Shown here: positions 1-64,000 of the stretch, in pieces
Numbering within the stretch: position 1 is the first letter of the stretch
Layout of the letters: the number at the start of each line of letters is the position of its first letter
NCBI GenBank assembly: GCA_963753975.1
Contig: CAVWEH010000005.1
Location: 56,938-120,937 of the forward strand
Direction: 5' to 3'
Length of the DNA stretch: 64,000 nucleotides
Source: an uncultured delta proteobacterium
Lineage (GTDB): Bacteria > Desulfobacterota > Syntrophia > Syntrophales > Smithellaceae
The notes under the pieces: generated by a model
The model's input: the letters and a program-made list of their open reading frames with translations, nothing else
Database searches by the model: none
What the model was told of the DNA's origin: nothing
Made by a program: the position numbers and the translations under genes

Positions 1-2
1 CG

Positions 3-539
3 GCCGCTTACGAATGGCTGCTGGCGCAAGGGCTCCACCCGAAAAATATTATTATCGCTGGAGATTCAGCGGGCGGCACAATAACACTGGCGACAATCCT
101 TAACCTGCGCAAAAAAGATATCCCCTTCCCACGGGGTGCAGTGTGTATATCCCCGGGAGTAGATTATACGGTTATACCAGACTCTGCATACACAAATGCG
201 CTGACTGATCCAATGTTAGCCGATGTTGGCTTGTTCTGGTGGATAATCGCCTATTTAGGTGCCGAGAAACCGACCGATCCGGCCAATCCGCTTGTTTCCC
301 CATTACTCGGCGACTTCCATGGTTTCCCCCCGCTGCTTGTACAGGCTACTTCATCGGAAATTCTTTTTGAGGGGTGCCAAATGCTGGTGCAAAAGGCGCA
401 AGAGGCAGGTGTTGATGCAACCTTGCAGACATGGGATGGACTGACTCACGTTTGGCACTTATACGCTTTGGGTATATTGCCGGAAGCGCAAGAAGCAATT
501 AACAAGATAGGCGATTGGGTGCGAAATCTTTTTGCGTAA
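3..539 (+). CDS. alpha/beta hydrolase, esterase/lipase (hormone-sensitive-lipase-like fold-3 family), 5' partial
   Basis: The frame stays open to the window edge. A GDSAGG nucleophile-elbow motif translates from 60-77. The ORF-track entry 141..539 is the tail of this frame. Confidence 0.8.
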   Translation, partial: AAYEWLLAQGLHPKNIIIAGDSAGGTITLATILNLRKKDIPFPRGAVCISPGVDYTVIPDSAYTNALTDPMLADVGLFWWIIAYLGAEKPTDPANPLVSPLLGDFHGFPPLLVQATSSEILFEGCQMLVQKAQEAGVDATLQTWDGLTHVWHLYALGILPEAQEAINKIGDWVRNLFA

Positions 540-672
540 AAAAATATGGTCTAAAGCCTTAGCTTTTTATTTTTAAGAAAATGTATGAACTGGATTATGT
601 GGCATCTAAATAGCTTTACCGACAGAACAAAATATTTTTCCGTCACTAACATGATAAAAAGAGAGGGTGTAT

Positions 673-1434
673 ATGAAAGTCTTTCTAAGTTGGTCAGGAG
701 ACAGGAGCTTTGAGTTTGCGTCAATTCTTAGTGATTGGATACCGAAAGTAATCCAAGCATGCAAACCATGGCTTTCAGCAAAAGACATTGATAAAGGTGC
801 AAAGTGGTTCCCTGAAATATCGAAAGAGTTACAAGAATCGAAAGCCGGTATAATATGTTTAACTAGTGACAACTTGGATTCTCCGTGGATTCTTTTTGAA
901 TCAGGTGCTATTTCAAAAACGGTAGAAAAATCTTTTGTTTGTCCATATCTCTTAGACATCAAACCAACAGACATAAAAGGTCCATTATCCCAATTTCAGT
1001 CTACGAAAGCCGAGAAAAATGACACCCTTCTTCTAATAAAAACTATCAACAAAATTCTTGGATCAGATGCTCTACAAGAAAAACAATTGGAGTCTATTTT
1101 TTCAAAATGGTGGCCGGATTTAGAAGCAGATCTTAAGAAAATTCTACCAATAAAAAGCGGCAAGAAAGAGCAAAGATCTGATAGAGAACTATTGGAGGAG
1201 ATTCTCGAGGTTGTGCGTTCACTTATTCGTTCTGATTCTGCACAAAATATCTACTCATCAGTTCTGGCATCATTACTAACGGAGGCATCAGCATCAAGTA
1301 ATGCAACTCCAGCGACATCAATAAGTAATTATTTAAAAGAATATGTGGACCAATCATCAAAGTCAAGAGGAGTGGGACTAAGAAATGCCAAATCATTCTT
1401 AGATAGCAAAAAAAATGATCCAGGGAATAAATAA
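673..1434 (+). CDS. TIR-like domain protein (COG4271-type bacterial TIR) with an uncharacterised C-terminal half
   Basis: The N-terminal ~125 aa read MKVFLSWSGDRS...GIICLTSDNLDSPWILFESGA, matching the bacterial TIR-like pattern including the conserved Glu in FESGA. ATG 673 is preceded by GAGAGGG. The C-terminal half is helical or low-complexity with no motif I recognise. The gene is visibly AT-richer than its neighbours. Confidence 0.7.
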   Translation: MKVFLSWSGDRSFEFASILSDWIPKVIQACKPWLSAKDIDKGAKWFPEISKELQESKAGIICLTSDNLDSPWILFESGAISKTVEKSFVCPYLLDIKPTDIKGPLSQFQSTKAEKNDTLLLIKTINKILGSDALQEKQLESIFSKWWPDLEADLKKILPIKSGKKEQRSDRELLEEILEVVRSLIRSDSAQNIYSSVLASLLTEASASSNATPATSISNYLKEYVDQSSKSRGVGLRNAKSFLDSKKNDPGNK

Positions 1435-1450
1435 AAATAGAGAATGTATT

Positions 1451-1500
1451 AAGGCCAGGTCTTGGGATATAAGATTTGGTCATGATCGAAAAGTGAGGTG
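1451..1500 (+). repeat. post-gene conserved element, family 2, copy a
   Basis: AAGGCCAGGTCTTGGGATATAAGATTTGGTCATGATCGAAAAGTGAGGTG aligns by eye, nearly base for base, with 2521-2570. Confidence 0.7.
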
Positions 1501-1564
1501 AGCCACTGTCCATGAAGACCGAACAATAAGACCGGAAGCCATTCTGAAACTCAGCCGACAGTTC

Positions 1565-2509
1565 ATGGAAAGCCGAATTCTTCTTTCCGCGGCCGAGTTA
1601 AATATCTTTTCTCTCCTTGACGGAACGCCGTCAACCGCCGAAGACCTGGCAGGCCGACTGCATGCGGACTTGCGGGGACTAACAGTCCTCCTCAATGCAC
1701 TCACGTCGATGGGCTTGCTCATCAAAAAGGACAACACTTATAAACTCGCCGCCGATTCTGCACAGTTCCTCTCCGATAAGAGTTCCCGGTCTCTCCTGCC
1801 GATGATCCATCATGCGGCTCACCTCTGGGAGAGCTGGTCCGACCTTACAGCCATTGTTAACGGACCGGGATCAGCCGTAACCGCATCATCTTCAGCCCGT
1901 GACGCCGATGAACTGCGCTCCTTCATCGGAGCAATGCATGTGGTCGGGATGCCTATGGCGCAACAAATTGTGGCGGCTATCCGGCCCGGCAAGGCGAGGA
2001 ACCTGATCGATGTGGGCGGCGCCTCCGGCACCTACACCATCGCTTTTCTTCAAGCTGTTCCAAAAATGAAAGCTACGCTCTTCGACAGGCCGGCGGTAAT
2101 AGAAATAGCACGCGAGCGCGTACTTGAAGCGGGGATGTTCGACCGGGTTCGTCTTGTAGCCGGAGATTTTTATAAAGATAAACTGCCCGGCGGGCATGAT
2201 CTGGCGTTACTTTCCGCCATCATCCATCAGAGCAGCCCCGCTCAAAATGTCGAACTGTTCCGGAAGGTGCTGCGCGCCATCGTTTCCGGCGGGCGGATTA
2301 TCATCCGCGATCATGTCATGGAATCCAGCCGCACCAAGCCCAAAGAAGGTGCTATCTTCGCCGTCAACATGCTCGTGAACACAAAAGGGGGCTCTACCTA
2401 CACCTTCGATGAAATCCGCGATTGGCTCGAGAAGGCAGGCTTCGTGAAAATTCGCCTTCTCAAAACAGGTAAACACATGGATGCGTTGGTCGAAGCCTTC
2501 AAGCGTTAA
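1565..2509 (+). CDS. class I SAM-dependent O-methyltransferase (Methyltransf_2 / COMT-like)
   Basis: It has the SAM motif I LIDVGGASGTYTIAF and the N-terminal dimerisation-type helix SRILLSAAELNIFSLL. The frame is open from 1502, and the upstream translation PEAILKLSRQF looks like native N-terminus but has no canonical start codon. The 5' end is therefore uncertain. Confidence 0.8.
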   Translation: MESRILLSAAELNIFSLLDGTPSTAEDLAGRLHADLRGLTVLLNALTSMGLLIKKDNTYKLAADSAQFLSDKSSRSLLPMIHHAAHLWESWSDLTAIVNGPGSAVTASSSARDADELRSFIGAMHVVGMPMAQQIVAAIRPGKARNLIDVGGASGTYTIAFLQAVPKMKATLFDRPAVIEIARERVLEAGMFDRVRLVAGDFYKDKLPGGHDLALLSAIIHQSSPAQNVELFRKVLRAIVSGGRIIIRDHVMESSRTKPKEGAIFAVNMLVNTKGGSTYTFDEIRDWLEKAGFVKIRLLKTGKHMDALVEAFKR

Positions 2510-2520
2510 TCGGCATATAG

Positions 2521-2570
2521 AGGCAAGTCTTGAAATATAATGATTTGGTCATGATCGAAAACTAAGGTAA
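2521..2570 (+). repeat. post-gene conserved element, family 2, copy b
   Basis: AGGCAAGTCTTGAAATATAATGATTTGGTCATGATCGAAAACTAAGGTAA is a direct repeat of 1451-1500. The two copies bracket the methyltransferase gene. Confidence 0.7.
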
Positions 2571-2598
2571 ACTTGTAAGGCCTTATTAAGGTAAAGAA

Positions 2599-3096
2599 AT
2601 GTTAAAATATTGTTTCCCGGTGATAATTATTATCTTCTTTTTGCAAGGCATTGCCATTGCCGATTATTACAAATGGGAAGATGAAAATGGTGGAGTTCAT
2701 ATTACGGATTATCCGCCGCCGGCTAAATCAGTTAAAAATGTTCAAGTTCATAAATATGAATCTGAATCAAGCAATGATCCCGCACCGGCAGAAAAAAAAC
2801 AACAAGATGCATCTAAGAAAACTCCAGCTAATGAACAAAAGATAGAACAGAGGAAAAATTACGATGTCGTCTTATACACTACAAGTTGGTGCCCCTGGTG
2901 CAAAAAGGCGCGTGATTTTTTTACATCCCGGAATATTTATTTCACTGATTATGACATTGAAAAAGATAAGGAAGCCGCTCAAAGGAAAAAACAACTGGAT
3001 AGCAAGGATGGTGTTCCCTTTGCCATCATTAACGGACAATCGATACATGGATATAATCCGGTTGAATACGAAAACGCACTCCAAAAAAGCAGGTAG
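2599..3096 (+). CDS. DUF4124 domain fused to glutaredoxin-like domain (CPWC active site), secreted or membrane-anchored
   Basis: It has an N-terminal hydrophobic segment and YKWEDENGGVHITDYPP (DUF4124-like). The C-terminal part VVLYTTSWCPWCKKARDFF...VPFAIINGQSIHGYN is a glutaredoxin fold. Confidence 0.75.
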   Translation: MLKYCFPVIIIIFFLQGIAIADYYKWEDENGGVHITDYPPPAKSVKNVQVHKYESESSNDPAPAEKKQQDASKKTPANEQKIEQRKNYDVVLYTTSWCPWCKKARDFFTSRNIYFTDYDIEKDKEAAQRKKQLDSKDGVPFAIINGQSIHGYNPVEYENALQKSR

Positions 3097-3222
3097 CACA
3101 ACCGTTCCATTAATTACACTTGGCCACCCCTACATTTATTTAAAAATCATTGATTCTGTTATTATTTCAGCATATATAATAAAAACTGTTCAGTGGATAA
3201 CTTCAAAAAGAGGGATACTAAG

Positions 3223-3759
3223 ATGAAAAGCAAAGGAATATGTTTGATTACAGTGATTGTTATAATGATTATTTCTTTTTTATTTTCGGTCTATTCTTTT
3301 TCTTATCAAAATGAGCCTGATGGTTTTCGGGGAATTAAATGGGGAAGCAATATAAAAAACTTACGAGGCTTGAAGTTAGTCGAAAATCATAAAGATGAAA
3401 AATATTATATCCGCAAGGCCGATAAATTAAAAATTGGAGGAGCAGCATTAAAAAGCATTGCCTATGGTTTTCATAAAGATAGATTTTATTTTGTATATAT
3501 CAGGTTTAAGTCAATTATTAATTTTTCCAGCATAAAAGAAACACTCTTTGAACAATACGGGGCAGGCGTTCAAGATAATAAATCCAAAGAAGAATACGTT
3601 TGGCTTGGCGGGGATGTCGATATATCTTTGCAATATAATGATATATCCCAAAAGGGTAAAATATATTATTTCTTTAAGCCGATATCGCCAGAAGAAGATA
3701 GATATAAATATGAAGACAAAGATAAAAATGAGAAATCAAAAGAAGAAACCGGTGCTTGA
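3223..3759 (+). CDS. hypothetical membrane-anchored protein
   Basis: ATG 3223 follows AGAGGGA. The N-terminal TM helix is ICLITVIVIMIISFLFSVYSF. I recognise no family. The gene is very AT-rich. Confidence 0.55.
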   Translation: MKSKGICLITVIVIMIISFLFSVYSFSYQNEPDGFRGIKWGSNIKNLRGLKLVENHKDEKYYIRKADKLKIGGAALKSIAYGFHKDRFYFVYIRFKSIINFSSIKETLFEQYGAGVQDNKSKEEYVWLGGDVDISLQYNDISQKGKIYYFFKPISPEEDRYKYEDKDKNEKSKEETGA

Positions 3760-3790
3760 TAAAATTTGATCGCTGGCGAAAATTGAGACG

Positions 3791-3886
3791 AGATCAAATT
3801 CATTCTTGCAGAGGGCACCAGGATCACATTTGGATCTGCCGAACCCGTATTGTAATCTTTCTACCAATAACCATCAGTACAACACC
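3791..3886 (+). repeat. post-gene conserved element, family 2, copy c (long form)
   Basis: About 95 nt align by eye with 7360-7457. Shared blocks are ATTCTTGC, ACATTTGGATCTGCCGAACCCGTATTGTAATCTTTCTACCAATAA versus ACATTCAGATTTGCGGAACACGTATTGTAATTTTTCTATCAATAA. Confidence 0.65.
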
Positions 3887-4027
3887 TCACATTTTATGGT
3901 CAATATTTAATTGACATACAATGAACGTTTCCCCTATACTATCTTGCCGGAAAAAAAGTTCTTATTGATTCAATTTATCAATGCAAATTTAACCGTAAGT
4001 AGCTGTGGTTAACCGGTGATAATATCT

Positions 4028-7000
4028 ATGGCCGTAAAATCCAAAAAAGATCGCATTGCCGCAATGATTGCTTCCCTCAAGCGAGCAGCAGCAGGAGATT
4101 ATTCAAAGATAATCGATATCTCAGGGAAACATGATGAGCTCGATTCCCTTGCCGACGCAATAAATAATGTGCTCAAAAAAACTGACAAGCTTCTTTCCGG
4201 TCAGAAACAAACCAAAGCAAAATTGAAAACAAGCGAGAAGAGTTACAAAAATATCCTCGACAGCATGGAGGAATCTTATTTTGAGGTGGATTTGAAAGGG
4301 AATCTGGTGTTTCACAATGCTACAGTGCTCAGGCATCTTGGCTATACTTCCCGCGAGATCAATAACATAAACTTCCGGCAGCTTGTCGATGACGAGAATG
4401 CGAAAAAAGTCTTTGCAGTATTTAACAACGTCTTTCGCACCGGAGAGGCAGTTAAAGGCTTCGATTGGGAAATTCTCCGGCGGGATGGGGGAAAAATTGA
4501 TGTCGAATCGTCAGTTACCCTGAAAAGAGATGAAAAAGGCAAACCGGTCGGTTTCCGGGGCGTTGTGCACGATGTTACGAAACGCAAGCAGACTGAAGAA
4601 GAATTGAAGCGGAGCGAGGAGAGATACCGCACTATTCTGGACATCATGGGCGATGCTTATTATGAAACGGACTTGAAAGGCACATACACGTTTGTTAACG
4701 ATACCGCCTGCAAGCTTTTTGGTTATCGGCAGAATGAACTAATCGGCATGAGTTACCGCGATATTCTTACGCCGCAGATCGCCCGTTATATGAAGGAAGT
4801 TTACAGCAGAATTTACCTTAGTGGCAAGCCAGAACTGCTGATTGATTATGAAATTATCGACAAAGATGGAACCGTTAGAATCCACCAGATGAGTGCCACT
4901 TTGATGAGGGATGCTGTAGGAAAGCCAAATGGATTTCGTGCTTTGGCCTGGGATGTTACTGAACACAAAAAAGCCGAGGCCGCCCTGCGCATAAGCGAGG
5001 AGAAATACCGCAATATTCTGGAAAACATGGAAGAGACCTATCTGGAATCGGATCTGAAAGGGAATTTTGTTTTCTTCAATGACGCTTTATGCCGTATGCT
5101 GGGTTACTCCCGCGCCGAGCTTACCAATATGAACTACCGTAATTGCATTGCGCCCGAAACAATTCCGAACATATTTCAGATATTCAATGAAATTTATCGC
5201 ACCGATAAACCGAAAACAATTATCATTCATGAATTAATTGCCAAAGACGGTTCAAAAAGAATCGTGGAGGCGTCCGTCTCGCTACGCCGTGATCAGTCGA
5301 GCCAACCCGCCGGTTTCCGCGGTGTCGCCAGAGACGTGACGGAAAAGATCAAAGCGGAATTTGCCCTTAAAGAAAGCGAGAAACGCTACCGGATGATTGT
5401 GGAGAATGTCCATGATGTGGTTTTTACGGTCGATTTCAATTTCCAGTTTACCTTCATCAGTACTCACCGTTCACTATTAACGGGTTACACGCCGGAAGAA
5501 ATCAGAAAAATTCCCGTTGACAGACTAGTGACTGCTCAATCTCTGGAGTTTGTAACCAATGTATTTGCCGAGGTAATGGAATTGCAGAAAAACAGGCAAC
5601 CTACCCAAGAGTACGGATCGAGAACGCTCGAAGTGGAAGCATATCATAAAAACGGCGGCACCGTCTGGCTGGAAATTACCGCAACATTCGGCAGCGACGC
5701 GCATGGTAAACCACAGGAGATCATAGCAGTTGCTCGAAATATTACAGCACGCAAAAAGATAGAACTGGCCCTCGAGGAGAGCGAGAAACGCTACCGCATG
5801 ATTGTCGAAAACATACATGAGGTCGTCTTGACGACCGATCTCAATTTGCGCCAGATCTATGTCAGCCCGTCCTGCGTATGGCTTATAGGCTACAATCAGG
5901 AAGAGTTTATGCGTTTAGCTATTGATAAGCTCTTGACGCCGGATTCTTTTACACTGGCGCAAAATACATTGGCGGAAGAATTGACCAGCGAGTTCAGCGG
6001 TGAACCCATTGACCCGTATCGATCAAGAACCCTTGAAGTGGAATTATATCATAAAAATGGTGGCATAGTCTGGCTGGAAATCACGGCCACTTTTATCCGC
6101 GATGAAAACGGCAAACCCATCGGACTGCTAATAGCCGGCAGGGACATTAATGCGCGGAAAAAGACCGAGGAGGAAAAGGCAAAACTTGAACAGCAGCTAT
6201 TACAGGCTCAGAAGATGGAATCGGTAGGAAGGCTGGCCGGCGGAGTTGCACATGATTTCAATAATATGCTTAACGTCATTCTGGGGTATGTGGAATTATC
6301 CAAGCTGAAACTGACGCCGGGTGATCCGGTATTGAAGGATATTGAAGAGATCGAAAAAGCGGCCGGCCGTTCCAGAGATATCACTTCCCAACTTTTGGCA
6401 TTTTCCAGGAAACAGATCGTTTCGCCCAAAATAATAAATCTGAATGAACTGATATTAAGCATACAAAAAACCCTTGCCCGAGTTATCGGTGAGGACGTTC
6501 ATCTGAGTTTTTATCCTCAAGAAAACACTCTGGCAGATAAAGTTTGATCCGACGCACATCGAGCAGATTCTCTTCAACCTTGCGGCCAACGCCCGTGATG
6601 CCATGCCCGGAGGGGGAAAACTGACCATAGAAACGCAGAATGTCCGTCTGGACGAAGCTTTTTGCCGGGATCATTTGGGCTTTCTGCCCGGAGATTATGT
6701 TGTCTTAACTGTGAGTGATAATGGATCAGGAATTGATAAGGAGAATTTACAATATGTCTTTGAGCCGTTTTTCACGACCAAAGATGTGGGTAAGGGTACC
6801 GGACTGGGATTGGCGATGGTCTACGGCATTGTCAAACAGAATGGCGGATTCATCAATGTTTACAGTGAACCGGGGCAAGGGACAACTTTTAAGATCTATA
6901 TGACGCGAAGTCTGGAAATAGATGCCACTGTAGAAGAAACTAAAGAAGAGTCGGCAGTCTTCAGTCCCGCCACGATTCTTCTGGTAGAAGATGATGATAT

Positions 7001-7343
7001 GGTACGTGGCCTGATTGCTCAGATGCTGAAAGCAATCGGCTACGGCGTAATGGCCGCGGCAACTCCGGAAGAAGCTTTGTCTCTTTGCGAAAAAGGGGAC
7101 ACAACCGTGGACCTCGTTATAACGGATGTTGTAATGCCGGTAATGAACGGCAAAGAGTTAAGAGATAAGCTGAGAGTCATCAGGCCGGCGATAAAAGTTC
7201 TTTTCGTGTCCGGCTACTCCTCCAATGTTGTAGTTCATCATGGAATACTGGAAGAAGGTGTGCATTTTCTCCAAAAGCCTTTCAGCATGAATGATCTCTC
7301 CCGCAAGATCAGCGAGGCGCTCGCCGGCAAGCGAAGCTATTAA
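4028..7343 (+). pseudogene. multi-PAS hybrid sensor histidine kinase / response regulator, interrupted by a frameshift near 6521-6531
   Basis: ORF 4016..6547 carries five or more PAS-like repeats, each preceded by an SE(E/K)(K)RYR linker, plus the HisKA H-box GGVAHDFNNML. ORF 6603..7343 carries HATPase_c ([13 protein letters not shown]) and a receiver domain (LLVEDDD...TDVVMP). The second frame is already readable from 6507, giving LWQIKFDPTHIEQILFNLAANARDAMPGGG, so one protein is split by a one-nucleotide shift. Confidence 0.8.
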
Positions 7344-7359
7344 ACTTGGGACCAGGTGG

Positions 7360-7457
7360 AGTCAAATCTTTATTCTTGCCGAAGGCCTCTAGTACCACAT
7401 TCAGATTTGCGGAACACGTATTGTAATTTTTCTATCAATAATCACTTAAGCAACATC
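7360..7457 (+). repeat. post-gene conserved element, family 2, copy d (long form)
   Basis: It aligns with 3791-3886 (see that feature). It starts 17 nt after the kinase stop codon. Confidence 0.65.
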
Positions 7458-7592
7458 TTTCGATGCGAACCTGTTGCAGGCAACATAGAGAACGCTCGTG
7501 CACTTCTTGTTGTTGATTGACTGATTTTAAAAAGTATGCAATATTACATCCAATTGATGTGCTTCAATATCTTCAAATCACGGAGTGAAGAG

Positions 7593-8444
7593 ATGACGAG
7601 AAAATATTTACTGGTAATTGTTCTGTGTGCGGCGATGCTCATGGTTTCGGCGAGCAGCGGATTCTCAGCTTCTCAACGAAACTCTTCAAACACTCCCGGT
7701 AAGCTTCATCTGCGCTCCGCCGCCGCGTTGGTGGCGGACCAAGAGACCGGCGAGTTCCTGATTGAGAAACAAGCGACGGCGGTATTGCCGATCGCTTCCA
7801 TCACTAAACTTATGACCGCCATGGTGGTGCTTGATGCCGGCATCAACCTTGAAGAATCGCTTACCATCGAGCAGGGAGATATGTTCGGCCTTCGCCGCCG
7901 CGCTCGCGCCCACCTGCCGGTAGGTACTGAGCTTTCGCGCAGAGATGCTCTGCTTATTGCGCTTATGGCTTCCGATAATCGTTGTGCCCGCGCCTTGGGG
8001 CGCACATATCCGGGAGGCATCGATGCCTGTGTTGCCGCTATGAATGCCAAAGCCCAATCACTGGGACTTACCGAGACGCGCTTCGAAGACTCCACCGGAC
8101 TCTCCAGCGGCAATGTCTCCTCCGCTCGGGACCTGGTGCGGCTTGTGAATGCCGCCTACCAATATAACCTTATCCGGGAATTCACCACCTGCAATAAGGC
8201 AAATATTTTTTTAGGCCGGCGCATAGTAAAATTCGGCAACACTAATCGTTTAATTCAGAGCCCCGGCTGGCAGATAGGCCTTTCTAAGACCGGCTTCATC
8301 GGAGCAGCAGGCCGATGCCTGGTGATGCAAGCCCATGTCGCCCAGCGTCCCTTAATTATTGTGCTGCTCGATTCTCATGGTAAGCTGACCCGCATAGGCG
8401 ACGCCAACCGAATCAAACATTGGCTGGAAGGATTATCGCTGTAG
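7593..8444 (+). CDS. pbpG: D-alanyl-D-alanine endopeptidase/carboxypeptidase (peptidase S11, PBP7/PbpG-like)
   Basis: It has the SxxK motif ASITKLMTAMVVLDA, the SxN motif ASDNRCA and the KTG motif SKTGFI, plus a signal peptide after ATG 7593 (GGAG upstream). Confidence 0.85.
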   Translation: MTRKYLLVIVLCAAMLMVSASSGFSASQRNSSNTPGKLHLRSAAALVADQETGEFLIEKQATAVLPIASITKLMTAMVVLDAGINLEESLTIEQGDMFGLRRRARAHLPVGTELSRRDALLIALMASDNRCARALGRTYPGGIDACVAAMNAKAQSLGLTETRFEDSTGLSSGNVSSARDLVRLVNAAYQYNLIREFTTCNKANIFLGRRIVKFGNTNRLIQSPGWQIGLSKTGFIGAAGRCLVMQAHVAQRPLIIVLLDSHGKLTRIGDANRIKHWLEGLSL

Positions 8445-8555
8445 CAGCGGGCGCGAAAAGCAGGGAAATTATGATCAGGTCTGTCTAGAAAAGCAACTTC
8501 CCCCCTCTACCGCAAATCATATTTGGGATCACGGGTTCTATGGAACCTTCCGCTT

Positions 8556-8960
8556 ACCGATTCCAACGTATGACTCTTGTGACCTTTAGTTATGCATTCT
8601 GTTTCTGAAGTTTGGGTCTTATTACAATATAGTACCACTTGGCTTCGCACGTGGTATAATTTCCAATAGCCACCGGCTATTGGATACCACATTATGCTTT
8701 GCATAAAGGATAATTCCACTTGCGCTTCGAGCTTCACTTCATTCGCTCTTAGCGAGTGTCATTAATTCGGCTAAAAAACTTCAACGCGCCTATAGTGACC
8801 TTTAGGTTATTTGCTTTTGAAGTTTTAGTCTCATTACAACTGACAGATATTACTTCACTGCGTTTGTGGAGCACCTCTGTAAGGAGCCGAAGGCTATTTT
8901 CAAAGACGCGACATCCCGTAACGGGATAATATCCGAGTTTCATTAGAATTGGAGTTTCAC
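8556..8960. repeat. composite array of modular hairpin repeat units (family 1)
   Basis: This is a ~400-nt non-coding stretch built from units seen elsewhere in the window. GGATAATTCCACTTGCGCTTCGAGCTTCAC...AGCGAGTGTCATTAA (8708-8766) matches 19935-19992. TTCGGCTAA...TTGAAGTTTTAGTCTCATTAC matches 19779-19830. It ends with GAATTGGAGTTTCAC as at 19898-19912. There is an internal duplication of GTGACCTTTAG..TTTCTGAAGTTTGGGTCTTATTAC (8578-8626 and 8794-8840). Confidence 0.75.
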
Positions 8961-9073
8961 AAAAAATCATAGAAAAACAATACCATTTATTTTTGACAAA
9001 AGAATCCTGCGACATATATTACAGGAAAGGAGTTATGGCGCGTGTATAAAAAAAAGAGAAAGGAGAGAGCATT

Positions 9074-9517
9074 ATGATAAAAACATTTTTTGTTTTTAGT
9101 CTTGCCGTTTTGTTTGTAGGTTGCGCTGGTTCCCGCCCGGCGCGTCTGGGCGTCACGGATGGAAAATTTATCCCCTGCCCTGATTCCCCCAATTGCGTTT
9201 CCTCCCAATCTTCCGATAAGTCACATGCCATAGAACCTCTCTATTATAAAGGAAGCGCCTCTGAGGCCAGGGCTCGACTTCTGACCGCAATTAAGGGCAT
9301 GAAGCGAGCAAATATCGTTACGGAGAAGGAGAATTATATTCATGCCGAGTTTGCTTCCGCCGTCTTTCGTTTTGTCGATGATGCAGAGTTTTACATCGAT
9401 GATAGTCAAAAGGTAATCCATCTCCGGTCTGCCGCCCGCTTGGGGTATTCTGACTTCGGCGTGAATCGTCAGCGGATGGAAACGATCAGACAACTTTTTA
9501 ACAGCCCATCGCCATAA
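9074..9517 (+). CDS. DUF1499 family lipoprotein
   Basis: It has the lipobox LFVGCAG and CPDSPNCVSSQ, typical of DUF1499. The RBS is AAAGGAGAGAG. Confidence 0.7.
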   Translation: MIKTFFVFSLAVLFVGCAGSRPARLGVTDGKFIPCPDSPNCVSSQSSDKSHAIEPLYYKGSASEARARLLTAIKGMKRANIVTEKENYIHAEFASAVFRFVDDAEFYIDDSQKVIHLRSAARLGYSDFGVNRQRMETIRQLFNSPSP

Positions 9518-9534
9518 CGGCCGACGGTGATTTT

Positions 9535-9870
9535 TTGAGTAGGAAACCATTGGAGAGGGAATACAAAACAATTGAGGCAATGATTGGCCTTTCCTGCCGG
9601 GAACGCCACGGCACAAACGAGGGTGAGCTTTGTCCAGCGTGTCAGGAACTTTTAGCTTATGCAAAAGCCCGTCTCGATAAATGCCTTTATCGGGAAAATA
9701 AGCCCACATGCGCCAAATGTCCTATTCACTGCTACAAACCGGCGATGAGGGAACGCATTCGCGAAGTGATGCGCTATGCCGGGCCGTGCATGCTTAGGCG
9801 TCATCCTGTTCTCGCTATCCGCCATTTACTGGACGGCTGGAAAACAATACCCCGCCCACCTAAGGGTTGA
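9535..9870 (+). CDS. nitrous-oxide-stimulated promoter family protein (YgbA-like Cys-rich protein)
   Basis: The Cys pattern CPACQELLAYAKARLDKC...KPTCAKCPIHCYKP followed by MRYAGP is characteristic of this family. The TTG start is uncertain. Confidence 0.65.
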   Translation: MSRKPLEREYKTIEAMIGLSCRERHGTNEGELCPACQELLAYAKARLDKCLYRENKPTCAKCPIHCYKPAMRERIREVMRYAGPCMLRRHPVLAIRHLLDGWKTIPRPPKG

Positions 9871-9965
9871 ACCGTAAAATTGATTATGGTATAAAAATAC
9901 CGCTAGTTTATTTCAGTATTGCGAATTGATGCCCCGAAAATAAAAATTGAGGAGGTGTAGGCGCG

Positions 9966-10328
9966 ATGACAGATGAAACCAAGAAAAAAGAACAGCACGA
10001 CGAGATACATCTGGAAAAATTGACAATCAAGGAACTGCGGGAAATTGCCGCGGAGTTTCCCCATGAAAAGGCGATCCTCGACATGAAGAAAGAAGAAATT
10101 ATCTCCTTCATCAAGGAAGCCCGGGGCATCAAAGAAGAAACGCCCGTTAAGAAAAAGAAGAAGGGCGTAAAAATTAAGATGACCAAGGTGGAGCTGAAAG
10201 CCAAGATTCGTGAATTGAAAGGATTAAGATTGAAGGCGCTCGAGGAGAAGGATAGTAAAAAAGCCATACTCCTGCGGCACCATGTCAGCCGGCTAAAGAA
10301 ACTATCAAGACGAGTTACCGCGGCCTGA
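9966..10328 (+). CDS. hypothetical Lys/Glu-rich protein with Rho-N/HeH-like helix (LTIKELREIAAEF)
   Basis: It is a clean ORF with a GGAGG RBS. I see only a weak motif-level resemblance to known families. Confidence 0.5.
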   Translation: MTDETKKKEQHDEIHLEKLTIKELREIAAEFPHEKAILDMKKEEIISFIKEARGIKEETPVKKKKKGVKIKMTKVELKAKIRELKGLRLKALEEKDSKKAILLRHHVSRLKKLSRRVTAA

Positions 10329-10426
10329 ATCCAAGCAAGATACTCCAGACGAAGTCATTCTCCAACGCATAGATGTATTAAAGATCAAATTGAGCAAAAA
10401 AAGCATCATTTAAAAGGAGGAAAAAC

Positions 10427-10930
10427 ATGGAAGGAAAAACAATACGTGAGAGCACTATTATCATGGCCCAGCTGATGAATCCTCAGGATGCAAATCCTGC
10501 CGGAAACGTCCATGGCGGAGTCATCATGAGGCTTATTGATAATGCGGCCGGTTGCGCGGCTTGCCGCCACTCGAGGTCCAATGTCGTTACGGCCTCCATT
10601 GACCGGATGGATTTCCATAATCCCGTTTTTGTGGGAGACCTTGTGACCCTGAGGGCCAGCTTAAACTTTGTCGGAAAAACGTCAATGGAACTCGGTGTCC
10701 GGGTGGAGGCGGAAAATCTCATTACCGGTCGGAGACGCCATACGGCATCCGCCTATTTGACTTTTGTAGCCCTGGACAAAAATGGCCGCCCCCTGCCTTT
10801 ATCTCCCCTGGTTGTCGAGACAGACGAAGAGAAGCGGCGAAACCAGGAGGCTAAAGACAGACGCAAGGCAAGGCTCGCGGAAAAAACAAAAGAAAAACAA
10901 TGCCAGGCTGATGCGAATTGCGCTGTATAG
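10427..10930 (+). CDS. acyl-CoA thioesterase (hotdog fold, YciA-like)
   Basis: It has NPQDANPAGNVHGGVIMRLIDNAAG and ASIDRMDFHNPVFVGD. The RBS is AAGGAGG. Confidence 0.8.
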   Translation: MEGKTIRESTIIMAQLMNPQDANPAGNVHGGVIMRLIDNAAGCAACRHSRSNVVTASIDRMDFHNPVFVGDLVTLRASLNFVGKTSMELGVRVEAENLITGRRRHTASAYLTFVALDKNGRPLPLSPLVVETDEEKRRNQEAKDRRKARLAEKTKEKQCQADANCAV

Positions 10931-10960
10931 AGGAAAATAAAGGAGAGTTAGAAAAAATTA

Positions 10961-11206
10961 TTATCCTCCGTACATCACATGGAAAAGGTTTAAGAGCGAT
11001 CCATTGACTAGCTTTTCCTCCAATGGCAAAATGCGGCCTTCCATGATTACCGTTGCACCCGGAGAGGTTGGTATTCCCAATAGGGCCAAAAGATCGGCCG
11101 TTTTCGACCCTTCGGGAATATCCATTTCCAGACCCTTATCAGGCCTATAATCAGGTATTTTTCTTTTCAACTCCCCAAACAATTTTACCGTGATCTTCAT
11201 CCCCAA
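10961..11206 (-). CDS. MoaD/ThiS-family ubiquitin-like sulfur-carrier protein (C-terminal GG)
   Basis: It is 81 aa, ends in ...HVMYGG and lies immediately downstream of AOR. The start is either 11206 (TTG) or 11200 (ATG). Confidence 0.7.
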   Translation of the reverse strand: MGMKITVKLFGELKRKIPDYRPDKGLEMDIPEGSKTADLLALLGIPTSPGATVIMEGRILPLEEKLVNGSLLNLFHVMYGG

Positions 11207-11212
11207 GACTCA

Positions 11213-12931
11213 TCAGAAAGAAAAAGTGGTATCCATTTCGACATCGGTAACTGTAAACACCGTGTTATGAGGCGGCAGAGCTTCTTTATAGAAAAATTCG
11301 GGAAGCCGGTCATCCTTGTTGGTGAAGCCCGCTCTGCGGTTAAATTCTCTTTCCGCCTGCAGAGTGCGAACTCCCAAATGGCCAATGGCATCGGGGCCAA
11401 GCGGCGTGCCCAATTTAGCGCCAAGCGCTTTAAGAAATGCTGCGCCTGCTTCCGGCGCTTCCAGGGCGACAGCCGCCAGGATACAAAGACCGATGCTATC
11501 CATAGCAGCCATAGCGATCTGGGCATTGCGCGAGGCCTTGACCTGTCCTGCGGGTTTAAGAGGATCGAGCTTTCCGGCCATATATTGACCAATGACGTTT
11601 CCGGCCGTATGGTCGGCGCCCATGGGCGAGGTGGCATAGGTAACGCCGTTTCCCTGCATGGCTCTCGGGTCATAGGCGGCAATGCTCTGATTCTTAACCG
11701 CCGGAATCCGGAGATGGTTGAAACGGCGACCGACAGCCGCCGGACCGTCTCCCAGCACCTTGCCCATTTCCGTGCCACGGCCTATCTCTTCCAGCATTCC
11801 GATTGCGGCCTGACTATCCTCAAATTTCTTGTATCCCGCATCCATGGCCACGGCCAAAGCAACGCCGGTGTTCATGGTATCGAGTCCGATGTCGTCGCAG
11901 AGAAAATCCAGGCGGGCGATGGTATCCAGATCTTTTATTCCAGTCATGCCGCCAAAGGCCCAGATCGTCTCGTATTCAAGGGAGGAGGTAAGATATTTTC
12001 CCTGTTTATCCATAAACACATTGGAGCAATGGATAATGCATTGGGCGCAACCCATGTGGCCGGGACCGCCGCCCCGCTCCTTCATGATCTTGGTCAGGTT
12101 TTCTCCGCTGATATTTTCCCAACCGGGAAGAACTCCTTTGGTGGCATTATAACTGGGGAAGGCGCCCATAGAATTTACCGCGGCCACTAATCCGGCAGTT
12201 CCCAGGTTCGGCAAAAACTGGCCGCTGAACGGATTTTCTTTAACTTTAAGGGCAAAGATTTTGGCGGCTTCCTTAAAGGCCTCCGGATCGGCAATCACAT
12301 CGGGATTCTTCCCGCGCCGATCCACGACCAGGGCTTTCAAACCCTTAGAACCCATAACCGCTCCCAGCCCTCCGCGCCCCGCCGCCCGGCAGGGGTGATC
12401 GTCAACATCCGAGGATTGAATGGAAGCGGATTTCATAAGATATTCACCGGCCGGGCCGATGCCCATGACGGAAGTCCTGTTTCCATAGGTTTTGATTAAT
12501 TTATCCACCAAACTATAGGTGCGCATTCCTTTGTATTCCTTGGCCTCTATGAGGCTGGCCTGGCCGTTTTCATCAATCCGCAGGATAAACATTTCCCCCT
12601 TAGCGGCCTGACCTTCGACAACGATTGCTGTAATCCCTAGGTGTCCCAAAGCGGCGGCGATGGTGCCTCCGGCATTGCTTTCTTTGATGGTGCCAGTCAA
12701 AGGACTTTTAGCGCCTACAGAAAGCCTGCTGGTATTAACCAGATTCGTTCCGCTTAAAAGCCCGGGGGCAAAAATAAGCTTATTTTCCGGGCCTAAGGGG
12801 TTGCATTTCGGCGGCACTTCGGCGTTGATCATAGTTGAGGTCAAGCTCCTGCCTCCCAGACCGAGATAAGGCTTAGGCACATCTTCAACGCGAATACTCT
12901 TCCGCGACATATCGACTCTTATGAATTTCAT
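11213..12931 (-). CDS. aor: aldehyde:ferredoxin oxidoreductase (tungsten AOR family)
   Basis: The N-terminus is MKFIRVDMSRKSIRVEDVP...GLGGRSL. The C-terminal AOR motifs include GDGPAAVG...AYDPRAMQGNGVTYATSPMGADH. ATG 12931 follows AGGAGA. The longer ORF-track start 13015 is rejected. Confidence 0.9.
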   Translation of the reverse strand: MKFIRVDMSRKSIRVEDVPKPYLGLGGRSLTSTMINAEVPPKCNPLGPENKLIFAPGLLSGTNLVNTSRLSVGAKSPLTGTIKESNAGGTIAAALGHLGITAIVVEGQAAKGEMFILRIDENGQASLIEAKEYKGMRTYSLVDKLIKTYGNRTSVMGIGPAGEYLMKSASIQSSDVDDHPCRAAGRGGLGAVMGSKGLKALVVDRRGKNPDVIADPEAFKEAAKIFALKVKENPFSGQFLPNLGTAGLVAAVNSMGAFPSYNATKGVLPGWENISGENLTKIMKERGGGPGHMGCAQCIIHCSNVFMDKQGKYLTSSLEYETIWAFGGMTGIKDLDTIARLDFLCDDIGLDTMNTGVALAVAMDAGYKKFEDSQAAIGMLEEIGRGTEMGKVLGDGPAAVGRRFNHLRIPAVKNQSIAAYDPRAMQGNGVTYATSPMGADHTAGNVIGQYMAGKLDPLKPAGQVKASRNAQIAMAAMDSIGLCILAAVALEAPEAGAAFLKALGAKLGTPLGPDAIGHLGVRTLQAEREFNRRAGFTNKDDRLPEFFYKEALPPHNTVFTVTDVEMDTTFSF

Positions 12932-13123
12932 GGCTTTCTCCTTTTTGCCGGGATTTGTTACTACCCAATTCCGCGTAAGAACAATCAACGGACTGCTATA
13001 ACCAAAAACATGCACATTTGATAAGCGGACAGCTTTTTGACTGTATGCTTATTATAATAAGAATATAAAGCAAACACAAAGGGTGTCAAGGAGAAAACAT
13101 CTGACCCATTTAAGGAATGAGAA

Positions 13124-13918
13124 TCATCGAAGAGCGTCTTTAATTTCACGTCCGTATTTAGAAACAATTTCTATCAAATTGTTATTGTTTTTGTTTTCAT
13201 CAATCAAGCGGACGACGGCGCTGCCGATGACAATCCCGTCGGCAAAACGCGCGATTTCGCTTGCCTGTTTCGGATTCGAAATACCGAATCCTACCGCCAG
13301 GGGCAATTTCGTGATCTTCCTGATTTTGCTTACTTCCTGTTTGATATCTTCAATTTTGGGGGCGGCCGTTCCGGTGACGCCGGTAATGGAAATATAATAA
13401 AGAAATCCTGCGGCCTCGGCGGCAATCAAGCGCAATCTTGCCATCCCGGTTGTCGGGGCGACAAGAGAAATAAAATCAATGCTATGAGCGTCGGTATATT
13501 TTCTCAATTCCTGCGCTTCTTCGTGCGGCAGGTCAACCACCAGAACACCGTCCACACCGGCCGTTTCTGCCGCTTGGGCAAACTTTTTTGTTCCATAGGC
13601 AAAAATAGGATTGTAGTAGCCAAAGAGCACGATCGGAACCGGCGAAGTTTCCCGGATAGCGGAGACCAAATCCAGCACACTTTGCAGAGTTGTTCCCGCC
13701 TTTAGCGCCCGCTGTGACGCCGCTTGAATTACCGGGCCATCGGCTGTCGGATCGGAAAAGGGAACGCCGATTTCCAGAATGTCGACCCCCGCAGCGGCTA
13801 AGCTCAAAATCAATTCTTTCGTTACGGCAAGTGAAGGATCACCTGCCGTTAAATACACGATCAGCGCTTTTTCATTCCTTTCGCGCAACAGGTTAAATTT
13901 TTCAGTAATTCGCCCCAT
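13124..13918 (-). CDS. trpA: tryptophan synthase alpha chain
   Basis: The motifs are [28 protein letters not shown] and GFGISNP. It is the last gene of the trp operon. Confidence 0.95.
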
Positions 13919-13920
13919 GC

Positions 13921-15111
13921 CTATATGACTCCCATCTCAGCAATTGTTTGTGCGTCTTTATCTCCCCTGCCGGAAAGACAAATAACGATGATTTTATTTT
14001 TGGCCATTTCGGGCGCTATCTTCATGGTATAGGCAACCGCGTGCGCGCTCTCCAACGCGGGAATAATGCCTTCGTTCTCGGATAAAAAGGAAAAAGCCTC
14101 GATTGCTTCTTTATCGGTTACAGTCACGTATTTAATTTGTTTTGTTGTATGGAAATAAGCATGTTCGGGGCCGACTCCCGGATAATCTAAGCCCGCAGCA
14201 ATCGAATATGCGTCGCGCACCTGTCCATGCTCATCCTGCAAAAGATAAGTTTTGTTTCCGTGCAAAACACCCACCTTCCCCGCATTGATGCTGGCTGAAT
14301 GCTTGCTTGTATTCAGGCCGTGACCTGCCGCTTCGACTCCGTACATGGCGATTTTCTTTTCTCCGCGGAAGGGATAAAAAAGCCCCATCGCGTTACTGCC
14401 GCCGCCCACGCAGGCAACTAAAATATCCGGGTTCCTGCCTTCCATTTTTTGGATTTGTTTTTTCGTCTCCCGGCCGATGACCGATTGAAAGTCGCGCACC
14501 ATCTGCGGATACGGATGCGGTCCGGCTGTTGTGCCGATGATATAGAAGGTATCACGAACACTGGACACCCAGTAGCGCATGGCTTCGTTCATCGCGTCTT
14601 TGAGCGTCGCCGTGCCGCTTTTCACGGGAACGACTTCGGCACCCAATATTTTCATGCGAAAAACATTGGGCGCCTGACGGCGGATATCTTCCTCTCCCAT
14701 AAATATTTTGCATTCCATACCAAAGAGCGCCGCAACTGTTGCCGTCGCCACACCATGCTGTCCCGCGCCGGTTTCCGCAATGACTTTTTTCTTCCCCATC
14801 CGGCGGGCTAGGAGCGCCTGCCCTAGCGTATTGTTTATTTTGTGCGAGCCGGTATGATTCAAATCTTCCCGTTTCAGATAAATTTTAGCCCCGCCCAACG
14901 CTCTTGTCATACGCTTGGCAAAATAAAGCGGAGTTTCGCGTCCCGCATAGTCTTTCCGATAATAGGCAAATTCTTTTTGAAAGGATTTATCTTTCTTTGC
15001 CGCGGTATATGCTTTTTCTAAATCGAGTAGCGCGGGCATTAATGTCTCGGCGGTATAGCGTCCGCCGAAAATGCCGAAGTGTCCGTTTTCATCCGGTAGA
15101 GCGTCTTTCAT
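13921..15111 (-). CDS. trpB: tryptophan synthase beta chain (TrpB1 type)
   Basis: The motifs are [30 protein letters not shown] and GGGSNAMG. Confidence 0.95.
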
Positions 15112-15770
15112 ATTTTCCTCTTCGCAAAAATTAATGGTGCATCGTCGGTCTTAGAACTTACCTCATGCACAATATCGAATAGCTTGGCCAGTTTCCCCTG
15201 ATCTTTTTTGCCGGGGGATTTTTCCACGCCGCTGTTAATATCCAGCGCATGAGGCGCAATTTTTTCCATTGCTTCTCTTATATTCTCCGCGTCTAAACCA
15301 CCGGAAAGGATCAGCGGCTTTTTATTTTTGATGCGCGAGGCCAGATCCCAATTCGCTTTCTTGCCGGTGCCGCCGTAAAGACCGCGCTCTCGGCTGTCCA
15401 CCAATATAGCTGCTGCATCGTAGCTCAAAGCATGATTCAAATCGTCGTCATTTTTTAGCTGAACGGCTTTAATGACCTGCGCTGCCGGAAATTGAAAGCA
15501 GTACTCTGGCGATTCATTGCCGTGCAGCTGAACAAAATCAAGCCCGCAATATTTGACGACTCTTTTCACTTCTGCGGCATTCTCGTCGACAAAGACGCCG
15601 ACCTTCGCTACCTCATCCGGCAGCATACTAACGATCTTGCGGGCATCCTCAGGTTTTATATAGCGCGGCGAGCGCAGATAAAAGATAAAACCCAGCGCAG
15701 CAGCACCTAATATAGCCGAGCAAAGAGCGTCCTCTTCATTGGTTATTCCACAAATTTTAATTTGTGTCAT
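15108..15770 (-). CDS. trpF: phosphoribosylanthranilate isomerase
   Basis: It has [10 protein letters not shown] and FVQLHGNE, and ATGA overlaps with both neighbouring genes. Confidence 0.9.
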
Positions 15771-16546
15771 TTCGGCTTTTTTCCTTTAAACGCATGCAGC
15801 TTTTCCCCTATATCCGCTGCTGTAATCAGCGCTTCACCGATCAAGAAAGCATGGATATTTGCCTGCAGCAAAAATTCTATGTCTGCTCTCGACATAATGC
15901 CGCTTTCGGCCACGACAATTTTGTGAGCGGGAATTTGCGCCCCAAGCTTGCGGCTGGTTTCTATATCGGTAACGAACGTATCCAGGTTTCTGTTATTGAT
16001 CCCGATTATCTGGGCACCGGCGGATAGGGCCGAATCCAGCTCCGCTTTCGTGTGCACTTCTACAAGCGCACTTAATCCAATTTCCTTAGCCAATAACATA
16101 AAGTCCCGCAACTTGGCCCCTAAAACATGCGCAATCAATAAAACGGCATCAGCGCCGATGGTGCGCGTTTCATAAATCTGTATGGGATCAATTATAAAAT
16201 CTTTCCGCAGGAGGGGCAGCCCGACTTCTTTTCTGATTTGGGTCAGATAATTTTTATGCCCGGCGAAATATTTTTCGTCGGTCAAAACAGATATAGCGGC
16301 AGCACCGTTTTTTTCATAAACGCGGGCAATTCTAACCGGATCGAAATCGTCAATGAACGTGCCCCGGGAAGGCGAGGCGCATTTCACTTCGGCTATGATC
16401 GCGCACTTCTTTGCGCTAAGCGCGCGGCGGAAATCCCGGCACGGCGGGAGCCCTGCAATTGCTTTTTCCAAAAGGGCTGCGTTCGTTTGCTTTTTTAGCT
16501 CCCGCACTTCGGTTTTCTTGGTTTTAATAATTTTGTCGAGAATCAT
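15767..16546 (-). CDS. trpC: indole-3-glycerol-phosphate synthase
   Basis: The motifs are IIAEVKCASPS, LRKDFIIDPIQIYE and IGINNRNL. Confidence 0.9.
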   Translation of the reverse strand: MILDKIIKTKKTEVRELKKQTNAALLEKAIAGLPPCRDFRRALSAKKCAIIAEVKCASPSRGTFIDDFDPVRIARVYEKNGAAAISVLTDEKYFAGHKNYLTQIRKEVGLPLLRKDFIIDPIQIYETRTIGADAVLLIAHVLGAKLRDFMLLAKEIGLSALVEVHTKAELDSALSAGAQIIGINNRNLDTFVTDIETSRKLGAQIPAHKIVVAESGIMSRADIEFLLQANIHAFLIGEALITAADIGEKLHAFKGKKPK

Positions 16547-16631
16547 ATCTTCCTCATCCCGCGTCGCTTCGCTCCTGGGATAATTCGACCAGCAAGCTTC
16601 AGCGCACTTTGTTTCTGAAGCTTGGGTCTCA
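16547..16631. repeat. family-1 hairpin repeat unit inside the trp operon (trpD-trpC spacer)
   Basis: CATCCCGCGTCGCTTCGCTCCTGGGATAATTC is followed by a perfect 10-bp stem, CAAGCTTCAG (16593-16602) pairing with CTGAAGCTTG (16615-16624), then GGTCTCATTAAC. It matches 19918-19950 plus 19771-19830. Confidence 0.8.
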
Positions 16632-17642
16632 TTAACTGTTGCTCATTTCAATTAGCGCTTGTAATTTCTTTACCGCCGCGCCGCTGTCGATGCATTCGGC
16701 CGCAATCGCGATTCCTTCTTTTAAGTTTTCTGCCTTTTCTCCGGCAACGATCGCCAAAGCAGCGTTCAGCAAAACAATGTTGCGGCAAGCGCCGTTTTTC
16801 CCGGAAAGAACATCTCTGGCAATCCGGGCATTCAGGGCCGGATCGCCGCCACGAATGGCTTCCAGCGGATCAATTCTCCCAAAATAGTCCGTCGGATTAA
16901 TGTTGTAGGTTCGAATAATTCCGTCTTTTAGTTCCGCCACGCGTGTTTCGCTGCTTATCGTGACTTCGTCCAAGCCATCCAAGCCATGAACAATGAAAGC
17001 TCTTTTCGTACCCATATTTTTCAACACATCGGCGAACATCTCGGCGAGTTTCGTATCATAAACGCCCAGAAGCTGCGCGGTTGCTCCGGCCGGATTAGTG
17101 AGCGGCCCCAGCATATTAAATATGGTGCGAATACCGATTTCGCGCCGCGGGCCAATGGCGTATTTCATCGCGCCGTGGAGTTTCGGCGCAAAAAGAAAGC
17201 CGATGCCGATTTGTTGTAGGCATTCTTCGACAATTTCCTGAGGCGCGCTGATATTAACGCCTAAGGCTTCCAGAACATCGGCACTGCCGCAGCCGCTGGA
17301 TACGGCACGATTGCCGTGCTTGGCCACAACAATTCCCGCCGCTGCAGCAACGAAAGCTGTCGTCGTCGATATATTGAAGGTATTTAGGGAATCGCCCCCC
17401 GTGCCGCAGGTATCCAAGATCGTGGTCGCGCAGGCATTCACCCGCGTTGCTTTCTGGCGCATGATGCGCGCCGCGCCGGTCACTTCCTCCACAGTTTCGC
17501 CTTTCATCCGCAATGCTGTAATCAAAGCGGCAATTTGTGCGGGAGTAGCGCTGCCTTCCATAATTTCTTCCATCGCCGCCATCATTTCTGCTTCGCGTAG
17601 ATCGATTTTTTTAACGGCTTTTTCAATCGCTTCTTTGATCAT
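16632..17642 (-). CDS. trpD: anthranilate phosphoribosyltransferase
   Basis: I place the start at [10 protein letters not shown] (ATG 17642), which overlaps the trpG stop as ATGA. The motifs are DTCGTGGDS and GPLTNP. The 56-aa Arg-rich extension in the ORF track is rejected. Confidence 0.9.
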
Positions 17643-18226
17643 GAGAGAGGCTCCTTTCCTCCCGTATATTTTAAAAAGTTTCTGATGATGCGTTTGCCCT
17701 GCGGCGTCAAGACGGATTCCGGATGGAACTGGATGCCCTCCACCGGATATTCTCTGTGTCTGAGTCCCATAATTTCGCCTTCGGCGGTTTCGGCGCTGAT
17801 TTCGAGGCAATCGGGCAGGGACTCCCGTTTGACCAAGAGCGAATGATAACGTCCCGCAGAGAAAGGATTGGGCAAGCCAACAAAAATTGTTTTGCCGTCG
17901 TTGATTATCGGCGATGTTTTTCCGTGCATGATGCGCGAAGCGCGGATTATTTCACCGCCGAAGGCATAGCCGATGGATTGATGCCCCAGACATATTCCCA
18001 TAATCGGCACGTTTTTGTAAAATTCGCGGATAATATCCACGGTAAGTCCCGCCTCGCAAGGCGTGCAGGGACCCGGTGATATAAATATGCTTTGCGGCTT
18101 CAGTCTCTTTACTTCTTCGATTTCTATCCGGTCATTGCGGCGCACCTGGACATCTTCGCCCATTTGTCCCAGATACTGCACAATATTAAATGTAAAAGAA
18201 TCGTAATTATCAATCATTAAGATCAT
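17639..18226 (-). CDS. trpG: anthranilate synthase component II (glutamine amidotransferase)
   Basis: The motifs are [19 protein letters not shown] and QFHPES. Confidence 0.9.
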
Positions 18227-18229
18227 GCT

Positions 18230-19735
18230 TTATTCCTCCCGCTTGCCGTTCTCTAGAACAAAGCCGCCCGCCGCGAGCCTCACGGCCTGCTGCATCCCGC
18301 TGGCTTTATTGAGCGATTCCTGATGTTCTGACTCAGGATTGGAATCGTAAACAATGCCCGCTCCTGCCTGTACGTAAATTTTGCCGCCTTTTAAAACCAT
18401 CGTCCGGATCGTAATACAGAAATCCATATTCCCGCTGAAGCTGAAATAGCCGACGGCTCCGCCATAGGGTCCTCTTTTTACCTTCTCCAGTTCGCTGATA
18501 ATTTCCATCGCGCGGATCTTGGGAGCCCCGGTCAATGTTCCGGCCGGAAAGGTTGCGGCCAGAACGTCGAACGCATCTTTGCCTTTGGCCAATTGCGCGC
18601 GTACATTCGATACTAGGTGCATCACGTGCGAGTATTTTTCCACGACCATGTATTGATTAACCTGCACACTGCCAGTCTCGGCAACGCGCCCCAAGTCATT
18701 CCTCCCCAGATCGACCAGCATTACGTGCTCCGCCCGTTCCTTTTCGTCAGAGAGCAGCTCATCGGACAGGGCACGATCCTCCTGCTCTGTTTTTCCTCTT
18801 CTTCTTGTTCCGGCAATGGGCCGCAACTCCATCGTATCTTCCTCCTTGCGTACCATTACTTCCGGTGACGAGCCGATGAGCGTCAGATCGGCGAGCTTTA
18901 GAAAGAACAGGTAAGGCGAGGGATTGACAAAACGCAGCGCCCGGTAGAGATCAATGAGATTGCTGCGGCAATCGGTCTCGAAACGCTGCGAGAGCACAAC
19001 CTGGATTACATCTCCGGCAACGATGTATTCTTTGGCCTTCTCAATTACAGCTTTGTATTCATCAGGGGCCATATTAGAAACAAAATTCACTTCACTACGC
19101 GCGGCGGATATTATTGACTTGTGCGCTGATGCCGCCCCGATTGTCTCAATCATCCCTTCGATTTTCCGGCACGAAGCGGCATAACTTTCCTCCAGCGAAA
19201 CCGTTCCTTCCATGAAGGCGCAGGCGACGACTTTGATTGTATGGCGCACATTATCAAAAATCATGATCGAATCGCTGACCATAAAAATAGCTTCATCCAG
19301 ATTCAGATCATCCGGGGGGCTGGGCGGGAGTTTTTCGAAGTACCGCACCATCTCATAGCCCAGGTAGCCCACAGCGCCGCCGTAAAACCGAGGCAAGCCT
19401 GGGATGGCAACGGGCTTATATCGATCAAGCAAAGCACGCAGCAAACTAAGCGGATTACCTTTATGATTGCGGGCCGTGATTCTACCCTTCTCCTCGATCA
19501 TGACGTTATCGCCATGAACTCTAAAGACAACTCCGGCATCCGTCCCCAAAAAAGAATACCGGCCCCATTTCTCGCCTCCTTCAACACTTTCCAGAAGATA
19601 AACATGGTCTTTATTTTGAAGTTTCATTAAAACGGAAACCGGTGTTTCCACATCGGCTAATATTTCCCGATAAACCGGAATCAGGTTTCCGCTTTGCGCC
19701 AACTTTTCAAACTCGGCGAAACTGGGCTTATACAT
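18230..19735 (-). CDS. trpE: anthranilate synthase component I
   Basis: The motifs are LLESVEGGEKWGRYSF and GGAVGYFSFSGNMDFCITIRT. ATG 19735 follows AAGGAG. The 18-aa upstream extension in the ORF track is rejected. Confidence 0.9.
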   Translation of the reverse strand: MYKPSFAEFEKLAQSGNLIPVYREILADVETPVSVLMKLQNKDHVYLLESVEGGEKWGRYSFLGTDAGVVFRVHGDNVMIEEKGRITARNHKGNPLSLLRALLDRYKPVAIPGLPRFYGGAVGYLGYEMVRYFEKLPPSPPDDLNLDEAIFMVSDSIMIFDNVRHTIKVVACAFMEGTVSLEESYAASCRKIEGMIETIGAASAHKSIISAARSEVNFVSNMAPDEYKAVIEKAKEYIVAGDVIQVVLSQRFETDCRSNLIDLYRALRFVNPSPYLFFLKLADLTLIGSSPEVMVRKEEDTMELRPIAGTRRRGKTEQEDRALSDELLSDEKERAEHVMLVDLGRNDLGRVAETGSVQVNQYMVVEKYSHVMHLVSNVRAQLAKGKDAFDVLAATFPAGTLTGAPKIRAMEIISELEKVKRGPYGGAVGYFSFSGNMDFCITIRTMVLKGGKIYVQAGAGIVYDSNPESEHQESLNKASGMQQAVRLAAGGFVLENGKREE

Positions 19736-19774
19736 AATCTTCTCCTTGACCCCATCCCCTGCCTGCGGCGGGGA

Positions 19775-19992
19775 TAATTCGGCTAACAAGTTTCAGTGCA
19801 CTCTGTTTCTGAAACTTGGGCCTCATTAACCACGGACGTGTCGTCCTCCGCTTTGCGGGGTCGTTCAACTATCCAATTCCGCTGTGCTTCGCTTTCGGAA
19901 TTGGAGTTTCACATCCCTCATCGCTTTGCTCCTAGGATAATTCCACTTGCGCTTCAAACTTCGCTGGGCTCGTTTTCAGCGAGTGTCATTAA
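19775..19992. repeat. family-1 modular hairpin repeat (four modules) in the trpE 5' leader
   Basis: It contains GGATAATTCGGCTAAC, the stem CAAGTTTCAG (19787-19796) / CTGAAACTTG (19809-19818) and GGCCTCATTAAC. It also contains CCGCTTTGCGG, the stem CCAATTCCG (19873-19881) / CGGAATTGG (19896-19904), AGTTTCAC, GGATAATTCCACTTGCGCTTC and AGCGAGTGTCATTAA. Confidence 0.8.
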
Positions 19993-20022
19993 AAAAGGCC
20001 GTGATTTTTTATCACGGCCTTT
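19989..20022 (-). terminator. intrinsic terminator hairpin 2 downstream of the trp leader
   Basis: On the minus strand, AAAGGCCGTGAT-AAAAA-ATCACGGCCTTT forms a 12-bp stem followed by TTTTTTAAT. Confidence 0.65.
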
Positions 20023-20032
20023 AGATATTGCT

Positions 20033-20074
20033 AAAAATAAAAAAGCCGTGAAGACCCAAGAGGTTCTCCACGGC
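20033..20074 (-). terminator. intrinsic terminator / attenuator hairpin 1 downstream of the trp leader peptide
   Basis: On the minus strand, AAGCCGTGGAGA pairs with TCTTCACGGCTT (12 bp including one G-U). It is followed by TTTTTTATTTTT and starts about 20 nt after the leader stop codon. Confidence 0.75.
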
Positions 20075-20095
20075 TTCGATTTCAATTAAAAAAGA

Positions 20096-20200
20096 TCAGC
20101 GGCGGATAAGCCTCCCTGTGAGGTTCCACCACCACCAGTTATTAAGAGATAATACTCTCGCTGCTTCTTGCATAACGCGTCTTCTTTCACTTTCCTGCAT
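20096..20200 (-). CDS. trpL: trp operon leader peptide with four tandem Trp codons
   Basis: The minus-strand ORF is ATG CAG GAA ... AAT AAC TGG TGG TGG TGG AAC CTC ... CGC CGC TGA, encoding MQESERRRVMQEAARVLSLNNWWWWNLTGRLIRR. An alternative start is the internal ATG (Met10). The ORF sits between a TTGACA/TATACG promoter and a terminator, upstream of trpE. Confidence 0.75.
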   Translation of the reverse strand: MQESERRRVMQEAARVLSLNNWWWWNLTGRLIRR

Positions 20201-20208
20201 TTAGAAAC

Positions 20209-20237
20209 CGTATAGCAACAAGAAAATTATATGTCAA
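20209..20237 (-). promoter_or_regulatory. sigma-70-type promoter of the trp leader/operon
   Basis: On the minus strand, TTGACA (20237-20232), a 17-nt spacer and TATACG (20214-20209) lie just upstream of the leader ATG. Confidence 0.6.
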
Positions 20238-20306
20238 CACTTTTTTCATCAAAAAATATAAAACGGCAACTAAGTAAGAATATTTAAAATTATTTTCTAA
20301 TCCCGC

Positions 20307-20336
20307 TTGACACCAGCTTAATTCTTTCGCTATAAG
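20307..20336 (+). promoter_or_regulatory. sigma-70-type promoter of cdaA
   Basis: TTGACA (20307-20312), an 18-nt spacer and TATAAG (20331-20336). Its position argues for the ATG 20374 start. Confidence 0.55.
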
Positions 20337-20373
20337 CTTGGAACAAGTATTGGCATATTATAATGTGGGATTT

Positions 20374-21819
20374 ATGGAATTACTTAATGCGGCTCTCGCC
20401 TTCATCAAAAGCATCAGATTGCAGGATATCCTTGATATCGCCATAATTGCCCTGATGATCTTTGCTCTCTTGACCTGGTTTAAAACAAGAGCGTCCCGCT
20501 TCGTGCTCATCGGCATATTGCTTCTGGGCGTTGTATATATTGCCGCCCGCTTCTTTCAGCTCTATCTCACCACTATAGTTTTACAATCTTTCTTTGCCAT
20601 TGTGCTTTTTGTTTTAGTAGTCATTTTTCAAGAAGACTTACGCGGATTTTTCGAAAGACTGGCCCTGCTGGGGAATATAGGGAAAAAATATCTGCCGCTT
20701 TCCGAACTGGAAAGAACAGCGGAAATAATTGCGCAAACGGCTGCAGATTTGGCTAAAAAACATGTCGGCGCTTTAATTGTCCTGCAGGGCAATGATCCTC
20801 TGGAAAGACATGTCACCGGCGGCACTCGTTTAGACGGCCTGGTTAGTGAACCTCTGCTGGAAAGCATCTTTGACCCCCATTCCATCGGCCATGACGGAGC
20901 GGCCATAATTGCCGGTAATCGCATTAAAATGTTCGGTTGTCATCTGCCTCTTTGCATTCATACATCGAAATACGGGAATATCGGGTTGCGCCATACGGCG
21001 GCACTTGGCCTTGCGGAGCGATCGGATGCACTTTGCATTGTAGTTTCTGAGGAAACAGGAACAATATCGATGGCTTATCAAGAGACCCTTGTTAAGATTA
21101 ATAATGCTGCCGCCCTGCACAGGGTATTGGAGCAATTTTATATGCGCAATACACCGAAGAAAACATCAAATCCTTCAGTTGCTTGGCTTAAAGAAAATAC
21201 AAAGGAAAAAATTATCGCTCTGGGTATGGCTTGTATTTTATGGATTGCGTTCGGTTATCAGAGGGAAATTGTTCGCCGTGATTTCATCATTCCCATCGAA
21301 TATAAAAACGTTCCGCAAAATTGGCACATTGATGAACCACGATTAACTGAAGCCAAAGTAATTCTTCAGGGACCGCAGCAAGCTTTTTATCTCCTAGATG
21401 AACGTTCACTTAAATTGTCTCTGGACTTATCCCCTGTAGCTGAAAAAAAACATGAATTTGTCCTGGCCAAGGACATGGTCAATGCGCCGTCCAATTTATC
21501 AGTTACGGAAATAAGACCGTCGACAATTTATATTTATGCCACTAAACTTATTTCCCGGACTTTATCTGTAAAAATCATTACGCAAAATTCTTTGCCGAAA
21601 AGCCTTTCCCTGCAAAGGATTAGCGTAACCCCGGCCAGAGTTCGGGTTTTGATAGATCCTCGAGTTAATCCGGAAAAAATAGAAATTGAGACGGAACCGA
21701 TTGATCTGCAAAAAATATTCTTTACAACGGCGCTCGACACAAAAATTGTTCTTCCCGCCGGCGTTTATTTCCCGGAGGGAAAATCGCAAAACACACGCGT
21801 AATTATACGGGTGAAGTAA
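20374..21819 (+). CDS. cdaA: diadenylate cyclase CdaA (three TM helices + DAC domain) fused to YbbR/CdaR-like repeats
   Basis: The DAC motifs are HVGALIVL, HDGAAII and GLRHTAALGLAE...VVSEETGTIS. These are followed by a TM helix and about 190 aa of beta-rich YbbR-like repeats (ISVTPARVRVLIDP...). Confidence 0.85.
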   Translation: MELLNAALAFIKSIRLQDILDIAIIALMIFALLTWFKTRASRFVLIGILLLGVVYIAARFFQLYLTTIVLQSFFAIVLFVLVVIFQEDLRGFFERLALLGNIGKKYLPLSELERTAEIIAQTAADLAKKHVGALIVLQGNDPLERHVTGGTRLDGLVSEPLLESIFDPHSIGHDGAAIIAGNRIKMFGCHLPLCIHTSKYGNIGLRHTAALGLAERSDALCIVVSEETGTISMAYQETLVKINNAAALHRVLEQFYMRNTPKKTSNPSVAWLKENTKEKIIALGMACILWIAFGYQREIVRRDFIIPIEYKNVPQNWHIDEPRLTEAKVILQGPQQAFYLLDERSLKLSLDLSPVAEKKHEFVLAKDMVNAPSNLSVTEIRPSTIYIYATKLISRTLSVKIITQNSLPKSLSLQRISVTPARVRVLIDPRVNPEKIEIETEPIDLQKIFFTTALDTKIVLPAGVYFPEGKSQNTRVIIRVK

Positions 21820-21914
21820 AGCCACGGCGTAATGGATATGACTGCTGCAAATTTATTGCATTAGATAGCAAAATATGATGAAATCAGGATTACAAAATTC
21901 AGGAGGCATTCGAT

Positions 21915-22394
21915 ATGAGTGTTTTTGAAGCAAGCGATATAGTTGAAATTGCCATCAGGATTGAAGAAAACGGCATTAACTTTTATAAATTTGCCGAACA
22001 AATCACCAAACAGGGAGAAGCAAAAAACCTTTTTGCCCATCTGGCAGAAGAGGAAATAAAACATAAACGAATTTTCGAAGGCATTTTTGCGCAGATGGAA
22101 AAATACAATCCACCGGAGAGCTATGCGGGAGAATATAGCGCTTATTTGCGCGCTTATGTGGATAATAATGTAATCTTCACTAAAAAATCCATGGACAAAG
22201 AACTGTCCAAGGTGACCGATACCTTGGCCGCTTTCGATTTTGCCATCAAACGCGAGTTGGATTCAATCCTCTATTATCATGAAATCAAGAAATTGGTGCC
22301 GGCAACTCAGCATGCAACACTTGATCAGATCATTAATGAGGAAAGGAAACATTTTACGTTACTTACAGAAATGAAAAAACGCTTCATGAAATAA
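21915..22394 (+). CDS. ferritin-like / rubrerythrin-family diiron four-helix-bundle protein
   Basis: Paired E...ExxH-type helices are present (AIRIEENGINFY...EEEIKHKRIF and ELDSILYYHE...INEERKHF). The RBS is AGGAGG. Confidence 0.7.
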   Translation: MSVFEASDIVEIAIRIEENGINFYKFAEQITKQGEAKNLFAHLAEEEIKHKRIFEGIFAQMEKYNPPESYAGEYSAYLRAYVDNNVIFTKKSMDKELSKVTDTLAAFDFAIKRELDSILYYHEIKKLVPATQHATLDQIINEERKHFTLLTEMKKRFMK

Positions 22395-22468
22395 TGATCA
22401 CCTATACTCGTTACTATATTGAATTTCTTTTTTTGGTTTTTTTCTGTCCAAGTTAGAAAGCGCATCAA

Positions 22469-23830
22469 TTAGTTCTTTAAGCCGTATTTTTTCAATTTAT
22501 AACGCAACATGCGTTCCGACATACCTAAAATCTCGGCGGCTTTTGTCTGGTTATCTTGAGCCTTTCCCATTGACTCGGCAATCAGCCGTTTTTCCAGTTC
22601 CTCCACGGATTCCCGCAAAAGGCTGGGTGCTTTCTTGCCCGAATCGCGGGGAGATAATGCCGATTTAAAGGGTAAGTCTTCCGTTGTAATGTATTCATCA
22701 CGCGCAATGACTACTGCCCTCTCCAGAATATTGACCAGCTCGCGCACGTTTCCCGGATAATCATATTTCAAAAGTGAGTCCCGCGCTTCGGCGGTTAAAC
22801 CTCGAATATTTTTCCTATTTTCTCTGGCAAATTTATCAATGAAATGATCGATTAAAATAGGCAGATCATCCTTTCTCTCCCGCAGAGGGGGAAGCGACAT
22901 GGTCACAACTTTCAACCTATAGAAAAGATCCTCACGAAAAGTTCCTTCCTTGACTTGAATTTCCAAATCGCGGTTTGTTGCGCTGATTACCCGAACATCA
23001 ACGTGAATGTCAATATTACTGCCTAAACGCTGAAATTCGCGTTCCTGTAAAAACCGCAGAAGTTTAACCTGCACCGTCGGGGGTAACTCTCCTATTTCGT
23101 CGAGGAAAAGTGTTCCGCCGTCGGCTTCTTCAAACCGGCCGATCCGGCGGGAAGTAGCACCGGTAAAAGCACCTTTTTCATGACCGAACAATTCGCTTTC
23201 CAATAAATTTTCATGCAGGGCTACACAATTAACAACGATGATCGGTTTATTCGCCCGGGAACTTAATTGGTGAATCAGCCGAGCCAAGAGCTCTTTCCCC
23301 GTTCCGCTTTCCCCTTGAAGCAGAACAGACGCCTTGCTCGCGGCAATACGCCCCGCCATATTAATCACTTCCGCCATCCGCGGACTTTTGTAAACTATTT
23401 TATCGGCAGTGACACCCTTTTTGCCTAATTCCTCCCTTAAAAGCTCATTTTCCTTGATGAGTTGTCTTCTTTCTGCCGCCCGATTGACCAGTATTAATAA
23501 TTCGTCGAGTTCCACCGGCTTAGTGATGTAGTCTATTGCTCCTACTTTTATGGCTTCGACTGCCGTTTCTATTGTGCCGTAAGCGGTAATGATAACCACA
23601 TCTATTTCGGGATTAATGCGCTTTATTTCTTTCAGTACCTCCAGTCCATCCATACCGGGCATTTTGTAATCCAGGAGGATTAAGTCAAAATGATCGTTCA
23701 TGACCATTTTGAGAGCTTTCTTGCCGTTTTCCGCTTCCGCTACAACGTGACCTTCGGAAAGCAAAAAATCACGCAGCATTTCCCTCTGGGATTGACCATC
23801 TTCGACAATAAGAATGCTTACTTTTTGCAT
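22469..23830 (-). CDS. sigma-54-dependent response regulator (NtrC/AtoC family bacterial enhancer-binding protein)
   Basis: It has a receiver domain ([14 protein letters not shown]). The AAA+ domain carries GESGTGKE, the GAFTGA loop (EKGAFTGA) and [10 protein letters not shown]-terminal Fis-type HTH is present. Confidence 0.9.
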
Positions 23831-23849
23831 GGGTAACTGTCTTCCATAT

Positions 23850-25634
23850 TTACAGCTTTTCGCTCAATCTTTCACAAGGTAAAACAACTTCAAATGTTGT
23901 TCCTTCATCCTTCCGGCTGATCACCCTTACATCTCCCCCGTGGCCGCGGATGATCTCACTGGCCAAAGGTATACCTAACCCCAAACCTTTTTCTTTTGTC
24001 GTGTATTCCGGGTTAAAAATCCTTTCGATTTCCTCAGCTGTCATGCCGCAACCCGTATCCGCAATACTTACGACTATATAATTTTTCCCTTCTTTATCCA
24101 CTGTTATGGAAATTTTACCTTCCGCAGGCATTGATTCCATGGCATTTTTGACCAGGTTGAGAAATGCTTGTTGCAATTTATTTATATCTATCGGAATTAT
24201 TGCCGGAGTCAGTCGCCATTTTGTTTCAATAGTAATACCGCGAGCCGAAGCCTCCTCTCGAATGAGACTGACAATCTTTTGTAAAATTTCCGTTATTGAA
24301 AAATCACGTAGTTCCAATCTGCGGCTCTTGGAAAAAGAAAGAAACTCTTCAATGATTCCGTTAAGACGCTTAATTTCGTCTCTGATAACACCGGAAAGAT
24401 TTTGAAAATCTTCGGCTTTACTTGAATCCACTGGAATGAAATCCCTCTTTAACCTCTGCGTGGCCATACTTATAGCATTTAAGGGGTTGCGAATTTCATG
24501 CGCCACACCAGCAGCCAACTGCCCCAGGGAGGAAAGCCTTTCTGCTTTCTCCAGCCGTCTTTCTATCTCAATAATCCCGGCCAGGTGGCGATTCTGATCA
24601 TTATAAAGCAGCCACATAGATAATAAGGCAATGATGACAATAAAAAACATGAAGATAAAAATATTTTGACGGTTTTCGGCAATGATTTTATCCATAGATC
24701 CCCGGTCGAGACCAATTCTCACTATACCGACAACTTTTTTATCTAAAGATAATGGCGCGGCCAGATCCAAAATTTTATCTTCGCCGGAATTTATTTTCGT
24801 GCTGACAATTTTTATATTGCCTGTTAATATTTCCTTAAAATTGAAATCATCATTTTTTAAATCTTGCATCGGCCGGCCGACACTGCTGAGCAGTTTTTTC
24901 TGATCATTGATAATTTGCATGTAAACTATTCCATGACCTTCGCCGATTTTCTTTATTCCCTTTTCCACGGCAACTTTCAGGCTCCAATAGATTAATCCTT
25001 TTTTATCCAGGTTTATAACCACTGTACCGCTGTTATCCTTACGCCTCAGGGCAACAAAGCCAATTCCTTGTTTTGCGCGAATTTTTTCCATTACTTCAAT
25101 AGTCGTTAAATTCCGGTTGCCTTTTTTTAGTTCTCTTGGATCAAGCATATCGGTCTGTAAAGGACCGCTTTCATATATTGCGTTTCCCTGTGGATTCAAG
25201 ACGGCCAAATACCAAAAATTATTATCCGCAGCAAATTTCTTTAGATAATCATCGTTTACTTTACCCTTTTTCCATTGTTGGTCTAATTTTCTCCCCATTT
25301 CTGTAATTGCTTCAATAACCCATTTTTTGGAATAGACAGCTTCTTCCTGACGAGAATCATTCAAATTCGAACCTGCTTTTTCGGGTGTCGCTATTATACT
25401 TTTAAAATTTTCTTCCGTTAACCGCTGCAGAACGCTGATTGTACTTAGAGCCTGATCTTCCATAAAACCCACGAGGTTTGTTTCACTTCTTCTAAGATCC
25501 AGTAACCCCATAATCAAGATTAAGGCTACCAAAACAGCGCTGACGATGCCCACAGCTAAAGGTTGGAGAAACGTACCATTGTATCTGCGAGCTTTTCGCT
25601 CAACAATTAATTCTTTTTTTGTGAAAAAACGCAT
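23850..25634 (-). CDS. sensor histidine kinase (cognate partner of the NtrC-type regulator)
   Basis: It has two TM segments flanking a periplasmic domain, the H-box AAGVAHEIRNPLNAI and the HATPase motifs DTGCGM and GLGLGIPL. Confidence 0.85.
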   Translation of the reverse strand: MRFFTKKELIVERKARRYNGTFLQPLAVGIVSAVLVALILIMGLLDLRRSETNLVGFMEDQALSTISVLQRLTEENFKSIIATPEKAGSNLNDSRQEEAVYSKKWVIEAITEMGRKLDQQWKKGKVNDDYLKKFAADNNFWYLAVLNPQGNAIYESGPLQTDMLDPRELKKGNRNLTTIEVMEKIRAKQGIGFVALRRKDNSGTVVINLDKKGLIYWSLKVAVEKGIKKIGEGHGIVYMQIINDQKKLLSSVGRPMQDLKNDDFNFKEILTGNIKIVSTKINSGEDKILDLAAPLSLDKKVVGIVRIGLDRGSMDKIIAENRQNIFIFMFFIVIIALLSMWLLYNDQNRHLAGIIEIERRLEKAERLSSLGQLAAGVAHEIRNPLNAISMATQRLKRDFIPVDSSKAEDFQNLSGVIRDEIKRLNGIIEEFLSFSKSRRLELRDFSITEILQKIVSLIREEASARGITIETKWRLTPAIIPIDINKLQQAFLNLVKNAMESMPAEGKISITVDKEGKNYIVVSIADTGCGMTAEEIERIFNPEYTTKEKGLGLGIPLASEIIRGHGGDVRVISRKDEGTTFEVVLPCERLSEKL

Positions 25635-25711
25635 TTTTATCCTTACTATCTCATTTTGCCGGTCATCTTAAGCCATTCAAGAGAAAAGTCAACGGCTAAT
25701 CCCAGAAACAA

Positions 25712-25727
25712 TCGACATTTTTGTCGA
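25712..25727. promoter_or_regulatory. perfect inverted repeat TCGACA-N4-TGTCGA (candidate enhancer/UAS)
   Basis: TCGACATTTTTGTCGA is read directly from the sequence. It lies about 200 nt upstream of the -24/-12 element. Confidence 0.45.
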
Positions 25728-25802
25728 AGGCAGGGTAAATATCACATATAATGCTTACAAGTTTGTATTTATTATGTATTTTAAATTTAGCGAGTACATC
25801 TT

Positions 25803-25819
25803 TCGACATTTATTGCCGA
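25803..25819. promoter_or_regulatory. imperfect second copy of the TCGACA inverted repeat (candidate UAS)
   Basis: TCGACATTTATTGCCGA shares the left half-site and spacing with 25712-25727. It lies about 100 nt upstream of the -24/-12 element. Confidence 0.35.
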
Positions 25820-25907
25820 TAATATAAACGGTTTACTTATTCCAAAAAGGCTAGATTATAAGTTATTTATCAATTATTACAAGAGGTTAAAATAACTAGC
25901 CCAATTC

Positions 25908-25923
25908 CGGCACGATAAATGCT
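25908..25923 (+). promoter_or_regulatory. sigma-54 (-24/-12) promoter
   Basis: CGGCACGATAAATGCT compares with the consensus TGGCACG-N4-TTGCW. GG and GC are at the correct 12-nt register and the GGCACG block is exact. Confidence 0.6.
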
Positions 25924-25933
25924 TTAGTCAGGT

Positions 25934-26060
25934 TAAGGTATTAGTAGTGTCGACTAAAAATAACGGGCATAACTAGCCGACAGCAGAATAACCTGGAAGG
26001 CATCAAGCCTTCCCTCTTCACTCCTAGGGAGGCTCCAACCAAGCCTCCCTTTCCTTTTCT
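25934..26060 (+). ncRNA. candidate sigma-54-dependent small RNA (no ORF, three or more hairpins, U-rich tail)
   Basis: No ATG-initiated ORF is present. There is a long-range stem CAGGTTA (25929-25935) / TAACCTG (25989-25995). There is a hairpin GGAAGGC (25995-26001) / GCCTTCC (26007-26013). A terminal hairpin GGGAGGC (26027-26033) / GCCTCCC (26043-26049) is followed by TTTCCTTTTCT. The ends are approximate. Confidence 0.4.
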
Positions 26061-26070
26061 GCAAGAATAA

Positions 26071-27423
26071 TCATTTTTTATTTGCCATATCATTTTTCTT
26101 CCGCTTCCAAACGTCTATTCTTTCTTTAATGGTTTTTTCATAACCCGATCCTTTCGGTCTATAAAATACTTGCCCTTGCAGTTTTTCCGGCAAGTATTCC
26201 TGCGGAACATAAGCATCGTCATAATCGTGAGCATATTTGTAATCTTTGCCGTAATCAAGTTCTTTCATTAATCTGGTCGGTGCATTACGAATATGCAGAG
26301 GCACTGGCAAGTATCCGGTTTTATTAATTGTTTCCTTGACACTGCCAAAACCCGTATAAAGGGCATTACTTTTTGGGGCTACTGCCAGATAAACAGCAGC
26401 CTGAGCCAGAGCCAGTTCCCCCTCGGGCAAGCCGATAAAGTGGAAGGCCTGCTGCGCGGCAACACAAATAACTAACGCCTGCGGATCGGCATTGCCGATG
26501 TCTTCCGAAGCGAAACGTATCATGCGCCGGGCAATATAGAGAGGGTCCTCTCCGGCAACAAGCATCCGCCCCAACCAATACAAAGCGGCATCGGGATCAC
26601 TTCCACGCAAACTTTTATGGAAAGCCGAGATTAAATTATAATGTTCCTCTCCGTCCTTATCATATAAAAGAGCTTTTTTAAGCAGGGCTTCCTGGGCCAG
26701 CGCAAGAGAGACAACTCTTTTTTCAGAAGGCAGGCTTTGCACCATTGAAGCTATAGCTTCCAAATTATTAAGGGCGCTGCGGGCATCGCCGTCAGCCAAT
26801 CGAACGATGTAAAGAATGGTATCGCGATCCATCCGGATGCCGAGCTCTCCTAACCCTTTTTGCTTATCTTTTAGAGCATTTTCGACAATGATCACCAACT
26901 CTTCTTCGGAAAACGGCTCCAAAACCAAAACCCGCGTCCGCGATAAAAGAGGAGCAATAACTTCAAAGGAAGGATTCTCCGTAGTCGCGCCGATTAATGT
27001 AATAAGGCCGCTTTCCACATGCGGTAAAAAAGCATCTTGCTGCGCTTTGTTAAAGCGGTGGATTTCATCAACGAAAAGGACCATCTTTTTCTTTTTTGTT
27101 TCCCACAATTCTCTGGCTTCATCGATAACCGCCCGAATTTCTTTCACTCCGGAAAGAACAGCGGAAAAGCTAATGAATTTCGATCGGGTCTCGTTGGCCA
27201 GAACTCTGGCCAGAGTAGTCTTGCCTGAACCGGGCGGCCCCCAAAAAATCATGGAAAACAGGTTATCTTCTTCAATGGCACGTCTGAGTAAACAGCCCTC
27301 CCCCAAGAGATGGGGCTGGCCGATATATTCGGAAATATTCTGCGGCCTCATTTTTTCGGCAAGCGGCGCGGCAGCCTTCGTGTCATTTAAGCCTCCTAAA
27401 CTGAATAAATCCAAATTTTTCAT
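26071..27423 (-). CDS. rarA: replication-associated recombination protein A (AAA+ ATPase)
   Basis: The motifs are FWGPPGSGKTTLA, VLFVDEIHRFNK and the C-terminal MgsA domain (YLPVPLHIRNAPT). Confidence 0.9.
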   Translation of the reverse strand: MKNLDLFSLGGLNDTKAAAPLAEKMRPQNISEYIGQPHLLGEGCLLRRAIEEDNLFSMIFWGPPGSGKTTLARVLANETRSKFISFSAVLSGVKEIRAVIDEARELWETKKKKMVLFVDEIHRFNKAQQDAFLPHVESGLITLIGATTENPSFEVIAPLLSRTRVLVLEPFSEEELVIIVENALKDKQKGLGELGIRMDRDTILYIVRLADGDARSALNNLEAIASMVQSLPSEKRVVSLALAQEALLKKALLYDKDGEEHYNLISAFHKSLRGSDPDAALYWLGRMLVAGEDPLYIARRMIRFASEDIGNADPQALVICVAAQQAFHFIGLPEGELALAQAAVYLAVAPKSNALYTGFGSVKETINKTGYLPVPLHIRNAPTRLMKELDYGKDYKYAHDYDDAYVPQEYLPEKLQGQVFYRPKGSGYEKTIKERIDVWKRKKNDMANKK

Positions 27424-27677
27424 TTTCTTGTCTTTGCCGCCTCAATTAACTCGATTATACTCGTCATTTTATCCTTGGGCTGAAAATTCACAACTTTTTC
27501 CCATTTCTTAGGATCTAATTTTTCTTTCAAAAACCTCCCTATGTCAGGAATAGCCATCCAGCAACTTACAATGCGTGCGCAGGGTAACTCTCCCGCTTCC
27601 CGTAAACAGTAAGAAAAGGGGATTTCATCGCCCAATCGAGGACAGCGGATCAGCTTATTATTTATATCCTGTTTCAT
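27420..27677 (-). CDS. hypothetical small Cys-containing protein
   Basis: It is an 85-aa ORF whose stop overlaps the rarA start (ATGA). I recognise no family. Confidence 0.5.
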   Translation of the reverse strand: MKQDINNKLIRCPRLGDEIPFSYCLREAGELPCARIVSCWMAIPDIGRFLKEKLDPKKWEKVVNFQPKDKMTSIIELIEAAKTRK

Positions 27678-27694
27678 TTTCGTTTAGATTGACG

Positions 27695-27733
27695 AAAAAA
27701 AGAAAAACCGTCAAGGTTTTTGTTCTTGACGGT
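27695..27733 (-). terminator. intrinsic terminator ending the trpB2 transcription unit
   Basis: On the minus strand, ACCGTCAAG-N9-CTTGACGGT is followed by TTTTTCTTTTTTT. Confidence 0.7.
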
Positions 27734-27736
27734 TTT

Positions 27737-27830
27737 TAATGAGACTCAAGTTTCAAAAGCGTAGTGAGCCCCAGATTTTAGAAGTGAAGCGTACTGAAAT
27801 CTGTTGGACAAACTATCCCGCAAAGCGGGG
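27737..27830. repeat. family-1 hairpin repeat (inverted orientation) in the trpB2 3' UTR
   Basis: TAATGAGACTCAAGTTTCAAAAGCG..., the stem CAGATTT/AAATCTG, ...CTATCCCGCAAAGCGGGG. The same modules occur at 39594-39650 and in reverse complement at 19775-19860. Confidence 0.7.
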
Positions 27831-27843
27831 TCCATACCCATGA

Positions 27844-29205
27844 TTAAGGTTTTGGAAAATCCTTGATCGCGTTCAGCGCCCGCTGGATCTCTTCATCGGG
27901 CAATTCATAAGCTTGTAACTTACCCGATAAATAGGCATCATAGGCGGCAAGATCAACCAAACCATGACCGCTCCAATTAAAGAGGATTACCTTTTCCTTC
28001 CCTTCTTGTTTGGCGCGCTGAGCTTCATCTACAACTGCCGCCAGAACATGGTTAGTCTCCGGCGCGGGGATAAATCCTTCTGAGCGCGCCCATTTAACAC
28101 CGGCGTCAAAAGTTTTCATCTGGTCATAAGCTCTTGGCTCAACCAGCTTTTCCATGATCAGATGACTGACGATCGGCGCCATACCGTGGTAGCGCAATCC
28201 ACCGGCATGAATCGGCGCGGGAATATAATCATGACCTAACGTATGCATGGGCAGCAACGGCGTAGTTTTTGCCAAGTCCCCAAAGTCATAAGCAAACGGT
28301 CCTTTCGTCATAGTCGGGCAGGATGTTGGTTCTGCTCCTACTACTTTTATATTTTTACCGTGAATTTTATCGCAAACAAAAGGCAGGGCAAGACCGGCAA
28401 AGTTGCTGCCGCCGCCGCAACACCCCATAACCACATCGGGATATACGCCGATTTTCTGTAATTGTTTTTGCGCCTCCAAACCATTTACTGTCTGATAGAG
28501 CAGAACATGGTTTAAAACACTGCCCAATCCGTAACGCGCGTTTTGACCGGTCACGGCATCTTCAATTGCTTCGCTGATGGCGATTCCCAGAGAGCCGGGA
28601 GAATCGGGATGCTCCGCCAAAACATTTCTGCCCGCTTGCGTTAAATTACTGGGGCTGGGAATACATTCGGCTCCCCAAGTGTTCATCATTATGCGCCGAT
28701 AAGGTTTTTGATCATAACTGATCTTGACCATATAAACGCGGCATTCCAGACCAAACATTTGGGTAGCCATGGCCAATGCGCTGCCCCATTGTCCGGCGCC
28801 GGTTTCCGTAACCATTCTTTTTGTTCCAGCAACCTTATTATAATAGGCCATGGGAACGGCGGCGTTGGGTTTATGTGAACCTGCGGGGCTGACGCCTTCA
28901 TGTTTGTAATAAATTTTAACAGGGCAGCCGAGCAGTTTTTCAAAATTATAAGCCCGGTAAAGAGGCGATGGACGCCAGAGCAAATACTTTTGCAATACTT
29001 CTTCGGGAATTTTTATCCAACGCTTGCTGGAAGCTTCCTGCTCAATAATGTTCATCGGGAAAATTGCCGCCAGATCACCGGGAGTTACCGGTTGTAGGGT
29101 GCCGGGGTGCAAAGGCGGTTTCATCGGTGTAGGCAAATCCGCTACGATGTTATACCACTTTTTGGGTATTTCACGATCTTGCAGTAATACTTTTACCTGT
29201 TCCAT
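27844..29205 (-). CDS. trpB2: TrpB-like pyridoxal-phosphate enzyme (tryptophan synthase beta, TrpB2 type)
   Basis: It is 453 aa with the TrpB2-type N-terminal extension (IPKKWYNIVADLP). The motifs are GSHKPN, TETGAGQWG and CCGGGSNFAG. Confidence 0.9.
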   Translation of the reverse strand: MEQVKVLLQDREIPKKWYNIVADLPTPMKPPLHPGTLQPVTPGDLAAIFPMNIIEQEASSKRWIKIPEEVLQKYLLWRPSPLYRAYNFEKLLGCPVKIYYKHEGVSPAGSHKPNAAVPMAYYNKVAGTKRMVTETGAGQWGSALAMATQMFGLECRVYMVKISYDQKPYRRIMMNTWGAECIPSPSNLTQAGRNVLAEHPDSPGSLGIAISEAIEDAVTGQNARYGLGSVLNHVLLYQTVNGLEAQKQLQKIGVYPDVVMGCCGGGSNFAGLALPFVCDKIHGKNIKVVGAEPTSCPTMTKGPFAYDFGDLAKTTPLLPMHTLGHDYIPAPIHAGGLRYHGMAPIVSHLIMEKLVEPRAYDQMKTFDAGVKWARSEGFIPAPETNHVLAAVVDEAQRAKQEGKEKVILFNWSGHGLVDLAAYDAYLSGKLQAYELPDEEIQRALNAIKDFPKP

Positions 29206-29242
29206 AATTATTCTCCTTCCAATAATTGTTTGACAATGCGCC

Positions 29243-29282
29243 TAAAAAAAATGCCATGGAATGTTCTTCTTCCCATGGCATT
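29243..29282 (-). terminator. attenuator terminator upstream of trpB2
   Basis: On the minus strand, AATGCCATGGGAA pairs with TTCCATGGCATT (one bulged G), followed by TTTTTTT. It lies 38 nt before the trpB2 ATG. Confidence 0.75.
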
Positions 29283-29343
29283 GCCATCACTTTTTGGAAT
29301 CATGGGAAGGAGCTTCCCTGCCCACACTCCTTTTTGTCCGAGG

Positions 29344-29406
29344 CTATGGGCAGACATTGTCCAAAGTCTGCCACCACCAGTTATTGTTGGAAATATTCAT
29401 CAGCAT
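29344..29406 (-). CDS. Trp-rich leader peptide upstream of trpB2 (three tandem Trp codons)
   Basis: On the minus strand, ATG CTG ATG AAT ATT TCC AAC AAT AAC TGG TGG TGG CAG ACT TTG GAC AAT GTC TGC CCA TAG encodes M(LM)NISNNNWWWQTLDNVCP. It shares the 15-mer AATAACTGGTGGTGG with the trpE leader. Confidence 0.7.
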   Translation of the reverse strand: MLMNISNNNWWWQTLDNVCP

Positions 29407-29507
29407 TTTTTCAACTCAAACTTACCCTTTAAAGTGCAATTTGCCTAACACAACGAATAAATGATTGTCAAGTCGAAAATTTAATATAAAAAGACAAGAA
29501 GTATATT

Positions 29508-30083
29508 TCATTGATTTTCAGTCTGATTATGCAATGCAAGTTCAAGAAGGTTTACACCTCGATACATTTGTTTCCGAAGGGCATTGTTCATCGATATGCA
29601 CTCGATAAAATTCTTCCTCAAGACCCCGTCATCAAGGCGCCTCTCATCTGCTACCGGCAGCAAGGGGAAATACGCTATAAAAATCTCCGCAAATATTCCC
29701 GTCCCGTTCATCGCGTGTATCGTATTTTCATTATATATTTTAACCTGGCTAACTCCACAACTGGGAGAATCGCTTTTAAAAATAAATCCGCAAAGTGCTT
29801 GCTTCTTAAGCTGAGTAACGTGCTTTCTCGTCCATGCCACCATGCGTTTGGTCATATCCTGCTTCGTGTCGGTCGTAACTAACCGGGGGAAAGCAGGATC
29901 GCCTTCCAAATGCATCGATTCTCGCGGCACGCCAAGACCGCATTCGACCTCGGGGCAGACCGAAACATATTCTATATATCTGCCCCATGTATCCCTGAGA
30001 AAATGGTCGAGCTTGTGCCCCCCATCATAGCGCACATTTTCGCCAAGCAAGCATGAGCTTATGCCTAACTTTATTTTTTCCAT
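29508..30083 (-). CDS. DUF523 family protein (2-thiouracil desulfurase-like), possibly lacking most of a C-terminal DUF1722 part
   Basis: MEKIKLGISSCLLGENVRYDGGHK is the DUF523 signature. The tail ...RKNFIECI resembles only the start of DUF1722. Confidence 0.65.
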   Translation of the reverse strand: MEKIKLGISSCLLGENVRYDGGHKLDHFLRDTWGRYIEYVSVCPEVECGLGVPRESMHLEGDPAFPRLVTTDTKQDMTKRMVAWTRKHVTQLKKQALCGFIFKSDSPSCGVSQVKIYNENTIHAMNGTGIFAEIFIAYFPLLPVADERRLDDGVLRKNFIECISMNNALRKQMYRGVNLLELALHNQTENQ

Positions 30084-30241
30084 TTCATTGTTCCGAGTTA
30101 CCGCTAACTACATGCAGATAAAGATTGCAGACTGGCTCGGTCAGCCCTGAACATCCGTCAACGGCAGACTTAACTTATACATTCGATCAATGACGGGTAT
30201 TTTATCTGTTCGAAAGTTTATCCGCTTTATTCATTATCTCA

Positions 30242-31435
30242 TTAAGCGAAAAAATCTTTATCGCGGCGATACCAATAATCGGGAATAAGGCGATACATAA
30301 TCCTGGACATAGGCCCAATATATTCTCGCGTTCTTTTGTCATACTGGCAGGCCTTAATGATCATATCTTTTATATTGTTTTTGTTGCCCACTTCATTAAA
30401 TATCCGGTACGCAGAGGAAAAAAGCGGACTGTACATGTTTTTCTTTTCTAAATATTTATAAACGTTCCTTACCGTATTGGGACCTTCCGGCATACCGTCA
30501 ATTCTTTCCAATACGCGCAAATTAGTTTCAATGGGATTGCCTGTATAAAGTTCATAAAAATATTTGCCATAGCGGTAATTTTTGCTGGCCATGGATGACA
30601 TAGTCACGTACAAGTCTCCCACACCTGCCTGGCTGTGGAAAGCCTGAAAATGTCCGCCCAAAATACGAGACAAAGAACGAATTTCCACGCCGGCACGGGC
30701 AAATATGGTGCCCGGAATAGAATCACCCAGTTCCATGGAATCAGCCATTCCCTTAATATTGGCCACGATATTTTTCAGTGCTCCGCAAGCTTCCACGCCG
30801 ACAACATCAAAGTTATAATAGGTATTTAGTTCTTTTCGATTAAACTTAAGCAAATCTTCCCGGACAATATTTGCTATTCGCCTTTTACCGGCTACAGTAA
30901 GACAAACGGGATTTCCCAAAGCTATATCCACGTCAAAAAACGGCCCGCCAATACATACTACCTGATACTTATGCTTCACTTTATAGAGGTTATTGTCGAT
31001 TAGTTGTGAAGGTGTAATCAGTTCCTTGAAGATCTCATCGGAGATCAAACCCTTTATTGGAGATATAAGACACGTATCACCAGCTTTTTTATCAATTAGT
31101 GGTTTAAGGTAATTAATGAATTCCGGCAGACGATTCATTGTTATTGCTAAAATAATGAAATCATTATTTTCAACTACATATTCCAAATCATTTGTGGCAT
31201 AAACTTTTGGTGATAGACGTGGAATATTTTCCATCCGCCCCAGGCGATTCGCTAAATCTTTCGTCAAATGAATGGGATTTAAATGATCCCTGTTGATTGC
31301 CTTGCAGACTTCCGAATCATGGTAATATATGGTTACGCGCTTTTTATCGCGTCCCAGTTTATAAGCAAAAGAAGTGCCCAGGCGACCAGGTCCGATAATA
31401 GCCACCTTTGTTGTATCAAAATTAGAAATCATCAT
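30242..31435 (-). CDS. NAD(P)-dependent glycerol-3-phosphate dehydrogenase-like protein (long GpsA-like form)
   Basis: It has the Rossmann motif KVAIIGPGRLGTSFA and a central region GALKNIVA typical of GpsA. The gene is AT-rich. Confidence 0.6.
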   Translation of the reverse strand: MMISNFDTTKVAIIGPGRLGTSFAYKLGRDKKRVTIYYHDSEVCKAINRDHLNPIHLTKDLANRLGRMENIPRLSPKVYATNDLEYVVENNDFIILAITMNRLPEFINYLKPLIDKKAGDTCLISPIKGLISDEIFKELITPSQLIDNNLYKVKHKYQVVCIGGPFFDVDIALGNPVCLTVAGKRRIANIVREDLLKFNRKELNTYYNFDVVGVEACGALKNIVANIKGMADSMELGDSIPGTIFARAGVEIRSLSRILGGHFQAFHSQAGVGDLYVTMSSMASKNYRYGKYFYELYTGNPIETNLRVLERIDGMPEGPNTVRNVYKYLEKKNMYSPLFSSAYRIFNEVGNKNNIKDMIIKACQYDKRTREYIGPMSRIMYRLIPDYWYRRDKDFFA

Positions 31436-31590
31436 TAATTTTACCCTTTATCACAATTTTGAGTTATTATAGGAAATAATATTCAACTGTCAAACTATAA
31501 TAGCTTCTTCCAAAAGCGGTTAGATTTATCAATAATTCATTTTTTAGTTGCATTATCATAAAGGATTGTTTAAAAAAAGCTTTGTCTTCA

Positions 31591-31640
31591 TACGCTTCGT
31601 CCAGCATGCCCAAGCGTTGCTTTCGGAATCGGAGTTTTAC
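31591..31640. repeat. partial, degenerate family-1 repeat module
   Basis: TACGCTTCG...GCTTTCGGAATCGGAGTTTTAC resembles GCTTCGCTTTCGGAATTGGAGTTTCAC at 19886-19912. Confidence 0.45.
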
Positions 31641-31721
31641 TATAAGCGATCCGCTGATGATTCGTTCAATATTTTAAATTGCTTCGGAAATCTTTAACTA
31701 TGCAGTTGAGATTACATTTTT

Positions 31722-32387
31722 ATGTCCAAATCTGACGTTGCTCTAGAAGAAAAAAATTTGTTTTTCCCCAATGGATCTATAAAAGAAAGAAAATTCCTGC
31801 AGGAAGGCAAATTGGAAGGGGAATATACTTCCTACTTCAACAATGGTCAAATAATGGCGCAATTGCACTTTATCCGTGGCAAGAAAAACGGAGCCGCGAT
31901 TACATATTACCATAACGGTCAAGTGAGAGAAAAAGTAAATTTCGCCAATGACAAAATGGACGGACCCTACATTTCTTATTACGAAAACGGCAACATCAGG
32001 GAAGAGGAAAATTACGGGGAAGGTAAGCTGGATGGCCAATATGAAATTTATTACAAAACCGGCCAGTTAAAAGAAGTAGAAAATTTTAAAAATGGCAAAT
32101 TTAACGGAGAATATATCTGCTATTATAAAAGCGGACAAATTAAGGAAAAAGGATATTTTATAAACGACAAACGCGAAGGTGAATACATAGCTTATTTCAA
32201 AAACGGGCAGATAAGGGAACAGGCTACTTACAAAAATGGAAATCTTGCAGGTAAATTTTTGTCTTTCACTGAAAATCTTTCCAGCGAACCGGGCAAAGGT
32301 AGCGACGCTTCCGACGATATTCGAGATGAAAAAGATATTGCCGCTTTGCTTCAAGATTTAGCCGGTTTCGATAAAAAAGAAAAGTGA
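31722..32387 (+). CDS. MORN-repeat variant protein (YwqK-like)
   Basis: About seven tandem repeats of YxNGQ(I/V)xExxxFxNGKxxG are present. Confidence 0.75.
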   Translation: MSKSDVALEEKNLFFPNGSIKERKFLQEGKLEGEYTSYFNNGQIMAQLHFIRGKKNGAAITYYHNGQVREKVNFANDKMDGPYISYYENGNIREEENYGEGKLDGQYEIYYKTGQLKEVENFKNGKFNGEYICYYKSGQIKEKGYFINDKREGEYIAYFKNGQIREQATYKNGNLAGKFLSFTENLSSEPGKGSDASDDIRDEKDIAALLQDLAGFDKKEK

Positions 32388-32417
32388 CCATGCTTGTGTT
32401 ATAGAGAAAAAAATATC

Positions 32418-33257
32418 ATGATAAAGAAAATTCTTATTCCTACCGATGGCTCCACCAATAGCCTCACGACTTTGGAATATGGAATTTATGTCGCCCGTAA
32501 ACTCAACGCCTCTTTAATCGGTCTTTACGTTTTGGATGTGAATTTGATCCAGGGCCCGATGCTTACCGATATTTTCGGTTCTGTCGGAATGCCGCCTTAC
32601 GACGGTTTTTTCGATGCAGTGGAAATATCTCTTAACGAAAAAGCGGACTTTATTTTAAAAGCTTTCCGCGAGCGCTGTCAGGAATCAGGAATTAATGCTG
32701 AAGTAAAAAAACCAATCGGTAAAATCAATCAAATAATTATCGAAGAATCTCAAGGTGTCGATTTAATTCTGATGACGAAAGAAGGTGAACACTTCCACTT
32801 AAAGGAAGGCGGACTTCTTGGTTCAATAGCCGAAGCCGTTGTCCGCAATTCAGGGAACCCGGTGCTGATCACTCCCGAAACTTTCTTGGAAATAGAAAGT
32901 ATGGGACTTGCTTACGACGGCAGCGTTCCGGCCGCAAAAGCTTTAAAACTTTCTTTGGAATTATCCGAACAAGCTTCCTGGCCGCTGACAGTTGTGACTA
33001 TCAACGAGGATGCTGATAAGGCCGATAAGCTTTGTACCGAAGCAGAGGAGCTTATCGGAAAATACAGTGCTGATTGCGAAATTATTATTATGCAGGGCAA
33101 AGAAGGAGAAGAAATAATTAAGTTTATAAAAGAAGGATCAGTGGAATTAATGGTCATGGGAGCTTATGGTCATAATCGTCTGCGCGAATTATTCTTGGGC
33201 AGTACGACTACTCATATCATCCGCAAAAGCCCTATTCCTGTTTTACTCACGCACTAA
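32418..33257 (+). CDS. universal stress protein, tandem Usp domains
   Basis: It has MIKKILIPTDGS, a second half ending ELMVMGAYGHNRLRELFLGSTT and PVLLT. Confidence 0.8.
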   Translation: MIKKILIPTDGSTNSLTTLEYGIYVARKLNASLIGLYVLDVNLIQGPMLTDIFGSVGMPPYDGFFDAVEISLNEKADFILKAFRERCQESGINAEVKKPIGKINQIIIEESQGVDLILMTKEGEHFHLKEGGLLGSIAEAVVRNSGNPVLITPETFLEIESMGLAYDGSVPAAKALKLSLELSEQASWPLTVVTINEDADKADKLCTEAEELIGKYSADCEIIIMQGKEGEEIIKFIKEGSVELMVMGAYGHNRLRELFLGSTTTHIIRKSPIPVLLTH

Positions 33258-33271
33258 TTGTATTCTTTACT

Positions 33272-34036
33272 CTAAAGCTCTTTATCGAGAACCATTTGTT
33301 GCAATGTGTCCAGCAAATCGTATCTGGTCAAATCGTATTGAATCGGTGTAATCGTGATAAAGCCGGAAGCCAAGGCTGCAACATCTGTATCTTCATTTCG
33401 TGCCTTGGGTGAATATTCCCCGGAAATCCAGTAATAAGTATTTTCTCTTGGATCCACCCGTTTTTCAAAAGTTTCGACAATATTGTTTTTGTTTTGCCGG
33501 ACAACTACGACCCCTTTGATTTTCTCGCGGGGAAGGCAGGGGATATTAACATTAATCGCACTTCCTTTAAGTTCCGGACTGCCCAAGATTAACCGGGTCA
33601 TCTTGCGGGCAAACTTGGCGGCATAGGTAAAATCAGCTTCCTTATGAGTATCGAGGGAAATAGCCATTGAGGGAACGCCCATGATTACCGCTTCAGTTGC
33701 CGCCGATACTGTTCCCGAATAAAGGACATTGATCCCTGCATTAGAGCCCCGATTGATGCCCGACACAACCATGTCCACCGGCTTTTGGGCTAACTCTTTG
33801 ATGCCTATTTTGACACAATCCGCCGGCGTCCCATAAACAGCATAACCTAAAAATTTTCCGTTTTTTGTGGCGCGGCGCACCATCAGGGGACGAAAAATAG
33901 TAATAGCATGCCCTACGGCACTCTGTTCGATTTCCGGGGCAACAATCAAACAATCCGCCTCCCGGGAAAGCTCGTCATAAAGAGAGCTTAAGCCTTTGGC
34001 ATATATTCCGTCATCATTAGTAAGTAAGAATCGCAT
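33272..34036 (-). CDS. surE: 5'/3'-nucleotidase SurE
   Basis: The motifs are MRFLLTNDDGI, SGINRGSNAG and YSGTVSAA. Confidence 0.9.
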   Translation of the reverse strand: MRFLLTNDDGIYAKGLSSLYDELSREADCLIVAPEIEQSAVGHAITIFRPLMVRRATKNGKFLGYAVYGTPADCVKIGIKELAQKPVDMVVSGINRGSNAGINVLYSGTVSAATEAVIMGVPSMAISLDTHKEADFTYAAKFARKMTRLILGSPELKGSAINVNIPCLPREKIKGVVVVRQNKNNIVETFEKRVDPRENTYYWISGEYSPKARNEDTDVAALASGFITITPIQYDLTRYDLLDTLQQMVLDKEL

Positions 34037-34091
34037 TCCCCCCAACTTTATATCTTTCGGTCTTCGGTCTTCAGCCTATCCACCTAAATCG

Positions 34092-35357
34092 CTATTTTAC
34101 CTGCTCCAATTTTCCGTTATTAACTCTTAATATAAAAGGAGTCTTTTGAGCAACTCTATCCGGACCAAAAGATATATTTCCCGTTGCGCCCTTATAATTT
34201 TCCACTTTTATTAAGGCATTGATGAATTCTTGACGCGTTTGAATGTCTTCATTTTCCAAGACATTAAAGATTATTCCGGCCGTATCATACGCTAACGCCT
34301 CGATACTTTCCGGATCACGGCTATAAGCCGTGTAATAAGCGTCGACAAAGTCGTTTGTTTCCGGATAAAAGCTATTAACAAAAAAACTGTCGACAAAAAC
34401 AGCTCCTTCCAGATAATCCGAATTATTTTTTAACAAATACGGCGAATTCCACAAGCTGGTGCCCAGAAGCTTAATGCCTTTCACATCATAAAAAGCAAGC
34501 TGAGAAGTTATCATCCTGACTCGCCGATACGAATCGGGAATAAATAAAGCTTCAAAATCAAGGGCTAATGGAGTTTTTACTTCCGGTTTTTTAGAAGACA
34601 TTTTCTTTGCAGTGCTGATAAGATTGCCGGTGACTTTATCAATTTGTTCCGTAAAATCCGTCTGACTTTTGTTGTAAGGTATTGCCCTTTCCACTTTACC
34701 CCCCTCACGCACTGCTTCCGCACGGAAAATTTTCACCATTTCCTCTCCATAGTCGTCCTTCGGATATAAAATAGAAAATATTGCGCAATTCAAATCATCC
34801 AGGGCATATTTAACTATAGCCCTGATTTGTTGGGTAGGCGTCAAGAAGTGCTGGAAGACATATTCGCTTGAGGAGGTAATTCCTTCTTTGGAGGTTATCA
34901 GGACTATTGGAACTTCCCACTTATTAGCTTCACGGGCAGCTTCGATAGCATCCTCTGTTCCAGTGACGGCAACAATCGCCATAACATTTTCAGTATTGGC
35001 CAAATGTTCTACGGCCGCTCTTGCTCCCTCCGGCAAACCGCGGGAATCTTCCGCAACAACCCTCCACAAAGTGCTCTTTCCCCCATCAAACATACCCGCA
35101 GATAATAAAATTGCATCCAGTGCTTTGCTTCCTAAATCAGCATACGGGCCGGATAGAGGCAGCACACACCCTAAGGTATAGCGATTATATCCGACCACCG
35201 GAGGTTTCACTGGGGGAAGTATGGCTTCCGGCGGTTTTACTTCCGTAGGCGGGCTCGGAGCAGGTTCCTGAACAATAATTCTTGGCTGGGCGCAGCAGGC
35301 GATAAAAAAAACTAGCAGCAAAATAAATATTTTGACCAAAATCCGATAATTTTTCAT
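34092..35357 (-). CDS. periplasmic-binding-protein type 1 lipoprotein (Leu/Ile/Val-binding-like, Peripla_BP_6)
   Basis: It has a lipobox FFIACCAQ and a Pro-rich linker. The overall pattern is that of the branched-chain amino-acid binding fold. The function call is tentative. Confidence 0.6.
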   Translation of the reverse strand: MKNYRILVKIFILLLVFFIACCAQPRIIVQEPAPSPPTEVKPPEAILPPVKPPVVGYNRYTLGCVLPLSGPYADLGSKALDAILLSAGMFDGGKSTLWRVVAEDSRGLPEGARAAVEHLANTENVMAIVAVTGTEDAIEAAREANKWEVPIVLITSKEGITSSSEYVFQHFLTPTQQIRAIVKYALDDLNCAIFSILYPKDDYGEEMVKIFRAEAVREGGKVERAIPYNKSQTDFTEQIDKVTGNLISTAKKMSSKKPEVKTPLALDFEALFIPDSYRRVRMITSQLAFYDVKGIKLLGTSLWNSPYLLKNNSDYLEGAVFVDSFFVNSFYPETNDFVDAYYTAYSRDPESIEALAYDTAGIIFNVLENEDIQTRQEFINALIKVENYKGATGNISFGPDRVAQKTPFILRVNNGKLEQVK

Positions 35358-35953
35358 TTTGCCTCCTTCATAATTGTCAGCATATAATCACGGGCGCGTT
35401 TGGCCAACTCAGGATTGTCTAATAAAATCGATATTTCATTATTATACTTCATCGCCGCTTGTGTAAGGTTATGGCTACCCAGAAGAACCAGCCGCTGATC
35501 GATCACGATTAGTTTTGTATGCGTCGTTTTGTATGGTGAATCGAAATAGACCTTCACCGCTTTCTCTTCCAGAAGTTTCCCCGTCTCTCTGTTTTGAATA
35601 TTCAGTTCATCCGAGAGGCTGCCTGTCGTTTCTAAAATGACGGTAACCTTTACGCCTCTTTTCGTCGCTTTGGCCAAATGCCCCAGGACACGATCGGGAT
35701 AACTGTTTTTGTGCACACCGACTTTAAAAGAAAATATCGACATGAAGATTTCGCTTTGCGCTTCGTCAATGGCCTTTAACAACGCCGGGAAATAAGCTTC
35801 ATTGGTCAGAAGAATCGCCTGGCATCCGGGCTGATCAGAAGAAATTGTATTAAGCTTTTCTCCGGCAAATGCTGACGATAATGACGCAATTACAAAAATT
35901 AAGCCGCAGAGCACAACAACAATATTTTTCTTGCCTGAATCAAAGCTGCTCAT
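35354..35953 (-). CDS. secreted phospholipase D-family protein (single HKD motif, Nuc-like)
   Basis: It has a signal/TM segment and the HxK(x)4D motif HTKLIVIDQRLVLLGSHNLT. Confidence 0.75.
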   Translation of the reverse strand: MSSFDSGKKNIVVVLCGLIFVIASLSSAFAGEKLNTISSDQPGCQAILLTNEAYFPALLKAIDEAQSEIFMSIFSFKVGVHKNSYPDRVLGHLAKATKRGVKVTVILETTGSLSDELNIQNRETGKLLEEKAVKVYFDSPYKTTHTKLIVIDQRLVLLGSHNLTQAAMKYNNEISILLDNPELAKRARDYMLTIMKEAK

Positions 35954-36004
35954 AGTTCCTCTAACTTATATTATTGTATAATATTTCTTTGTATTGGTCG
36001 ATAT

Positions 36005-36042
36005 AAAAAAGCCCGAAACTGGAATCCAGTTTCGGGCTTTTT
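36005..36042 (-). terminator. intrinsic (bidirectional) terminator after dnaK
   Basis: AGCCCGAAACTGG / CCAGTTTCGGGCT forms a 13-bp stem flanked by an A-run and a T-run. Confidence 0.8.
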
Positions 36043-36056
36043 ACTTCAATTCTTCG

Positions 36057-37979
36057 CTATTTTACTTCCTCAAAGTCGGCATCTACTACATCATCATCCT
36101 TTTTCCCCGACGCCTGCTGCCCACCGCTTTGCTGCTCTGTCCCGGCACCGGCAGTAGGACCACCTTGACCACCGGAGGTTTTTGCATACATGGCTTCCGC
36201 CAATTTGTGCGAGACATTCATCAAGTCGTCCTGAGCTTTTTTGATGGCTTCAACATTTTCGCCTTCCAAAGCTTTTTTCGCCTTGCTTATTGCTTCTTCG
36301 ATTTTTGCTTTTTCGCCCGCATCTACTTTATCGCCAAATTCCTTAATATTTTTTTCCACGCTGTAAATCATGGAATCGGCCTGATTTCTCGCTTCAATTA
36401 ATTCCTTGCGACGCTTGTCTTCTTCGGCGTGCTGTTCCGCGTCACGCACTAATTTCTGAATTTCTGCTTCACTCAAACCGCTGGAAGCGGTGATTTTGAT
36501 GCTCTGTTCTTTACCGGTACCCAGATCTTTTGCGTTAACATGCACGATACCGTTGGCATCAATATCAAAAGTAACTTCAATTTGAGGTATGCCGCGCGGC
36601 GCCGGTGGTATACCCACCAATTCAAAACGCCCCAAAGTTCTGTTATCAGGCGCCATCTGACGTTCACCCTGAAGCACGTGAATGCTCACCGCCGGCTGAT
36701 TATCGGCAGCTGTCGAAAAAATCTGGCTTTTCTTGCTGGGAATAGTAGTGTTTTTCTCGATAAGCCTGGTCATAACCCCGCCCAGAGTCTCTATACCCAG
36801 AGAAAGCGGAGTAACATCAAGCAGCAATACATCTTTCACATCACCCGCCAAAACTCCGCCCTGAATTGCTGCGCCGACAGCCACAACTTCGTCCGGATTC
36901 ACGCCTTTGTGCGGTTCCTTGCCGAAAATTTCTTTTACCCTCTGTTGAACCCGCGGCATTCTGGTCATTCCACCAACCAAAATAACTTCGTCAATATCTT
37001 TGGTTGATAGATTGGCGTCTTTCAGTGCAGTGCGGCAAGGATCAACTACCTTTTCAATCAATTCTCCCACTAAAGATTCCAGCTTAGCTCTGGAGAGCTT
37101 AATATTCATGTGCTTGGGGCCGGATGCATCGGCGGTAACGAACGGCAGATTGATATCGGTTTCCATCGTAGTGGAAAGTTCCATCTTCGCCTTTTCCGCC
37201 GCTTCTTTGAGCCGTTGCAGCGCCATTTTATCGTTCCTCAAATCAATGCCTTGATCTTTTTTAAATTCTGCGACCAGAAAATCCATTACGCGCTGGTCGA
37301 AATCTTCACCGCCCAAATGCGTATCGCCGTTGGTAGACTTAACCTCAAAGACGCCATCGCCCAATTCCAAAATAGATATATCAAAAGTGCCGCCGCCTAA
37401 ATCAAAGACGGCAATCTTTTCCTCCTTCTTCTTGTCCAAACCATAAGCAAGAGCGGCTGCTGTAGGTTCATTGATGATACGTAATACATTCAGTCCGGCA
37501 ATCTTGCCGGCGTCTTTTGTCGCCTGACGTTGTGAATCGTTAAAATATGCCGGAACGGTAATAACAGCATCCGTTACTTTTTCTCCCAGATAATCCTCCG
37601 CAGTTTGTTTCATCTTCGTCAAAATCATCGCGGATATTTCGGCCGGAGAATAGTTCTTTTTCCTTATTGTAACTTGGGCATCACCGTTCGAAGCTTCCGT
37701 TATCTTGTAAGGAATAATCTTGATATCATACTGAACTTCTTTGGAATTGTATTTTCTACCGATAAGCCTTTTGACGGCGTAGACAGTATTTTCCGAATTC
37801 GTTATGGCCTGCCTTTTCGCCACCTGCCCTACTAACCTTTCGCCGGTTTCCGTTATGGCAACAACGGACGGCGTGGTGCGATTGCCTTCTTGATTGGCGA
37901 TAACGACAGGGTCTCCCCCTTCCATTATGGCTACGCAAGAATTTGTTGTCCCTAAATCAATTCCGATAATTTTTGCCAT
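36057..37979 (-). CDS. dnaK: molecular chaperone DnaK (Hsp70)
   Basis: The motifs are [29 protein letters not shown] and the C-terminal EEVK-type tail. Confidence 0.97.
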
Positions 37980-37990
37980 TTTTTTCCTCC

Positions 37991-38572
37991 TTATTCTCCA
38001 TTGTCTGCTATTTTTTCACATGTCTCATTTTCTTTATTTGTCTTTTTACATACACAAACTTTTGACGGCCTTAAAAGTCTGCCATTGAGCAAATAACCTT
38101 TTGCTATTTCATTAACTATTTTATTTTCTTCATGCTCGTCGCTATGAATCTGCATCATTGCTTCATGAAAGTTGGGGTCGAAATCAGCTCCTGAACTTTC
38201 AATTCTCTCCACGCCGTGCTTTTTGAGACAGCACAAAAGCTGTTCCTGAATTAATTTGATACCATCCTTAAATGCTTCAACATCGGAGCCGCCGGTATGT
38301 TCCATTGCCCTGTCTAAGCTGTCCAAAAAAGGCAAAATATCTCTAATGATCTCTTCGTTGCCATACTTGATTGTATCAGCCTTTTCTTTAGCCGCCCTTT
38401 TTTTGTAATTATCCAATTCCGCAGTTGCACGCAGGTACTTATCATAATTGGCCGCGGCTTCTTTTTCCTTATCTTCTAATTTCGCTTTTAGATCATTTAT
38501 TTCCGAGTGCTCTCCTCCGGCAATAACTTCGTCCGGAGGATGTTTAGCAATGTGTTCTTTTTTTGTTTTCAC
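37991..38572 (-). CDS. grpE: nucleotide exchange factor GrpE
   Basis: It has [18 protein letters not shown] and [14 protein letters not shown]. It lies immediately upstream of dnaK. Confidence 0.9.
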
Positions 38573-38597
38573 CTTAACCTCAAAAATAATTTTCTCA

Positions 38598-39182
38598 TTA
38601 TTTTAAGTCAGGCTTTTGAAATAATTTCATATCTACCAGTTCACAGATAGCATGACCGGCTGTAATATGTGTTTCCTGAATGCGCGCCGTACTGGAAGAA
38701 GCTACATTAACGGAAAAATCAACAATTTTCGCAATGCTTCCCCCATCTTTGCCGGTAAAAGCAACTGTTACCAATCCCATCTTCTTGGCCATTTCCAGGC
38801 CTTTCATAACATTGGCGGAATTACCGCTGGTACTGATTCCCCAGGCGACATCCCCCGGTTGTCCTATCGCCCTGATCTGCTTACTGAATATTTCGGAGAA
38901 GTCATAATCATTTCCGATACTCGTAATAACGGATGTATCGGTCGTAAGAGCAATTGCCGGAAGAGGCGGCCTTTCTATTAAAAAGCGGTTAATAAATTCC
39001 GCAGCAATATGTTGTGCATCCGCCGCTGAACCGCCATTGCCAAAAAGTAATATCTTGTTGCCTGATTTCAGTGCAGCAGTTAACACATCAATTATATTAA
39101 TCAGTTTACTTAGGTTCTCATTAATAAAAGCTTCTTTGACGCGGCTGCTTTCTTTAAATATTTTTATTACATGATCCTGCAT
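38598..39182 (-). CDS. gmhA: SIS-domain phosphoheptose isomerase (GmhA/DiaA family)
   Basis: The motifs are LLFGNGGSAADAQHIAAEF and GISTSGNSANV. Confidence 0.8.
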   Translation of the reverse strand: MQDHVIKIFKESSRVKEAFINENLSKLINIIDVLTAALKSGNKILLFGNGGSAADAQHIAAEFINRFLIERPPLPAIALTTDTSVITSIGNDYDFSEIFSKQIRAIGQPGDVAWGISTSGNSANVMKGLEMAKKMGLVTVAFTGKDGGSIAKIVDFSVNVASSSTARIQETHITAGHAICELVDMKLFQKPDLK

Positions 39183-39230
39183 AATTACCTAGCTGAAATC
39201 TTTCATTATTACCTAAAGTAAAGCCAAGCT

Positions 39231-39259
39231 AATATATTTACAGGTATTACTCCTGTCAA
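39231..39259 (-). promoter_or_regulatory. sigma-70-type promoter of the gmhA-grpE-dnaK unit
   Basis: On the minus strand, TTGACA (39259-39254), a 17-nt spacer and TATATT (39236-39231). Confidence 0.5.
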
Positions 39260-39503
39260 GGGTAGCCAGCTGTAATTTTCTTAGCTTTTTAGGGACATAT
39301 TTTAATCACGAGCATACTAATATTGACATCAGACGTCTCCGGAATTTGTCCTTAACGCAGTAATCCCCAGCCCACCTACGTCACACCGGTAATAGATAAC
39401 CTTCAGGTTACTAAGGCCGGTGTCCAGTTATTTTGCCGTTGACCAGTGCAAAAAAAGAATTGAAATAAAGAAATTTGCGAGTATATTTAAGCACATGGTT
39501 TTC

Positions 39504-39650
39504 GTGAAACTCCAATTCCGAAAGCGAAGCCCGACGTATGCTAGGCAAAGCGCAACGGAATTGGTAAGCTGAACGATCCCGCACAGCGGAGGGTAATGAG
39601 ACTCAAACTTCAAAAGCGAAGCTGATAGAAGTTTGTTAGCCGAATTATCC
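39504..39650. repeat. family-1 modular hairpin repeat (inverted orientation) upstream of the NTPase gene
   Basis: GTGAAACTCCAATTCCGAAAGCGAAGC...CGGAATTGG...CCCGCACAGCGGAGGG TAATGAGACTC, then the stem CAAACTTC (39604-39611) / GAAGTTTG (39628-39635), then TTAGCCGAATTATCC. It is the reverse complement of the layout at 19775-19912. Confidence 0.8.
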
Positions 39651-39778
39651 AGTGTAAGCAGGGATATCTTACCCGTGATTAAATGCATTATTTCCATTAA
39701 TGTATTTCTTAAATAGGGCGTTGTTGTCCTTAATTATTACTGACTCTATTTATTTTTATTCGGCCTGAAGGAGGCAAA

Positions 39779-42175
39779 ATGAATAAGCCTTTAAATTCTG
39801 AGAAGAAGGTCATTTTCTTTGCATATAAAGGGCCACAGTCTGGCATGGCGGACAATAATATTGATTCGATCAAAAGAGCTATAACGGAATACAATTCGCA
39901 TCAAGGGGGCTATGTAGCAAAATCATGGGAAGAGTATCGCACAACAACGGCAATTAGTAAGGATGTTTTAACTGCCATTGATAAGTGCGACGTTCTGGTT
40001 GCGGATTTGACGTATTTTAACCACAATGTACTTTTTGAGTTGGGATATGCAATAGCAAAAGGAAAGAATATATTAATAGTTCTCAATGAACACTATAAAC
40101 TAGATGGTTCGGAAACAGCAGGGAAGAAGTATAAAAATTTTACTCTTCGCGGTATTAGATACACACCTTTTGTAAATTATAAGAATATTCATGAAGCATT
40201 ACAAAACAAGCTCTTCGAAGGTGATTTGCTTAATAAGCTTTCTGTAAATGTTAAGAACATAAAACCGAGAAGTACCGATATTTTCTATATTGAAAGTAAA
40301 TTTCCCACTCAGGCTTCTTTAGACCTTTCAAACATAATTCGAGATTTTAAAGATGAAAAGAAACTCACATTGATAAGTGATGATTCAACAGAGGTTAGGT
40401 ATCAACCGTTAAAATGGTATTTGCAAAATCTGCGACAAGCTAAAATGACAATCATCCATTTTCTTGGAGACAAAGTTGAGAATTCCTTTTTTGAGAATGC
40501 ACAGAATTCATTTTTTGCTGGACTGGCATGTGGTTGGGGCAGTGAGGTAATATTATTTGCTCCAGCAAAGTATGACCCGCCGCTTGATTATCATGATATT
40601 CTTGTTCAGTATACATCATCCACTGATCTCGTTAGCAATGCTATAGACTGGCTTAGCGCTAAGTTTAAGGATGTTATACCAAAAATTGATGTAGTTTTGA
40701 AAGAACATGAAACCAACTTAATCAAACTTGGTATAGGCTGTGATATTGCAGAAAATGAAAGCCAGACATTATTAAATTACTTTGTTTACACTGGTTCATA
40801 TCAAGCTGCGTTAAATTATGAGAAGACTTTATTGGTTGGCAGAAAAGGTAGTGGCAAAACAGCAATATACATAAAACTTTCAGACGAGTTGCCGTTAGAT
40901 TTCAAGAATTACGTGGTGAAATTACAACCTGAGTCAGATGAGCTTTTAGATGAAGTAAACTTATCACAACTATATGTTTCTTCCAGAAGAAGTTTTTTTT
41001 CTGCGGTTTGGCAACTAGTTATTTTCTCTAAATTAGCAAATACTGTAAGTGAAAAACTTAAAAACAAATCTCTAAATATAGGCTTTAATGATGCTGAAAA
41101 AGCAATAATTGATTTTGTTGACAACAACAAAGATCTCATACGTCTGAATTTTTTCGGTGTTGTGCGTAATTTGAGTATAAGGGCAAGCGAGAATGCTAAA
41201 GCCAATCCAGCGATAATGGAAACATTATTCCGCGAGTATCTGTCTCCATTAAAACGTATTCTAAATGAATATTTTAACTCAATCGATGAAAAGTTTTATA
41301 GAGTAGTTATCCTGGCGGACAATTTAGACAAAACATGGGATCCAAAGAATGACTTAAGTGTTCAGGTCGAAATGATATTGGCACTATTTGAAATAGAAAA
41401 TAAGATCAGGCACGAATTAATAAGTGACACAAATTCTAAAATTGAAATCAAGCAAATAGTTTTTTTGAGGGAAGACATTTTTAATTATATAAAAAAACAA
41501 TCAATTGAGCCTGATAAACTAACTACAATGTCTCATGAAATTGATTGGGAAAACTATCCATTGTTGTTAAGAGATTTGGTCGAAAATAGATTTGGGCATA
41601 TTTTGAATTTAAAAGATAAACAAGAAATTGAAAAAAGAGCATGGCGTGAATTTTTTAATTTCAAAGAAAAAAAACATCCATATGATTTAATTCTTGAAAT
41701 TGTTACTAAGCGCCCAAGGGATCTTATTTATTTTGTGGCTAAACTATTTGAATCAGCTATAAATAACGACCACAATAAAGTTGACAATGAGGATTTAGAG
41801 TACGCCATTATTAATTATACAGAATTTTTGAATGATAATTTAATTGCCGAGACAAGGGCAGAATTTCCAGAGATTTCCAATATTCTCGGAAAGCTGCAAA
41901 AATATCATGGAGAAAGGTTTGAATATAATCAGTTTACAAAAATACTTGGTGAATTTAAATTAGATCATGCTAAACAACGAAAGTTAATCGAAACATTATT
42001 CGATAAAGGATATATGTTGGGGTACGATGAAAAGACAAATCAGCCCTTCAGTGACATAGAAGTATTAAATGGAAAACTACAAGAAAAAAAATTATTTTTC
42101 TTTCCTAATAAAGTGTATCTTATCGCTCATGCAAAGTACTATTTTATTAAGCATAAATCATCTTCACCTTTTTAA
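39779..42175 (+). CDS. tandem TIR/nucleoside-2-deoxyribosyltransferase-like domains fused to a P-loop NTPase with a helical C-terminal region
   Basis: Domain 1 (aa ~8-150) reads VIFFAYKG...CDVLVADLTYFNHNVLFELGYAIAKGKNILIV, with Glu87 at 40037-40039. Domain 2 (aa ~165-300) repeats the pattern as IIHFLGD...NAQNSFFAGLACGWGSEVILF, with Ala in place of Glu. Walker A GRKGSGKT is at 40838-40861. A Walker-B-like VVILADNLD is at 41303-41329. The C-terminal part has a KRPRDLIYF helix. The RBS is GAAGGAGG. The gene is strongly AT-rich relative to its flanks. Confidence 0.7.
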   Translation: MNKPLNSEKKVIFFAYKGPQSGMADNNIDSIKRAITEYNSHQGGYVAKSWEEYRTTTAISKDVLTAIDKCDVLVADLTYFNHNVLFELGYAIAKGKNILIVLNEHYKLDGSETAGKKYKNFTLRGIRYTPFVNYKNIHEALQNKLFEGDLLNKLSVNVKNIKPRSTDIFYIESKFPTQASLDLSNIIRDFKDEKKLTLISDDSTEVRYQPLKWYLQNLRQAKMTIIHFLGDKVENSFFENAQNSFFAGLACGWGSEVILFAPAKYDPPLDYHDILVQYTSSTDLVSNAIDWLSAKFKDVIPKIDVVLKEHETNLIKLGIGCDIAENESQTLLNYFVYTGSYQAALNYEKTLLVGRKGSGKTAIYIKLSDELPLDFKNYVVKLQPESDELLDEVNLSQLYVSSRRSFFSAVWQLVIFSKLANTVSEKLKNKSLNIGFNDAEKAIIDFVDNNKDLIRLNFFGVVRNLSIRASENAKANPAIMETLFREYLSPLKRILNEYFNSIDEKFYRVVILADNLDKTWDPKNDLSVQVEMILALFEIENKIRHELISDTNSKIEIKQIVFLREDIFNYIKKQSIEPDKLTTMSHEIDWENYPLLLRDLVENRFGHILNLKDKQEIEKRAWREFFNFKEKKHPYDLILEIVTKRPRDLIYFVAKLFESAINNDHNKVDNEDLEYAIINYTEFLNDNLIAETRAEFPEISNILGKLQKYHGERFEYNQFTKILGEFKLDHAKQRKLIETLFDKGYMLGYDEKTNQPFSDIEVLNGKLQEKKLFFFPNKVYLIAHAKYYFIKHKSSSPF

Positions 42176-42197
42176 AGGAGAGAAGTAAGGTTTAAAC

Positions 42198-43055
42198 CTA
42201 GTTGTAGCCCTCATCATAAGCAATCATATCGAGGTGCAATGTAGCAATGTCTTCAACGTCGAGGTTTGGCTCTTCGCTTGATTTGGTTAATTCAATAATT
42301 TTTATATAACGGCGGCACTTATTGCAGACATCTACCCGGTGGTGTTCCTCTCCTTCCACTTCAAAATAAGCCAGGGAATGTTGTTCATCGTTGCCGCAAA
42401 ATGGGCATTTAATCCGGTGAAAATACCATTTAAACCCGCACTGGTGGCAAAACAAATACCGCTTGCCTTCTTCCTCTTCCCTGATTTCACCTATCTTCGG
42501 TTCTTTGCCGCAAATGGGACAGTATCCCTCCGACCAGCCCGACTTGGCTATTATCTCATCGTATTTTTCGGCAATATTTTCTAATTCCGGCCTTAAGCTT
42601 TCCTCGGTAAAAAGATCGATCAAGTCAAGATTTTCCCGAGCTTCGCTGCCGGATGCTAATCCTTCGTTTGCAGCTTCGCCTTCTTCATCACTGCGGTCAA
42701 AAGAAGCGCGAATCGTTTTTTCCCAATCATATTGTTTATCTTTAATGATGCTTATAATTTTTTGCGCCTCTTCCGGCATTCTTTTTTCCACTATGGAAAT
42801 CAAGGAATTAAAATATTGTTTCGGACGCGATAAATCATATTCCTTTCCCGTAATATCAATTAAGGGAAGGCCTCCTTCCATTTTTTGGGTGATTAAATTT
42901 TCTTCGACACTAAAAATGGAATCTTTCATATTCTGGCGGTATTCCTCCCGCAGAATTAAAATATCCGCCAATATATCCAAAAGATCAGTATAATCAGGAT
43001 TCGCGGCTTTGTAATCCTCTATTGTTTTTAAAGACTTTCTCAATGCTACAGCCAT
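42198..43055 (-). CDS. fdhE: formate dehydrogenase accessory protein FdhE-like (four CxxC)
   Basis: The Cys pairs CPICG, CHQCG, CPFCGN and CNKCRRY have FdhE spacing. No fdh structural genes lie in the window. Confidence 0.75.
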   Translation of the reverse strand: MAVALRKSLKTIEDYKAANPDYTDLLDILADILILREEYRQNMKDSIFSVEENLITQKMEGGLPLIDITGKEYDLSRPKQYFNSLISIVEKRMPEEAQKIISIIKDKQYDWEKTIRASFDRSDEEGEAANEGLASGSEARENLDLIDLFTEESLRPELENIAEKYDEIIAKSGWSEGYCPICGKEPKIGEIREEEEGKRYLFCHQCGFKWYFHRIKCPFCGNDEQHSLAYFEVEGEEHHRVDVCNKCRRYIKIIELTKSSEEPNLDVEDIATLHLDMIAYDEGYN

Positions 43056-43228
43056 TTTTTACTCCTCCAGACAAACATACTTACGTAAAGTTAAGAGGCC
43101 TATATCCGCTTTCCCGGGTATCTTCAAGAAATATTTATTTTGCGGATATTTTGCTGAAATCTTTGTATTAATAACCTATGGGTAGGAGCCTACTCACCAA
43201 GCCATTCTCCATTCTTCAGCTGATAACC

Positions 43229-44666
43229 TTAAAAGAAAATAAAAGTGATGATAATAAACAAAACAACTAAAATGGGAATTGAATATTTAAACATGTAGCC
43301 GAAAAAGCTGGGCATCTTCACACCTGCTTCTTCGGCGATAGACTTAACCATAAAATTCGGCGCATTGCCGATATAGGTATTTGCCCCCATGAAGACTGCT
43401 CCCGCGGATATGGCCGCCAGATAAGGAATCTTTTCCACAATCAGGCGGGCAACGGCCTGCGCTTCCGGTATTCCCGGATAAAACTTGCCGATCGCGCCGT
43501 TAAAAAAGGTCAAATATGTGGGAGCATTATCCAAAAAGCTGGAAAGAACTCCCGTAGCCCAAAAATAATGCGCCGGTGTGTTTATTGATTTTATTAACCA
43601 AGCTAACGCTCCGTCTTCGCCTGTTTTCAGAATCGCCAGTGCCGGAATAATAGTTATAAAGATACCGGCAAAGAGATATGCCACTTCCAGAATGGGAGCC
43701 CAACTAAACTCGTTGACTTTTCGGACTTCCTGTCGGGTAAAAATGAGGGATAAAATTCCCATGACAATTAAAACAGCATCTTTGATCAAATTTTCAATGG
43801 ATTGATGGATGCCGAAAATATTTACTTCGCCCAGATTTATTGTTCCGCTGAACAAGACGGCAGCAACGATTCCCGACAGGAATATAAAATTCTGAGCGCC
43901 CTCAATTCTTAGCGGTTCAGATTCCGAACTTTCCCGGCCTGTTTTATCTTCTTTTTTATAGTAGTAAGAATCCAAAATAAAATAAAGCATAAGTAAAACG
44001 ACACTGGCAAACGCCATTTCCGGCAGAATATGCATAGTCCAAAAAAATGGTACTCCATGCAAGAAGCCGAGAAACAAGGGCGGATCGCCCAGCGGCGTCA
44101 GTGCACCGCCAATATTGCTGACCAGAAAAATAAAAAAAACGATCGTGTGCGCCTTATGCACACGCCAGGAATTTGATCGCAAAATCGGCCGGATCAAAAG
44201 CATGGAAGCCCCGGTCGTTCCGATGATCGATGCCAGGATAGTGCCGATCAGCAGGATCAACTGCATTAACAGCAGGCGTTCCTTTCAAAGTGCCTTGGAC
44301 ATAAATGCCGCCCGAGACGGTGAATAAAGCCCACAACAGCAGAATAAAGGGAATATAATCGATAATTATAATGTGAGCTATTTCATGAACGGCGACTTCA
44401 CGGAAAAAATACAAAAAAGGCACGGCGAAGACTAACGCCCAGAAAACGGAGATTTTGGGAAAATGATGATCCCAGAAATGAGGCGCAAATAAGGGAAAAA
44501 GCGCTATGGAAAGTAAAATACCGGCAAACGGAAGAATAGACCACAATGGAAGAATAGTGCCAAGAGTATCATTGTTTATATTTGTATTCCCGGAATAGGC
44601 AAGACTTATTGCGGGAGTAATCAGCAATATAATAATTACTAATAGAATATGACTAAATCGTTTCAA
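43229..44666 (-). pseudogene. ArsB/NhaD-superfamily ion transporter (sodium:proton antiporter-like), interrupted by a frameshift near 44262-44275
   Basis: ORF 44154..44666 (N-terminal TM helices, good up to ...YVQGTLKGTPAVNA) and ORF 43229..44266 (LILLIGTILASIIGTTGASMLLIRP...) overlap in different frames. Together they form one about 470-aa permease. Confidence 0.7.
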
Positions 44667-44973
44667 GGCAATCCGTTAATTTATACTCTCTTTTTTTTTA
44701 ACAAAATAACCTGTTCGCATCATAGCTTTTGCAGGTAAATTGTTTACGAACTTTTGCGCAAATTGAAAATCATTCATTGCTAAAAAAACATTTTTAGATT
44801 CTCAGCATATTGTATTCAAAATATAATTGAATGTTGTATAAATAACTACAAATAATTAAAAAGATTTATATATAAAATCTAATATATAAGTCAACCTTTT
44901 ATGATTAAATTCGATTTAATAGAAACGCACTGGCTGATAATTTATATAATTCATTTCCAATTACTAATAGTTA

Positions 44974-45002
44974 TTGACACCCAACCGCTATGTACTTATA
45001 CT
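44974..45002 (+). promoter_or_regulatory. sigma-70-type promoter of the UPF0316 gene
   Basis: TTGACA (44974-44979), a 17-nt spacer and TATACT (44997-45002). Confidence 0.5.
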
Positions 45003-45032
45003 TTTTTTGATTAAAGGAAGACATAAACAAAA

Positions 45033-45635
45033 ATGGATTTAAGCGTTTTTTATCATTCTGAAATATTTAAGTTAATAGTGATTCCCTTATTGATTTTTCT
45101 GGCTCGTATCTGCGATGTTACGCTGGATACAGCCCGCATCATTTATGTGTCCAGAGGTATGAAATTTTTAGCCCCTATAATTGGATTCTTCGAAGTTCTT
45201 ATCTGGCTTTTATCCATCACGCAAATAATGAATAACCTGACCAATGTTGTTTATTACATTGCCTATGCCGGCGGTTTTGCCATGGGAAACTTTATCGGCA
45301 TTTACATCGAAGAGAAAATGGCTATCGGCACCGTTATCATTAGAATTATTACCCAAAAAGCAGCAGCGGATTTGGTGGAATATCTTAAATGCGACGGTTA
45401 CGGAGTAACCTATATAGACGCATATGGAACTCTCGGGCCGGTAAAGGTGGTTTATACCATTATCAAAAGAAGAGATGTAAGTCGTGTCATCGATATAATC
45501 AGGAAATTTAATCCAGCGGCTTTTTTTACCATCGAAGATATTCGTTCTGTTCGTGAAGGAGTTTTTAGAAAAAAGAGGGAGTTGAAAAAATCATCTGTTT
45601 TCCGGTTGAAAAAGAAATATAAGCATCACGATTAA
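45033..45635 (+). CDS. UPF0316 / DUF2179 family membrane protein
   Basis: It has three N-terminal TM helices (RICDVTLDTARIIYVSRG) and a C-terminal DUF2179-like domain (GVTYIDAYG...FFTIEDIRSV). Confidence 0.75.
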   Translation: MDLSVFYHSEIFKLIVIPLLIFLARICDVTLDTARIIYVSRGMKFLAPIIGFFEVLIWLLSITQIMNNLTNVVYYIAYAGGFAMGNFIGIYIEEKMAIGTVIIRIITQKAAADLVEYLKCDGYGVTYIDAYGTLGPVKVVYTIIKRRDVSRVIDIIRKFNPAAFFTIEDIRSVREGVFRKKRELKKSSVFRLKKKYKHHD

Positions 45636-45892
45636 TTCCTAAATAATGATTTAACTATTGTTGCCCCTCCCGGCTTTGAGTTTTCCGTTAATGCGCCGGC
45701 AAAAAACACCGGCCGGAATAAATTGTGTTGAAGTTAATGCTGAAAACAAAAAACCCGGGGATCGCTTAGAGAATCTATTTAGAATTTCCCAAGGCGCGCT
45801 ATTTCTTCAACCAGTTAAATCAAATTCACCATTTCATTTCGACAAGATGATAGGCCGATATCATAAATTTTATGGATCACAATATAGCTTTT

Positions 45893-46315
45893 TTAATTTT
45901 CGGGAATTACTAAAACAGGCAACTTAATAGCATCAATAATATTTTCGTCAGCACTATCAAACAGGTTTGAATATAATTTATTTCTGTGTTTATGCCCGGT
46001 TATTATCAAGTCGATATTATTCTTTTCACAATATTTCACAATCTCCTTATCTAAGGGCCCTTTGGAAACAGCGTATATAATTTTTTGGTTTTCCAATAAC
46101 TCAGGAGGAACAACTTCTTTTACCCTTAAGGCTACCTCATCCTCATGATCCGCAGGATGGCGATAACCGGCTTGCATGTCATTAACGTACAAGATATGTA
46201 TTTTGCTTTTGAACATTTCAGCAAATTCTAAAGCCTTCACTGCCGAAGAAATATTTTCCGAATCCAGATCTATCGGATATAAAATATTTTTAAAACTGAG
46301 CATAACTACCTCCAA
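45893..46315 (-). CDS. universal stress protein (single Usp domain)
   Basis: It has FKNILYPIDLD, DLIITGHKHRNKLYSNLFDS and PVLVIP. Confidence 0.75.
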   Translation of the reverse strand: MEVVMLSFKNILYPIDLDSENISSAVKALEFAEMFKSKIHILYVNDMQAGYRHPADHEDEVALRVKEVVPPELLENQKIIYAVSKGPLDKEIVKYCEKNNIDLIITGHKHRNKLYSNLFDSADENIIDAIKLPVLVIPEN

Positions 46316-46436
46316 ATAATTATCAGAAACAATATGTCATCAACAATTTATGTCAACCTTTAAGGCACCATTGGCCCGGTAAAAATAGTTTTTAGTATTA
46401 TTAAAGGAAAAGATGTCTGCCTTGTACTTGCTATCA

Positions 46437-46525
46437 TTAGAAAATTCAATCCACTTTCTTTTTTTACCATCGAGGATATTCGTTCTGTCCGGGAGGACGT
46501 CTTCCGATCAATAGAAATTAAATGA
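46437..46525 (+). pseudogene. orphan 3' fragment of a UPF0316/DUF2179 gene
   Basis: ...TTTTTTACCATCGAGGATATTCGTTCTGTCCGGGAGGAC... translates to FFTIEDIRSVREDVFRSIEIK*. It aligns with 45498-45560 of the intact gene (FFTIEDIRSVREGVF). Confidence 0.65.
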
Positions 46526-46551
46526 ACAGGTCGATTTCCGGCCAGACCTAT

Positions 46552-47004
46552 TTAAATACTGCTCTGCTCTTTCTCCTCCGCCCTTGCTGATTGCAGAGTA
46601 TTCAGCGCCTTTAAAATTTCGGTCAGTTTATCGTCCTCGATACGCGTAAGAGCAACTTGCAGCTCCTCTATCTCTTTCTTGGCTTCAATATTGGTTCTGT
46701 AATCCTCGAACGCCTGATACCGGTCACGTTCCGCCTGCCGGTTTTGGGCCATCATGATGACCGGCGCTGCATAGGCCGCCAGAACCGAGAAAAGCAGGTT
46801 CAACAAAATGAAAGGATAAGGGTCCCAGTGATAAATCCAGCCGATGATATTCAGAATTATCCAGATTATAATCAGAACTGTCTGAAAAATGATGAAAGTC
46901 CATGACCCCATGCCAACCGTGAGCTTGTCAGCCAGCACTTGGCCGAGGGTCAGGGTTTCCCGGTGTTTCCCATGCCAGGTTTCAGGATCAACTGAACCGT
47001 TCAT
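46552..47004 (-). CDS. DUF1003 family membrane protein
   Basis: It has GSWTFIIFQTVLIIIWIILN and AAPVIMMAQNRQAERDR. Confidence 0.75.
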   Translation of the reverse strand: MNGSVDPETWHGKHRETLTLGQVLADKLTVGMGSWTFIIFQTVLIIIWIILNIIGWIYHWDPYPFILLNLLFSVLAAYAAPVIMMAQNRQAERDRYQAFEDYRTNIEAKKEIEELQVALTRIEDDKLTEILKALNTLQSARAEEKEQSSI

Positions 47005-47301
47005 TCATACCTCCTTTTTGCTGTCGTGGATATAATTTTTTTGATTGCGGATTATATTGGCGTCGTTATTGTTTGTCAAGGCGAGATGGACTGCGAGATG
47101 ATTATTATCATTTAAAAAGCAGATGTCATTTTCAAAGTACTTTGAACAGAATACCGGTAAGAATGAATGCGCTGTGAAACCCAAAGATGAAGATATGGCT
47201 TATTATTTTTCGTTTAATATTTTCATTTAATCTGCTTGACAGGTTTTTTATTTTTGTTAAAGAATAGGCATTATTTCAAAAAAACCTTGAGGAGGATACA
47301 T

Positions 47302-48069
47302 ATGGGCTATAATAATATTATCGTGTCAACGAAGGATTTCGTAAGCACTATCACGCTCAACCGCCCGCCGACAAACTCTGTAAACCTCGGCATTCGCGAA
47401 GAACTGAACCAGGCTATCACTGAACTGGAAAATAGCAAGGATACCAGGGTTGTGATAATCACCGGCGCCGGAGAAAAAGGCTTCTGTGCCGGAATGGATG
47501 TGAGCGATATCGCGAACATTACCAAAGGGCCTAACGGCAACGATGTTTTAAACCGCATCGAACGTTCCGCTAAGCCGTTTATCGCCGCTATAAACGGATA
47601 CGCTCTGGGTGGTGGATGTGAAATCGCCATGGCCTGCCATTTCCGCTTCATGACGGACAATCCCAAAGCCCTCATTGGATGCCCGGAAGTAAATCTCGGC
47701 ATCACACCCGGCTGGGGCGGCATACAGCGTCTGCCGAGGATTTTGGGCAAATCCAAGGCATTGGATATGATTCTTTTCAGTAAAAGGCTTAGATCGCCGG
47801 AAGCACTGGCCATCGGTCTGGTGGACAAGGTTTTTCCTGCTGCCGATTTAATTAAAGAAACAACGGCTTATGCAGTAGCACTATCCAAGAGGGCGCCGCT
47901 TGCTGTAAGCGCGACGCTACAGGGAATGAGTGTGGGCCTCGAAAAAGGCCTGGAAGAAGGTCTGCGCATTGACCGGGAGTGGTCAAGCAAATTGGGCAAG
48001 AGTAAGGATGCTGCAGAAGGATTTACCGCATTTTTTGAAAAGCGCGAACCGGTATTCAAGGGAGAATAA
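47302..48069 (+). CDS. enoyl-CoA hydratase/isomerase (crotonase family)
   Basis: It has VVIITGAGEKGFCAGMD and AAINGYALGGGCEIAMAC. ATG 47302 follows GAGGAGG. Confidence 0.85.
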   Translation: MGYNNIIVSTKDFVSTITLNRPPTNSVNLGIREELNQAITELENSKDTRVVIITGAGEKGFCAGMDVSDIANITKGPNGNDVLNRIERSAKPFIAAINGYALGGGCEIAMACHFRFMTDNPKALIGCPEVNLGITPGWGGIQRLPRILGKSKALDMILFSKRLRSPEALAIGLVDKVFPAADLIKETTAYAVALSKRAPLAVSATLQGMSVGLEKGLEEGLRIDREWSSKLGKSKDAAEGFTAFFEKREPVFKGE

Positions 48070-48321
48070 CGGCTGGCGGCTTTTGGAATAAATTGTGTTA
48101 CTTTTGCACCTCCGTTCTCTCCTGAAAAAGAGGGGACGGAGGTTGTGTGCGTTATTAGCTTGCGTTTAATCTCTCTGATAAATTCCGAGTAACTTTTATT
48201 CACTTTAGAAAAAGAACAAAAAAATCCGTCAAAACTTTTTGATTGAATTATACTCAATTTTCCAAAAATGGAATCATGGATATAAAAATTTAAAATCATA
48301 GACCAGGAAGGAGAAGTAAAA

Positions 48322-49506
48322 ATGAAAGAAATTGTTATTGTCGCCGGTGTTCGAACCGCTGTCGGCCGTATGGGAGGAACAATCGCACGTTACCGGCCGG
48401 AGGAATTAGGTGCTTTTGCCTTAAGGGGGCTTGTAGACAAAACCGGAATCGATCCTAATATCATCGAAGATGTAGTGATGGGACTTTCCAATTCCTGGCA
48501 TTCAGCCTACAACCCGGCCCGGTGGGCCGTTCTCAAGGCGGGGTTTCCTTACAGTCTTCCGGGTGTAACGGTGGAACGCCAATGTTCTTCGGGATTGCAA
48601 GCAATCAATTTCGCGGCCACTCAAATTATGGCCGGCCTCGGCGATATTTATATCGCCGGAGGCATGGAAAGCTGGAGCCAGTGCCCCTGGATGATCGGCC
48701 GGGCCAGCGAAGCCTACAGCATGACTCCGCCGAGAATCCTGCCGCGGGAAACAGCGCCGACGCCGGAAGATCAGATGGTCATGGGTATGACTGCCGAAAA
48801 CCTCGTCGTTAAATACAAAGTCACCCGTGAGGAGCAAGACGCCTTCGGCCTGAGAAGTCAGGAGAGGGCTCTCAAAGCGATAAAGGCGGGATATTTTAAG
48901 GATGAGATTATTCCCATCACGGTTCCGCAGAAAAAGGGCGAGATTGTCTTTGATACGGATGAACATCCACGGGAAACGAGCATGGAAAAGCTCCGGGCCC
49001 TGCCGCCTGCTTTCAAGAAGGATGGAACGGTCACGGCTGGCTCCTCGTCCGGCCGCAACGACGCTGCTGCTGCGGTTTTAGTCATGACCATGGAAAAGGC
49101 CAAAGAACTCGGTTACAAACCGCTCGCCCGCTGGGTTACATGCGGAGTGGCCGGCGTTGACCCCAAAATCATGGGAATCGGCCCGGCTTACGCAATGCCC
49201 AAGGCATTGAAACGGGCAGGTCTGAAAATGACGGATATGGATGTCATCGAAATTAACGAGGCTTTTGCTGCTCAAGTCATTGCCTGCGTCAAAGAGTTGA
49301 AAACACAGGGGCATCCCATTGCTGATGAAAAACTCAATCCTAACGGCGGGGCGATTGCCTTCGGTCATCCCAATGGTATGAGCGGGACACGTATTGCAAT
49401 ATTCGCCATCAACGAGTTGAAGCGGCGCAAAGGAAAATACGCCATCGCTTCTCTCTGCATCGGCGGCGGTCAGGGTTTGGCCACGATTTTCGAGAGGCTT
49501 TCCTGA
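48322..49506 (+). CDS. acetyl-CoA C-acetyltransferase (thiolase II)
   Basis: It has the active-site region VERQCSSGLQAI, NGGAIAFGHP and CIGGGQG. Confidence 0.9.
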   Translation: MKEIVIVAGVRTAVGRMGGTIARYRPEELGAFALRGLVDKTGIDPNIIEDVVMGLSNSWHSAYNPARWAVLKAGFPYSLPGVTVERQCSSGLQAINFAATQIMAGLGDIYIAGGMESWSQCPWMIGRASEAYSMTPPRILPRETAPTPEDQMVMGMTAENLVVKYKVTREEQDAFGLRSQERALKAIKAGYFKDEIIPITVPQKKGEIVFDTDEHPRETSMEKLRALPPAFKKDGTVTAGSSSGRNDAAAAVLVMTMEKAKELGYKPLARWVTCGVAGVDPKIMGIGPAYAMPKALKRAGLKMTDMDVIEINEAFAAQVIACVKELKTQGHPIADEKLNPNGGAIAFGHPNGMSGTRIAIFAINELKRRKGKYAIASLCIGGGQGLATIFERLS

Positions 49507-49600
49507 AAATCTACCTGAACCATGTAAAGACGATCAGTAGTGTATCGTTGATATCGGAACCGATACATTTACTGTGATAATAATTTACAAAAACGATGTT

Positions 49601-49633
49601 TAATGCTCCCCGCGGATTTGTCGCGGGGAGCAT
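49601..49633. terminator. 13-bp GC-rich hairpin between the convergent thiolase and MaoC genes
   Basis: AATGCTCCCCGCG-GATTTGT-CGCGGGGAGCATT. There is no clear U-tract on either side. Confidence 0.45.
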
Positions 49634-49643
49634 TAAATCTATT

Positions 49644-50102
49644 TTAGAAGAATAACATGGACAGCGCTTCGGCTATGCATGCCGGTTTATCCTGACCTTT
49701 GATTTCAATTGTGTGGGTAGTGATCATGAGGATTCTGCCGGGCCCTTTTTCTTCCACGGCGGAGATAACCATCCGGGAGCGCACCTGTGAACCAACCGGA
49801 ACGGGATTGATGAAGCGTACCTTGTTCAGGCCGTAATTAATCCCCATCTTCAGGCCTTCCGGCAGATATTTAGCCGATTTACTGAATATCGGAATCAGCG
49901 AAAGCGTCAAAAATCCATGGCCGATGGGACCGCCGAAAGGACCCTTCTTCGCTTTTTCGATATCCACATGGATCCACTGATGGTCGTCCGTGGCGTCGGC
50001 AAACCGGTTGATTCTGTCCTGGTCAATTAACACCCAGTTGCTGATACCGTTTTCCTGGCCGACCATTGTTTTTAATTTTTCCGCAGATATTAGTTCAGAC
50101 AT
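49644..50102 (-). CDS. MaoC-like (R)-specific enoyl-CoA hydratase (hotdog fold)
   Basis: It has FADATDDHQWIHVD and GGPIGHGFLTLS. Confidence 0.85.
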   Translation of the reverse strand: MSELISAEKLKTMVGQENGISNWVLIDQDRINRFADATDDHQWIHVDIEKAKKGPFGGPIGHGFLTLSLIPIFSKSAKYLPEGLKMGINYGLNKVRFINPVPVGSQVRSRMVISAVEEKGPGRILMITTHTIEIKGQDKPACIAEALSMLFF

Positions 50103-50194
50103 TTTAAAATTCTCCTTTTGTTATATAGATTAATTAATCATAGATAGATAAATCATCAATAAAAATTATTTGAATCGTTTTTCTTGCAACTAAA

Positions 50195-51169
50195 TTAATA
50201 ATTCAATACCCAAAGAGGTTTTTCACCCTTCATCACCCGTCCCAAATTATCCAGCGACATGTTAATAATGCGCATTCCTGATTCCCTGGTAGAGCCGGCT
50301 AGATGAGGAGTTAGGATAACATTTTCCAAACCAAAGAGCGGATGATTCGCAGGCGGCGGCTCCTCGGTAAAGACGTCCACGGCGGCAAAGGCAATTTTCT
50401 TGCCGCGTAAAGCCTCCGCCAAAGCGGCTTCATCCACCAACGCCCCGCGTCCCACGTTGATGAGCACCGCGGTGGATTTCATTAGCGCCAGCTTCGCCGT
50501 ATCAATAATTTTTGTGGTCTCGGCAGTGAGCGGCAGGTGGAGGCTCACCACATCGGCAGTTTTCAGAATTTCTTCCATAGACGCGTAAGCGGCATTGTAC
50601 TTTTTCTCGTCCGCGGCGCTGAGCCTGACAATGTCGTAATAGAGCAGTTTGACTCCGAAGGGCGCGAGGCGTTCGGCTACGGCGCGGGCTGTGCGGCCCA
50701 TACCCAAAAGTCCATAGGTTTTGCCGTTCAGTTCGAATACGCCCGTCCTTTGAGCTTCAGTAAAAAGCCACGCGCCCTGATGAGTTTTGGCGTTATAATA
50801 GGGCAGGTTTTTCAGAGAGGCCAAAGCCAGCATTATCGTATGTTCGGCCACGCCGATATCGTTTGCTCCCGGCGTGTTGGCGACTGGTATACCGAATTCC
50901 TTACAGGCATTAATATCAATATGGTTATAACCCACGCTCGGTTGTTGGATGAGCTTGAGTTTCTTGGCTGCCTTAGCAACCCTGCGGGTGATAGCTGTAG
51001 ATCCTGTATAGTCACCCAGGAGGATATCAGCATCGGCAATTTCCGCCATAAGCTTTTCCTCAGTAAATTTATGGACGTCTATAACGGTAAATGGAATTCC
51101 CGCAACTTTAGTCTCGATAAGGCTTTTCAAGCCGGTGCCGGACAGGGGGGCGGTATTGAGTATTTTCAT
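50195..51169 (-). CDS. D-isomer-specific 2-hydroxyacid dehydrogenase (PGDH-like)
   Basis: It has the NAD motif GLLGMGRTARAVAERL, NVGRGALVDE and TPHLAGST. Confidence 0.85.
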   Translation of the reverse strand: MKILNTAPLSGTGLKSLIETKVAGIPFTVIDVHKFTEEKLMAEIADADILLGDYTGSTAITRRVAKAAKKLKLIQQPSVGYNHIDINACKEFGIPVANTPGANDIGVAEHTIMLALASLKNLPYYNAKTHQGAWLFTEAQRTGVFELNGKTYGLLGMGRTARAVAERLAPFGVKLLYYDIVRLSAADEKKYNAAYASMEEILKTADVVSLHLPLTAETTKIIDTAKLALMKSTAVLINVGRGALVDEAALAEALRGKKIAFAAVDVFTEEPPPANHPLFGLENVILTPHLAGSTRESGMRIINMSLDNLGRVMKGEKPLWVLNY

Positions 51170-51270
51170 ATATCCTCTTCAATTTTCTTATTCATGAGGC
51201 TAAAATTTCAAAAACGAAATGCATCAGGATACACCTTGGCCATGAACCATCTTTTACTTTCCCTAAACCA

Positions 51271-51288
51271 TTGACAATTGAATGTCAA
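51271..51288. promoter_or_regulatory. operator-like inverted repeat TTGACA-N6-TGTCAA in a divergent promoter region
   Basis: TTGACAATTGAATGTCAA is read directly. It lies between divergent genes starting at 51169 (-) and 51447 (+). No regulator gene is adjacent. Confidence 0.3.
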
Positions 51289-51446
51289 TATGTGAGAATT
51301 TTTTTACTGCTATTCGGCGTGCACCGAACTGTTTAGATAAAGGGTGAGTAAATCTTTCGGTGAAAGACGCTTAGCAAAAAGATCTTATCACACATAAAAA
51401 TGAATTATAATACCTAAAACAAGTTTTTACTCATCTGAGGAATACT

Positions 51447-53000
51447 ATGAACGGTGCGGAGATAATTTTGCAGACGGCCAGAGACGACGGAGTCGAAATA
51501 TGTTTTGCCAACGCGGGAACAACCGAGTTGCCGTTGGTGGCGGCATTTGATACTGTAAGCGGCATTCGCCCTGTCCTTGGCCTTTTTGAGGGTGTTTGCA
51601 CGGGAGCAGCCGACGGCTATGGCCGGATGACACAGACACCTGCCATGACCTTGCTGCATCTTGGCCCGGGATTTGCCAACGGCATTGCCAATCTGCACAA
51701 CGCCCGCCGCGCGCGGACACCGATTTTCAACATCATCGGCCAACATGCTTCCTGGCATCTGGCGGCGGATCCTCCTTTAAATATGGATATCGCCTCGCTC
51801 GCAAAAACAGTATCCGGATGGCAGAGAAAGAGTCGTTCTGTAAATGCATTGGCGCAGGATACGGCAGATGCGGTGGCCGCATCGCTTTATGGACAGATAT
51901 CCACGATCATCGTTCCCACAGATTATCAGTGGTCCGAGTACGAAGGGAAAAGTGTTAAAATGCCGCATTTTGAATTTGCTGGGGCTGATCAAAAGAAAAT
52001 TGAAGCAGCCGCAAAACTGCTGAAAAAATCAACCAAACCGGCGCTAATCCTGGGCGGGCGGGCATTGCGCAAACCAGGCCTCGCCACAGCGGCAAAAATC
52101 AAAGCGGCCACGGGTTGTGATCTTTTGATGGTCACCTTCCCGGCTTATTTTGACAGCGGCGAAGGTTTCCCGTTATTAAAACGCATTCCCTATTTTCCCG
52201 AACAGGCATCAGCCCTGCTGGGTAAATATGACTCGTTTATTCTGGCTGGAGCCGAAGAGCCGGTTGCCTTTTTCGGATACAAAGGGGGGAAGAGTCATTA
52301 TCTCGCCGACAGCCAGAAATGGGTTAGGATTGATACGGAAAAACAGGATGCGACCGCCGCGCTTCTTGCCCTGGCCGAAGATTTAAGCGCTTCCTTAAGT
52401 AAGATTAATGTCCATTCTATACTGGCAAAATATGAATTGCCGGAAATCCCTTCCGGAGCATTAGACTCCCGGAAATTATGCGCAGTGATTGCCGCTCTGC
52501 AGCCGGACAATTGTATTATTGTAGATGAAGGCGTTACTTCGTCAGCGCCATACTATTCATTAGCTCCGATGCTAAAACCTTACAGCCATCTTACTCTGAC
52601 CGGCGGCGCAATAGGACAAGGTATGCCCTGCGCCCTGGGAGCGGCACTGGCCTGTCCCGACAGAAAAGTGATCAATATCGAGGCCGACGGAAGCGCCATG
52701 TACACTGTGCAGGCTCTGTGGTCGCAAGCTCATGAAAAAGCAAATGTGATTACCCTGATTTGCTCGAATCGCAAATATTTTACGATTGAATATGAATGCT
52801 TGAGGGCCGGATATTCGTCTTTAGGGAAAGAAGCCAAAGCCCTAATAAATCTGGATAATCCTCCGCTTGATTGGGTTAAACTCGGCCACGGAATGAATGT
52901 TTCCGCCGTATCCGTGAATACCGCGGAAGAATTAGCGAAAGAATTGAAAGCGGCTTTGAATGAATCCGGTCCCCACTTAATTGAAGCCGTTCTCGGGTAA
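51447..53000 (+). CDS. thiamine-diphosphate-dependent enzyme (acetolactate synthase large-subunit-like)
   Basis: It has the N-terminal TPP-Pyr region NAGTTELPLV and the C-terminal TPP motif GAIGQGMP...EADGSAMYT...NR. Confidence 0.8.
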   Translation: MNGAEIILQTARDDGVEICFANAGTTELPLVAAFDTVSGIRPVLGLFEGVCTGAADGYGRMTQTPAMTLLHLGPGFANGIANLHNARRARTPIFNIIGQHASWHLAADPPLNMDIASLAKTVSGWQRKSRSVNALAQDTADAVAASLYGQISTIIVPTDYQWSEYEGKSVKMPHFEFAGADQKKIEAAAKLLKKSTKPALILGGRALRKPGLATAAKIKAATGCDLLMVTFPAYFDSGEGFPLLKRIPYFPEQASALLGKYDSFILAGAEEPVAFFGYKGGKSHYLADSQKWVRIDTEKQDATAALLALAEDLSASLSKINVHSILAKYELPEIPSGALDSRKLCAVIAALQPDNCIIVDEGVTSSAPYYSLAPMLKPYSHLTLTGGAIGQGMPCALGAALACPDRKVINIEADGSAMYTVQALWSQAHEKANVITLICSNRKYFTIEYECLRAGYSSLGKEAKALINLDNPPLDWVKLGHGMNVSAVSVNTAEELAKELKAALNESGPHLIEAVLG

Positions 53001-53025
53001 TAACAACCGAAGGAGGAATCAACCA

Positions 53026-54024
53026 ATGTCACTTCCCGCCAACATGAAATATATTGACCATGGCCAGGGCGGCCCGGCCTCGAGCCTTAAGGTAAAAGAG
53101 GGACCCCTGCCGCAGCTCCAATCCGGCGAGGTATTGATCGAAGTCGCTTACGCCGGAGTGAACCGGCCTGATTTATTGCAGCGTGCCGGAGCTTATCCTC
53201 CCCCTGCCGGAGCTTCGCCTGTTTTGGGGTTAGAAGTGGCCGGAAAGATAGTTGACAAAGCTATCGATGTTAAACAATGGAAAATAGACGATGTAGTCTG
53301 TGCGCTCACGCCGGGCGGCGGCTATGCCGAATATTGCGCGGCACCATCTTCTAATTGTCTGCCGATTCCTAAGGGTCTTTCGCTTGCCGAAGCGGCGGCA
53401 TTGCCGGAAAATTATTTCACCGTTTGGACAAACGTGTTCGATCGCGGTCGTCTCACCGCAGGAGAAAAATTTCTTGTGCATGGCGGTGCGGGCGGCATCG
53501 GCATTACGGCGATTCAACTGGCCAAAGCCTTCGGCGCAAAGGTTTATACGACTGTCACCGGCACGGACAAAATTGACGCAGTTAAAAAGCTCGGTGCCGA
53601 TGAGGCAATTGATTACAAGAAGCAGGATTGGTATCAAGAAATACGCAAGCTCGCCGGAAAGCAGGGCTTGGACTGCATCCTGGATATGGTCGGCGGAGAA
53701 TACATCGGAAAAAATCTTAAGCTTCTTACAACCAACGGAAGACTGGTGCAAATTGCCTTCATGCAAGGCTCCAAGGTCGAACTCGACTGCCTGCCCATTT
53801 TAACCAGAAGTCTGACCTTTACCGGTTCAACACTGCGGCCGCGGTCGATCGAAGAAAAAGCGGCCATCGCGCAAGCACTCTTGAAAAATGTCTGGCCGCT
53901 TCTGGAAGCCAAGAAAGTGGGCACTTTAATCTACAAAGTTTATCCTCTTCAGGAAGCTCGAAAAGCGCATGAGCTAATGGAATCTTCCGCCCATATTGGC
54001 AAAATAGTGCTGAAAGTAATATGA
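53026..54024 (+). CDS. NAD(P)H:quinone oxidoreductase (medium-chain dehydrogenase/reductase, PIG3/Qor-like)
   Basis: It has GVNRPDLLQRAG, VHGGAGGIGITAIQLAK and GKIVLKV. ATG 53026 follows GGAGGAA. Confidence 0.85.
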   Translation: MSLPANMKYIDHGQGGPASSLKVKEGPLPQLQSGEVLIEVAYAGVNRPDLLQRAGAYPPPAGASPVLGLEVAGKIVDKAIDVKQWKIDDVVCALTPGGGYAEYCAAPSSNCLPIPKGLSLAEAAALPENYFTVWTNVFDRGRLTAGEKFLVHGGAGGIGITAIQLAKAFGAKVYTTVTGTDKIDAVKKLGADEAIDYKKQDWYQEIRKLAGKQGLDCILDMVGGEYIGKNLKLLTTNGRLVQIAFMQGSKVELDCLPILTRSLTFTGSTLRPRSIEEKAAIAQALLKNVWPLLEAKKVGTLIYKVYPLQEARKAHELMESSAHIGKIVLKVI

Positions 54025-54878
54025 GCAAAACCGGCAAATCAGCGTTGGTCGTGGAAGGTGGAGGGATGAGGAGCATCTTTGCCGCGGGAGTTCTTCATGC
54101 CTTTGGCGAGGCCGGTTTTGATCCTTTCGATTTATATATTGGCGTTTCCGCAGGCGCTTGCCACCTGGCTTCTCATTTAGCCGGTCAGAATAACCGGAAT
54201 TTCGATATCACTCTTCAATACTCACTGACATCCGATTTCATCAATATTAGACGATTTCTCAGCGGTGGCCATTTGATGGATCTGGATTGGATGTGGAAAC
54301 AAACCATCGCCAACTACCGGCTTAATCTCGCCTGCTTATTTAGCAGATTACGCACACAGAATAAGGAATATATTGTCGTTGCCACGTCAATGGAAACAGG
54401 CAATGCTCTTTATTTACGGCCCGATGAAAATACCTTGGAACACTACTTAAAAGTTTCCAGTTCCATACCAATCTTTTACCGGAACATTCTGGAAGTAGAA
54501 GGCGAAAAGGCTACGGACGGCGGCATTGCCGATGCTATCCCGGTGCGGGAAGCGAACAGGCGCGGCGCAACCGAGATCACAGTCATCCGTTCGCGTCCAA
54601 CGGACTATGTCAAGAAACAGAGCCCGTTCACCTTTATTTTGTCTATTTATTTTAGAAAATATCCGCAGCTTGTGGAAAAATTCAGAAAGCGGGCGCGTAA
54701 CTACATGGCTTCCGTGGATTTCATCCATCACCCGCCGGAAGGTGTCCGGATAACTGAACTTGCCCCGCCTAATGGCACAGGCATCGGCAGGACGACGCAA
54801 AATGAAACCGTACTCAGAGCTACCTACCAAATAGGCATTGATTCCGGCAACAGGTTCTTAAAAAAGAAACCGAAATAG
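54021..54878 (+). CDS. patatin-like phospholipase
   Basis: It has the oxyanion motif VVEGGGMRS, the GxSxG motif GVSAGA and the catalytic DGG (TDGGIAD). Confidence 0.85.
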   Translation: MSKTGKSALVVEGGGMRSIFAAGVLHAFGEAGFDPFDLYIGVSAGACHLASHLAGQNNRNFDITLQYSLTSDFINIRRFLSGGHLMDLDWMWKQTIANYRLNLACLFSRLRTQNKEYIVVATSMETGNALYLRPDENTLEHYLKVSSSIPIFYRNILEVEGEKATDGGIADAIPVREANRRGATEITVIRSRPTDYVKKQSPFTFILSIYFRKYPQLVEKFRKRARNYMASVDFIHHPPEGVRITELAPPNGTGIGRTTQNETVLRATYQIGIDSGNRFLKKKPK

Positions 54879-54981
54879 CTTAACTTCTGATTCAGCCCCC
54901 TTCTTTACTTCATGAACGCGATCTTCTCCATAATGTGTCAAGTCCCGATAACGGTAATGAGGCACAGATTAAAGAGAACCA

Positions 54982-55845
54982 TTAAGATAAAACTACTTCG
55001 TCAAAGGTACCGTCGGCAAAATCCAAAAAAATAAGACGGTTTCTTATCGGGCTTCCGATCCCGGTGATTATTTTGATTGCTTCCTGCGCTTCCCAGGCGG
55101 CGATTACCGCCGGCGTCGCCGCGGGATTGCCCGTCCGAGCTTCTATTCCGCAGACGTTTTCTTTAGCGGAGGAGCCGCAGAGAGCATCAAATCCTTTATC
55201 CCCCGGAAAGACGGTCAACAGCTCCCCGCACCAACCCGCTATCGCACCATGAACAAAGGGAATATTTAGTTTCTCGCAGGCACCGGCAACAATCCGGCGG
55301 GTCGGCAGATTATCCAACCCGTCGATTACAACATTGGCATCTTTTATCAATTTCTCAGCATTCCGCGAATCGATTTTTTTGTTGATGGCGGTAACTGTTA
55401 CGGCGGAATTGATTTTTCTTACCCGGGCCGCTGCAACTTGCACCTTGGATTTGCTCAGATCACTCTCTGTGACCATTATTTGTCTGTTGAGATTGTTTTC
55501 CGTAAACTTGTCATTATCTATGATTACCAACTGACCGATTCCCTGCCGGGCGAGCAATTCTATTATCGTTCCCCCCAGGCCGCCTACACCGCAGACGACA
55601 ACCGTGGAGCGAAGCAGTTTTAACTGCCCCTCTATGCCAATTGTTCCGATGTTACGTATGTACCTAATGGGAATTATATTTTGTTTAAGACAGGAAATTT
55701 CGATCTCCCGCGAGGGAATTCTTCTTCTAGAGGAAATAAAGCGAACGCTCTTCAGGTCAATAACCCGTTTTTTTTTCTTGTCGGGCAACGTCCAACTTTT
55801 GCACAGCCCGCGAATCAAATTATCGATGGATTGACCTGTAGCCAT
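54982..55845 (-). CDS. ThiF/MoeB/HesA-family E1-like adenylyltransferase
   Basis: It has VVVCGVGGLGGTIIELLARQGIGQLVIIDNDKFTENNLNRQ. Confidence 0.8.
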   Translation of the reverse strand: MATGQSIDNLIRGLCKSWTLPDKKKKRVIDLKSVRFISSRRRIPSREIEISCLKQNIIPIRYIRNIGTIGIEGQLKLLRSTVVVCGVGGLGGTIIELLARQGIGQLVIIDNDKFTENNLNRQIMVTESDLSKSKVQVAAARVRKINSAVTVTAINKKIDSRNAEKLIKDANVVIDGLDNLPTRRIVAGACEKLNIPFVHGAIAGWCGELLTVFPGDKGFDALCGSSAKENVCGIEARTGNPAATPAVIAAWEAQEAIKIITGIGSPIRNRLIFLDFADGTFDEVVLS

Positions 55846-56005
55846 ATCGCTAATGAATTCAAAAAAATTGAAAATTCCGGTTCAGCCGTCTTTTACCCCG
55901 TCAGAGAAAGCCCCCAACTCCTGTTGGGGGTTAAAGTCCTGTAAGACAGACGGCAGTTTGATGCCGCCCTCTAAAACCGCAAAGCGCCCGTTGCTCTAAC
56001 GGGGT

Positions 56006-56374
56006 TTACTTTTTTTCCGTAAAAAATGTCGTTGCCCCCGTAAACCAGAGCGCTTGCTTATCATCACCTTCGAAAACAAGTTTTCCTTCAAAAAGAGCGT
56101 CCATGGATTTATTGAGGTCTTCCGATGCCATGATCTTGAAAGCGGTATCGGCATCCTTCCAGACCATAGCCACGTCAAATTGTTTTTGATCACCGCCGGA
56201 CACCGATGAAAATTTTCCATTGTCGAAAATAAATAATCTTCCCCTTTTACCGTCGGCCGTTTTAATTAATACTTTTGTTTTTTCTTTTCTAATATATTCC
56301 TGGAATTCCGGATTCTTTTTGGATGCGCCTTTAAGCTTGCGATACAGAATAAAAAGCAGCAGCGTAAATTTCAT
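56006..56374 (-). CDS. SCP2-like small protein with an N-terminal hydrophobic anchor
   Basis: It has MKFTLLLFILY and then FKIMASEDLNKSMDALFEGKLVFEGD, a sterol-carrier-like tail. The call is tentative. Confidence 0.5.
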   Translation of the reverse strand: MKFTLLLFILYRKLKGASKKNPEFQEYIRKEKTKVLIKTADGKRGRLFIFDNGKFSSVSGGDQKQFDVAMVWKDADTAFKIMASEDLNKSMDALFEGKLVFEGDDKQALWFTGATTFFTEKK

Positions 56375-56390
56375 ATATATACCTCCTTCT

Positions 56391-56675
56391 TCAGCCGCCG
56401 GCGACTCGGGGCAAGAGATCGAGCTTGTCGCCGTCCTTAAAATTTATTTTTTTCAATAGCTTTATGTTTGTGCCGTTGAGCAGGATATTACTGTTATCCC
56501 AAATTGATTGTTTTTTGCCGACTCCCATGGACATAATCTTTTTCTCGAGCACGGGTCCGAATTTAGTCTCGACAAAGTTTCTGGCTTCGTCAATACTGCC
56601 CACATCGGCGGTCACGGTTCGCCTCCCCAGTAAAGTCCGCCATGGTCCGATGAAGTTGATGTTAATTGCCGGCAA
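56391..56675 (-). CDS. MoaD/ThiS-family ubiquitin-like protein (C-terminal GG)
   Basis: It is 94 aa, ends ...LLPRVAGG and lies directly downstream of the second AOR. Confidence 0.7.
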   Translation of the reverse strand: MPAININFIGPWRTLLGRRTVTADVGSIDEARNFVETKFGPVLEKKIMSMGVGKKQSIWDNSNILLNGTNIKLLKKINFKDGDKLDLLPRVAGG

Positions 56676-56739
56676 ATGAGTTACCCATTAATAACGGCAT
56701 CCCGAGATCCTCTGCTGCCCCGCTAATTCTATGCCGCAG

Positions 56740-58587
56740 CTATTCCGCCCCGATGGATGCGGCGATTTCCGGCATACCCAGATTCTCCAATCTCTTTTTT
56801 GACGGTTTGCCGGTAATTTTGTTCCAGTCTCTGACGGCATAGTACTCCGGAAGCATCTTTTCCATGTTCGGTACATGGCCTTCCTGCCCGCCGTCGGGAA
56901 TCGGCCTCATGGCCAGTTCCGGTATCACGTCATCTTTCGAAGTAATTCCGAGCTTGCAGGACAGCGCTCTCTGCAGCTGGAAGGTGCGCTCTCCGGCCTT
57001 TAATAACTCATCCATGGTCGTATTCCAGCCCGTGGAAGCATTAATCATGTCGATAAGTAAATTGAACGGTATTATGGCAAAGTGACAAATTCCCAGTGAA
57101 TCGGTTAAAGTTCGGAAATTCTGGCCTTTGGCGACACCGGCAGCTTTATCATCGGCCCAGCGGTCGGTTATTTCGATTTCCACATCTGGATGGCCTGTCC
57201 CACTGTCCACCTGATAGGCGTCATTCTTATTATGATCAGCGCCGCGCGGAGCCGTTGCATAAACAAGGCCCATCGAATGATAAGCCCGCGGATCGTGCAT
57301 GGGAAATTCCAATCCCTTGCATTGGACGGCTTCTCCCGGCGGCCGGCCGTACTTTTGCGCCATCTTCTTTGTTCCGGAGACGAGCACTGCGCCGAAGCCC
57401 TGGTTTTTAGCAATCAGATGCGCAAGCTCAATTGCCGCATCGGTATTACCCCATGTTAGTTTCAATCCGCCGGTATCTTTCTCCGAAATTACTCCGAGGC
57501 TATAGAGATAAAACGCATAGCCGACACTGGCGCCGCTGCTTATCGTGTCGAATCCATAAGCGTTGCATAATTCGTTAAAATATACTGCCATCGACATATC
57601 CAGATCCAATCCCATCATCGCGCCCCAGGCTATCAAGGTTTCATATTCCGGCCCTTCGACCCTGTCATACAGGTGCTTCCCTTCTTTGATCTGGAGAATC
57701 TTGCGGCAGCGTATCGGGCAGCCGTAACAGGCGGTGCTGTCCGTTTGATATTTTTCCAACTGTTCAGCGCCGCTTATTCTTGTCGATTCCGGCAAAGTGG
57801 GGGCGGTGTAGTATTTGGTAGGACCGTCGCCGTAGGAAATGGCCGAATCAATCCATCCGGCCGTACCGGTCTGGTGCATGATCATCGATAAAAAACCTTC
57901 TTTGACTTCAGTCATCGCGCGGCGCGAGACCTCGCGGAATTTCTCCGGATCAGCCATCGGCAGTTTCATCTTGCCGCGTACCGCGATCGCCTTAACCTTC
58001 TTGGAGCCCATAACACAGCCCAATCCGGCTCGGCCGAGGCAGTGTCCATATTCGGTCATGATATTGCCGTAGGGGACAAGATTCTCGGAAGCGGGACCGA
58101 TGCAGGCAACCTGCACACGATTATCGTTATATTCTTTTTTGATTTCTTCCTGAGTTTTGTAGGTATCTTTCCCCCACAAGTGGCTAGCGTCTTTAATTTC
58201 TGCTTTGCCGTCTTTGATATAAATATATACGGGTTTGGCGGAGATGCCTTTAAGGATTATGCCGTCGTAACCGGCATTCTTGAACTCCGCGCCGAACCAG
58301 GCTCCGGCATTGGCGTCGCCGTAATGCCCCGTGTAGGGGGACTTAGTAGCGCCGCCCCAGCGGCTGACACTGGGCCCGCTGGTGCCGTTCAAGAGACCAG
58401 GCATAAGGATAAGGGGATTATCCGGACCCAGCGGATCGGTTTTATCATCAACCATGTTGTAGAGGTAACGCGCGGCGAGCCCCGTGCTGCCGATAAAATC
58501 GCGTGCGTATTTTTCATTCAGGGGTTCATCCTGGAGTTTTCCCTGCGTAAGATCAGCAACTAATATCTTACCATGATATCCATTCAT
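56740..58587 (-). CDS. aor: aldehyde:ferredoxin oxidoreductase (tungsten AOR family), paralogue 2
   Basis: It has MNGYHGKILVADLTQGK, CYGCPIRC and YATAPRGADH. Confidence 0.9.
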   Translation of the reverse strand: MNGYHGKILVADLTQGKLQDEPLNEKYARDFIGSTGLAARYLYNMVDDKTDPLGPDNPLILMPGLLNGTSGPSVSRWGGATKSPYTGHYGDANAGAWFGAEFKNAGYDGIILKGISAKPVYIYIKDGKAEIKDASHLWGKDTYKTQEEIKKEYNDNRVQVACIGPASENLVPYGNIMTEYGHCLGRAGLGCVMGSKKVKAIAVRGKMKLPMADPEKFREVSRRAMTEVKEGFLSMIMHQTGTAGWIDSAISYGDGPTKYYTAPTLPESTRISGAEQLEKYQTDSTACYGCPIRCRKILQIKEGKHLYDRVEGPEYETLIAWGAMMGLDLDMSMAVYFNELCNAYGFDTISSGASVGYAFYLYSLGVISEKDTGGLKLTWGNTDAAIELAHLIAKNQGFGAVLVSGTKKMAQKYGRPPGEAVQCKGLEFPMHDPRAYHSMGLVYATAPRGADHNKNDAYQVDSGTGHPDVEIEITDRWADDKAAGVAKGQNFRTLTDSLGICHFAIIPFNLLIDMINASTGWNTTMDELLKAGERTFQLQRALSCKLGITSKDDVIPELAMRPIPDGGQEGHVPNMEKMLPEYYAVRDWNKITGKPSKKRLENLGMPEIAASIGAE

Positions 58588-58616
58588 GATCTCCTCCTGT
58601 ATGTTTCTTTGTTCGT

Positions 58617-59789
58617 TTAAAAATCGACGCTTTTGCCTGCATAAGCGTAATTAAATATTTTGCCCAGGTCTTCTCCTCCGGGAACGCGGGTCACAGTCAT
58701 GGTCATGACCTCATTTAATGCTCTTTCTATGAGCGCCGGTATTTCTTTTTCATATCGGCCTTTATCCACACCGCACTCCTTAACTGAAAGCGGCTGCCCT
58801 ATTTCCTTAGCCAAGGCGCGCACTCTGGCAATAAGAGCCTTTACGCATTCCTTGTCGGAACCGGACGCCACACGGCAGTAGCGCGCTATCTCGGCATACT
58901 TGATTGTTGTTTCTTCGGAACCGTTCACCAGATATTCCATAGTATAGGGCAGAAAAAGTCCCACAGCGCGTCCGTGAGGAACATGGAAAATTGCTCCGAG
59001 AGCGTGCCCGGTGCTATGCCCTAAGCCGGCCATGGAATTGCCGAAAGACATACCACCCATTGTGGCGGCATTCATCATTTCCGTGCGGGCTTCGAGGTCA
59101 TTACCATTTTTATACGCTCGGGGCAAATAATCAAGAGCCAGCCTTGTGGCGATTAATCCCGGCCCGAGAGTCATACTGGTACCCCAGGCGGAGGTGTATC
59201 CCTCGATGGCATGGCAGATGACATCCATGCCGGTGTCCGCCGTAATTTGGGGAGGCATACCGGCAACCATAACGGGATCAAGTATAGCGACATCCGGCAT
59301 GCATTCGGTAGTGCCCAATCCCAGTTTACGGTTATCCTTTGTGTCGGTGAGCACGATGGCCCAGGTAGCTTCCGAGCCCGTTCCGCTGGTTGTAGGAATG
59401 GCCATCAACCGGGCTTTTTCCCGGAAATTGAACTCTTCGAGTACTGATAGGGCCTCCGGCTCCAGTTCCGGCCGTGCCAAAAGCAGGATAATTGCTTTAG
59501 CGGCATCAATGCAAGAACCGCCGCCTATACCGATTACCCAATCGGGCTGATATTTTCCCACCGCTATTCCGCCCTTTTTGATAGTTTCGAGCGACGGCTC
59601 CGGTTCCACTTCATCAAATATTTGCCATTTAATGTTTTTGGCATCGAATCGATCGGTAATCGGTTTTATCAATCCCAGCTTGACAATGTTCTTATCGGTG
59701 ACAAGGAAAGCTTTTTTACCCTTGATTTGCGCGAGATAATCGAGCGCGTTATCCCCATAGACAATCAAGGGACAGGCAAAATTCCACAT
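58617..59789 (-). CDS. iron-containing (group III) alcohol dehydrogenase
   Basis: It has GIGGGSCIDAAK and the His cluster GLGHSTGHALGAIFHVPHG. Confidence 0.85.
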   Translation of the reverse strand: MWNFACPLIVYGDNALDYLAQIKGKKAFLVTDKNIVKLGLIKPITDRFDAKNIKWQIFDEVEPEPSLETIKKGGIAVGKYQPDWVIGIGGGSCIDAAKAIILLLARPELEPEALSVLEEFNFREKARLMAIPTTSGTGSEATWAIVLTDTKDNRKLGLGTTECMPDVAILDPVMVAGMPPQITADTGMDVICHAIEGYTSAWGTSMTLGPGLIATRLALDYLPRAYKNGNDLEARTEMMNAATMGGMSFGNSMAGLGHSTGHALGAIFHVPHGRAVGLFLPYTMEYLVNGSEETTIKYAEIARYCRVASGSDKECVKALIARVRALAKEIGQPLSVKECGVDKGRYEKEIPALIERALNEVMTMTVTRVPGGEDLGKIFNYAYAGKSVDF

Positions 59790-59831
59790 ATATTAACCTC
59801 CATCTTTTTCTTGTTTTGGGTGGTTAAATCA

Positions 59832-60239
59832 TCAATCCAACCATTCGGTCGGAACCAGCATCGTGCAGTTGGTAAGCTCATTGGCGGCCTTGGTATAGCG
59901 CATAATTTTAGCCATGTCGCCCGTCAATTTGGATTGTTTAGTGATCAGCGCTTTTGTAGAATCAAGCTTCTTGGTGGCAATTTGCTTCCAAATATTATAC
60001 GGAGCCGAAATAGTGAATGCGGGTTTGTATTTCTTAGGGTCGGTAACAATTTCACAAACCCGGCATTTGCCATGATAAAGATCTACATATGTGTAAGCTG
60101 TCTCCTTAAGCGGGCCGCCCGCTTCCCCAATGAAGTAAAAATCACCCTCCCAGGTTTTGGCCGCCTCCTCATATGCCGCACTTTTATTGATTTCCGCCTT
60201 GTAAAGATCACACCATTCCTGAGTATTATACTTAGCCAT
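59832..60239 (-). CDS. SCP2 sterol-carrier-like domain protein
   Basis: It is 135 aa with ...ALITKQSKLTGDMAKIMRYTKAANEL. It is the first gene of the ADH-AOR unit. The RBS is AAGGAGG. Confidence 0.55.
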   Translation of the reverse strand: MAKYNTQEWCDLYKAEINKSAAYEEAAKTWEGDFYFIGEAGGPLKETAYTYVDLYHGKCRVCEIVTDPKKYKPAFTISAPYNIWKQIATKKLDSTKALITKQSKLTGDMAKIMRYTKAANELTNCTMLVPTEWLD

Positions 60240-60332
60240 AACGAAAACCTCCTTATTGTTTTTTTAGCGTTTTTTGTTAATCCGATAACTTAGTATTAAT
60301 TGTCTTCTAAACCTATATCCAAATAATGCGTA

Positions 60333-60361
60333 GTTATATGCCGGGTAAAAATAACTGTCAA
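60333..60361 (-). promoter_or_regulatory. sigma-70-type promoter of the SCP2-ADH-AOR unit
   Basis: On the minus strand, TTGACA (60361-60356), a 17-nt spacer and TATAAC (60338-60333). Confidence 0.5.
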
Positions 60362-60524
60362 CCATTTATAATGTTTCACTGGAAAATACCGTTTTACATT
60401 AAACCATAACCGCAGAAAACTACTTTACGAGCTTCAGATCAGAAACAAAATATCGGAATGCAATCAGTTTTCGGCTTTTCTAGTGAGGAGCACGGCTAAT
60501 TTAGGAAATTTCATTCTTTAGGAT

Positions 60525-62306
60525 TTACGTAAGCCTTGACTGAAGAGCTTCGAATTGTTTTTTCAGCCTTGCCGGAAGACGATCCCCAAACTGGACAAAG
60601 TGCTTTTCGATATCCGGAATCTCCGCCCTCCAGGCATCCACATCGACTTTGAGCAAAGCTTTCATATCTTGTTCAGAGATGGAAAGTCCCTTCATATCAA
60701 GGTCAGCAATCGCAGGCAGCAGACCAATGGGGGTTTTGACCGCGTCGACTTTCCCTTCTACTCGTTCGCACATCCATTTCAACACCCGGCTGTTTTCCCC
60801 AAATCCGGGCCAGAGCCATCGGCCTTCAGAAGTTTTACGGAACCAGTTTACATAAAAAATCCGGGGTGCCTTACTTTTAAGTTTGTCACCCATATCCAGC
60901 CAATGCTGAAAATAATCAGCCATATTGTATCCACAGAAAGGCTGCATGGCAAAGGGATCACGCCTTAAATTCCCCACCGCGCCAATATTGGCGGCTGTTG
61001 TTTCCGATGAAGCGGTGGCGCCGAGAAAAACACCGTGGTCAAAACTATAGGCCTCGTTGACCAGAGGAACAACACCCGCCCGACGTCCGCCAAACAGGAA
61101 TATATCAATAGGAACACCTTCAGGTTTTTCCCAATCTTTGCAAATGATAGGACACTGAGAAGCAGGAGCCGTGAAGCGGGCGTTTGGATGCGCTGCTGCT
61201 TCCTCAATATCCGGAGACCAATCACGCCCTTTCCAGTCAATGGCATGCCGGGGAGGCGCGCCGTCCATGCCTTCCCACCAAATATCGCCATCATCAGTAA
61301 GAGCGCAGTTCGTAAAAATAATATTCTCTTTTAACGTATCCATAGCCATAGGATTAGATTTATACGATGTACCCGGCGCCACACCAAAAAATCCGGCTTC
61401 GGGATTGATTGCGTATAAACGGCCGTCAGGGCCGATCTTCATCCAGGAAATATCGTCGCCGATACATTCGCATTTCCAGCCGGGAATTGTCGGCCTCAAC
61501 ATGGCCAGGTTGGTCTTGCCGCACGCTGAAGGAAAGGCTCCCGCGATGTGATACTGTCTCCCTTCCGGGCTGGTAAGCCGGAGAATAAGCATATGCTCCG
61601 CCATCCAGCCTTCTCTTTTGGCCATAGCCGAAGCAATGCGCAGGGCCAGGCATTTCTTGCCGAGGAGAGCATTGCCGCCGTAACCCGAACCGTAAGACCA
61701 GATAAGATTTTCATCCGGAAAATGGCTTATATATTTTTTCTCCATTGGCGCACAAGGCCAGCTAACATCTTTCTGTCCCTTATTTAGCGGCGCACCTATC
61801 GAATGCAGGCAGGGAATGAATTCGCCGTCTTTTCCCAGTTTATCGAGAACTTTAGTTCCTACGCGGGTCATTATGTGCATATTACAGACAACATAAGGGC
61901 TATCTGTAATTTCTATGCCGATTTTGGCTATAGGTGATTTAATCGGTCCCATGGAAAAAGGAATCACGTACATGGTGCGACCCTTCATACATCCTTTATA
62001 GAGAGCCTTCATCGTGGCCTTTAATTCAGTAGGATCTATCCAATTATTAGTGGGGCCTGCTTCCATCTTTTGCGGCGTACTGATATAGGTTCGTGCCTCC
62101 ACTCTAGCCACGTCCGAGGGGTCCGAACGGAACAAAAAACTGTTTTTTCGTTTTTTAAGAGGGATAGTACTGCCGCTTTTGACCATTATCGACATAAGCC
62201 GGTCATATTCCGCTCGAGAGCCGTCGCACCAATGCACTGTATCCGGCAGACACATTTCCGACACTTCTTTAATCCACTTTTTCAGTTCTTCATTTTTTAC
62301 AACCAT
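60525..62306 (-). CDS. pckG: phosphoenolpyruvate carboxykinase (GTP)
   Basis: It is 593 aa with [15 protein letters not shown] and WMKIGPDG. Confidence 0.95.
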
Positions 62307-62379
62307 ATCCGTATAATCCCCTCATTCATAAAATTAATCCCGGCAATATATCGGGATAATAGTTCCCGATGTCGTGTAA

Positions 62380-64000
62380 CTATTTACGTTTCTTTTCTAA
62401 TTTCTTCTTCTCCTCAATCACAGCCTGCGCGGCCGCCAGTCTTGCTATCGGTACTCGGTAGGGCGAACAACTCACGTAGTCCATGCCCACCCGGTGGCAA
62501 AACATAACGCTTATCGGCTCGCCGCCGTGCTCGCCGCAGATGCCGACTTTCAACCCCGGACGTGCCTTACGACCGCGTTCGATACCAAACTCCACGAGTT
62601 GACCCACGCCATCCTGATCGAGAACCTGAAATGGATCTACCGGAATAATCTTTTTTTCCACGTATTCGGGCACAAAGGCTCCGACATCGTCACGACTGAA
62701 ACCGTAGGTCATCTGCGTCAGATCGTTGGTACCGTAACTGAAAAACTCAGCTTCTTCCGCTATGTCATAGGCAAGCAGCGCCGCGCGCGGAATCTCGATC
62801 ATGGTGCCTACCAAGTGCGGTATTTTCTTGAGACCGTACTTGCCGCACACTTCGGGAAGAATATTCTTAACCAGAGTTGCCTGATTTTTGAACTCGGCTA
62901 CGTCGCAAACTACCGGAATCATGATTTCGGGCAGTGCTTTTTTGCCTTCCTTCAGAAGTTCCGCCGCACTTTCCAGAATAGCGCGGATTTGCATCTCACT
63001 AACTTCAGGATAAGTAATGCCGAGGCGCACACCGCGATGCCCCATCATCGGATTTGTTTCATGCAAATTTTCCGCCCGGCTGTTGAGTTTCTCAATAGAG
63101 ATATGCAAGCTTTCGGCGAGGCGCTGACGCTCTTCGGGATTTCCCGGTACGAACTCATGCAATGGCGGATCCAAAAGGCGAATGGTCACCGGCCGGCCGG
63201 CCATCACCTCCATGGTCTTCTTGATGTCGTTCTTGACAAAAGGAAACAGATCCTTTAATGCCGCCCGGCGTTCTTCAATGGTATCCGATAGAATCATTCT
63301 GCGCAGATGAAATAACGGCTGTTCGCTATTCTCTCCATAGAACATGTGTTCGGTGCGGAACAGGCCGATGCCCTCGGCACCGAATTGTATGGCTCTGGCG
63401 GCATCCTTTGGGGTATCAGCATTTGTGCGGATTTTGAGGCGGCGAATCTGATCGCAAATTTTCATAAAGGCGACAAAATTTTTATCATCCTTTGTACCGC
63501 TGATCATAGCTAAGGCACCTTTGTACACGCGGCCTTTGGTTCCATTGAGAGTAATTATCTCACCCTCCCGCACTATTTTTCCGTCAACCATCATTGTCTT
63601 CTGGTGCGGATCAATGCACAGAGCTCCAGCGCCGACTATACAGCACTTACCCCATCCCCGAGCCACCAGAGCTGCATGTGAGGTCATGCCGCCGCGCGCA
63701 GTGAGAATACCTTGCGCCGCGCGCATGCCTTCGACATCTTCAGGGTTAGTGTCCTCACGCACAAGAATAACTTTCTTACCAGCTTTGGCCCAGCCCACCG
63801 CATCTGCCGCCGTAAATACGGCCTGACCCACGGCCCCGCCGGGACTGGCAGGCAGGCCTTTGGCCAGAAATTCTCCCTTCATTTCCGCCTCCGGGTCAAC
63901 CATGGGGTGGAGCAGTTCATCAAGCTGGGATGGAGTTACACGCATCACCGCATCGCTGGCGCTGATCATCTTACTTTTAAACATTTCGCCGGCCATGCGC
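62380..64000 (-). CDS. ppdK: pyruvate, phosphate dikinase (C-terminal ~540 aa; 5' end beyond the window)
   Basis: It has the phospho-His motif GGMTSHAALVARG and PEP-utilising TIM-barrel motifs (GTNDLTQ, CGEHGG). The frame runs off the window edge. Confidence 0.95.
   Translation of the reverse strand, partial: RMAGEMFKSKMISASDAVMRVTPSQLDELLHPMVDPEAEMKGEFLAKGLPASPGGAVGQAVFTAADAVGWAKAGKKVILVREDTNPEDVEGMRAAQGILTARGGMTSHAALVARGWGKCCIVGAGALCIDPHQKTMMVDGKIVREGEIITLNGTKGRVYKGALAMISGTKDDKNFVAFMKICDQIRRLKIRTNADTPKDAARAIQFGAEGIGLFRTEHMFYGENSEQPLFHLRRMILSDTIEERRAALKDLFPFVKNDIKKTMEVMAGRPVTIRLLDPPLHEFVPGNPEERQRLAESLHISIEKLNSRAENLHETNPMMGHRGVRLGITYPEVSEMQIRAILESAAELLKEGKKALPEIMIPVVCDVAEFKNQATLVKNILPEVCGKYGLKKIPHLVGTMIEIPRAALLAYDIAEEAEFFSYGTNDLTQMTYGFSRDDVGAFVPEYVEKKIIPVDPFQVLDQDGVGQLVEFGIERGRKARPGLKVGICGEHGGEPISVMFCHRVGMDYVSCSPYRVPIARLAAAQAVIEEKKKLEKKRK

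Follow-up and report, generated by a model that had tools for sequence, protein, structure and literature searches.

What does a gene of 798 codons do when it stands alone in AT-rich DNA between a heat-shock gene cluster and a convergent fdhE-like gene, at a site where close relatives of its host carry something else or nothing at all? Our preferred answer, which we hold to be probable though by no means assured, is that this gene, X798, encodes a horizontally acquired, standalone conflict or anti-phage protein in which an NTPase switch is fused to a nucleotide-cleaving effector. Judged from its context, the most likely role of the protein is an abortive-infection-type defence. The coordinates of the gene and its parts are collected in Table 1; "the window" denotes the whole 64-kb stretch of DNA that was analysed.

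X798 cannot be a chance open reading frame because it runs for 2.4 kb through DNA of 32.5% GC and has hundreds of full-length homologues. The preliminary description had reported a 798-aa frame with a strong ribosome-binding site, located between gmhA–grpE–dnaK and a convergent fdhE and more AT-rich than either flank, and each of these points was confirmed. The frame is present in the ORF list, and the GGAGG core of the ribosome-binding site (39770–39774) lies 4 nt 5′ of the ATG. Between the TAA stop codon, whose last base is 42175, and the end of the convergent fdhE-like ORF at 42198 there are 22 nt. The GC content of X798 is 0.325, as compared with a window mean of 0.450 (SD 0.046 in 2.4-kb windows), and X798 is the lowest-GC 2.4-kb stretch of the entire window.

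Comparison with related genomes showed that X798 is a strain-specific, horizontally acquired gene at a variable hotspot. None of the 43 related Smithellaceae loci with conserved fdhE ... gmhA–grpE–dnaK synteny carried it, and the site was empty in two of the loci compared (L009 and L045). In blastn alignments, positions 38902–39309 and 42194–42500 of the window were collinear with L009, with 179 bp between these blocks in L009 versus 2884 bp in the window. X798 is the sole substantial ORF of this island, in which no transposase, integrase or resolvase gene was found, and an Rfam search of the whole window returned no match. The view of the locus as a single-gene AT-rich island was thus upheld by the 43 loci lacking the gene and by the empty sites. 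Other relatives carried different cargo between fdhE and gmhA, namely a low-GC radical-SAM plus GHKL-ATPase pair (L006), dapF with or without an AAA_13 fragment (L007 and L008) and a SIR2 gene (L032). The nearest relative of X798, P0002, lies on contig L064. The interval from fdhE to the gmhA–grpE–dnaK heat-shock cluster in Smithellaceae is, on these findings, a variable hotspot for the exchange of bare gene cassettes.

Table 1. Features of the X798 locus, in window coordinates
Feature	Position	Strand	Basis or remark
dnaK	36057-37979	-	flank (ORF list)
grpE	37991-38572	-	flank (ORF list)
gmhA-like gene	38598-39182	-	flank (ORF list)
Variable segment (island) relative to the empty site of close relatives	39310..42193		blastn against L009
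Dispersed intergenic repeat copy	39504..39650		blastn within the window and alignment of four copies
Shine-Dalgarno AAGGAGG	39768..39774	+	4 nt before ATG; read directly from the sequence; kept in nearest relative L064
Minimal cassette common with nearest relative L064	39769..42177	+	blastn, 82.4% DNA identity; RBS to stop codon only
X798 ORF	39779..42175	+	798 aa, ATG start; tandem NDT/TIR-like modules, then Sll1717-family ATPase
Module 1 (aa 1-157), NDT/DNPH1-like N-glycosidase domain	39779..40249	+	Pfam PF05014, PDB profile search
Active-site motif D76-L-T-Y-F-N81-H82-N83-V84-L-F86-E87-L88-G89-Y90-A91	40004..40051	+	49-sequence alignment
Module 2 (aa 158-300), flavodoxin-like TIR/NDT fold without catalytic Glu	40250..40678	+	AF2 model, Foldseek
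Sll1717-family P-loop ATPase region (aa 320-746)	40736..42016	+	NCBIfam NF047389
Walker A GRKGSGKT (aa 354-361)	40838..40861	+	after strand 349-354 in the model
Helical insertion (aa 383-505) between Walker A and Walker B	40925..41293	+	model secondary structure
Walker B V-V-I-L-A-D514-N-L-D517	41303..41329	+	D514 at end of strand 506-513
F-L-R564-x-D566-I motif, end of strand 554-564	41456..41482	+	L563, R564, D566, I567 invariant
R645-P646-R647-D648 motif, helical lid	41711..41722	+	P646, R647, D648 invariant
C-terminal alpha/beta region (aa 700-798)	41876..42172	+	model secondary structure H716-724, H730-742, E746-750, E755-757
fdhE-like gene	42198-43055	-	flank (ORF list)

The N-terminus had been described as a tandem of TIR/NDT-like domains, and profile and structure searches placed both modules inside the TIR/NDT/flavodoxin-like clade, an outcome specified beforehand as bearing on that reading. 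The fold class stood for both modules, but module 1 is, by its sequence, of the NDT/DNPH1 type rather than a TIR domain. It passed the Pfam PF05014 threshold marginally (29.9 bits versus a cutoff of 28.8, E 6.6e-7, aa 51–108), and the same model matched 39 of 49 family members at E ≤ 0.01. Conversely, module 1 fell below the TIR threshold (CAP12-PCTIR_TIR, 15.3 bits versus a cutoff of 24.7), and TIR families were matched by only three of the 49 members at E ≤ 0.01. A PDB profile search aligned module 1 to DNPH1/Rcl, placing E87 on the catalytic Glu of the 'GYELG' motif. This residue, which the preliminary description had pointed out as a catalytic-type Glu in FELGYA, was invariant in an alignment of 49 sequences 39–80% identical to X798, as were D76, N83, V84, F86, G89 and A91 of the motif; N81, H82, L88 and Y90 were near-invariant. 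Module 1 is predicted to be catalytically competent. The motif reads x-F-E-L-G-Y-A in X798 versus G-Y-E-L-G-R-A in DNPH1, and the two have in common a strand-loop-helix motif with the Glu nucleophile at its end, where the helix after strand 3 begins. Metabolic NDT/DNPH1 enzymes are single-domain homo-oligomers, whereas X798 combines an apparently active and an inactive copy in tandem with an ATPase of ~480 aa. The PF05014 superfamily corresponds to 'DrHyd' in Aravind's TIR-DrHyd-SLOG class, and substrates of NDT-superfamily enzymes include nucleosides, dNMPs, CMP and NAD+.

Module 2 had no sequence match in Pfam or PDB searches, and its assignment rests on an AF2 model (pLDDT 84.7) that is predicted to have the same fold as NDT/DNPH1. 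The best Foldseek matches of this model were NDT (6evs, E 6e-5), TIR-1, BcmB, TIR-STING, the SPARTA TIR, SARM1 and DNPH1. Similarity to TIR-1, TIR-STING, the SPARTA TIR, SARM1 and plant TIRs (E 2e-4 to 5e-3, TM ~0.5) indicates the fold class only, NDT and BcmB matching the model as well as the TIRs do. The second module had been called degenerate, with Ala at the position of the Glu. The lack of an acidic residue was confirmed, but the equivalent position was not Ala247: hhalign paired G89 with G248, so that E87 corresponds to position 246, which is occupied by Y, F, L or W. The idea of one active and one degenerate copy accordingly agrees with an invariant E87 in module 1 and a Glu-less module 2 of modelled NDT/TIR fold. 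Y214, H227, N240, G248, A261, P268 and Y271 of module 2 were invariant among the 49 sequences, and E205 and D270 were near-invariant. Module 2 may serve as a pseudo-enzyme partner, or it may be a domain that binds a ligand. It is extremely improbable that the two N-terminal lobes instead form a GT-B glycosyltransferase or a periplasmic-binding-protein-like ligand module. The whole protein gave weak Foldseek matches to FUT9, GtfA and LacI/ribose-binding proteins (E 2e-3 to 1e-2), and weak matches to viral glycosyltransferases also appeared, but the TM scores were 0.09–0.28 with high rmsd, module 1 exceeds the Pfam NDT threshold and retains its whole catalytic motif, and module 2 on its own best matches NDT and TIR.

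The remainder of the protein matched the NCBIfam model NF047389 well above threshold (217.9 bits versus a cutoff of 75, E 2.8e-64, aa 320–746), all 49 family members also matched this model, and the ATPase was also matched by phrog_13260 (E 8.6e-25). G354, K356, G357, G359 and K360 of Walker A and D514, L516 and D517 of Walker B were invariant in the 49 sequences. The two motifs are 154 residues apart because of a helical insertion of ~120 aa, and the model contains helices alone between strand 377–382 and strand 506–513; the unusually distant Walker B noticed at the outset is explained in this way. The F-L-R564-x-D566-I motif may represent the sensor-1 or arginine-finger region, and R645-P646-R647-D648 is a candidate sensor 2 by analogy with the ORC/Cdc6 sensor-2 arginine. 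The helix/hairpin pattern of the C-terminal region looks winged-helix-like in the model. The full-length AF2 model had a mean pLDDT of 85.6; the domain arrangement and the pseudo-dimer idea discussed below remain tentative because its pTM was only 0.60.

A Foldseek search with the whole protein found, for the ATPase region, TnsC, ORC1/Cdc6, Rpt AAA+ proteins and the NLR RPP1. The top whole-protein match was RPP1 (E 1.1e-4, TM about 0.2), and TnsC, ORC1 and Cdc6 followed with E values of 3e-4 to 2e-3, TnsC being third (E 3.4e-4, TMt 0.47). The Pfam ORC-CDC6-like model PF24389 matched nine of the 49 members, reaching 27.8 bits versus a cutoff of 27 in P0045, and STAND models matched below threshold throughout (nSTAND3 in 12, nSTAND5 in four and NB-ARC in one of the 49). 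With its insertion and winged-helix-like pattern, both taken from model secondary structure, the X798 ATPase appears to resemble ORC/Cdc6 proteins. No TPR, LRR or WD40 sensor was found: Pfam gave no repeat family, and the model stops at residue 798 after the short alpha/beta region. The likeness to Avs/STAND proteins that had been proposed thus stands as an analogy but not as membership, given the missing repeat-type sensor.

The homologues collected numbered 245, mostly of 780–810 aa, and were distributed patchily over many phyla. A search with the tandem N-terminus recovered 732 clusters at 50% identity, 339 of them at E ≤ 1e-10; among the best 150 of the 732 clusters, nearly all proteins were 766–813 aa long and both modules were matched N-terminally. 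The architecture was constant across hundreds of lineages and no partner gene was conserved. Members also occur on plasmids of Bacillus, Leptolyngbya, Mesorhizobium and Leptospira. In 13 homologue contexts, no neighbouring protein was shared; the homologues are not in a fixed housekeeping synteny, which had been named beforehand as a finding that would speak against the reading, and the homologue was lower in GC than its own flanks in all 13. Frequent neighbours were RM, TA, TIR, SIR2 and transposase genes. Single contexts contained ThsB-TIR, SLATT and a transposase; transposases, an integrase, DUF3800 and ParE/Phd; an MmeI-type RM system with DndB and RhuM; SIR2_2/DUF4917; or HEPN/Toprim-associated, RES and IS91 genes. 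In two others (L050 and L052), the homologue was a lone insertion flanked by housekeeping genes, and no further defence gene lay close by. The latter contexts, and the fact that module 1 best matches genuine metabolic NDT/DNPH1 enzymes, would suit an ATPase-regulated housekeeping enzyme for nucleotide salvage or sanitising with no role in conflict. We regard this as very unlikely, since the gene is missing from all 43 close relatives of the host, is patchy across phyla and plasmid-borne, has a GC content under that of its flanks, occupies a variable hotspot and often neighbours defence and mobile-element genes.

The neighbourhoods also bear on whether X798 could be the effector part of a signalling pathway. 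Module 2 would then be the receptor that recognises a nucleotide, either a second messenger or a product of damage, made elsewhere in the cell, and the protein would answer to that signal instead of detecting phage directly. Inactive TIR/DrHyd/SLOG-class domains have been described as nucleotide sensors (PMC9503650), the Glu-less module 2 retains the polar residues H227, N240, Y214 and Y271 besides E205 and D270, and a recent preprint reports m6-dAMP as the trigger of a defence module. However, no CD-NTase, ThsB-type TIR or cyclase gene was conserved near the homologues, which share no neighbour in the 13 contexts, and a ThsB-TIR was nearby in just one, making this pathway role unlikely. The ATPase might otherwise serve a mobile element, in transposition target choice or in plasmid or transposon maintenance or addiction, with the NDT-like domain as a toxin or anti-defence enzyme. 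A role of this kind is possible because of the phrog_13260 match and the transposon-borne copies of the ATPase family: one Sll1717-family relative immediately follows the resolvase of a Tn3-family transposon, and of the more than 190 matching plasmids of Klebsiella, Escherichia, Enterobacter and Citrobacter many carry a locus of this type. The structural match to TnsC, the plasmid-borne relatives and a resolvase gene immediately upstream of the homologue in L051 point in the same direction. Defence genes, too, commonly ride as cargo on transposons and plasmids, and such carriage therefore does not separate the two roles. Service to a mobile element is quite unlikely in our estimation, because the window island has X798 as its only substantial ORF and none of the transposase, integrase or resolvase genes, most homologue contexts have no adjoining transposase, and the architecture is constant while the neighbours change.

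The view that X798 is not a named system was borne out by the defence catalogues. PADLOC-DB v2 gave no full-length match and only weak partial ones, to PDC-M28C (1.3e-5, aa 339–598), BrxF (5.3e-5, P-loop only) and a TIR effector (2.6e-4, aa 57–107); the candidate PDC-M28C was matched by 27 of the 49 family members. In NCBIfam, no defence model reached threshold, and the sole name obtained was the function-less 'P-loop ATPase, Sll1717 family'. Among known systems, X798 recalls the NDT-like effectors of retrons such as Ec86/Eco1 in its predicted NDT-like N-glycosidase with a catalytic Glu, its proposed pairing of two NDT-like domains and its proposed abortive infection; NDT-like effectors of retron defence require dimerisation (10.1101/2023.08.16.553469). 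The retron effector is controlled by RT and msDNA, whereas in X798 the fused ATPase would exert the control. Neither retron nor Thoeris partners (RT plus ncRNA; ThsA plus ThsB) were found in the window island or conserved in the 13 contexts, and Rfam was empty for the whole window. TIR-NTPase sensors (TIR-type Avs/AVAST, bacterial NACHT, TIR-STAND and plant TNLs such as RPP1) are also single-gene systems that spread horizontally and place an N-terminal TIR-class domain before an oligomerising P-loop NTPase, as is proposed for X798; unlike them, X798 has no TPR/LRR/WD40 region, and its effector is duplicated and NDT-type by sequence.

For the ATPase, the closest comparisons are with Orc/Cdc6-family AAA+ proteins, which conflict systems commonly contain, in some cases as TIR fusions (PMC10853773). 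The apparent likeness of X798 to the conflict ATPases TnsC/MuB, RADAR RdrA and SspC lies in the Foldseek and PF24389 matches and in the winged-helix-like look of its modelled C-terminus; in RdrA, which is Cdc6-like, Walker A (K82) and Walker B (D221) are likewise set apart by a large insertion (PMC9994260). However, the PADLOC RdrA model did not match X798 at E ≤ 1, and the X798 family has its own NCBIfam model (Sll1717). RADAR needs RdrB and Tn7 needs TnsAB, whereas X798 is predicted to work without a partner gene. DS-41 ('AAA2') is a phage-validated single-gene ATPase of E. coli (DefensePredictor, PMC13092281; NCBIfam NF053860). NF053860 (DS41_1_antiphage) was matched below threshold by 11 of the 49 family members and by several plasmid relatives (best E among the family members 3.2e-13; best score among the plasmid relatives 53.9 bits versus an equivalog cutoff of 370), and X798 itself did not match at E ≤ 1. 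The model has 448 positions, too short for the N-terminal NDT-like pair (~300 aa) of X798, and by sequence DS-41 is a distant relative of the X798 ATPase only.

On the preferred reading as a defence protein, X798 at rest would be a monomer or low-order oligomer with its N-glycosidase held inactive. The ATPase module would sense an infection cue. Foreign nucleic acid is the most plausible one, and would bind to the helical insertion and to the winged-helix-like region in the manner of ORC/Cdc6/TnsC-type AAA+ proteins; alternatively, the cue would be a ligand derived from a nucleotide and recognised by the inactive module 2. What triggers X798 is a guess because the protein has no repeat-type sensor domain. 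ATP-dependent oligomerisation would then gather or rearrange the N-terminal domains and render module 1 active, and module 2 may replace, within the same chain, the second subunit required by NDT-type enzymes. Module 1 would then cleave an essential nucleotide (NAD+, or else (d)NMP or adenine nucleotides) by hydrolysing its N-glycosidic bond; the pool would be depleted, and growth would stop before phage release.

If the defence prediction is right, current catalogues have missed an abundant standalone family of at least 339 clusters at 50% identity in many phyla and on plasmids, an NDT-type N-glycosidase joins the effectors placed directly under an AAA+/ORC-like switch, and the family offers a natural active/inactive tandem for studying the gating of TIR/NDT domains by domain pairing. 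A bolder version, which we put forward as doubtful but worth stating, is that X798 is the first recognised member of a large cross-phylum group of one-protein immune sensors. An ORC/Cdc6-like AAA+ module would detect foreign nucleic acid directly through its helical insertion and winged-helix-like region and switch on an intramolecular 'pseudo-dimer' of an active and a dead NDT domain. The targets of that enzyme would be deoxynucleotides, adenine nucleotides or DNA bases, and not NAD+. Were this true, both the depletion chemistry and the activation logic would differ from those of TIR-STAND and retron-NDT systems.

The repeat element that had been noticed just upstream of the gene, at 39504–39650, proved to be a real dispersed repeat. 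The homology between the window and L006, which carries a different cargo, extends into it, up to 39595 (blastn), and the repeat is probably not part of the X798 cassette. Its other copies in the window lie near 19772–19912, 8763–8965 and 16578–16634.

The 798-aa protein X798 consists of module 1 (aa 1-157, NDT/DNPH1-like), module 2 (aa 158-300, of the same fold class), and a Sll1717-family ATPase. The preliminary description had noted its ORF, the AT-richness against both flanks, the neighboring genes, and a nearby repeat, and all of these particulars were correct. With a GC content of 0.325 against a window mean of 0.450 (sd 0.046, 2.4-kb windows), the gene is the lowest-GC 2.4-kb stretch in the whole 64 kb. 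Since a scan for sigma-70 promoters and terminators gave counts no higher than in shuffled sequence, we claim no promoter for it. The repeat is a genuine dispersed intergenic element of about 140 bp, with further copies in the window and conserved cores GTGAAACTCCAATTCCGAAAGCG ... TAATGAGAC.CAA.. TTCA.AA ... TTAGCCGAATTATCC; an Rfam search of the whole window matched nothing, this repeat included, and it may be a MITE, a REP-like element, or a structured RNA.

Coordinates of the X798 gene, its neighbors, and the repeat copies, and positions (aa) of features in the X798 structure model
Feature	Position	Strand	Remarks
X798 ORF	39779-42175	+	798 aa, ATG start
Shine-Dalgarno AAGGAGG	39768-39774	+	4 nt 5′ of the ATG
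fdhE-like gene	42198-43055	-	convergent; 22 nt between its stop and the X798 stop
gmhA-like gene	38598-39182	-	
grpE	37991-38572	-	
dnaK	36057-37979	-	
Repeat copy	39504-39650		
Repeat copy	~19772-19912	-	
Repeat copy	~8763-8965	-	
Repeat copy	~16578-16634	-	
Repeat copy	~27737-27764	+	
Repeat copy	~31619-31640	-	
Walker A GRKGSGKT	right after strand 349-354		model
Helical insertion	aa 383-505		model; all-helical
Walker B D514-N-L-D517	end of strand 506-513		model
R564-x-D566	end of strand 554-564		model; invariant
P646-R647-D648	helical lid		model; invariant
Final alpha/beta region	C-terminal		model; helix and hairpin pattern resembling a winged helix (secondary-structure pattern only)

A scan with the FdhE protein yielded 43 related loci and placed the host in the Smithellaceae (Smithella-like). 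In tblastn comparisons, the order of an arsB-like gene, fdhE, and then gmhA-grpE-dnaK was kept in the 43 loci, none of which encoded an X798 homologue; with some of the sites empty, the proposed single-gene island was confirmed. The fdhE-gmhA gap measured about 310-520 bp in many genomes (313 bp in locus L009, whose FdhE is 95% identical) and about 1.7 kb, with three Hsp20 genes, in more distant Smithella relatives (e.g., L011, L024, and L043). In L009, the C-terminal end of an Hsp20 gene survives as a remnant at the "empty" site (10863-11041), alongside a terminator hairpin; the ancestral heat-shock cluster had therefore eroded before new cargo came. Other relatives carried dapF in this gap (L007 and L008, the latter also with an AAA_13 gene fragment) or Hsp20 genes together with a SIR2 gene (L032). 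The L032 gene (11500-12321) is a stand-alone SIR2-family gene of 273 aa (Pfam SIR2, E 9e-46) that could encode either a housekeeping deacetylase or a defense SIR2. At the site equivalent to window positions 39596-42186, locus L006 (Smithellaceae MAG SPRUCE 595; FdhE 97% identical) contained a 4.5-kb cargo (10856-15350, GC 0.348) encoding a radical-SAM/B12-binding protein (371 aa), a 131-aa protein, and a GHKL (HATPase_c_3) ATPase (543 aa); this cargo may be another defense candidate.

Relative to the empty site, the window-specific segment comprised 2884 bp (39310-42193), against 179 bp in L009. Five comparisons put the right junction at 42186-42194, and the left junction varied with the relative (39305-39310, 39460, or 39595). 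The closest known relative of X798, P0002 (80% protein identity), is encoded on a 3.2-kb metagenome contig. The DNA of this contig is 82.4% identical to that of the window across precisely 39769-42177, beginning at the Shine-Dalgarno sequence and ending 2 nt beyond the stop codon, and the flanks of its gene are unrelated to those in the window. Because the homology was confined to this interval, the moved unit was the bare gene.

The contexts of other homologues match what is expected of a mobile standalone conflict gene. The homologue was lower in GC than its flanks in 13 of 13 contexts, by 3.5 to 14 points, and an all-against-all blastp (E 1e-3) of 23 neighboring proteins from the 13 contexts produced no match and hence no conserved partner gene. 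Neighbors included a ThsB-type TIR, SLATT, and an rve transposase in Turneriella; transposases, integrase fragments, DUF3800, and Phd/ParE in Caldithrix; HEPN/Toprim-associated, RES, IS91, and integrase genes on a Mesorhizobium plasmid; and an MmeI-type RM methyltransferase, DndB, DUF5131, and RhuM on Ignavibacteriales-type contigs (L059). A resolvase lay immediately upstream in L051, with NADase_transloc also nearby, DUF4917/SIR2_2 was found in L062, and a group II intron RT and an HNH endonuclease in L058; in L050 and L052 the homologue was a lone insertion among housekeeping genes only. Fixed housekeeping synteny of the homologues, which the preliminary description had named as evidence against a defense role, was ruled out by the absence of the gene from the related Smithellaceae loci and of any common neighbor in the 13 contexts; the opposite pattern was seen.

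Searching about 5.8 billion proteins identified 245 relatives of X798. Almost all of the best 120 of the 245 were 775-836 aa long with 93-100% of the query aligned, about ten being shorter or partial. Relatives came from Ignavibacteriales, Sedimentisphaerales and Planctomycetes, Elusimicrobia, Nitrospirota, Caldithrix abyssi, Turneriella parva, Leptospira, Termititenax, and other taxa. When the tandem N terminus (aa 1-318) was compared exhaustively with 1.84 billion cluster representatives, 732 clusters fell within E<=1e-3, 339 of them within E<=1e-10; among the best 150, almost every protein was 766-813 aa long with both modules in a single N-terminal stretch, and the shorter members look like fragments. 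This architecture is thus widespread and varies very little. Plasmid-encoded proteins also have it, with 786 aa in Bacillus mycoides, 785 aa in Leptolyngbya boryana, 766 aa in Mesorhizobium, and 780 aa in Leptospira noguchii. Among phage genomes, tblastn found only two Klebsiella phage records (22.6% identity), and only two of the public sequencing runs searched matched, each with 5% of words.

The ATPase was also found in two other forms: alone, in a 477-aa Planococcus protein, and followed by an unassigned C-terminal extension (about 225 aa), in a 698-aa protein encoded by Klebsiella pneumoniae plasmid pTK421_3 (L054, 4965-7061). The latter gene lies directly 3′ of a Tn3-family transposon resolvase, next to a RelE/ParE toxin-antitoxin pair and an RM system of NotI type, and seems to be a passenger gene that is common on clinical plasmids but unstudied. 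Of the 225 matching records, 195 were plasmids of Klebsiella, Escherichia, Enterobacter, and Citrobacter.

The tandem NDT/TIR-like modules proposed in the preliminary description were substantiated, module 1 by Pfam and module 2 by a fold search. Module 1 matched Pfam Nuc_deoxyrib_tr (PF05014; E 6.6e-7, 29.9 bits, cutoff 28.8), and TIR families scored well under their thresholds; in the 49-member family alignment (39-80% identity to X798), PF05014 matched 39 members and any TIR family only three. Against PDB sequences, the family profile weakly matched DNPH1/Rcl and NDTs (E 0.1-1.5), as well as the Ras P-loop, and in this weak alignment E87 coincided with the Glu in the "GYELG" motif of DNPH1. 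The Glu of this motif is the catalytic nucleophile in NDT and Rcl/DNPH1 enzymes. Residues F13-F14-A15-Y16, D76, N81-H82-N83-V84, and F86-E87-L88-G89-Y90-A91 were invariant or nearly so among the 49 members, a level of sequence conservation that would be expected of an active enzyme, as module 1 is predicted to be.

Module 2 had no meaningful match among PDB sequences, and Pfam gave only scattered chance matches on 34 module-2 sequences. The AlphaFold model of module 2 alone (mean pLDDT 84.7) best matched Bacillus NDT (6evs, E 6e-5); other matches, at a TM of about 0.5 like the best one, were C. elegans TIR-1, CMP N-glycosidase BcmB, T. brucei NDT, TIR-STING, SPARTA TIR, SARM1, plant TIRs, and DNPH1. 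This fold search, not hhalign, underlies the fold assignment: hhalign aligned modules 1 and 2 over 18 columns only (E 0.0057, probability 6%), pairing LFELGYAIAKGKNILIVL with SFFAGLACGWGSEVILFA, which is suggestive, not proof, of a duplication. The preliminary description had called module 2 a degenerate copy with Ala at the catalytic position; the acidic residue is indeed absent, but with G89 and G248 in register the equivalent of E87 is residue 246 (occupied by Y, F, L, or W among family members), not Ala247. Module 2 is predicted to be a catalytically dead, probably paralogous domain, and, as it keeps invariant residues of its own (Y214, H227, N240, G248, A261, P268, and Y271), it is under selection for some other role. 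A GT-B glycosyltransferase reading was rejected, since Foldseek against viral structures returned only weak two-lobed glycosyltransferase matches.

The ATPase region (aa 320-746) matched NCBIfam NF047389, "P-loop ATPase, Sll1717 family" (217.9 bits, cutoff 75), and also phrog_13260 (E 8.6e-25). The full-length model had a mean pLDDT of 85.6 and a pTM of 0.60, at which the predicted interdomain packing is uncertain. In this model, an all-helical insertion explains the spacing of the Walker B motif, which had correctly been described as unusually distant. With the whole protein as query, Foldseek placed the TIR-NLR RPP1 first (E 1.1e-4), with DNA-bound Tn7-family AAA+ TnsC (E 3.4e-4, TMt 0.47), Drosophila ORC1, Cdc6, and proteasomal Rpt subunits also among the top matches. 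Pfam ORC-CDC6-like and nSTAND3 were matched by nine and 12 of the 49 members, respectively, near or under thresholds. We read the ATPase module, whose motifs are intact, as an AAA+ of the ORC/Cdc6/STAND neighborhood.

The preliminary description did not recognize the arrangement as a named system, which agrees with the database searches: PADLOC v2 returned partial weak matches only (PDC-M28C in 27/49 members, a TIR effector in 14/49, and BrxF P-loop), and NCBIfam release 20 assigned solely the function-less Sll1717 family name. The family already carries this database label, as an anonymous ATPase family; a literature search for "Sll1717" retrieved nothing, and the resources searched held no description, name, or test of a tandem NDT-like architecture as a defense system. 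DS-41 ("AAA2", WP_033812887.1), a validated single-gene system (PMC13092281), is a distant relative of the ATPase: 11 of the 49 members matched its model (best E 3.2e-13), but far below the 370-bit cutoff, which places X798 outside the DS-41 family. X798 appears similar in layout to TIR-STAND, Avs, and TNL proteins, with an effector fused to an oligomerizing NTPase. It nevertheless probably lies outside STAND, having no repeat sensor (TPR, LRR, or WD40) and only sub-threshold profile matches, and outside TIR, whose sequence thresholds it does not reach. The absence of the partner genes also excludes it as a component of a retron or of Thoeris.

We classify the layout of X798 as that of a nucleotide-cleaving effector plus an NTPase switch, for which we infer function, trigger, and substrate. 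An intact NDT-type catalytic motif is combined with standalone horizontal inheritance, and X798 is probably a conflict or defense protein; the finding is real, and the interpretation put forward in the preliminary description is supported overall. The ATPase would act as the switch: an infection cue would induce ATP-dependent oligomerization and thereby activate module 1, which would hydrolyze the N-glycosidic bond of an essential nucleotide so that infection is aborted. Any particular trigger or substrate can be proposed only tentatively at best. Activity of NDT enzymes, and of the NDT-like effector in retron Ec86, which depletes adenine derivatives, requires that two NDT domains pair (10.1101/2023.08.16.553469); module 2 might accordingly serve as an internal partner. 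Alternatively, it could be a ligand binder, by analogy with inactive TIR-DrHyd-SLOG class members described as nucleotide sensors (PMC9503650). With regard to the trigger, DNA binding is known of TnsC, ORC, and Cdc6, the nearest structural relatives of X798. [quoted passage not shown]

Elsewhere in the window, overlapping minus-strand ORFs in different frames at 43229-44666 (345 aa, 43229-44266; 170 aa, 44154-44666) look like one ArsB/NhaD-type membrane-transporter gene split by a frameshift, which could mean either that the gene is a pseudogene or that the assembly is in error; in L045, tblastn likewise aligned this protein in several separate pieces. The intergenic region that precedes a 200-aa membrane-protein ORF (45033-45635), together with its surroundings, contains a second AT-rich stretch (44500-45250, GC 0.28).
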